A DNA stretch of 35,018 nt from assembly GCA_002269645.1 (NCBI GenBank), contig NIVC01004788.1, forward strand, positions 1 through 35,018. The letters are read 5' to 3'. A model generated the notes under the pieces. The model had not been told where the DNA came from and did not search any database. It saw only the letters and a program-made list of their open reading frames with translations. The position numbers were made by a program, and so were the translations under genes. The number at the start of each line of letters is the position of its first letter. Within the stretch, counting starts at the first letter, position 1. The stretch is from Macrostomum lignano. Lineage: Eukaryota. This document shows, piece by piece, positions 1 to 35,018 of the stretch.

Positions 1-382
1 TAATGCAGTGATTTGGGCTTTTGGTATATGTTTGATACTTTGGTGAGTGACATACTTAAAATTAAAAAAAAGTATGCTATTAATAATAATCAAAATAGTT
101 GTCGAGATATAAGATTGTAAAATTTTATAACTAATTGATGCAAAACTGATTTCTGTGTTTTTTACAAGTTAAGGGTTTAGACTTCTAACAAAAATATACA
201 AATTTTATTGTCTTTTTTAAAATACATGGAATACTATATAAAAAAGTATTTTTTTTAGTTTTTAACTTTGTTTAATTGAAAAAATCCAATTACTAGTCCA
301 ATTTCGAAATTGATGATTTAAAGTGTTGCATAAAATAGTATAAATATATCATAAAATAAAGATTGTATAAAATATATCATTA

Positions 383-388
383 TATAAA
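383..388 (+). repeat. Target-site duplication, left copy (TATAAA)
   Basis: Identical TATAAA lies immediately after the right end (18644-18649); 6-bp TSDs are typical of Polintons. Confidence 0.9.
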
Positions 389-549
389 AGTAGTAGTATG
401 TTATAAGGGGCTGCGCCACACTTAATTGCTCGGGCGCATTGCGCGCCAGCTCGCTGGATGACTCAGCCCCTTATAACATACTACTACTACCAGGAGGTCA
501 TGGATTCAAGTGGTGTGTGATATGTAAATATACATATATCTGTGAGTGA

Positions 550-577
550 GGGTGTTGAGGGTGAGGGCATGGGGGGG
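550..577 (+). other. Potential G-quadruplex motif inside the TIR (mirrored at ~18453-18481 on the minus strand)
   Basis: GGG-tgttga-GGG-tga-GGG-cat-GGGGGGG fits G3N1-7 x4. Confidence 0.5.
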
Positions 578-886
578 CATTGGCCTGTGGAATATTTCAC
601 CGAACACAGATTTCCGGAATTTTTATACTTTTAAAAAGGGGGGTGCCCTCGCCCTCATGCCCTCACTCATTTTGAAAATCACTAAAAATAAGTGAAAAAT
701 GACTAAAAACAGGTGAAAATGGTCTGAAAACAGCGATTTTTTGTGATTTTCTAATTTTTTTAAAAAGTGCAATTTTCACGATTCCAGCTCTAAAACCATG
801 AGAAAAGTTGGATTCACGGGTCAATTTAATGCAATTTCAGGTATATACAATATGAAAGTGTCATCCAATTTGACGATAGTAAATTT

Positions 887-897
887 TATATATAAAA
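887..897 (+). promoter_or_regulatory. TATA-like box in the TIR (mirror at ~18129-18141), candidate inward-facing promoter
   Basis: TATATATAAAA ~95 bp upstream of the first + strand ATG. Genes at both ends point inward from the TIRs. Confidence 0.35.
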
Positions 898-990
898 TGG
901 CCTTCAGTAAACCATTATTTCTAGGAAATGCTTTAGATATTCAGTCAGGTATAGACATAATTGACAATTAGGCATAATCGCCATATAAAA

Positions 991-1729
991 ATGAATGATA
1001 AAAATGAACACATCTATCCTGTGGTTGAGCTGCATGAAGCAGATTTGAGGGAGCGGGACTATTTCAATCAGAGAAAGGGTGAAATCAAAGGCAGTATTGA
1101 ATGCATTACGAAAGATCTTACAATTTATAGCAAAAAGGTAAAAAAGTACAAACGACAAAGTAGCAGGATAAATTGGATCAACATTGTGACAGGAAATGTA
1201 AGTCTCTTGGCTGCTACAGGAATTGGCATAGCAACATCGATACTGACATTGAATCCCTTAGTTATTGGAGTAGTAATCGGGGCAATGAGTGGTTTTGAAG
1301 CTGTAAAATCCACGTCGTTGTTTGCAACTGTGAAAATGCATTGCCAAAAGCAGAAGGCAAAATACATTGTTCTCAGAGATCTGGCAAATCAATACAGAGA
1401 GAGATTGTATATTTACTCCCAAAAAGCAGTTGATGATTATAGATTAACTCTTGAAGAGGTTCAAGCAGCTGCTGCAATTTATTCAGAATACAGAGAGAAA
1501 AGAGACCAATTGTTAGACACCTGTGTTGCGCCTGAAGAAGTTAACCATTCGGAAGTCGTTGATAAAATCTCAAAGAGAGTAGACTTGGTCATCAGCGAAG
1601 GAAAAAATTAAAAAGGAACTGCTGGAGAAAGATCTGAGAGAAAAATTGGGTCTAGCTGATAAGCCAAAAGAGTACTCGGCAACACTCAATCTTCAATCAA
1701 ATGCTCCAAGTGCACCCCCCTATGCTTGA
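991..1729 (+). CDS. Polinton membrane protein (hydrophobic central segment, coiled-coil); one extra A at 1602-1607 splits off a C-terminus ending NAPSAPPYA*
   Basis: ORF 991-1611 has a hydrophobic stretch (INIVTGNVSLLAATGIGIATSILTLNPLVIGVVIGAM). The +1 frame continues KIKKELLEKDLREKLG...PSAPPYA to TGA at 1727-1729. Confidence 0.7.
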
Positions 1730-1754
1730 GTCTGTTTAATTTTTTTTCTTAAAA

Positions 1755-4700
1755 ATGGAAAGGAAAATACCAGCGGCCTCTTATGAATTCGATCTCGACT
1801 CCGTTGAAGAAATTCGCGGTTTAATCTCCCCAATTCTTTCCGAATATTTGATGGCTAGAGATTCAATAAAATACAGAATTTCCTTTGTCGCAGAATTTTA
1901 TAAAGGAACTACCGACAGTTGGATTGAGTTCCAATATCATTCAAAGTATCGAACTTTGTTAAATCTTCTCCAAGTGGAAACTAGTATAGAAAGTACAATT
2001 CAGGATGTTCTGGATGAATTCGATGGATGGAAGGATAGTTTTAATGAAAGGGGATCAGGATATTATTTTGTTAAGTTAGTAAAGATTGTGTTGAAAGTTG
2101 TTGGCATTAATCAGTTGAAAGGAGGAACTTATATTCTAATTCCAATTAAATCAAACGCATTAGTAAATGTTAAGAACACTAAAGACAATAGGTGCTTTCT
2201 CTGGTCTATTTTAGCAAAGCTCCATCCTGTGAAGGAACATAGATATAGAGTTGGTAAGTATACACAGTATATAAATGAAATAAACTTAGGAGACGTTAAA
2301 TTTCCAGTGGACATTCGAGATATCTCTGAGATTGAAAAGTTGAACAGTCTTCATATAAATGTGTTTGGATTGAGGGATATAAATACTAAAGAGTCAATAT
2401 ATTCTATTCGTCTGACAGAAGATTACGACAACCCCAATGTTATTGATTTACTACTTGTTGAAAATCATTATTGCTTAATAACAGACTTGTGTTTATTCCT
2501 CACGTCCCAAAATTACAACAGGGTTTTTCTTTGTCGAAAGTGTCTTCAAGTCAAATACTCCCAGGATGCACTGGATAATCATAAAGCAATCTGTAATGAC
2601 TTCAAAGTGTCAATTGAAGTTCCAAAGATTGATAAGAGGATATTAAAGTTTAAAAACTACCACATGAGTGTAAGAAAACCATTTGTGTTTTATGCAATAT
2701 TAGATTATGTAACGATGGATGATAAATCACTAGAGCTATCACAATGGACACTTTTTACTAGTTCCGACTATGAGGACATTATAAAATCAAATATTATTTT
2801 AAATACTACAGTGGAATCATTCGTTGAAACCGTAATAAAAAAGTTTGAGCATATAAAAAATGAAATGGATAGATATAAACATCCAAGATTAAGTGATGTC
2901 GAAGAGACTGATTACAAAGCGGCAGAACAATGTTTTCTCTGCTCAAGGCCATTTGTAGATAGTAAAAAAATTCGAGAGCATAATCACTACAATGGTAAAT
3001 ATCGCGGCGCAGCATGTCAATCATGTAATACCAAGGAGGGCAAGGCGAATCAAACGTACCGTTGTTTCTCCTGAATGAATCTGGAAAAGATCTAAACTAT
3101 TTGATAGTTCCATTAACACGAATAAAGAATACAGCTTATAAATTGGATTTCATTTCTAAAACATCGGAAGACCATGTTGCAATTAAGTGGGGAATTATAC
3201 CAGTGGTGTTGTGTTTTTAGATGGATCTAGGTTTTTGGAACCACCATTTACACTCTCTGAAGAAGAAATAAAATATTTGCCACCCAGTGATACAACAGCA
3301 GTAATTAGAAAGATTTACTCATTTGTCAACGCTTTTGAGAAGTTTCGATCAACATTTTTGAAATATTTCAAGATAGATCCTGCGTATTGCTTTTCCCTTT
3401 CTGGATTATCGTGGGCATGTGGGTTGAAATATACTAATGTGGAATTGGAATTACTTGGTGATAAAGAAATGATATCCATGGTAGAAAGTGGTATTCGCGG
3501 CGGTTTCTCTGGAGTTCTTGGAGATCGATATAAAAAAATGAATAACAAGTATTTAGAAAGTTATGACAGCAATTCTGAATCGTCGTACATGCTATACTTG
3601 GACAAGAATAATTTATATGGTGAAGCAATGATGAAAAATCTACCTGTGGGAGATTTCAAGTTTGAAAATGATCTAGAGTATCACAAGAATATTCCTAATG
3701 GCAGGGGTTGTTTTCTTGAAGTTGACCTTCAATATACAGAGGAATGTAAGAAAGCTACAAGTAAATATCCACTGGCTCCTGAGAAACGAACAACTAGGTT
3801 TGAGGATTTATCTGATATACAGAAGCAATATCGAAGTCGAAAAGAAAAAGTTTGTTCAATCCAAGTTGATGTTGACATTTTACAACAAGGAGAAATATGT
3901 TTTACATCACAGACTACTTGAGTTTTATGAGAAGATGGGCATGCGAGTTACGAGAGTTTATAGAATTCTTTCATTCAAAGAGTCAAACTGGTTGAGTAAA
4001 TACATCGAATTTAATACCAGGCGGAGAATGGAAGCAAAAACTAAATTTGAGAAAGACCTGTGGAAACTACTGAACAATTCATTCTACGGTAAAACAATCG
4101 AAAATGTAAAGAATAGGTCGAACTTTCATCTTGTAGCTGAAGAAAAAACTGCAAGGCGTTATTTTTCCAAACCAAATTTCAAAGATTTCATTATGTTTAG
4201 TGAGGATGCAGTTGGTGTCCAAATGTACAAAAAGACAATTGCGTGTGACAAGCCAATTTATTTAGGATGGCTATTCTGGATTATGCAAAAATGCTAATGT
4301 ACGATTGCTATTACAATTTATTGAGAAGAATTGGAACAGCTGTCAATTGCACTATTCTGATTGTGATTCGCTATATTCTCAGTGATTACTCAGGATGTTT
4401 ATGAGGATCTTGAAAAAATTAAAGAACACTTAGACACATCGGATTATCCAAGAGAGCATCCACTATACTCCGAGACGAACAAGAAAGTTATTGGAAAGTT
4501 GAAAGATGAAATGAATGGCTCAATAATTTCCGAAGCTGTATTCCTGCGGTCAAAGGAGTATGCTTTCACTACAGTTTCAGGGGAGTGTGTTACGATCAAG
4601 GGGGTTGATAAAAGCAGTACAAATATAAAGTTTGAAACTTTAAAAACATACTATTGACAGATTACAAAGATATTCAAAGAGGTAGAGTAAGTATGACTGT

Positions 4701-4815
4701 ATCTGAAAAAAATAAAATATATATTCGTGAGATTATGAAACAAACAATGAGTCCGTTAGATGATAAAAGATATTATTTGGATCCTATCAGATCTATTCCT
4801 CATCAGCCAATGTAA
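1755..4815 (+). pseudogene. POLB: Protein-primed-type family B DNA polymerase, frameshifted about 7 times as assembled
   Basis: Polinton-type N-terminus (ERGSGY, KDNRCFLWSIL, KIREHNHYNGKYRGAA), motif A YLDKNNLYG, motif B KLLNNSFYGK, motif C YSDCDS (4353-4370), C-terminal SPLDDKRY...IPH, stop 4813-4815. Confidence 0.92.
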
Positions 4816-4844
4816 TCTCATTGATAACATCTTCGTTTATTTTT

Positions 4845-7297
4845 TTACACAGTAAACACATTTCTAGTTTCTTGCTGTTTACCATCTATCCTACGCCTAT
4901 ATCTATCCTTATAATACTTACAATAGTCATTGTGATTCTTGAAGAAATCTGTTATGTATTGTTGTTGGAATTCACGTTTCTCACGTTGGGCTAGAGTCCT
5001 ATAGTATTCACTCTCTGTTGCGGCAGTGTAAATTTCTCTAATAAGCAAAAATGTTTTTTCCTCAGTTTCTAAAAATTCATAATTCTCTTCAAAGAAGTGA
5101 GCAAACCAATTACAATTCTGTATGAATTCATTAGTGTTTTCAATTACGCTTTTCGATCGATATATTTCACCCTTTGTTTGCTTGAAAATTTCTAGTAGGT
5201 GTTTCATCTCAGCAAACTTATATTTATTCTTAAACTCCTCGGTCTTAAGATATGAATCGGCTTTATAAATGTGTTTCGCATGATCAATGATGTCGGTATC
5301 TGTTGTATATTTACATGGGTAATTAATATTTATAATTCGTCTTTTTTCTGCATCTCCAATATTTTGTCTAAAGTCAGGCTTGTTATTGCATTCGACTATT
5401 AGGGTTGCGTGTAAAACGACATTACACTGGCTTGAATATAAATTTCTAGCTTGGATAACCCCACCACCAGTTAGTAATTTTATTGATGCATTGTTCAAGA
5501 CACCACTTACTTCTTGACTGATAACCAACCTCTTTTTATTAATTTGTGCTAGGGCTGGTTGTGGCCTGTCTATTCTTATTGGTAAATTCAAAACATCAGG
5601 ACTCAGTGGTGCTGCATAATCAGATCCTAGAGTTCTAAGAAGTAGGTTGTCCTCAACCCCTTGCCATTTCCACCAGCGCCATCAAACATTATAAAGTTTT
5701 CAACATTCTTACCCATTAGAGCTGTGGCTATAACGGATTCCCAACTTTTTCTATTTTCTGGATCGGGATGAATTTGGTTATGCAGATTAACAATGAAGCC
5801 ATAGTCGTAATCACTCACTCCAAGTACATCCGAGTAATTATATCCCACCGATTTAGTAACGTAATCGTCATATCTATACTCGCGAAACTCACCTGTAAGG
5901 AGGTCGTATACTCCATCGTTAAACCCTAGCAAATTCCATTTCATGTCGAATTCAATTTCATTGTTAGTAAACCTCTCTTTGAACAAAGTAGTTACCTGTT
6001 TGAGTTTGTTGGCTCCTTGTATTGAATTTATATTCTTTATTGTACTCTGTAGTTTCTTTTCAAGTGCTTTTAACTTCTCTTTATCATCAGCCGCCTTCTT
6101 AATTGCAATTTCGAGTCTAGTCTTTCGGTGGTTTAACTCACTGCTGACAAGGTGTGATATTTTAAGAAATATGTCATTTATACTACTTAGTTCTCTCCAC
6201 TTATCATCATCAAAATAGTAAATACCATCGCTATTGTAAATTATATTATTCTTCTTATATTCATAAACAAAGTTGGTTATATTAACGTCAGTGAAATTAT
6301 CATCAAGAAACTCAATCCTACCATAATAATCATATTTGCTTTTCCATTCCTTATATTTGTTATAGTTTTCTTCACTTGCCCATTTCTTTAGTGTACCGAT
6401 AGTAAGTCTGTCCTGTGCATCAGCAGAGCTGGTACTGGTGCTATTCCACACCTTTTTACATGATTCGGAATCGAACTTATCATAATTTACTTTTGACCAA
6501 TCAGTGAATACTTTGTACATTTCATCACCACTGTCTATGTCGCGGAGTATAAGTGCTACCTTGTACCAAGAATCATAGTCTTGGTTTTTGTGTTGTATTA
6601 TACTTAACAACTTTGAAGCTCCTTCACAAGTGGGTGGTGGAACGGTGCTTTTTAGTGCCTGTTTATCGGGTTCTTGGTTTTCTTTTTTATCCTGTGGCTT
6701 TATTAATCTATTTATCTCATCAAGAATTACATCTCGCATGTCTATTAAACATTTGGACTTTGTACGTTTGTATTCCCTAATTTCACCATCGACATAATAG
6801 AAACCTGGTGGAGCAAATACTAAGGCGGGAATATCAAAACCCACACTTTGTTGAATCGTTACTTTCAATCCATCTACTTTGTTAAAGTAAAAGTGGTGTC
6901 CCTTGTTTGTCTGAACAACCCAATCACAATGAGTCATACACAGTTCATTCAACTCAGGGCATAGGTCAGCATTATCAATATCGATTACGGTTATATTTGA
7001 GTTTCTAGTATCTATCCAAATCATGTTGTCTACATCTGGTCGAAATGGTGGTGAGGTTGAATTCCTATCTGCTTTGGTTGGCATTCCTGATGGTATTTTT
7101 TTCTTTGTTTTACTATTCCATGTTACACTGCAACTTCCGAATCTAAAATTAAGTTCTTCATAGAGATTAATTAGTTTATCGTACGATTTTGTTTGTTTTA
7201 AATTTGTCAATCTTGGTGGTGGGACATCATGGTTTTGAAGCGGATCCTGTACGATCACAGGAGAGAAACTTGAATCGTTTTGATTTTTTCTTTCCAT
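4845..7297 (-). CDS. D5-like primase-helicase (AEP/prim-pol domain, PriCT-2-like helical domain, D5_N, SF3 helicase); one frameshift near 5650
   Basis: VIDID and QTNKGHHFYF (AEP motifs); YDSWYKV...DWSK; LLGFNDGVYDL; Walker A GAGGNGKG; KRLVISQE; KLLTGG...ARNLY; CNNKP. ATG at 7297 has an A-run context. Confidence 0.85.
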
Positions 7298-7313
7298 TTT
7301 ATTTAAAATAAAT

Positions 7314-7655
7314 TTAACAATATAATTCATCAGTTTCAATGTACTTCTCAAGGGTTATGGGGAGTTTGAAAATGTTCAACTTAAGCATGACGAAAAATTC
7401 ATCATTCCTTATGTGCTGTCTCGAAATCAATGCCCATTTATCAACATGTGCAAGATATACTCTGAATGAATACAAATATGGGGGGCATTTACAATCGCTG
7501 TGTTTTAATATTTCTGCTTTATATTCATCGTAAGCTTTATCAATTTCTTCAATTAGTCGAGCCTTTCGAGTTGGTGTTTTTATTTGAGAGAAATTTATAA
7601 TAGAATCATAATACTTTTGTGGCAGTGCATTTCGTACATTTGGGTTAGCTTCCAT
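7314..7655 (-). CDS. Hypothetical protein, 113 aa
   Basis: Open frame with GAAAAATG start, co-oriented and tightly packed with the neighbouring gene. Confidence 0.6.
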   Translation of the reverse strand: MEANPNVRNALPQKYYDSIINFSQIKTPTRKARLIEEIDKAYDEYKAEILKHSDCKCPPYLYSFRVYLAHVDKWALISRQHIRNDEFFVMLKLNIFKLPITLEKYIETDELYC

Positions 7656-7753
7656 TTTTCTATGAAAAATTTAACATTTTTGCTTTCTTTTGGGCAAATT
7701 TCTATAGATAATCCAACTTTAGCATTTTCTGTGTATCATTATACTTTGTCTTC

Positions 7754-7969
7754 TTAAATTTTCGCTACTTTTGCGCCTACTTCATTGGCAGCTTTTTTAT
7801 TATTGACTGCCTTTGCGATTCCGGCAGCACCTGCCTGTCTTATGAGAGGTAGATTGTCTTTTAGTAAGTTGGAATGGTGCTTCTAGTATCAAAATACCTT
7901 CTCCATTGTACTCTAGGGCTCACCTATTGTATACTCTCTTAGCTTGCGTGGATCTGTAACGGGGCACAT
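7754..7969 (-). pseudogene. Possible small Ala/Lys-rich Polinton protein, frameshifted
   Basis: AAAAATG start at 7969 (MCPVTDPRKL). Fragments EYNGEGI and LLKDNLPLIRQAGAAGIAKAVNNKKAANEVGAKVAKI* lie in different frames. Confidence 0.35.
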
Positions 7970-8133
7970 TTTTGTCTATTTTTAGAAACAGAAAAATAAA
8001 CACAGGAACAGAAAAAGACTTTCAGACACCAAAGGCCAAACTCCATTGGGCTAAATGTGGCCTGCTCAAAGCGATGATATATTTGTTTAAATTATTACCT
8101 TAATAAATGTTTGATATCAAGTCATGTTGATAA

Positions 8134-8403
8134 TTATGGCGCATTAGATGGTTCTATATCAGCGCGGCATGTTGGGCACCTAACCATGTTGCCCTCTTGA
8201 ATTCCGGTGCGATAACATATTTCACAAACCACAGCTCGACAACATGCCATGGTAACGTTTGGTGGCCGTGGTTCGTGTTGGCAGATTGGACAAAGCCCTT
8301 GATTATTCCCCGGCTGAGCTGGATGGTTCTGTACTTGAGTCGGGTTATCCTCTGGTTGAATATCAGCTAGTTGGTGCTCCATATCTTGGCGATAAGCAAC
8401 CAA
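8134..8403 (-). CDS. RING-finger-like protein (C-terminal part; true start uncertain)
   Basis: CPIC-x11-CC-x4-CEIC-x12-CPTC spacing at the C-terminus. Confidence 0.7.
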   Translation of the reverse strand: MVAYRQDMEHQLADIQPEDNPTQVQNHPAQPGNNQGLCPICQHEPRPPNVTMACCRAVVCEICYRTGIQEGNMVRCPTCRADIEPSNAP

Positions 8404-8518
8404 GCGCCTCTCTGCTTCTTGAACGCGACGTTTTTGAAGATAGTAGTTCTAGGAAAGGGTTTGGTGCGCTCGTATATGATTTTTGTAAACTTAAAACCTT
8501 ATAATGTAAAAACACTTT

Positions 8519-8710
8519 TTAACTAACCTTTAGCTGATTAAAGAAGCGCTCTTCATTAGCCAAATTTTGTGGGTTATACTCCAAAAAGATGTTGATGGCA
8601 ATATCTCTAAACATTGAGTTCCTATGGTGTTGTCGCAAATTTCGCTCACGAATTCTAAGAGTTGCTCTAGCGGCAGTAAGCCTCTCGTGCAAATTCGAGA
8701 AAGAAGGCAT
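8519..8710 (-). CDS. Hypothetical 63 aa ORF, possibly the frameshifted N-terminus of the RING protein
   Basis: Same strand, directly upstream, Arg-rich helical sequence. Confidence 0.35.
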   Translation of the reverse strand: MPSFSNLHERLTAARATLRIRERNLRQHHRNSMFRDIAINIFLEYNPQNLANEERFFNQLKVS

Positions 8711-8818
8711 TGTAGGAATGATATTTTGTAAGAAGGTAAAGTTAGTAGAGAAAAATTACTAGACCTTGCCGCTCGTGGCCATTCATTTATATATTTTTAT
8801 GACAAAACGTCAGACCCC

Positions 8819-8919
8819 GCATTCCATTCAGACCAAAACACGAGACCAATTTTTATCTTTTTATTTTTCGAAATTTTCTTCTCGCGTTTTGGTCTCGCGT
8901 TTTGGTCTGAATGGAATGC
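8819..8919. repeat. 31-bp inverted repeat (1 mismatch) with 39-nt T-rich spacer
   Basis: gcattccattcagaccaaaacacgagaccaa (8819-8849) pairs with ttggtctcgcgttttggtctgaatggaatgc (8889-8919). Confidence 0.9.
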
Positions 8920-8927
8920 ATGACTCA

Positions 8928-9406
8928 GTGTAGCAAGAGTATAAGATAAAAAATATAAAACCCCGAATTCCTGTGTTAGTCATCGAGTGAAGTTTGCCTA
9001 CTTGCTTTGCTATCTTGGTCGGACAATAGCCGACCATATTGTTGCGGTGCGAGCTTGCTTCTGTGTAGCAAGAGTAGATGAAAAATATAAAACCCCGAAT
9101 TCCTGTGTTAGTCATCGAGTGAAGTTTGCCTACTTGCTTTACTATCTTGGTCGGACAATAGCCGACCATATTGTTGCGGTGCGAGCTTGCTTCTGTGTAG
9201 CAAGAGTATAAGATAAAAAATATACAACCCCGAATTCCTGCGTTACTCATTGAGTAAAGTTTGCCTACTTGCTTTGCTACGGTGGTTGGACAATAGCCGA
9301 CCATATTATTGCTCTGCGAGATTGCTTCTGTGTGTAGCAAAAGTAGATGAAAAATATACAACCCCGAATTCCTGCGTTAGTCACTGAGTGAAGTTTGCCT
9401 ACTTGC
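8928..9406. repeat. Tandem repeat, ~132-135 bp unit, ~3.6 copies, in the element's central non-coding region
   Basis: ccccgaattcc recurs at 8961, 9093, 9228 and 9362. Confidence 0.92.
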
Positions 9407-9501
9407 CAGCTTCCTAAGATAGTAATTTTTTGTTTATTGACCCCGTTGGGAGTTTTTGTACTTATGTTGTGTTTTTATGGTGACTATGGTATTATGTCTA
9501 A

Positions 9502-10910
9502 TTATGTGACAATTATGTCTAAAATCGGATAAAGTTGAAAGCCTGAAACAATAAGAACAGTTGATCCTTCAGTGGCTGAATTAATATGCACTCTATAACC
9601 GGAGAATTTTTCGGTGGAAGCTACTTCAAAATATTTCATCACTCCAGGAACTAAACCAGCATTTTCGGTAGAAAAAATATTCCTAAAGTCTCTCTTGTTA
9701 TTGCTCCCTTTCAGAATAAAACTTTTTGGTTGATTTTTTATAATTTCACTACCTACTGCTTTGGTTCCTTTCAATCCGAATTTCCAAATTTGAATAGATT
9801 CAGGAAGTTGTACTTCAATGTAAGAATTGGGTTCATTCCTCGATGCCCATTCTGAATTAGATACTATATAACCCCAATTATCTGACGTTTCAAATGCTCC
9901 TGATGACGCTACATTGAAACCCCTTTCTCTATAGTTTTGACGTGTTGCTAGTGAGGGAATATATCCTGTATAAGATTTGAAACCTAGTCCCCGCCTTAGT
10001 CGCAGCTCCACTGATTCAAGTGCATTGTCTACGTATAGCTTTGGTACAGCTTGAAGTCTATCTATAGGCCACACTAAATCATTAACCACTGTTTGTCTCT
10101 CAAGTAATTCAACTTTTGTAAGCTTTACGGAACCAGAAAAATTAAGAGAATAATGGAAATAATATGAGGGTTTGGGTATTTTTTTCCTAAGATGTGCATT
10201 GCCCCTTCGTAGTTCAATGGGTGCACTTTGTTCAACAGGTGTCCAGTTTGTTCCATTTAGGCTCACACTAACAGACCAACCAGGCCACACCTCTCCTTCC
10301 AACTTTATCTCTACAACTTTCCTAGCTCTTTTCAAAAATTGAAATCGTATCCACTTGTCTGAGTCATCTGCACTGCTCCATTCTGAAGCCGGGTTTGAAT
10401 CTGCAACATGATATGCTGCTGAAGAGTTATGAGAAGCGGTCACTTTCATGTCAGGATGGGAAGCGTTTGAAGTCAGTAATGAAAGAATATTGACTAATTT
10501 CGAACTCTCTGTACCTCCCGCAGTACCTTGCCTTTCTGCTAACAAAGTGTCAATCTCAGTTTTAGAATACATCTTAGTGTCAATCTCAGTTTTAGAATAC
10601 ATCTTAGTGTCAATTCAGTTTTAGAATACATCTTAGTGTCAGTTTCGGTTTTTGTGTAGACATTGTTTACGCGCCCATGAGCATCGTCAATTAATTGTAG
10701 CATGGTGATATTCATTGCGTCACTATCTTCCTTTGAATAAGAGTCTGAAACATTTCTCTTTGCTAACAATAAATTATCTATTTCCTCTCTCTTATATCCT
10801 TCATTTTCATTGATGTATCGATCATCAGCTAACGCTATTGTTATTCCAGGTGCTATATCATTTGAATTTGACGAGTAACCAAATTGATTAGCAGTATTCT
10901 TGTAACTCAT
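9502..10910 (-). CDS. Fibre/receptor-binding-like protein: YxKxEID stalk repeats plus two discoidin (F5/8 type C)-like domains; 1-bp deletion near 10614
   Basis: YKREEID, YSKEDSD, YTKTETD and (MYSKTEIDTK)n repeats. Two domains have SEWxS...W/Y-I-x-x-Q-F/L patterns, plus FILKGSNN and FSGYRVHI. Confidence 0.65.
10546..10640. repeat. Coding 30-bp tandem repeat, ~3.2 copies (MYSKTEIDTK)
   Basis: agtgtcaatctcagttttagaatacatctt repeated; the third copy lacks one base. Confidence 0.9.
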
Positions 10911-11338
10911 TTTAATTGCTGCAAAATTTCATTATAGCTATCTCCTTTATCGATTCGATGTAAAAAGTACAGCGACATTTGACCACAAAATTTCTTATCT
11001 AAAGTTTGAATTTGTTCTTCCATGTCTCCACATATTCTATTCTTTGTGTGATTAAACTTTTCCATAATTTCCAGTGTGGGCGGTAGTGCATAGGAATCAA
11101 AAAAATAAACCTTATCATGAGCTGAAAAGATAGCTGAATGATGTATACCCCGTTCTTTCGAAGTGTGAATATTTGTCATAAAGTAACCATACTGTGGTAA
11201 ATCAACAATTTCATCTCTCATGGCATAGCGAAATGGTTTTAACTTGAGATATTTTGCCCAATTTATCAGATCAATATTAGTCGTAGTGTCAGTCCCAAAC
11301 TTTTGTTTAAATGCATTCCATGTCTCAGCTTCGCTCAT
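10907..11338 (-). CDS. PRO: Adenain-like cysteine protease
   Basis: GIHHSA (His), YFFDSY (Asp), QIQ...FCG (Gln, Cys) in adenoviral-protease order; TAAAAATG start at 11338. Confidence 0.9.
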   Translation of the reverse strand: MSEAETWNAFKQKFGTDTTTNIDLINWAKYLKLKPFRYAMRDEIVDLPQYGYFMTNIHTSKERGIHHSAIFSAHDKVYFFDSYALPPTLEIMEKFNHTKNRICGDMEEQIQTLDKKFCGQMSLYFLHRIDKGDSYNEILQQLK

Positions 11339-11347
11339 TTTTAACAC

Positions 11348-12139
11348 TCATATTTGTCGTACGTGTAGATTTATAAATATTTCCTCGCCATCAAAGTCGT
11401 ATAGAACACCAGACTCATCTTCGATGACAAAGTCGAATGTGCTCAACATGTTTGTAGTTAGTGGTAGGTACACAGGATTTGCAGGCTCTTGAATAATTTT
11501 ACTTCCCATTGGGACAGAGAACGATGGAATTGAAAGAAGTATTTGCTTATCAATTAAATGATTTCCATTGGCTGGATCAGTGATAAAACCCCCTTTGATA
11601 TTGAGACAACGAACCATGATCGCACTTCTAGCTCCGTCTATCCGAGCTGGATTTGGAGCTCTCTCAAATGGTTTCAAATACACTTCCGAATTGAATCCCA
11701 ACAGTCTTCTAAAGTTATTGGAATGTGCATCCCTGAAATCAACTTGATACTCTGTGGCTAACCGTAACTCAACCCTACGCGTGTCTAGGCTTGCACTGAA
11801 AACAATAGCCCCCTCTTTCCAATCATTTGCAGCTGTTAGCAATCTTTGAATCTCGCTTGACAGACTTTTAACTTCCCAAGATCCTGCTTGAATCTTTATT
11901 TTCTTCCATGTTCTACCACTATCCCTCGAGTATCGCAACTCATTATTGCCTCCTTCAATATTGTTAATAGCATCAAAGACTGCAAACTTTTTTATACCAG
12001 CTTCGTATTCTCGATCTTCATACAAATTTATCGGAGTGCCTAGAGTTTGTCGAAATGGGTTTTTAATTGAAAAGAAGTCAAATGTGCGTTGAAACTTTTT
12101 ACTCAAGAGGATGTTGACTTTTTCTATTTCTTTTTCCAT
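11348..12139 (-). CDS. PX: Minor capsid protein (penton, single jelly roll)
   Basis: PINL...EAG, NNI...NN, GSWEV, LLGF, MVRCLNIKG, ILLSIP...PMGSKI...P...YLPL, EDESG...DFDGE pattern typical of Polinton mCP. Confidence 0.8.
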   Translation of the reverse strand: MEKEIEKVNILLSKKFQRTFDFFSIKNPFRQTLGTPINLYEDREYEAGIKKFAVFDAINNIEGGNNELRYSRDSGRTWKKIKIQAGSWEVKSLSSEIQRLLTAANDWKEGAIVFSASLDTRRVELRLATEYQVDFRDAHSNNFRRLLGFNSEVYLKPFERAPNPARIDGARSAIMVRCLNIKGGFITDPANGNHLIDKQILLSIPSFSVPMGSKIIQEPANPVYLPLTTNMLSTFDFVIEDESGVLYDFDGEEIFINLHVRQI

Positions 12140-12141
12140 TT

Positions 12142-12873
12142 TTAAGCAAGTAATTCTACTAGCTCTTTATCAACATTGTTATGTCCCTCTGCTTTTGCGG
12201 CTAGTAATGTCAACACTCTTTCACTGAGTCCAGATCCCGGTTTTACTCGATATCCTGGTGGATTATCTTTCAATATCCTTACTGCTTGCTTATAATTCCC
12301 ACTTGATTTGGCCGCTGGATTTTTACAGTGTTCAATGAGGTTAACATAATCCTGCAATGTTTGCATCTTGAATTGCTTCAGCTCTTCACCATTTTCAGTT
12401 ACTTTAGGCATTTTGAACAACTCTTCAAGATCTTCAGAAAATGGCATTCGGAATTCGTTGACAATGATGTCCCGACCTTGTTCATGGAATTCAACCTCTA
12501 TTACAGATGATCCAAATATATATCCAGCATCAGTTTTTTGAATCCGTATACTAGGCGCTGGTCTTTGAGTTATTGGAATCTTTCCAATTTCTTCAATTAT
12601 TTTGTCAAATACTTCCAGAGGTTCAAATCGTCCTTTTGGTGTACTTAATTGCGGAACTGGAACTTTTTGATTCTGAAGTTTATCAACAAGGTTGGCATTG
12701 AAATCAATAAATTCATCAAGCTTTTCTGTGACAGGTTTTTGAGCTAATGGAGCCACTCTTGCATATAAACTCTCTTCTCCAATTTTCAAATAGCGTTGAG
12801 CATCATTTCTGGATTTGTACGTTTCTCGCTGCTTTGCTAAATTAATGAGTTCTCTTATATATTCATTAGTCAT
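12142..12873 (-). CDS. Conserved Polinton hypothetical protein, 243 aa
   Basis: Intact ORF between ATPase and mCP. C-terminal LSERVLTLLAAKAEGHNN...ELVEL resembles a motif I recall from Polinton proteins. Confidence 0.7.
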   Translation of the reverse strand: MTNEYIRELINLAKQRETYKSRNDAQRYLKIGEESLYARVAPLAQKPVTEKLDEFIDFNANLVDKLQNQKVPVPQLSTPKGRFEPLEVFDKIIEEIGKIPITQRPAPSIRIQKTDAGYIFGSSVIEVEFHEQGRDIIVNEFRMPFSEDLEELFKMPKVTENGEELKQFKMQTLQDYVNLIEHCKNPAAKSSGNYKQAVRILKDNPPGYRVKPGSGLSERVLTLLAAKAEGHNNVDKELVELLA

Positions 12874-12875
12874 TT

Positions 12876-13649
12876 TTACAATGGGATTTTAGTTAGAACA
12901 TCCTTATACAAATCTTGCTCATCCTCATCAGCTCTTGTATTTATATAGATATAGCCATACTTCTTTTTCCAAGCCTCTCTACATTTAGCCTTGAATATAG
13001 CGGGTTCATAATTCGTTTCTATATTTCTAGCAATGTGATTTAAGTTTGTATCTTTTTGTTTAAAGATTATGTAACATGTCGTATTCTCCCTGACAGTATT
13101 GCGATCTAGTTTGGTAAAATTTTGAGCTAGATAAAAACCACAACAGTTTCCATGCCTGCCTCTCTGAAACAGACTTTCCTGAAATGTTTGATTAGCCTCT
13201 CCCAAAACATCGTCCAATATCACACATGTCTTTAGTCCATTATGAAAAATTTCTTCATTTGGAGTATGGGAAAGAGTGACAGGAATTTTCTCTATTACTT
13301 CTGAATTTTCTGATGTGCTTTGCACTCGACCAGGGTTGGCTGCCTCTCGACAAATATGTCTAATATCTTCAGGAGATGCATCCTCACTCACCTGGTAGAC
13401 ATGATAGAGTGAGTTGATAAGAGAAGGTGGGAGACCATTTTCAAAGCCATATTTTAGAAACTGATACTCTGGATCCATTTGAGATGCTCTGGGAACATAT
13501 AAAACTAACTCATTAAAGTCAACTAGTTTTTCAGGACTTGTAAGAATATGGAATAGTAAATATGTTTTACCCGTATTTGTAGCGCCGATAATACAACATA
13601 AAAGAGGATTAGGGAAAATAGGATCATGCTGAAATTTTACTTTGGGCAT
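12876..13649 (-). CDS. ATP: A32/FtsK-like genome-packaging ATPase
   Basis: Walker A GATNTGKT, Walker B VILDD, RGRHGN, LAQN. Confidence 0.92.
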   Translation of the reverse strand: MPKVKFQHDPIFPNPLLCCIIGATNTGKTYLLFHILTSPEKLVDFNELVLYVPRASQMDPEYQFLKYGFENGLPPSLINSLYHVYQVSEDASPEDIRHICREAANPGRVQSTSENSEVIEKIPVTLSHTPNEEIFHNGLKTCVILDDVLGEANQTFQESLFQRGRHGNCCGFYLAQNFTKLDRNTVRENTTCYIIFKQKDTNLNHIARNIETNYEPAIFKAKCREAWKKKYGYIYINTRADEDEQDLYKDVLTKIPL

Positions 13650-13670
13650 TTAAAAAAAGAAAAAATGACC

Positions 13671-15035
13671 TTATTCGACGCGGGTCATTTGATATTCACT
13701 GGTAACTTTTATTACATTCTTTGTTTGTTCAAGAATTAGTGCAAAAGCAGTCAGCTCAACATTTGTTGACTTCTTGATAAATAATTGAATATTCACTCCA
13801 CTCTTGACCAGAAACTCATCTTGAGCTGTTAGATCAAAGCAAAAGATTGGATAGATGGTTAGAAAGTCTTGTTTATTGAATGGAGGAGTTACACCGAAAC
13901 GGCTGCAGATGTCTTCGTACATTTCATACGCTCTGTGAATGTCTTGAGCTACTGGATCAATTTCAACATAATCATTCGGATACATCACCTGATTTAATCT
14001 GACTTGAAGCTGGGTTATTTTCACTGCATTTGCTCCAGTTTTGTAAGACACATACTTGTGATCATTAACTATATATGATGGGTTGTTTACGTCATATTTG
14101 AAAGCTACAAAGATTGCAAGTGGCATATTGGAGATGTTGGCTATGTTCCATGTATATGGACTTCCTTGAATGAGTTGTGGTGGAACCGTTACCCTCTCTG
14201 GAAATGATACTGTAATGTCCTTGTTGAGTGATTTTAGAAAAGCTGCTTCAGCACTGGGTGACAAAGTAATAGCAGGGATCCAAATCTCAAAGCTATTAAT
14301 AGTTAACTTAGCTTCCGTCCCGGCAGCTCCAAAGAAAATTTCAGCATCGTTAGTCTTTCTTGTCCATGTGAATTTATATTTAATTCCTTTGCTAATCTTC
14401 TGCCAATCAAGGAACCCAATGAGAGGTGTTAATGATAGTTTGATTGTTCCACCTCTGTTTGGAGCATTAGTGACATTGTTATAATTTTCAAGCCTCCTAA
14501 TGTATCCAGTATTCGAATCCTTCTTATTGAGTCTATTTTTCATAGCGATTGCTGCAGTTCTCACAGCTTCAGCATCTGCGTTGTTTGCTAGAGGTATATC
14601 AGAAACAGTCCCAGCATCTCCAGTGTCTGGAATCCATCCGTATGCTTCTCCAACTTCATTCATTAATTTTGAGTACATTACGGACTTTAAGATTGTGTCA
14701 TACTCTCCAGGATCATTATAGACTTTCTTTGTTCCTCCAATGTCAACTATGAGTTGAGAGAAAAGTCTCATAGGCCAATTATGTTCTAGAGTAATGTTCG
14801 TATTCAAGTCGGTGTTATCTCGTTGTGTTATTGAGTATTTTATACAACCGAATGCCTCTGACATGAGAATGTATGACTCTGTTGAATTGACTTCATGAAC
14901 TATTTGACCTCCTGCAACATTGAGATTATTAGTGCTACCTGGAGTTGGAGAAATCTTAATATAGTCTTCTTTCTTTTTGAAAAAGCTAAAAGTTTTGTCC
15001 TCATATATGCTCAGTATATCCTTTTTGTTCTCCAT
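13671..15035 (-). CDS. PY: Major capsid protein (double jelly roll), 454 aa, intact
   Basis: Size, position and motifs (RLFSQL..DIGG, IGFL.W, EIWIP.I.LS, P.AIFV.F, QV.LN...YP, YPIFCFDLT) match Polinton MCP. Confidence 0.85.
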   Translation of the reverse strand: MENKKDILSIYEDKTFSFFKKKEDYIKISPTPGSTNNLNVAGGQIVHEVNSTESYILMSEAFGCIKYSITQRDNTDLNTNITLEHNWPMRLFSQLIVDIGGTKKVYNDPGEYDTILKSVMYSKLMNEVGEAYGWIPDTGDAGTVSDIPLANNADAEAVRTAAIAMKNRLNKKDSNTGYIRRLENYNNVTNAPNRGGTIKLSLTPLIGFLDWQKISKGIKYKFTWTRKTNDAEIFFGAAGTEAKLTINSFEIWIPAITLSPSAEAAFLKSLNKDITVSFPERVTVPPQLIQGSPYTWNIANISNMPLAIFVAFKYDVNNPSYIVNDHKYVSYKTGANAVKITQLQVRLNQVMYPNDYVEIDPVAQDIHRAYEMYEDICSRFGVTPPFNKQDFLTIYPIFCFDLTAQDEFLVKSGVNIQLFIKKSTNVELTAFALILEQTKNVIKVTSEYQMTRVE

Positions 15036-15078
15036 TTTTATAAGAGAAATTTCAACTAAGCTTCATGAGGTCTAAGAA

Positions 15079-15507
15079 TTATCCCATTACCCTGTTTCTC
15101 CTTTTCAACTTTAAAGTCTTTAGCAGCCACTTGACTGCTTCGCTGGGTACTTGTTCGACTCTTTTAGCCGCATCAACTAATACTCCACTCCCTTGAGCCT
15201 TTTTCAACTCTTCTAGTTTTTGCCGTTCAATGCTTTCTATTGTCTTATTATGTTTAGCATTGTTGGCTGTATTAACACTTTTTGCAATCATTGTACCAAC
15301 TCCTGAGGCTGCTCCGATACCACCCAAAATTGCTGGTAGTAAGCCTAATAGAGGAATTATTCCACCTTCATGTTCTTTCTGTTTCTCTTGCAATTCTCGA
15401 ATCTTCTCTTTAGAAAGATATTGCTTTTGCTTATTTACAGTAACATATCTTGGTTTTCCCTCTCGAACATATCGATTGAGTCTTGCTTCAGTGTTTTTCT
15501 CGCTCAT
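15079..15507 (-). CDS. Small basic protein with an adenovirus pX-like hydrophobic segment
   Basis: EGG|IIPLLGLLPAILGGIGAASG; TAAAAATG start. Confidence 0.65.
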   Translation of the reverse strand: MSEKNTEARLNRYVREGKPRYVTVNKQKQYLSKEKIRELQEKQKEHEGGIIPLLGLLPAILGGIGAASGVGTMIAKSVNTANNAKHNKTIESIERQKLEELKKAQGSGVLVDAAKRVEQVPSEAVKWLLKTLKLKRRNRVMG

Positions 15508-15515
15508 TTTTAAGG

Positions 15516-15938
15516 TCAGAATTTCTTCAAACCATTGCCTTGTCTCAAAGACACTTGAGACTGTTCTGCTGTTCCTAGAGCCTTTTTAACAATATCTTGA
15601 ATAGCCTTATTTGATTGAGAAGCTATCTGTTGCTCTTCTTCCATTCTTTTCTTTGCTTCTTTATCTCTACGTTTCTTTTTAATATATTCCAGTTCCTCAC
15701 CTGCTTTAGACATGTCACTGTATGATTTCTTCGCATCGAATATGTTCTTCGCTGTGGTAGCTGTTTTACCTATTGCATCAGCTCCACTCACAATTTTACT
15801 TCCATGATTTGATAAAAAGTTTGTGACACCACTGATCATATCACCAATTCCTTCACCCTCTTTATCAGCTAGTAGTTGTGAATCAGACGTTTCAATCTGA
15901 CCTTTCGCCCGTTTGCAGTTTGTTCGATAGGCGCTCAT
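15516..15938 (-). CDS. Small virion-type protein with an amphipathic, adenovirus protein VI-like helix
   Basis: TAAAAATG start at 15938; GEG|IGDMISGVTNFLSNHGSK. Confidence 0.6.
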   Translation of the reverse strand: MSAYRTNCKRAKGQIETSDSQLLADKEGEGIGDMISGVTNFLSNHGSKIVSGADAIGKTATTAKNIFDAKKSYSDMSKAGEELEYIKKKRRDKEAKKRMEEEQQIASQSNKAIQDIVKKALGTAEQSQVSLRQGNGLKKF

Positions 15939-17165
15939 TTTTAGTTGAAAAATTTGCTGGTAGAAGCTGGGATTTGTAAAATGATCCAATGATTTCTTCT
16001 CCATTCTCATCCTCAATAATGTAGGTTATGGGATTGGAGTAAACTATTTTCTTTATCCTAAACACTTCTGAAATTTTCCAATATCCTCTTCGACCCTTTT
16101 CAAAGTGCTCCTTATATCTATAGATATGAACTTTGTCACCTACTTTGAAGTTTGGTTTCTCATTTGAATACTCGAAAGTTGGCTTTGGTACTCGCTCAGG
16201 ATGTTTAGATGCTTCTGAAGGAGTTATCAGAATCTCAGAATGGATTGTGTTGTTGTATTTTTCAACAATAGCTGGCAATGTGTGGAGCCACTTCTGATTA
16301 CCCTGTAGATCAAATTCAAACCAGAGTTTATTTGTGAGAGTACGATTGAACCTCTCAATCATTGCATTCTTGGACTCGCCATAAATTGAAAACATCTTGT
16401 TAATATATTCACCCTTTCATCCTTCTTTCTAATGTTGTCTTTTGAAAACGAGTATAGCTTGTACATATGCTGATTATAAAACTCCTTGCCTTCATCTACA
16501 CAAAGTCTCTCTGATCGTCTTCCTGATTCCTTAAATACTTTTTGGAAAGCTTCTGCAACTTCCGCTCCCGTCTTTGTTTTCAAAGGAACTGCCCAGGCGT
16601 AACGTGTAAAACCATCTATGATAGTTAGAGCATATTTGTAACCTCTTTCGGGCGGTAGGATAATGATATCTGCATGCCAAATTGTGTCTTTTGCATAGTG
16701 AATCATTTTTCTAAATACTCTTGGCTTTCGATATTCTTTATGCAATTTTACTGCATCTTCATAGCTAAGACCCTTACCATAAATTGTTAGACAGTCAATA
16801 CAATTGTTGGGGTTGTGAGTATGAATGCCTAATCCAAACCGAACTTTAGCCTTGATAATACGCTTTACTAGATTTCGAATGAGTCTCTCTTTCACAGACA
16901 AGTCACTGGTTGGAATAGCATCTAAATCAGCTATCATTTTTTCATCAGCTATATGCTTCTTTGCTAGAGCTTCCTCTGGATTTGAAGAAGTGTTTTCAGC
17001 ATCTCTATAGTTTTTGTCATGATAGTAAGCAGTCCAATCGATTGGGTTAATTGGTAGACTGTCATACCGAGGCCGGTCTGTAATTGGATTGAGTCTCTTG
17101 TCTAAATTTGTACCCGGCAGTTGTTCCTCAATCTTTCGAAAGAGGCTGGACTTTATCTTAAGGCT
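15892..17165 (-). CDS. INT: PLA2-like domain fused in frame to a retroviral-type (RVE) integrase; frameshift near 16400; 5' end unresolved
   Basis: IDWTAYYHDKNY...IADE (PLA2-like); WHAD, IDGFTRYAW, CVDEGKEF, IERFNRTL (DDE triad); C-terminal FKVGDKV...FEKG...YW...GSFY. Confidence 0.88.
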
Positions 17166-17232
17166 TCATCAGGATTGACCAGATCCTTCAGCCCCACCCC
17201 CATTAAGTCTCTGAACCTTCTCCATATCCTTG

Positions 17233-17919
17233 TCAACTTCGTTCGGACTTAGGAGCTTGGCTGCGGATTTCCACCATGTCCTCAAGCTTGTTACCATCGA
17301 ACCATAGGTTCGCGGACGAAGTCCGATTGGGAACAGGAATTACCTGTGTTCCTTCAGAAGATTTCTCAACTGAAGTGGTACTTGAGGCTGTTATTGACGT
17401 ACTAGAATCGGACGGAGTTCCCGCAATTTGAAGGTGTCGCCAATCACTAAGCACTTGTTTAATGTTGGTTATAATGTTTTTGTATTGATCACCATAAAGA
17501 AATTTCAATGCAAATTCTCCTGTTATAAGGGTGATTCCATTGTCTAGTAAAATATTCTTAGGTTCCTTTGTAGTTTTATTGATGCATACATAATACAACT
17601 GATAGATGGGATAAGAATTTTTATAGTCTAATAGTTTCTGATAATTCCTTTCACGACTTGATGAACTGTCCGTGTTATCAGAAGATTTAAGCTCTAATGC
17701 AATCTTTCGCTCAACGTGAACCAGGTCAATCTTTTTTACCTTCTCGAATCCAAAATAATTTTCTGCTAATATTTCATATAGTCTGCCTAGTCTCATTTGA
17801 ATAACTTTAATCTTGTGTGAAATTATTAACTCTTCTTGGAAAAGATCATGAAGAATTTGATCATGCCCAACCTTATCATCAATTGGTTTCAGAAGAATTT
17901 CTCGAATTGTTTGCTCCAT
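17233..17919 (-). CDS. PD-(D/E)xK endonuclease, Eco47II/Sau96I-like restriction endonuclease candidate, followed by a Ser/Thr-rich tail
   Basis: K-x2-Q-x2-LG-x2-YE helix, IDL, and ELKSSDNTDSSSS match the pattern I recall for RE_Eco47II (Q..IG..H.. / D / EIK.K.NT.NSSS). TAAAAATG start like the other element genes. Confidence 0.68.
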   Translation of the reverse strand: MEQTIREILLKPIDDKVGHDQILHDLFQEELIISHKIKVIQMRLGRLYEILAENYFGFEKVKKIDLVHVERKIALELKSSDNTDSSSSRERNYQKLLDYKNSYPIYQLYYVCINKTTKEPKNILLDNGITLITGEFALKFLYGDQYKNIITNIKQVLSDWRHLQIAGTPSDSSTSITASSTTSVEKSSEGTQVIPVPNRTSSANLWFDGNKLEDMVEIRSQAPKSERS

Positions 17920-18077
17920 TTTTACTATAGAAACTTTAACAAGTGCTTATTTGATGACTAGCAAGGACATTGACTTCCTCACTCAGGCCACTACGTAACC
18001 TGCAAAAGAATACCCTGGAATATGAAGTTCTCCTGGGTATTTTCCAGTGGCGAAGATGGGTGGTAGTTTTGTTATAG

Positions 18078-18643
18078 CTGACTGAATATCTAAAGCATTT
18101 CCTAGAAATAATGGTTTACTGAAGGCCATTTTATATATATAAAATTTACTATCGTTGAATTGGATGACACTTTCATATTGTATATACCTGAAATTGCATT
18201 AAATTGACCCGTGAATCCAACTTTTCTCATGGTTTTAGAGCTGGAATCGTGAAAATTGCACTTTTTAAAAAAATTAGAAAATCACAAAAAATCGCTGTTT
18301 TCAGACCATTTTCACCTGTTTTTAGTCATTTTTCACTTATTTTTAGTGATTTTCAAAATGAGTGAGGGCATGAGGGCGAGGGCACCCCCCCTTTTTAAAA
18401 GTATAAAAATTCCGGAAAATCTGTGTTCGGTGAAATATTCCACAGGCCAATGCCCCCCACATGCCCTCACCCTCAACACCCTCACTCACAGATATATGTA
18501 TATTTACATATCACACACCCACTTGAATCCATGACCTCCTGGTAGTAGTAGTATGTTATAAGGGGCTGAGTCATCCAGCGAGCTGGCGCGCAATGCGCCC
18601 GAGCAATTAAGTGTGGCGCAGCCCCTTATAACATACTACTACT
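18078..18643 (-). repeat. Right terminal inverted repeat (~566 bp)
   Basis: Reverse complement of 389-948. Confidence 0.95.
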
Positions 18644-18649
18644 TATAAA
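18644..18649 (+). repeat. Target-site duplication, right copy (TATAAA)
   Basis: Matches 383-388. Confidence 0.9.
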
Positions 18650-19859
18650 AAATGTAGGTAGTTTTTTTTCTAAGAGTGAGATATATACAAAAAATTGCAC
18701 AAAAATTATACACAACTTTCTATTCCAAAATTGCTATGCAAATATTCTATCTTAGTATATAATAATATAGCATATAGGGCATATAGATAACACTTAATAA
18801 ACAGGTCTATAATCCACTTAACAAAATACTGTTTTAACAAAACACAGTATTTTGTTAAACTAATATGATTAATAAATAAAAGCAAAAAGAATCAATAACT
18901 AAACAAATTAAAAAAAGGATACTAACATATATATTTATGGCAGTGCTTATTATTACCTTTGTCATAATGCCAATGGTTACATGTTATCGATATAGTATTA
19001 AGCCAACAATGCCCTGCTTATTTGACTTATGCACAACTGCTAGCCAACCCTGCCCATCTAGCCACTGTAAATTGTGAAGAATATAAATATAATACTAATT
19101 AGCTAAATTTTATATGTTATGAAACATTTTGCCTTAATAAGATAATCATAGTTATTCCTGCTATTTATCCAAAATTTGCTTTAGCTTTAGGGTTGCTTTA
19201 GGGTTTTTTTTCATAAGTTGCATTTTTTTTAAAAAGTAAGTTGCATGGCTAGTATAAATCAGGGGGGTTACATATGTTTGATTTGAATAATAGCTAAATT
19301 ATAAATATATCATAGGCCTATTCTTAGCATATGCCATACTAATAAACAATATTATCCATGTGGTACCATGTCAAAAATGCTTTGCTTATTTACATAGCAG
19401 CTAAATTATAATATTTGGTATTAACTTGGAAAATTACATTATATTAAAATAGGCTAAACTAAAAAAGGTAATAGTCCAATTCAGTAACAGCCACTTTGGT
19501 AACAAATGATGTCCAATTCAGTAATAGCCATTTTGGTAAAAGCCATTTAGGTTAAAATTAGTGGAAATACAATATATATTGATTGATATACTCAAAAAAG
19601 ATTTTGCAAACAAACTTTAAAGAAAGAACAACAAAAAAAGTAATTAAGATACATTCTCACAAACTTTGAGATTTGGATTGATAATGAAAACTAGGCCTAA
19701 GCATATTTTAGTCTACATGTATTTTTATTTTTATTTCCAGTTGTGGCAGATGCATATATATAAGCTAAGATATCCTGTTGACCAAATATTGTGTATATTA
19801 GAATCTCTGAGTTAGCAACTTCATTTACCAAATCTACTTTTTTCTTCATTTATAATTAG

Positions 19860-20570
19860 AAATACTTATCCCCACAGTCCCATGTCAATAATTCCAATTT
19901 TATCCACACAAATCCGTGTCAATAATTTCCAGCTTATCTCTATGGCAGCTCATTGGGATAGAGAACCTTAAAATGAATCTGTATAAAAATCTGTTCATTT
20001 GTTTGTTTTCACTTTTCTACAAATCTTCCAAATAAACTAGCCTACTGAATACTGAATAGTATTGAGTACTTTGTTAAAACTTTTTTGTCATTAAAAGGGT
20101 TAATTTTAAATATTTGCTTAGCTGCCAGCTTTGCTTAGAATGACTAAACAACCTTAAGATTGAGGCAAATGAGACTTGCAAAATTCAAATTTCAAAATGT
20201 AATACTTGTAATAATGATAATTATAATTTAATGTCAGTACACAAAACTAAACAACTGCACAATCTTAGCTGTGGGGAAAAGCTGAAAATTCTTGACACAT
20301 CTGTGTGGATAAAATTAGAATTATTGACATGGCCTATAGACTTGAATAGTGGCAGCTATTTCAATAAGCTGCAGTGAGAATAAGCTGTAGAAGTTAAATT
20401 ATCAACATGGATCCACGTGGATAAAATTGGAATTATTGATATAGCCTATAGACTTGAATGGTGGCAGCTGTTTCAATAAGCTGCCATGCAGGGGATAAGC
20501 TAAAAATTATCGACATGGATCTGTGGATAAAATTGGTATTTTTGGCATAGGACCGTGGGGATAAGCACTT
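19860..20570. mobile_element. Degenerate MITE-like element with ~90-bp imperfect TIRs and ~110-bp internal subrepeats
   Basis: 19860-19950 matches the reverse complement of 20479-20570 (roughly 80% by eye). gtggataaaatt recurs at 20305, 20417 and 20523. Confidence 0.6.
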
Positions 20571-22560
20571 CCTTTATAATTACTTACTTCAAATTTCAAT
20601 TTTCAACAATTGCTTAATGTTCTTTGCTGCCTTTAATTTTTTTTACAAAGTTAATGCACAAATTTAACCAAATTAGAATATGCTCAAAGAGAAGTAAATC
20701 TAAACATTCATAGGCCTATAGCTTATTACAAATATGTCTAAGAATTATTAATCATATAATATTATAACTTATATCATTGAAAATATCTAACTAGACTAGA
20801 AGGGTAAAGATAAGCCCTCTGCTTATTAATCAAAATAGGTCCTTATGAAACCCAATAAAAATAAAAATACAAAGTGTAAATAATATAACATTATATGTGT
20901 AATGAAATATGCATTTATATTTGTATTGCTAGTATTTTTTAAGAATTTATACTAATGTAACATATTCTAGGAATGTAATATACCAACTATTTACTTACTG
21001 TAATTTTTATTATATTATTTGTTTTGAATAGTGTTTTGTATGCAAATATAAGGTAAAACCAGTTTAAACCAGTTAGGCATGCATTGTACAATTGGTCTCT
21101 CAGGTGGCTACAAATAGGCCTAACCTTTAGACACTTCATCATAGACATAGACGTCACACTACTTGCCATAGACATAGACTTATATTAGAATATTACATTA
21201 TTTAAGTTCACTAAGAGTGTAGTTAATATTGCAACTATTATTACTATAATTACAATTAGCCTAATCCCAATACTAATTTTATCCAATATATAATAGTTAT
21301 AGTGAGTTAGTGAGCCAGTGTATGCCACCTAATGCTAATCTAACTAGATCATTAATATTATAATATTTACAGTCAACCTATATTAACCTACACAAATATT
21401 AAACCTGATTGCCCTGGCAGCGTCTTTGTTTCAATTTCTTTTACTCAACTCCAGTATAGAGAATTTGAATAGCAACCACAAGAAGTTAATATATTACATA
21501 AATATTGTTATTTAGCTTTAGCTATTATGCAAATAAGCAGGGCACTATTGGCATGACATCATGTGGATAATATTATCAGGATTAGCATGGGGATGTAGGA
21601 ATAAACACTGATATTATTCTTGCATTTGCAAGGAGCCAAGATGTTAGGCTTAGTTAAACTTAGTATCTTTCATATTTGGTAATATTATTCAGCTTAAACA
21701 TAATGTATAAATATTTCTACTTGAATTTGAACCTTGCAGTGTGTGAGTATGTAGATTAGAGTACATTTTCAATTTATTTCCTATCTTTCTTAGCTAGCAC
21801 TAACCTAACACTTAATTTTTCAGCACCAAAATATACTATTACCAAAGTGGCTATTACCTAAGTGGACTTTTACTGGGACATCCAAATCTTTTGATGAACC
21901 TGGAAAAAATTGCAAACGACTATGCAATATTTAGACATGAATACTGAGCCAGAGCCACCCCCTCTTCTGCCTCACCCACACTGTCTGCCTCATTATTTTG
22001 TGGGCCACACGTTTTGCTAGGACAGTTTTTTACTTTTTATTGTTTTAGCCGTAGCTTAAAATTACACAGAGTTCTGTTGAAAAAATCTGATAGGAACAAA
22101 ATGGTTGCATTTATTTTGTGTTTAATAATTAGTAAGTAACAAAAAATGAAGCCTAAGGCCAAAGGAAACATAATTTTAAATTTTGACTTGAATTCTTTCT
22201 TCTTGGAAAAATATTATTTTGCAATTTTTTGAATTAGCAGGAATTTCATTAACGATGCATAACGAATTACTTTTAAAGGCTCTTTCCTATTGGTACTCTA
22301 TATTAGTGCAACATTTGTGGTTCGTATTATTCGATTTATTTAAAGTAATGAAAGATGGCAGTGTAAACAAGTATTAAGGCGCTACCGAAGACTTTTCTAA
22401 AATTATCTAGTTGGTTGAATACAACTGAAAAAGTTTTCGACGCGAAAGTAAGTGCTTGTGAACAAAAGTATGCACTACTACCAATATGATCATAGTGTTA
22501 GTGGTAATTGTAATACAACAACAACAACAAAATACGCTGTCAAGATGGCAAAAGTCAGCG

Positions 22561-25390
22561 TCACAGGGCGCGCTTCATGGCTTGGGCGCGAACAAAGGCC
22601 GCGCCACCGGCAGTGTCCGGGGCGCCGGCGTCAGCCAGCAGACAGTCGACATAACGCCGAGTTCGCGCTTGAACTCGCCGGTAGGGTGCCTGCAGCGTGA
22701 GCAGCAGCACCTCCTGCACCGGCTGTGGGCAGTACGACTCGGCGCGGATGAGATGGCCTGCGAGCTGGAGTCGCCGACGGCGCAGTAGATCACTTGGACG
22801 TGGCAGGCCAGCGCGGCGATAGAGTGCCGCGTTGGTGACTCGCTCGACGCCGATGTTGAAGGCGGCGCGCAGCAGGCCAGCGTGCGCCGCATCGACTTGC
22901 TGTTTGAGTGAGTCCGTCAGCGTCCAGGTCTCGGCGTTGTACAGCAGGACGGTCTCGATTACCGCCTGGAACAGCGCCGCCCTCTGGCGGTCCGGTAGGG
23001 CCTCGAACTGCAGGACTCCCTCACAGAACGAAAGGCAGCCCAGGCAAGCCCGCGGCGGCGTCGCAGGTCCTCGCGAGCGTCTGGAACCAGACCGCCGAGG
23101 TAGACGAACTGCTGACATCGCGGGAGTTCGGTCGCCTGCCCGTCAGCGCCTCGGCAGAATATTGCAGCCTCGGCACGCAGAGCACAACGGTCTTCTGTGT
23201 GTTGACCACCAGGCCGACACTCGCCGCAACGGCAGCTAGCCTGTCCAGCTGCCGTTGGGCGCCCTCGACGGTCGAGGACAGCAGGGCGAGGTCGTCGGCG
23301 TAGCCAAGCACGCTGAGCCGCTTCTCCGGTTGACGTCGACCTACGCGTCGCCGCAGCAGAAAACCGTCGTCGTCGGTAGGAAGAGCAGTCCGCAGCACCC
23401 AGTCAAGCACCAGGACGAACAGGAACGGCGCCAGCGTATCTCCCTGAAGTACTCCGGAGGATGTCTCAAAGGAGTCCGATAGGCCGTCCGGTGTTGTCAC
23501 AGCAGCTGTCGTATCACGGTACATCGCCATGATGGCGGAGATCAGCTGCTCGGGCACGTTGTACGCGCGGAGCACCATTGGAAGCACGGCTCTGACAACC
23601 GAGTCGAATGCCTTCTTGAAATCAATAAAGATTAGAATCAGGATCGACTGGCGAATCCGCGCCTCCTCGATGACTCGGCGAAGAGCCAGGATCTGCGCCA
23701 CTGTGCCGCGATGGGGCCGGAACCCGTTCTGCTCTGGGCGCAGGTACGGATCCAGCACGGGCTGCAACCGCGAAAGCAGCATCCGGTTGAACAGCTTCGC
23801 TGCACAGGACTGAAGGCAGATGTGCCCGTGGTGCCCGGCCTAGTGGTGCCCGGCTTCTTTGGAACAGCAACGATGTGCGCCGTGGTCCATTCGTTGGGCG
23901 CCGCCTCACCGAAGAGCACGCGGTTCATCACTCTGGCGACCTCAGCGGCCACACAGAGGATGCGCAGCGCCTCGATGGGCACCTCGTCCGGACCCAGCGC
24001 TTTCCCGCCCGGTGACTGCTGGGCGAGCTTGACAACGTCGGCTGCGTTGACTGGGCCTACGCTGAAACTCTCCTCTGCCGGCAACGGCGTCTCCGGCGGC
24101 AGCGTCAGACTGTCTGGCAGCGGGGGTGGCGGCGCGTTGACGATGGCGGCGAAGAACTCGCGCAGCTCGTTCCTGCGCTCATCCGGAGTGTCACCAGCCA
24201 GGTTCAGCGGATTGCGCCGCTTTCGCCCCGTCAGAGCGTTGATGGCGGACCAGGCCACGCGCCCTCTGGCATCGGGCCCAGCGGCAGAGACAGCCTGAAT
24301 GGCGTCATCGACAGCCGCTTGTTGGCGCTGCAGGTAGACAGCCGCCAGAGCTGCCTCTGCCTCGCGGGTTGGTCACCTGCTCAAGCGGAGCCTCTCCAGA
24401 TCTTCCCTCGCTGCCTGAATCGCAGGGTCGTCCTGCCAGACCGGCTGCCCACGTTGAGCCGGTTGCATCATCGGGACTGCTTGCTCCGAGGCGGTTCTGA
24501 CTGCAGCGCACACTTCCGCATACTCGGCACTTCCACGCTTGTCGCCCAGCGCGGTGTTAAAGGCGCTAGCAAAGCAACGCTGCGTATCGGTGGCTCTGAG
24601 CGCGCGGTAGTAGCGCCGCGGTGGCCGCTTCGGCGGACGGTAGAGCGGATCGCGAAGGTTGAGGTCGCAGATGAGGAGCCGGTGATCGGACCGCAGAGCC
24701 AGCGGCTTGATGGTGCGGCAGTTGACGGCGCGACGACGCTCACGGAAACGCACGAGCACGTGGTCGAGCTGTGCTTTTCTCCGGGTTGCGTTCCTGCCAC
24801 GCGCGTTCCGTCGCCTCCGCTTGCAGCCCACGAAGGTTGCGAGACCGCTCAGTGGCTTGCGGAAGCGGGTGTGTGCCAACACCATGTCCTGCCTCTCCAG
24901 GAAGTCCTCCAGTGCCTCGGTGTTGTTGTTCCCGCGTGGCGTCACGAACAGCGACCTCTCGGACCTACGCAGGACTGCGTTCAGGTCTCCGAGGACGACC
25001 GCTGTGTCACGCTGCGCCATCGCCTCTACCTGCACTGAGAGCTGCTCGAAAAACTCTTGAGCCTCGTCAGGGCGTGTGGCAGGGCGCGCGTACGCGCAGA
25101 ACAGGCGAGCATTCCGACTGCGTAGCCGGACGTCGATCCGAAGCAACCGGGGGACAGGGAGACGCAGCGACAGCTCTGCTGCAGCCTCGGCCCGATCAGC
25201 GCTCCAACTCCTCCACTGCCTCGCTGGTCCGCAGAAGTATAGTAGAGGGTCCACCCGGCGCCCAAGTCCTCACAATGAAGTCCCGGGTCGGCCTTGATAG
25301 ACACCTCCTGCAGCGAGATGATGTCGCCAGCACCCCTCTACGCCAAGCAGCCTTGAGAGTGCGGCAGTTCAGCGTCCCGACCCGAAGCAT
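22561..25390 (-). pseudogene. APE endonuclease plus reverse transcriptase ORF, split into at least 5 fragments as assembled
   Basis: LRVGTLNCRTL, LGDLNA, LDHVLV, SDHRLL (APE); GPDE, PKKPG, QNGFR, FIDFKKAFDS, GVLQGD.L.P.LF, YADD, GL.VN.KT (RT); RRRLQLAGHL C-terminus. Confidence 0.9.
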
Positions 25391-25525
25391 GCCCTGTGGT
25401 ACAGCTTGGGCTCGATGCAGTTGTGCCTCACGGTCCCCGGCGCCACCCGGAGGATCCGAGTGGACCCGCGCGGCAGCTCGACGGGCGGCGCCACGCAGCC
25501 GGCCTCATCGGTTCCGCTCACGCCG

Positions 25526-25569
25526 GCGCTCAACACGCCGACGGGCGCTCAACACGCCGACGGGCGCTC
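25526..25569. repeat. 19-bp tandem duplication in the retrotransposon 5' UTR
   Basis: gcgctcaacacgccgacgg x2.3. Confidence 0.85.
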
Positions 25570-25588
25570 CGCTGCCCTCGCTTGGTCC

Positions 25589-25679
25589 TGCCGCATTTGG
25601 CCGCCGCAGCAGTTAAGCGCGGCTCTCCGCTCTGACCACGAGGAGGTAGCGGCATTTATCTGCACCGTGGTGCAAAGGC
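25589..25679 (-). ncRNA. HDV-like (delta-like) self-cleaving ribozyme candidate
   Basis: P3 ACC/GGU enclosing L3 UCCUCGU; GG for P1.1; P2 UGCCGC/GCGGCA; P4 GCCGC/GCGGC; J4/2 GGCCAAAU; P1 GCCUUUG/CAGAG-C (one base short). Confidence 0.7.
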
Positions 25680-27956
25680 AACAAAATGAAAATGACGACA
25701 CGAGTTTTTAAAGTTTTTGAAGCGTTGTTAGTATACGAGCTCGTATGTGCGGCCTTACTTTTTGTATTGAATAAGTTTGAAATATTTTTTTCGTGTTGAG
25801 AAATAAATTAAGGCTCGCTTTCTGGTTAGCGGTAGTGCTAGTGGTTACTGTTGCAGTGCCTTTCCATAGCAGCAGGGCCTTTAGCACCAAGGGCTTAGCA
25901 CCAGATGGGCTCCAGCTAAAGCACGATGCAGCATATCTTTCCCCCACCTAGCTCTTTGGATTTGCACTTGTTGCCTTTGAGTTACGGGCGTTGTTGTACG
26001 TGAGGCTGTTTACTAATGGAGTAAATCTAGCAAAAAGCCACTTCTCAGCTTCCCTTCGTGAATTCGAAAACAATTAGTGATCTGGCTCGCCAAAGTGCAT
26101 AGAAAATTAATGCATGCAGCTACTCTCTCTGCATTTGCGTGAATGGCAGCTAACCGCTATTACAGTGTATAGTCATGCAGTCCGGTTTCAATGTTAATCA
26201 TCCTGCATATTTGCTACATGTGGACAGCAGGCAGAATACACAATATACGGAAACTCGCGGACAAGCCATCATCGCCCTGGCTGGCAATTTGGTGATTTTG
26301 CGCAGATGCTTCGCATCAACCATATATAGTTGTGGGCTTGGATTTCAACACAGCCAGCGCTGGCCCGAGCGAGCTGCAGCTGTCCCACACCGCTCAAATT
26401 CTAACCGCCAACAAATGTGCGATGCGGGATTGCTTTTTTAGGCCTCGCAGTGTTTGAGCTCTCGGTTGAAAAATATGGTGGCACATCTGGCGGCCGGCAC
26501 ATCTGCTTCTGTATTAGATGAAATTTGACTGCTTTAAGCTGCGCTTGAGCAAACAGAAATTCATAACAGTAGAAGTCAACGCTAAGTGCAGTGTCTGGCT
26601 TCAGGAAGCCGAAACTGTTATTGATTTCGTCCTGCGAAATCGGACCTGCTCAATAGAAAAGCAGTGAGAATATATGGCGGGATTGGCTAAAGAAGAACCT
26701 ATATTGTCTGGTGGCTTTTTAATAAATAATAATACTTAACGCTTTACTTAACCACAGAGCGCCTTGGCTACTACCGCAAGTCAACTAGGCGACAGTCAAC
26801 CTGCAGCCAGCCAGACGACAATTTTGCTGTTATACGTCAGTTCCACTGACTCCGGAGCACGCGTGTCCACGACCGTCTCATCATTGGTACTGAGGTACAC
26901 TGTGCGAGTACCTCCTGCGCACACTGGGCCCTGGGGTAGGCCCTTATTGGCATCCATGCAGAGAGAGGTCACTGGTGCGAGAGACGGACGGACGAGTTAC
27001 CGCTGAGCAGTCCTGCCGGGCAGTTGGGTTACTCTGACCGATAAGGAACAACCAACTGAAAGGCTGATCAGTTTTAAGCATCGGAAACACCCAAGTACTA
27101 AGTTAGTGCAAGCAATGCGAAAGTGCTTCCCATGCCAGTGTGTTGTTGGCCTTCATCAATAATGCACGCCCTGCGGCAGGACAAACCGCCAAGTCGGGCC
27201 GCCCCCCAGCCGCTGAAGGCCCAGCGATCTGTGCACAGCTTTGTGTTGAACAGCTGGAATTCATTGCGCAAAATGGGGATCCCGGGCGGAGGGCCTTAGG
27301 GCAGCGGGTCCCAGATGTTGTTTGCCATTTATCTATTGCCAGTTTGGCATCCCAAGAGGACTGACGGAGGCCAGAGGCTTTAGGAACTCGGTGGGGGGGA
27401 CGCCCGATTATTGGCAGGCTGATCGGGGGTCGGTGGTCTGAGTATCGACTCAGCATCGACGCCTTCGCTCATGAATTATTCATTGCCGGGTCTTCTGGAG
27501 GCAGCAGCAAAACTTGAAATCCACTGGAGAGAAACTCCGTCTCCCCCGGGGCCGCTTGTCGCCACGCGGCTCCCGCAGTTGAGCCGTCGGGTTTTTTTCG
27601 ACCATTCGGCCAAAAGAAGAGGAATTTCTTCCCCTCCGGACCGGCCAGTCTGCGGCATCCGCTCTCTGGAAATGGTGAGACGGGTAGAGAGCGGAGGAGA
27701 GGACTCAGGCGGGAGAGAATGGGTTTACCCAGCTGCCAGGAGCCAACTGGATTCAAGCGGATGGCAGAAGGGGAGAGAAAAAAATGGGAAGAATTGAGTG
27801 AGCCGGCCGGAGCTTGAGTAGATTTTTTGGGGGTCTCATTTTCCCCCTCCTTGGCTGGCTCTCGTCTCCCCTCTCACACGAAGCTGCGGCAGGCTGAGGG
27901 GCTCAGTTTAAAAAGCCCAATGCTGCATCTTGGGGAGGGCTGAGCTGCCGCCTGAG

Positions 27957-29036
27957 ATGAGCCACGACGAGGAGCTGTTGGTCCCCGCCGCCCCCGGCTT
28001 CGAGGTCTGGCGCCTGGTTCTGGTGGGCCGCCTGATCCTCAACTCCGCAGCCATCGTGCTCAACCTGCTGAACTGCCTGCTGCTCAGGAAGCTCTGCCGG
28101 AAGCGCCGCGCCCACACCAGCCTGCTGAGTCTGCTCTACCTGAGCTACGCTGAGCTGGGCTTCACTGTGACCTCCCAGCTCTTCTCGGTGCTGTTTCTGG
28201 CTTCGCACACCGGCGGCCGAGACGACCACAGCCGAAGCAGCCCGCCTGAGCACCAGAAGTTCTTCGTGCTGGTCGCCCTGGCGAGCTTCGGCAGCCTGAA
28301 GCACAGCTCGCTGTTCGTGCGCCAGTGGTGGCTCGTCTGCCTCGTCTGCCTGCACGGCGTCGCCAAGCGCTTCCGAGCGCTGGCCCACCGCCTGGCCGCT
28401 CGGCGCTTCGTGCGCGGCCTGTACAGCCTCTGCCTGCTGGTCGGGGCCAGCTTCGGCCTCGTCCGTCTGGTGGCCGAGAAGATCCCGGAGTACTTCCGCA
28501 AAGACTACATCAGCGAGGAGCAGCACGAGCTCATCCACCGAGTGCTGTACGTTCTGGAGTTCGGCGTGCCGCCGCTCCTGGCCGTGCCATGCGTGGCTGC
28601 GCTGGCCGCCCTGGTGGCCTGCGCCTGGCGACGGAGCCCCGCCTGCGAGACGGGCGATCAGCAGGCGGAGGGGGACGCCGACTTATCGGTTTCCGCCGCC
28701 CTGCAGCAGCAGCAGCAGCAGCAGCAGCAGAGGTTGACTTGGTCGTGGCGCAGCTCACAGGTGGTGCTCATCATCGGGCTGCTGTTCGTGGTGCTGCAGG
28801 GCCCGCTGATCCTGCTGGACCGGGTGGGCGCGGAGTCGCCGCTGTTTATCAACCTGCAGGACCTGGTGATCTCGCTGTTCAGCTGCAGCTACTTTGTGAT
28901 CTTCTGCGCCACCAGCGCCGCATTCCGAAACAAGCTGGCGGTGATGTGCACCTGCACTGTGACCGCGGGCACAGCTGAGAGAGACACCACCGTGCTGGAC
29001 AGCGCCTGTGAGATGGTGCCCAGCAACAGAATCTGA
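27957..29036 (+). CDS. Intronless class A (rhodopsin-like) 7TM receptor-like protein, orphan/neuropeptide-receptor type
   Basis: About seven hydrophobic segments; TM1 N, TM2 LSYAE, KRFRAL at the DRY position, TM5 P, TM6 LQGP, F-R helix 8; strongly GC3-biased codons. Confidence 0.72.
   Translation: MSHDEELLVPAAPGFEVWRLVLVGRLILNSAAIVLNLLNCLLLRKLCRKRRAHTSLLSLLYLSYAELGFTVTSQLFSVLFLASHTGGRDDHSRSSPPEHQKFFVLVALASFGSLKHSSLFVRQWWLVCLVCLHGVAKRFRALAHRLAARRFVRGLYSLCLLVGASFGLVRLVAEKIPEYFRKDYISEEQHELIHRVLYVLEFGVPPLLAVPCVAALAALVACAWRRSPACETGDQQAEGDADLSVSAALQQQQQQQQQRLTWSWRSSQVVLIIGLLFVVLQGPLILLDRVGAESPLFINLQDLVISLFSCSYFVIFCATSAAFRNKLAVMCTCTVTAGTAERDTTVLDSACEMVPSNRI
28704..28730 (+). repeat. (CAG)9 polyglutamine tract in the predicted third intracellular loop
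   Basis: Direct reading. Confidence 0.95.
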
Positions 29037-29586
29037 GCGCATTCCTCATCGAGAATATGAAAAGTCGTCGGAATTCTAAGACGGTTTCCCTGCCCGCTGA
29101 TTTGCTGACTTGCTGACCTTAACTGTCCGGCCACCAGTTTGCAATCCACGGCATTGGTAAAATGCGCGAGTTGGAATCTGAATATGATTATAAATGCACC
29201 TTGGCACCGTATCAAATGCTTCAAGCAGTACACTCTGTGACTCTCTGTGTTGTCAGTCTAGCAACTCTTCTGTTAGTTGAAATAGGCTTTGCTATCTTAA
29301 AGATTAACCGTTTGTACTTTTGGGGTGTCGCGATTCCTCTCTGCCCCCCCCCAATTAACTAAGACTCAAAGCACATTTGCCCCATTGGTTAGAGAGAAAT
29401 TGAAACCACAAGACTAATAAATAAACGGCCTCAGAAAACCCAGTTTTAACAGCACAGCTGAGTTGCGCTTTGATATTTTTGTATTTTCTGGTGGCTCATA
29501 ACAACTACCACCATTAGTAAGCATGGATCATCGACCACAAGCAGTGTGAGGCGAATTGGCACGGCTTCCACTTTGTACTTCTAAGG

Positions 29587-30272
29587 GCATGATCTGATTT
29601 GACGGTTGCATGATCTGATTTGATGGTTGCATGATCTGATTTGATGGTTGCATGATCTGATTTGATGGTGCATGATCTGATTTGATGGTTGCATGATCTG
29701 ATTTGATGGTTGCATGATCTGATTTGATGGTTGCATGATCTGATTTGATGGTTGCATGATCTGATTTGATGGTTGCATTATCTGATTTGATGGTTGCATG
29801 ATCTGATTTGATGGTTGCATGATCTGATTTGATGGTTGCATGATCTGATTTGATGGTTGCATGATCTGAGTTGATGGTTGCATGATCTGATTTGATGGTT
29901 GCATGATCTGATTTGATGGTTGCATGATCTGATTTGATGGTTGCATGATCTGATTTGATGGTGCATGATCTGATTTGATGGTTGCATGATCTGATTTGAC
30001 GGTTGCATGATCTGATTTGATGGTGCATGATCTGATTTGATGGTTGCATGATCTGATTTGACGGTTGCATGATCTGATTTGATGGTGCATGATCTGATTT
30101 GATGGTTGCATGATCTGATTTGATGGTGCATGATCTGATTTGACGGTTGCATGATCTGATTTGATGGCTGCATGATCTGATTTGACGGTTGCATGGTCTA
30201 ATTTGATGGTTGCATGATCTGATTTGACGGTTGCATGATCTGATTTGACGGTTGCATGATCTGATTTGATGG
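29587..30272. repeat. Minisatellite, 21-bp unit (gcatgatctgatttgatggtt), ~33 copies with 20-bp variants
   Basis: Direct reading. Confidence 0.97.
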
Positions 30273-31096
30273 CTCATCACAAGTGATGGCATTGTGGGCG
30301 AGTCTCCAAAAGGCATTGTGTTGAGAGAGTCAGGCTGATTTTGGGGTACACACGAACTTAGACTAAGTTGGCCTTCCGACTGGTATATTTATACTTATAT
30401 ATTTATCTAGCTGCGACAAATCAATATCGGCAAACAGATGTACATAGAAGATGTATATATCTGCAAACCAACTATCCAACAGGAGGTCCATGCAGCACTT
30501 CAAAAAAGCTTAGCTCGTATCAGAAGTGTTCGCAAGATGGGAATGGACTCCGATTCCAGCTATTGATTGACAAGTTTTTTTCAGCTCAATGTTATAAAAT
30601 TGTGTACCTCCGCCTGCTGCCTCAGTCTCCTCTTTTTTTCTGTTTTTTTCGACAAAGTATCTCCTGCCACACGCATGAGCAAACGCGTGACACTGTCAGT
30701 TCAACTCTAAAAAAACTGAAGGCTTCCGATCTCGCTGGTGCATTTTGCTGCGAAACCCAGCCGCCAATCAAATCTGGCGCACTTTGGCGCAGAGATTCTG
30801 TTCGAAAGGAACTTGCAGCTCTTCGTAACCTTATCCTAGTGGGTGAGCCGCTGAGCCGTTGGAGTAGGAAGACTTCGACAGATGAGCTCAGCTAAGGATT
30901 CCAGCTGCTCAGCTCTGAGTCCACGAAACCGCCAGTCTCTCCCGCGACGGCCTCTGGGCTTTGGCTGCTGTGGCGGTCCCTTCATTCAGTATGCAAATTG
31001 TTTTCTGGCTCCGGCAGGTCGCGCCAGCAGGGATATCGGATTACCGTGCAGATTAACGTGCCCTGCAGTCACTATGCCAAGATTATAAACAACAAA

Positions 31097-32162
<1,066 letters not shown>

Positions 32163-32386
32163 TGAGTGAGTGTGTGCCTGTGCATACGACTGCGTATGTA
32201 TCCGAGTGTGCCTGCTCAGGGAAGTCGGGCGGAATGGACAGTAATGCTTATCGATTGCAACCCATGATGCTTTTGTATTTTTTTCACGATTTTTGCAATT
32301 GTAACAACGCATAAGTTAAAGCTTGAGATCTAAAAGGTATTTTAAACTCCAATCCAAAGACTCAAATACTCAAGTTGCCATTGACG

Positions 32387-35018: not shown

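Follow-up and report, generated by a model that had tools for sequence, protein, structure and literature searches.

The locus analyzed here raises the question of why the ends of a Polinton should be able to fold back on themselves. The window, a 35,018-nt stretch of Macrostomum lignano DNA (NCBI GenBank assembly GCA_002269645.1, contig NIVC01004788.1, positions 1 to 35,018 of the forward strand), holds an 18.3-kb Polinton at 389-18643 between two copies of TATAAA. We refer to its family as F1 and to other Polinton families of the same genome as F2, F3 and F4. As a sequence-only reading had claimed, the terminal 25 bp recur in inverted form at each end: the 25-mer is present at 389-413 and 18544-18568, and its reverse complement at 464-488 and 18619-18643, giving a perfect stem at both ends. 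The features of the element are as follows.

383..388, no strand: left target-site duplication, TATAAA
389..413, + strand: left fold-back outer arm, the terminal 25 bp, with three AGT units at its start
414..463, + strand: left fold-back loop, 50 nt, in one orientation in 65/65 ends
434..444, no strand: small dyad 1, unsupported as a folded arm; possibly a double-stranded binding site
446..457, no strand: small dyad 2, unsupported as a folded arm
464..488, - strand: left fold-back inner arm, which co-varies with the outer arm
389..953, + strand: left terminal inverted repeat, about 565 bp
1755..4816, + strand: protein-primed PolB gene, in pieces in the assembly
4845..7330, - strand: D5-type primase-helicase, two frames
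12876..15035, - strand: A32-like packaging ATPase and double-jelly-roll major capsid gene
15892..17165, - strand: rve integrase with PLA2-like N-terminal domain, two frames
18073..18643, - strand: right terminal inverted repeat
18544..18568, + strand: right fold-back inner arm
18569..18618, - strand: right fold-back loop, identical to the left loop
18619..18643, - strand: right fold-back outer arm, the element end
18644..18649, no strand: right target-site duplication, TATAAA

The element carries the hallmark set of a Polinton, namely long terminal inverted repeats, AGT-repeat ends and a 6-bp target duplication, together with Pfam matches to an rve integrase (PF00665), a packaging ATPase (PF04665) and a double-jelly-roll capsid (PF21738). 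Further Pfam matches were to a PLA2-like domain with the integrase, a D5 primase-helicase, and an endonuclease VII-like domain in the polymerase. It is thus like Polinton/Maverick elements of the adintovirus type, for which the available text of PMC8097293 and PMC4196379 gives AGT-repeat termini, a 6-bp duplication, long repeats, pPolB, rve integrase, ATPase and capsid. Elsewhere inside the element, at 8819-9406, a 31-bp inverted repeat (8819-8919) is followed by four repeats of 132-135 bp. On the host side, dispersed inverted repeats and satellites of 21, 8 and 14 bp occupy 18981-21873 and 29565-35018, and a GC-rich block lies at 22-29 kb of the window.

Frameshifts interrupt the polymerase gene in the window and in five other copies examined; their places differ, and they are possibly assembly indels. 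In a structural model of the F1 polymerase, the first 300 residues had a mean pLDDT of 79.9. Residues 4-120 matched a Y-family little finger (Z 7.6, rmsd 3.2, 103 aligned) and residues 129-247 a viral OTU protease (vOTU; Z 8.6, rmsd 3.1, 103 aligned), the Z values for the terminal-protein fold being middling on the tool's own scale; the best viral fold match was a protein of Drosophila-associated adintovirus 2. C147 and H238 show no variation among 16 sequences. The available text of 10.1101/2024.03.18.585575 describes a layout of terminal protein plus vOTU and places the linking residue of the terminal protein in a loop; the matching loop of the F1 polymerase has a Ser between Gly residues. 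We conclude that the F1 polymerase is predicted to keep a terminal-protein and vOTU module in that layout, so that, as modeled, the window element is a Polinton with its own protein-priming module. The PolB also contains an endonuclease VII-like HNH domain (PF02945, present in both the F1 and F2 polymerases), polymerase motifs, and exonuclease motifs that are substituted in the window copy and in other copies examined (L224-L228). These substituted motifs and the D5 gene echo the pattern of exonuclease loss and helicase gain given in the same source.

When the 100-nt end was folded as DNA, we obtained z = -8.4 and -9.8 for the two strands, and none of 200 shuffles folded as well. The loop alone folded like its own shuffles (z 0.12 and 0.01). 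The sequence-only reading had placed two small palindromes in the loop, and these are indeed located at 434-444 and 446-457; when the loop was mononucleotide-shuffled 20,000 times, two such dyads arose in 38 cases, by a criterion chosen post hoc. The Y/T shape that they were thought to give did not hold up, since it lies 4.8-7.9 kcal/mol above the best fold, the pair probabilities of its arms are 0.01-0.30, and a compensatory change was seen in none of the 8 arm pairs among sibling ends. The loop palindromes more probably act as binding sites in double-stranded form than as arms of a T. The GCGCA dyad (434-444) and a TGACTCA motif at 459-465 resemble an NRF-1 and an AP-1 site, respectively. 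A GC-rich dyad-like motif is also present near the ends of F2, F4 and one 9-kb family.

A search of the 764-Mb genome with the loop motif yielded 86 matches, all of which were inspected with their flanks. They fell into 61 flank groups, 59 of them true ends and two of them groups of truncated internal pieces; one match that stops at an N run duplicates an already assigned end. An independent interior motif (76 matches) added 13 places, comprising nine hairpin ends (six with new flanks, three duplicates), three rearranged repeat pieces without an end, and one unrelated match. In total, F1 has 65 ends with distinct flanks, and the inner arm and loop are in one orientation in all of them. In addition, short-read contigs from independent runs span the outer arm into the loop and the loop through the inner arm into the interior. 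Because the fold-back is seen at 65 distinct-flank ends and short-read contigs span both of its junctions, it is not an assembly artefact.

The suggestion that the ends might invert during replication found no support among these ends, with 0 flipped among 65. The exact sequence of a flipped junction had no match genome-wide, and the single match to a relaxed pattern proved to be host flank beside a normal end. A strand-change joint is listed in none of the contigs of eight runs, which is weak as an absence because assembled contigs drop rare forms. Several copies deviate in other ways. In some ends a truncated piece of another subtype, comprising loop and inner arm, lies 840-900 bp inside (L011, L014, L015, L051, L053), and an insertion of ~230 bp interrupts the inner arm of one end (L032, L045, L221). 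A 3.9-kb internally deleted copy (C2719:99690-103571) lies within the polymerase gene of a same-family copy, with a 6-bp duplication.

Stem conservation and co-variation across siblings had been predicted, and both hold in the F1 alignment, which for co-variation comprised 58 of the 59 ends (34 distinct rows; the end with the insertion was omitted). Changes on both sides occur at 7 of the 25 stem pairs, compared with 3.5 in shuffles that leave the relatedness among copies in place, and 0 of 500 such shuffles reached this number; the co-variation score was 0.100 vs 0.046 when shuffled. After five ends with indels were set aside and the window copy taken as reference, the stem was perfect in 41 of 53 scored ends and imperfect in 12. 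Relative to the window copy, we counted 33 substitutions in both arms (9 types), 14 in the outer arm only and 17 in the inner arm only. Diversity is 0.063-0.068 in the arms and 0.033 in the loop, yet the arms keep pairing; conservation of the loop is unremarkable, as 3 of 17 interior windows are equally conserved. Taken together, stem conservation and co-variation indicate that the fold-back is of importance or, at the very least, that it forms.

The double changes are spread over several clades of a tree of the repeat interior (51 ends, with interrupted or short ends left out). In one insertion a double change is confined to the left end and missing from the right, while the repeats otherwise differ at 4 of 470 positions. 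Such an end-private double change indicates that the arms of a single end are copied from each other, without passage through the distant repeat. By eye, patches were apparently copied in both directions, from outer to inner arm in C925, C574 and C1429, and from inner to outer arm in C3469. In one F1 subtype the hairpin is kept though the repeat interior has been replaced.

The fold-back recurs with unrelated sequence in two further families. F2, whose capsid is 25-28% identical to that of F1 and whose exonuclease motifs are intact, gave 38 pattern matches in the genome. Its end has 27 flush matched bp followed by about 55 imperfect bp and a loop of about 110-140 nt, and its arms match at 479 of 513 positions over 19 ends, compared with a maximum of 476 in 10,000 shuffles. 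All 25 oriented F2 ends have the same arm outside (0 flipped), and in each of them exact matching ends at bp 27. In F4 (37 matches), a stem of about 77 bp was found in 25 of 27 ends examined. This stem is recessed, with pairing starting at nt 9-14 and 8-13 terminal nt left unpaired, and the inner AGT end is absent; the arms share patches, and one copy shows near-complete conversion of the inner arm. The ends of F1, F2 and F4 have only their first 7 nt, AGTAGTA, in common.

Both F2 and F4 have a pPolB. F4 combines the F2 capsid module with another polymerase type that has no HNH match. In the F2 and F4 elements at C283:573284-591840 and C506:477342-494412, capsid, ATPase and integrase are 88-97% alike, while the polymerases have no BLAST match to each other and the terminal 250 bp are unrelated; from these comparisons it looks as if polymerase and end module were swapped together. 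In F3, whose polymerase is of the HNH type and whose ends are AGT ends, no fold-back was found in four ends of three elements. Since F3 has the same AGT termini without a fold-back, the feature is not required by Polintons in general. One end from each of two 9-kb families likewise had no fold-back. These 9-kb pPolB elements (C566:83277-92764 and C173:199634-208632) have repeats of 0.9-1.2 kb and TAC/ACT-type termini, and showed no BLAST match to the capsid or integrase of the window. A clean repeat pair was not found within the stretches examined of C166, C2285, C2466 and C1300.

We considered whether the fold-back goes with a particular gene, and three candidates were rejected. A tie to the HNH/endonuclease VII domain fails because F3 has the domain without the fold-back and F4 the reverse; a tie to the D5 primase-helicase fails because a D5-like long ORF was not found in one annotated F2 and one annotated F4 element; and a tie to exonuclease loss fails because the F2 motifs are intact. 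Judged by this distribution over F1, F2, F3 and F4, the fold-back is a trait that recurs within one lineage whatever the state of HNH, D5 and exonuclease. For other hosts, three protein scans of viral contigs revealed no relative, Polinton proteins were absent from all 89 loci of a pattern scan, and 80 metagenome integrase loci had no recognisable element end. The only long stem among the 89 loci is on a contig that resembles an RNA phage.

Our preferred reading, to which we assign a probability of about 0.5, is that during protein-primed replication the stem forms on single-stranded intermediates, where it marks or opens the end, and that it is not a rolling-hairpin primer. Both arms would pair within one strand, which would most plausibly be the one that protein-primed replication displaces or one exposed at excision. 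While paired, the arms may be corrected against each other in patches, either by template switching or by heteroduplex repair. The folded end could then serve as a duplex end for the terminal protein and polymerase, or for the integrase, and would remove the need for contact between repeats that lie 18 kb apart. The fold-back would thus be a local end-recognition or origin structure. Three points weigh against this reading: matched arms could come from copying alone, without selection; imperfect ends still move; and F3 manages without a fold-back.

The mobility of imperfect ends is seen in copies whose imperfections are common to both repeats of an insertion, namely 7-kb copies with 2-3 stem mismatches and the 3.9-kb copy, which has 4 mismatches in the terminal 7 nt of both repeats. 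Since both repeats have them, such ends were replicated and integrated. In one copy the last 7 nt cannot be paired by either inner arm, yet its outer ends are intact and it has a 6-bp duplication.

Less probable than the preferred reading, though the strongest of its competitors, is that two double-stranded protein-binding sites in inverted order, or the relic of a duplication, make up the arms, that these are kept alike passively, and that the fold has no role. Generic template-switch correction of quasi-palindromes keeps their arms alike, and both the patchy two-way copying and the end-private double change fit such correction, as do the imperfect ends that remain mobile and the F3 elements that lack the feature. 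However, passive correction leaves the position and the repeated origin of the fold-back unexplained. It is at the very end in three families with unrelated end sequences, and the stop of the F2 exact match at bp 27 in every oriented end also speaks against this explanation.

Self-priming in the manner of a parvovirus, which the sequence-only reading had raised as a possibility, we regard as unlikely. The folded 3' end would here prime synthesis, and asymmetric resolution, aided by D5 or HNH, would keep one orientation. This is geometrically possible in F1, and a flush stem, as found in F1 and F2, would give a paired 3' terminus. The substituted exonuclease motifs and D5 gene of F1 also speak for it, some parvovirus termini occur in one form only (available text of PMC8242256), and the same model has been proposed for protist virophages and PLVs in the accessible part of 10.64898/2026.07.28.741278. 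Against it, none of the 65 F1 and 25 F2 ends is flipped, whereas AAV shows both forms according to the portion of PMC11575299 available. A Rep/HUH gene was not found by Pfam among 20 proteins, nine of which had no match at all. The 8-13 unpaired terminal nt of F4, the replication of the copy whose last 7 nt are unpairable, the predicted terminal-protein module kept in the polymerase, and the failure to find a D5-like long ORF in the annotated F2 and F4 elements all argue in the same direction.

It is more doubtful still that the flush stem is an excision signal, by which a hairpin or cruciform at the border would be cut by the polymerase HNH domain or a host nuclease to release a precise end. 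The base of the stem does coincide with the insertion border in F1 and F2, both of whose polymerases carry PF02945, and a local fold would need only 100-300 nt of single strand instead of 18 kb. Yet F3 has the HNH domain without a fold-back, and F4 has a fold-back with no HNH match and a stem that is not flush. Loops of 50-140 nt, as found here, disfavour cruciform extrusion. Finally, a mini-element reading, in which the 100-bp unit has an integrase end on either side and yields solo copies or additional sites of excision, is largely refuted and very improbable. The unit is indeed bounded by AG...CT ends, and truncated pieces of loop and inner arm lie 840-900 bp inward in some copies. Yet each of the 86 loop matches belongs either to an element end or to a truncated internal piece, with no solo unit between host flanks among them; the inner AGT repeats are dispensable for mobility, F4 has no inner AGT end, and in F1 that end faces outward and so could not start a longer copy but only close a 100-bp unit.

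Fold-back palindromes are also known from the telomeres of linear Streptomyces replicons, where they lie at protein-capped ends and serve recognition, not self-priming. Those telomeres are bacterial, with several short palindromes and dedicated telomere proteins. The Polinton ends may be analogous to them in their fold-back palindromes.

Terminal palindromes, with a hairpin-priming model, have been reported from protist virophages and PLVs. The available part of a 2026 preprint (10.64898/2026.07.28.741278) reports terminal palindromes in endogenous virophages of Halocafeteria seosinensis and in one PLV subtype and proposes hairpin priming. Like the Macrostomum elements, these are integrating small DNA viruses with palindromes inside the terminal repeats, adjoining the target-site duplication, and with a proposed role of the hairpin in replication. 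They differ in being protist elements with a 52-nt palindrome, preferentially non-pPolB replicases and a priming model, and the section on palindromes, in the text available, has neither a co-variation nor an orientation test. The Macrostomum Polintons are animal elements with pPolB and a predicted terminal protein, 50-140-nt loops, co-varying arms and one orientation, and one family (F4) is not flush. The association with non-pPolB replicases is not matched here, as F1 has pPolB and D5, and F2 and F4 have pPolB.

Compared with parvoviral (AAV) ITRs, as given in the available text of PMC11575299 and PMC8242256, a terminal stem able to pair the 3' end (in F1 and F2, not F4) and small internal palindromes are shared. 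In contrast, the Polinton ends have no supported T arms and no flip and flop among integrated ends, no Rep nickase was found, and the Polinton gene set is a double-stranded, protein-primed one.

What is new here is the fold-back in protein-primed animal Polintons, together with its co-variation and fixed orientation. In the standard racket model, as set out in the accessible text of PMC4196379, only the two distant repeats pair. The strings "hairpin" and "palindrom" are absent from the main text of a nematode survey (10.1101/2023.08.22.554363), in whose supplement no terminal sequences were found, and from the available main text of a vertebrate survey (PMC8097293). The accessible portions of PMC11296320, 10.1101/2022.05.25.493380, 10.64898/2026.10.13.758929 and PMC9863843 contained nothing on Polinton end hairpins. 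Our literature search, with most subscription papers and the 2006 Polinton original outside its coverage, found no description of such fold-back ends in animal Polintons.

For the exit of Polintons from the chromosome and the start of their replication there are models, apparently without demonstration in the literature consulted. The co-varying arms are a sequence record of within-strand pairing of the ends, and the fixed orientation limits the hairpin-priming model proposed for protist virophages. The 100-nt end offers a substrate for folding, binding and priming assays, and a single genome supplies natural controls in which the stem is flush (F1, F2), recessed (F4) or absent (F3). More tentatively, it is possible that an animal Polinton lineage gave up the long-range racket in favor of a local fold-back origin at either end, which would have been rebuilt three times from unrelated sequence, swapped with the polymerase gene, and kept matched by arm-against-arm copying on a single-stranded intermediate.

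Follow-up and report, generated by a model that had tools for sequence, protein, structure and literature searches.

Restriction endonucleases of the Eco47II family are described as bacterial enzymes with a paired C5 methyltransferase (PMC3424549, PMC10305163), and homologues of Eco47II have been assigned to the recognition sequence GGNCC (PMC10305163). The locus reported here lies in a window of 35,018 nucleotides, which is the whole stretch of DNA that was analysed, from the flatworm Macrostomum lignano. Its nuclease resembles the Eco47II/Sau96I-type type IIP enzymes (PF09553) in sequence family, in the PD-(D/E)xK motif and in a predicted specificity, GGNCC, which is the motif that the surrounding element avoids. 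Unlike the described family, however, it is found in a eukaryotic virus-like element and within a group I intron, no methyltransferase was found amongst the element's ORFs of at least 100 aa, and its Pfam score is 0.4 bits under the cut-off. Amongst solved structures the best match is EcoO109I (PDB 1wtd, 1wte), which cleaves RG^GNCCY, a site with GGNCC as its core (PMC3089450). Nevertheless the two proteins share only 13-14% identity and no sequence-level match, the catalytic Glu of EcoO109I is shifted (PMC3424549), and the element avoids all GGNCC and not the RGGNCCY context alone.

Homing endonucleases provide a second comparison. As with homing endonucleases such as I-Ssp6803I, which belong to group I introns, a PD-(D/E)xK nuclease is encoded within the intron and the insertion point lies within its presumed site (PMC3384342, PMC3943268). 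The known homing endonucleases, however, have long, rare targets for which genome-wide avoidance is not needed, whereas the evidence in the window points to a 5-bp site together with a purged genome and proteome. In 'collaborative homing', as far as Bonocora & Shub 2009 and Zeng et al. 2009 are summarised in PMC11296320, a free-standing homing endonuclease acts along with an intron. Both end states of that proposed scheme are seen here, namely a free-standing nuclease by the target gene (L005, L006) and an intron-borne nuclease at its own site (window, L002-L004, L009). In that summary the scheme is described for phages. The free-standing forms in the present elements lose the site by amino-acid replacement and not by an intron. 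Introns matching RF00028 have been reported in polinton-like viruses of Paulinella, Rhodomonas and Desmodesmus, where they lie in a short gene that precedes the capsid gene and the intron protein is unannotated (PMC12220804). The window shares with these protists the RF00028 match within a gene of a polinton-like virus, but here the host genome is that of an animal, the integrase is interrupted and the intron ORF is identified. Short palindromic sites are also lost as a protection against restriction in phages, for example in a staphylococcal podovirus (PMC6346686), and the window element shows a similar loss.

The Polinton-like element and its interrupted integrase gene

The element is integrated at 389..18643 (18,255 bp), as judged from its inverted-repeat ends and from homology to the two other M. 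lignano copies (L012 and L013, 98-99% identical), which ends exactly at 18643. Direct reading of the sequence places the two copies of a 6-bp target-site duplication, TATAAA, at 383..388 and 18644..18649. The left terminal inverted repeat (389..953, plus strand, ~565 bp) and the right one (18073..18643, minus strand) were delimited by inverted-repeat arms (I1-I5, 85-98% complementary). The right repeat includes the start of the integrase 5' exon, as seen in the translation of exon 1, and the left repeat carries a truncated duplicate of this exon start. The minus strand also encodes a double jelly-roll major capsid protein (13671..15035; Pfam DJR-like_dom, E 2e-13), which matches a Macrostomum lignano protein record at 100% identity, an A32-like packaging ATPase (12876..13649; Pfam Pox_A32, E 7e-6) and a primase/D5-like helicase region (4845..7351), in which Prim-Pol, PriCT_2 and D5_N match one ORF and DUF5906 another. 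These two ORFs are in different frames, being either two genes or one gene broken once.

An earlier note on this DNA had called the element a Polinton. Terminal inverted repeats, the 6-bp duplication, the rve integrase, the double jelly-roll capsid and the packaging ATPase, all hallmarks of Polinton/Maverick elements, agree with that label. However, no Pfam match to a protein-primed family B DNA polymerase or an adenovirus-type protease was obtained in the element, which has the primase/D5-like helicase instead, whereas the relative L005 does have DNA_pol_B_2; 'Polinton-like' is therefore the safer name. The absence of a methyltransferase, also claimed in the note, was borne out, with no DNA methyltransferase family matching any of the element's 20 ORFs of at least 100 aa at E<=0.1. 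Broken genes are seen in the M. lignano copies, which may therefore be inactive.

The same note had placed the nuclease ORF just inside the right terminal inverted repeat, where it indeed lies, but had missed that this position is inside a group I intron of the integrase gene. This PLA2-like/rve integrase gene (15892..18129, minus strand) consists of a 5' exon, the intron and a 3' exon. Once joined, the exons match Phospholip_A2_4 (E 2e-9, aa 34-111, across the junction at aa 44/45) and rve, and the product aligns end to end with the uninterrupted homologues P0014 and P0018-P0021. The 5' exon (17998..18129), set by exon homology, has 44 codons and ends in GCAGGT; tblastn alignments in L002, L003, L009, L012 and L013 stop exactly at its residue 44. 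The 3' exon (15892..17117) starts with CCGGGT (Pro-Gly-Thr), is open in frame from its first base, and encodes the remaining PLA2-like domain and the rve integrase, with one frameshift in the window and a single open frame of 424 codons in L012 and L013. Between them lies the intron (17118..17997, 880 nt), with splice sites set by exon homology and G as its last base (omega-G). It scores 88.9 bits against Rfam RF00028 (GA 50, E 1e-21) over 17510-17127, and the homologous introns of L004 and L009 score 80.6 and 65.3 bits; those of L002 and L003 were not detected by Rfam.

The P1 helix (17984..18002) pairs the exon bases CAGGU (18002-17998) with the internal guide GCCUG (17988-17984), the last exon base forming the U.G pair. 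All 5 pairs are found in each of 5 distinct sequences, with one compensatory change from C-G to U-A and an invariant U.G, and P1 was recovered by minimum-energy folds in 6 loci. The P2 hairpin (17961..17982) comes from single-sequence minimum-energy folds, which gave the same hairpin from differing sequences in 6 loci. The placement of P1/P2 by Rfam at 17510-17440 was rejected, since it falls inside the coding part and has mismatches, whereas 18002-17961 fits the exon homology and the compensatory changes. The ribozyme core P3-P9 (17118..17439) follows the Rfam alignment, and U at -1 and the terminal G are present in 5 of 5 complete introns. On these features the intron is predicted to be a self-splicing group I intron of the mobile type, with an endonuclease ORF inside. 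From the exon/intron anatomy observed here we infer joining of the exons by splicing; the joined sequence reads GGT/CC, i.e. a GGNCC site exactly at the intron insertion point, in the window as well as in L002, L003, L004 and L009.

The nuclease domain within the intron

The 228-codon ORF claimed at 17233..17919 on the minus strand does exist; it starts between P2 and P3, 78 nt past the 5' splice site, and all three M. lignano copies have it intact. As a nuclease gene, however, only part of it holds. The protein domain comprises aa 1 to ~160 (17440..17919), and the remaining third, i.e. the last ~68 codons, is a read-through of the ribozyme core, through which the ORF runs to its stop at 17233-17235. 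A conserved protein domain in this tail was ruled out, as the tail is disordered in the structural model, missing in free-standing homologues and overlaps P3-P8.

The first ~160 aa are best assigned to the Eco47II family of type II restriction endonucleases. Comparison of this part with Pfam RE_Eco47II (PF09553), as the note had suggested, gave 25.5 bits (E 1.2e-5, aa 24-157) against a cut-off of 25.9, and relatives score above it (L006 34.4, L010 34.2 and 48.3, P0100 42.5 bits); the profile is matched by 13 of 14 aligned homologues. The PD-(D/E)xK features that had been read from the sequence were recovered in an alignment of 14 sequences (44-63% identity), where D65 and E76-x-K78 do not vary and E49 hardly does. 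In the AF2 model these residues map to strands 66-68 and 73-78, and the divergent subtypes retain them. In this model pLDDT is ~90 over aa 1-160 and below 50 in the tail (aa 166-228). A Foldseek search against the PDB returned EcoO109I as the best match (E 5e-5, probability 1.0, TM 0.5), followed by other PD-(D/E)xK nucleases, and at the sequence level a phmmer search of the PDB with the ORF yielded spurious tail matches only. None of the NCBIfam families matched any of four nuclease versions, and the BFVD fold search returned no viral structure at E<=1e-3.

In a search of 1.84 billion proteins nearly all relatives match profile positions 1 to ~160 only. One distant relative is a C5-methylase-Eco47II fusion. 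Neither the nuclease alignment nor the capsid protein found a match in IMG/VR, and a JGI metagenome scan yielded a single 1.3-kb contig, L004. Our literature search found no paper tying Eco47II-like genes to Polintons, virophages or adintoviruses, and the adintovirus paper does not mention restriction enzymes or group I introns. Considering the family, the fold, the avoidance and the insertion site together, GGNCC is most likely the cleavage site.

Avoidance of GGNCC and Gly-Pro

A manual scan in the earlier note had found no GGNCC in 389-18643, where about 17 sites were expected. A script count gives the same result, with 0 sites in the element (GC 0.364) against 20.1, 21.3, 19.2 and 14.5 expected under Markov models of order 0, 1, 2 and 3, respectively, and ~17 was a fair estimate. 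Among 208 palindromic patterns tested in the element, none is more depleted than GGNCC (Poisson P 6e-10). The other motifs said to occur there were counted as well (GGCC 17, GGATCC 4, CCWGG 17), and CCNGG is found 22 times against 21.4 expected. The whole window has 43 GGNCC, all from 20550 on, with 1-20549 empty, and the three flank sites that had been listed (20550 GGACC, 20838 GGTCC and 22002 GGGCC) are all exact. The right flank (18644-35018) thus has 43 sites against 32-39 expected, and the flanks of L012 and L013, 6.4 kb each, have 8 and 9; these host flanks are not depleted.

The avoidance extends to the amino-acid sequence. When the codons of the element's CDSs were shuffled synonymously with the proteins fixed, the mean was 6.5 GGNCC and 0 sites were obtained in 0.15% of shuffles (P = 0.0015). 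Gly-Pro is always encoded by GGN-CCN and, with GGNCC avoided, every Gly-Pro has therefore gone from the element's proteins: 0 are seen in the open frames against 9.6 expected, with Pro-Gly at 11 against 9.6 expected. GGNCC is missing in every flanking context, pointing to an effective specificity of 5 bp, and the window lineage retains AGNCT (57 observed/65 expected) and AGNCC (63/74). Phages avoid the sites cut by enzymes of their hosts, and giant viruses of algae rely on methylation for protection; unlike these, the window element avoids the site predicted for its own methylase-free enzyme, and does so up to its amino-acid sequence. The ORFs remain intact in the integrated copies, implying tight silencing, since a 5-bp cutter would meet a host site in every ~0.4-0.8 kb of flank.

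Related elements and the role of the nuclease

Two relatives, L007 (74% identical protein) and L008, are intron-less and nuclease-less, and the sole GGNCC in each is at the homologous Gly-Pro codons. In L005 and L006 a free-standing nuclease lies directly upstream of an intron-less integrase, in which TGAQT or TGTGT replaces G-P-G. The observed/expected comparison that the note had proposed for related gene-bearing elements showed independent relatives also to be without GGNCC: L006 has 0/8.4, L009 0/4.8, L005 0/4.2 and L002 0/2.9, expectations in the AT-rich relatives being small (2.9-4.8), and these four pooled with the window give 0/41.6 (P = 9e-19). In the lineage of L005, L010 and L011 the nuclease is divergent (29-32% identical) and RGNCY is avoided, with 0 against 57.3 expected in L005, whose flank is normal. 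We know of no characterised enzyme with the specificity RGNCY. L010 has two Eco47II-like genes, yet its G-P-G site is intact, and L003 has one GGNCC; both are decayed copies that have begun regaining sites, and avoidance is complete in copies with intact genes.

The reading we prefer, and regard as likely, is that of a methylase-free nuclease serving both restriction and homing, with self-immunity through site avoidance plus splitting of a site by the intron. The nuclease would most likely cut GGNCC. The element, with no GGNCC of its own, would be protected without a methyltransferase, and the avoidance has also purged the Gly-Pro dipeptides. The sole Gly-Pro retained is that of the conserved G-P-G loop of the PLA2-like domain, which is preserved because GGT and CC are separated by the intron, so that GGNCC is missing from the DNA and would be formed only in the spliced RNA. 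Immunity by site avoidance, as put forward in the earlier note, is supported by the zero count and the lack of a methyltransferase match, but the splitting of this one Gly-Pro site had been missed. Intron-less alleles with an intact GGNCC at this position would be cut, and would then copy the intron and the nuclease during repair, i.e. homing. Other GGNCC-rich DNA, such as competing elements or the host chromosome, would be open to cleavage as well during activity of the element. The free-standing nuclease beside an intron-less integrase with a replaced Pro looks ancestral, and the intron-borne form would have arisen later, when an intron at the nuclease's own cut site took up the nuclease gene. 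An ORF-less intron beside a free-standing nuclease, the intermediate state, was not found among the relatives.

Alternatively, the nuclease may mainly target host chromatin, for DNA degradation and nucleotide scavenging in lytic replication, its location in an intron being incidental; we regard this as possible but rather doubtful. The free-standing, intron-less versions in L005 and L006 do indicate a role of the enzyme beyond intron homing, many GGNCC sites are present in the host flanks, and restriction-modification systems are reported in giant viruses of algae (PMC12220804). However, in five independent introns the insertion point falls precisely on the predicted cut site, and intron-less alleles carry the site at that position, which homing predicts and shut-off of the host does not require. 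Homing and competition between elements are better supported as targets than the host chromatin proposed in the note, because the predicted site is the site of intron insertion, although the two roles are not mutually exclusive.

It seems improbable that a nuclease encoded by the host or by a co-infecting virus drives the avoidance of GGNCC and RGNCY, with the intron ORF as a standard homing endonuclease whose long target happens to include GGNCC. Long sites are normal for homing endonucleases (PMC3943268), and in L011, where no nuclease gene can be seen over 6.9 kb, both motifs are depleted (GGNCC 0/3.1, RGNCY 3/38.6). The one long control without the nuclease, a Hydra adintovirus that is AT-rich and a weak control, is also somewhat low (GGNCC 2 against 4.1 expected, Gly-Pro 2 against 7.0). 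Nevertheless the avoided motif tracks the nuclease subtype, and both the GGNCC type (L001, L003) and the RGNCY type (L005) occur within one sample, ERZ25070786. Moreover, the host flanks show no depletion, GGNCC is missing whatever its flanks, as fits a bare 5-bp specificity, and both the enzyme family and the closest fold indicate GGNCC.

We give very little credence to a non-nuclease role, in which a degenerate restriction-like fold would now be an intron maturase or a DNA-binding factor and the avoidance a relic of an older conflict. The score just below the Pfam cut-off and the partial decay of the M. lignano copies would be in line with it, but the catalytic E...D...ExK residues show little or no variation among 14 sequences at 44-63% identity and persist in divergent subtypes, and a maturase function is impossible for the free-standing homologues. 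Avoidance is, besides, complete and not eroding where the genes are intact, sites being regained in the decayed L003 and L010. An artefact of AT-richness, codon usage or amino-acid composition, suggested by the 36% GC of the element and the small expectations in AT-rich relatives, was tested and is rejected with near certainty on the Markov expectations of at least 14.5 at all orders 0-3, the protein-preserving codon shuffles, the 11 Pro-Gly against 0 Gly-Pro from the same residues, the normal CCNGG count and the pooled count of five lineages.

A wider picture, for and against which we see about equal weight, is that Polinton-like viruses of animals and protists are divided into lineages in conflict with one another, and perhaps with their hosts, through methylase-free restriction enzymes with lineage-specific sites (GGNCC, RGNCY), with immunity purely by avoidance and Gly-Pro-free proteomes. 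The window would then show a restriction enzyme giving rise to a mobile intron, the nuclease gene having been taken in at the only unavoidable site. Restriction and homing enzymes are usually separated by the length of the site and by the self-protection of the carrier, and this locus joins both, since an enzyme of a restriction family with a predicted 5-bp site would act as an intron-borne homing nuclease, protected by avoidance and not by methylation. The occurrence of free-standing and intron-borne states in one gene neighbourhood bears directly on an old question, how mobile introns gain nucleases. The locus also extends group I introns to a protein-coding gene that belongs to an element residing in the nuclear genome of an animal. 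The total loss of Gly-Pro suggests a nuclease constraining amino-acid sequence, with the intron hiding the DNA site while keeping the peptide. Finally, the relation between nuclease subtype and avoided motif is a computable signature for thousands of Polinton-like genomes, one that predicts new specificities such as RGNCY.

GGNCC avoidance in the integrated element

The Polinton-like element at 389-18643 (GC 0.364) contains no GGNCC, whereas 20.1, 21.3, 19.2 and 14.5 sites are expected under Markov models of orders 0, 1, 2 and 3 respectively, and this is the strongest depletion among 208 palindromic patterns in the element (P 6e-10). The first of the 43 GGNCC in the window lies at 20550. The absence of the motif, claimed in an earlier note, is therefore borne out; the three flank sites named there (20550, 20838 and 22002) are exact in position, and GGCC, GGATCC and CCWGG, said to occur in the element, are found 17, 4 and 17 times. 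On shuffling codons with the proteins unchanged, 6.5 GGNCC are expected, with a probability of 0.0015 for none. Since Gly-Pro is always encoded by GGN-CCN, every such dipeptide forms a site, and the open frames of the element contain no Gly-Pro and 11 Pro-Gly, with 9.6 expected for each. This lineage retains AGNCT (57 observed, 65 expected) and AGNCC (63 and 74).

The element's capsid protein matches one from Macrostomum lignano at 100% identity, and copies of 98-99% identity (L012 and L013) are present on other contigs of GCA_002269645.1, one of them adjoining a RIO1 kinase gene. Homology between the copies stops exactly at 18643, and in the window copy a 6-bp sequence, TATAAA, is duplicated and the inverted repeats measure ~565 bp. 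Both sister elements are devoid of GGNCC (16-17 expected), and their flanks, 6.4 kb each, hold 8 and 9 sites. All three copies preserve an intact nuclease ORF; several other genes are fragmented in the sister copies, the window integrase has one frameshift missing from both, and the window primase-helicase region consists of two ORFs, which could be separate genes or a single gene broken once. The right flank comprises a non-LTR retrotransposon and satellites, the host sequence at 22000-35018 being a mosaic of a GC-rich non-LTR retrotransposon on the minus strand (RT 23021-23782, endonuclease 24373-25254), a 21-bp satellite (x33, 29587-30272), (AGTT)n (x269, 31097-32171) and a 14-bp satellite (x121, 33283-34978). 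Within the element, tandem repeats occur at 8928-9406 (132-bp unit, x3.6) and 10546-10652 (30-bp unit, x3.6), and a 31-nt inverted repeat at 8819-8919.

A nuclease gene within a group I intron

The ORF at 17233-17919 (-), flagged previously, is real, encodes 228 residues and lies in a group I intron that interrupts a PLA2-integrase gene. Rfam RF00028 matches 17510-17127 (-) with 88.9 bits (GA 50, E 1e-21), so the last ~68 codons of the ORF are a read-through of P3-P8, which explains both the apparent conservation of this tail and its disorder in the structural model. In the splice model, a 5' exon of 44 codons upstream of the ORF (18129-17998, -), starting within the right inverted repeat, is followed by an intron of 880 nt (17997-17118, -) and a 3' exon from 17117 (-), where the frame is open directly into the rve integrase. 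The joined product matches Phospholip_A2_4 (E 2e-9) at residues 34-111, across junction 44/45, as well as rve, and uninterrupted homologues with both domains were found, such as P0014 at 74% identity. For L002, L003, L009 and both sister copies, tblastn alignments stop at residue 44 of the 5' exon and restart with the first residue encoded by the 3' exon.

All introns are preceded by U and end in G. P1 pairs CAGGU with GCCUG at every position, with a compensatory C-G to U-A change and an invariant U.G, and the P2 hairpin folds in 6/6 loci from differing sequences; the nuclease ORF is placed between P2 and P3. Against RF00028, the homologous intron of L004 scores 80.6 bits and that of L009 65.3 bits. 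The Rfam placement of P1/P2 at 17440-17510 (-), mismatched and inside the nuclease coding sequence, was rejected; the actual P1/P2 are at 18002-17961, ~490 nt upstream, and automated intron bounds at this locus would err by that distance.

A shortened second copy of the integrase 5' exon lies in the left inverted repeat (~895-970, +); its first ~17 codons are preserved, after which it diverges to a stop. Most element genes, including the intron ORF, start in the context TAAAA-ATG (for example 3074-, 12139, 12873, 15035, 15507, 17919 and 18129), its TAA often being the stop codon of the previous gene; this shared context points to expression signals common to the intron ORF and the other element genes.

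The nuclease family and its avoided motifs

Residues 24-157 match Pfam RE_Eco47II (E 1.2e-5, 25.5 bits, 0.4 bits below the cut-off), a family also matched by 13 of 14 aligned homologues, relatives scoring 34-48 bits. The 14-sequence alignment (44-63% identity) shows D65 and E76-L-K78 to be invariant and E49 nearly so. AlphaFold2 pLDDT is ~90 at residues 1-160 and <50 at 166-228, and the top PDB match of the model is EcoO109I (E 5e-5, probability 1.0), in agreement with the PD-(D/E)xK, Eco47II-type fold proposed earlier. No methyltransferase match was obtained among element ORFs of at least 100 residues, as had also been noted. EcoO109I cuts RG^GNCCY (PMC3089450), and GGNCC specificity has been assigned to Eco47II homologues (PMC10305163).

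A profile search of 1.84 billion representative proteins retrieved 296 clusters at E<=1e-3; almost all of these are 170-200 residues long, with matches confined to profile positions 1 to ~160. One relative among them, P0062 (542 residues, on a 4.5-kb NCBI contig), joins an Eco47II-like domain (41.7 bits) to a DNA methylase of the C5 cytosine type (263 bits). A second nuclease of the element is an Endonuclease VII-domain protein, the domain ending large proteins both here (1755-3074, +) and in L006 (4651-8103, -).

In L006, a marine metagenome contig, the nuclease is free-standing, directly 5' of an intron-less integrase with the loop TGTGT, and GGNCC is absent (8.4 expected). L005, a polymerase-B-bearing Polinton, has the same layout with the loop TGAQT. 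Gly-Pro is likewise absent from L006, L005, L009 and L002 (4.4, 6.2, 4.2 and 4.1 expected). Combining five lineages, no GGNCC is observed against 41.6 expected (P 9e-19).

The avoided motif tracks the nuclease subtype. The L005 element (8800-21356) wholly avoids RGNCY (0/57 expected; GGNCC 0/4.2, AGNCT 0/30.4, AGNCC plus GGNCT 0/22.7), its flank being normal; RGNCY is found 3 times in L011 (38.6 expected) and 10 times in the decayed L010 (2300-16668; 74 expected), and this second group's nucleases share only 29-32% identity with that of the window. That each element avoids the site of its own enzyme is best supported by this co-variation. We know of no characterised enzyme with RGNCY specificity. 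L011 shows avoidance with no visible nuclease gene, and the exceptions to avoidance, L010 and L003, are both decayed copies.

Ty3/gypsy-type retrotransposons interrupt or flank the family's copies in the long-read contigs of L003 (6343-9975) and L010 (415-2220), the very copies in which one GGNCC has come back or the G-P-G site persists. In addition to its integrase-adjacent gene, L006 has a second, more divergent Eco47II-like paralogue (3908-4651, +; E 4e-14 against the family profile), and L010 has two Eco47II-like genes. CTNAG is about halved or lower in several elements (L005, L006, L010, L011 and L014), including a nuclease-less Hydra adintovirus (17/41.8); this probably reflects codons or stop codons and not restriction avoidance. 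Nuclease-less comparison elements are weak controls.

Insertion site and proposed mobility

The intron's insertion point falls on the avoided motif: joining the exons gives GGT|CC in the window and in L002, L003, L004 and L009. L007 and L008, which are intron-less and nuclease-less, carry their sole GGNCC at the same codons, as GGG|CC and GGC|CC. The closest known enzymes are of Eco47II and EcoO109I type, the Eco47II family having been described as bacterial (PMC3424549), and our literature search found no published link of Eco47II-like genes to Polinton-like elements. Other closely comparable systems are homing endonucleases of the PD-(D/E)xK class, for example I-Ssp6803I (PMC3384342), the origin of mobile introns by way of a free-standing nuclease (outlined in PMC11296320), group I introns simply listed for protist PLVs (PMC12220804) and the avoidance of restriction sites by phages (PMC6346686).

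We infer that the nuclease cuts GGNCC and that the group I intron splices out; intron-less alleles would then be cut and converted, and other site-bearing DNA, of competitors or host, may be attacked. The intron-borne form may descend from the free-standing form.
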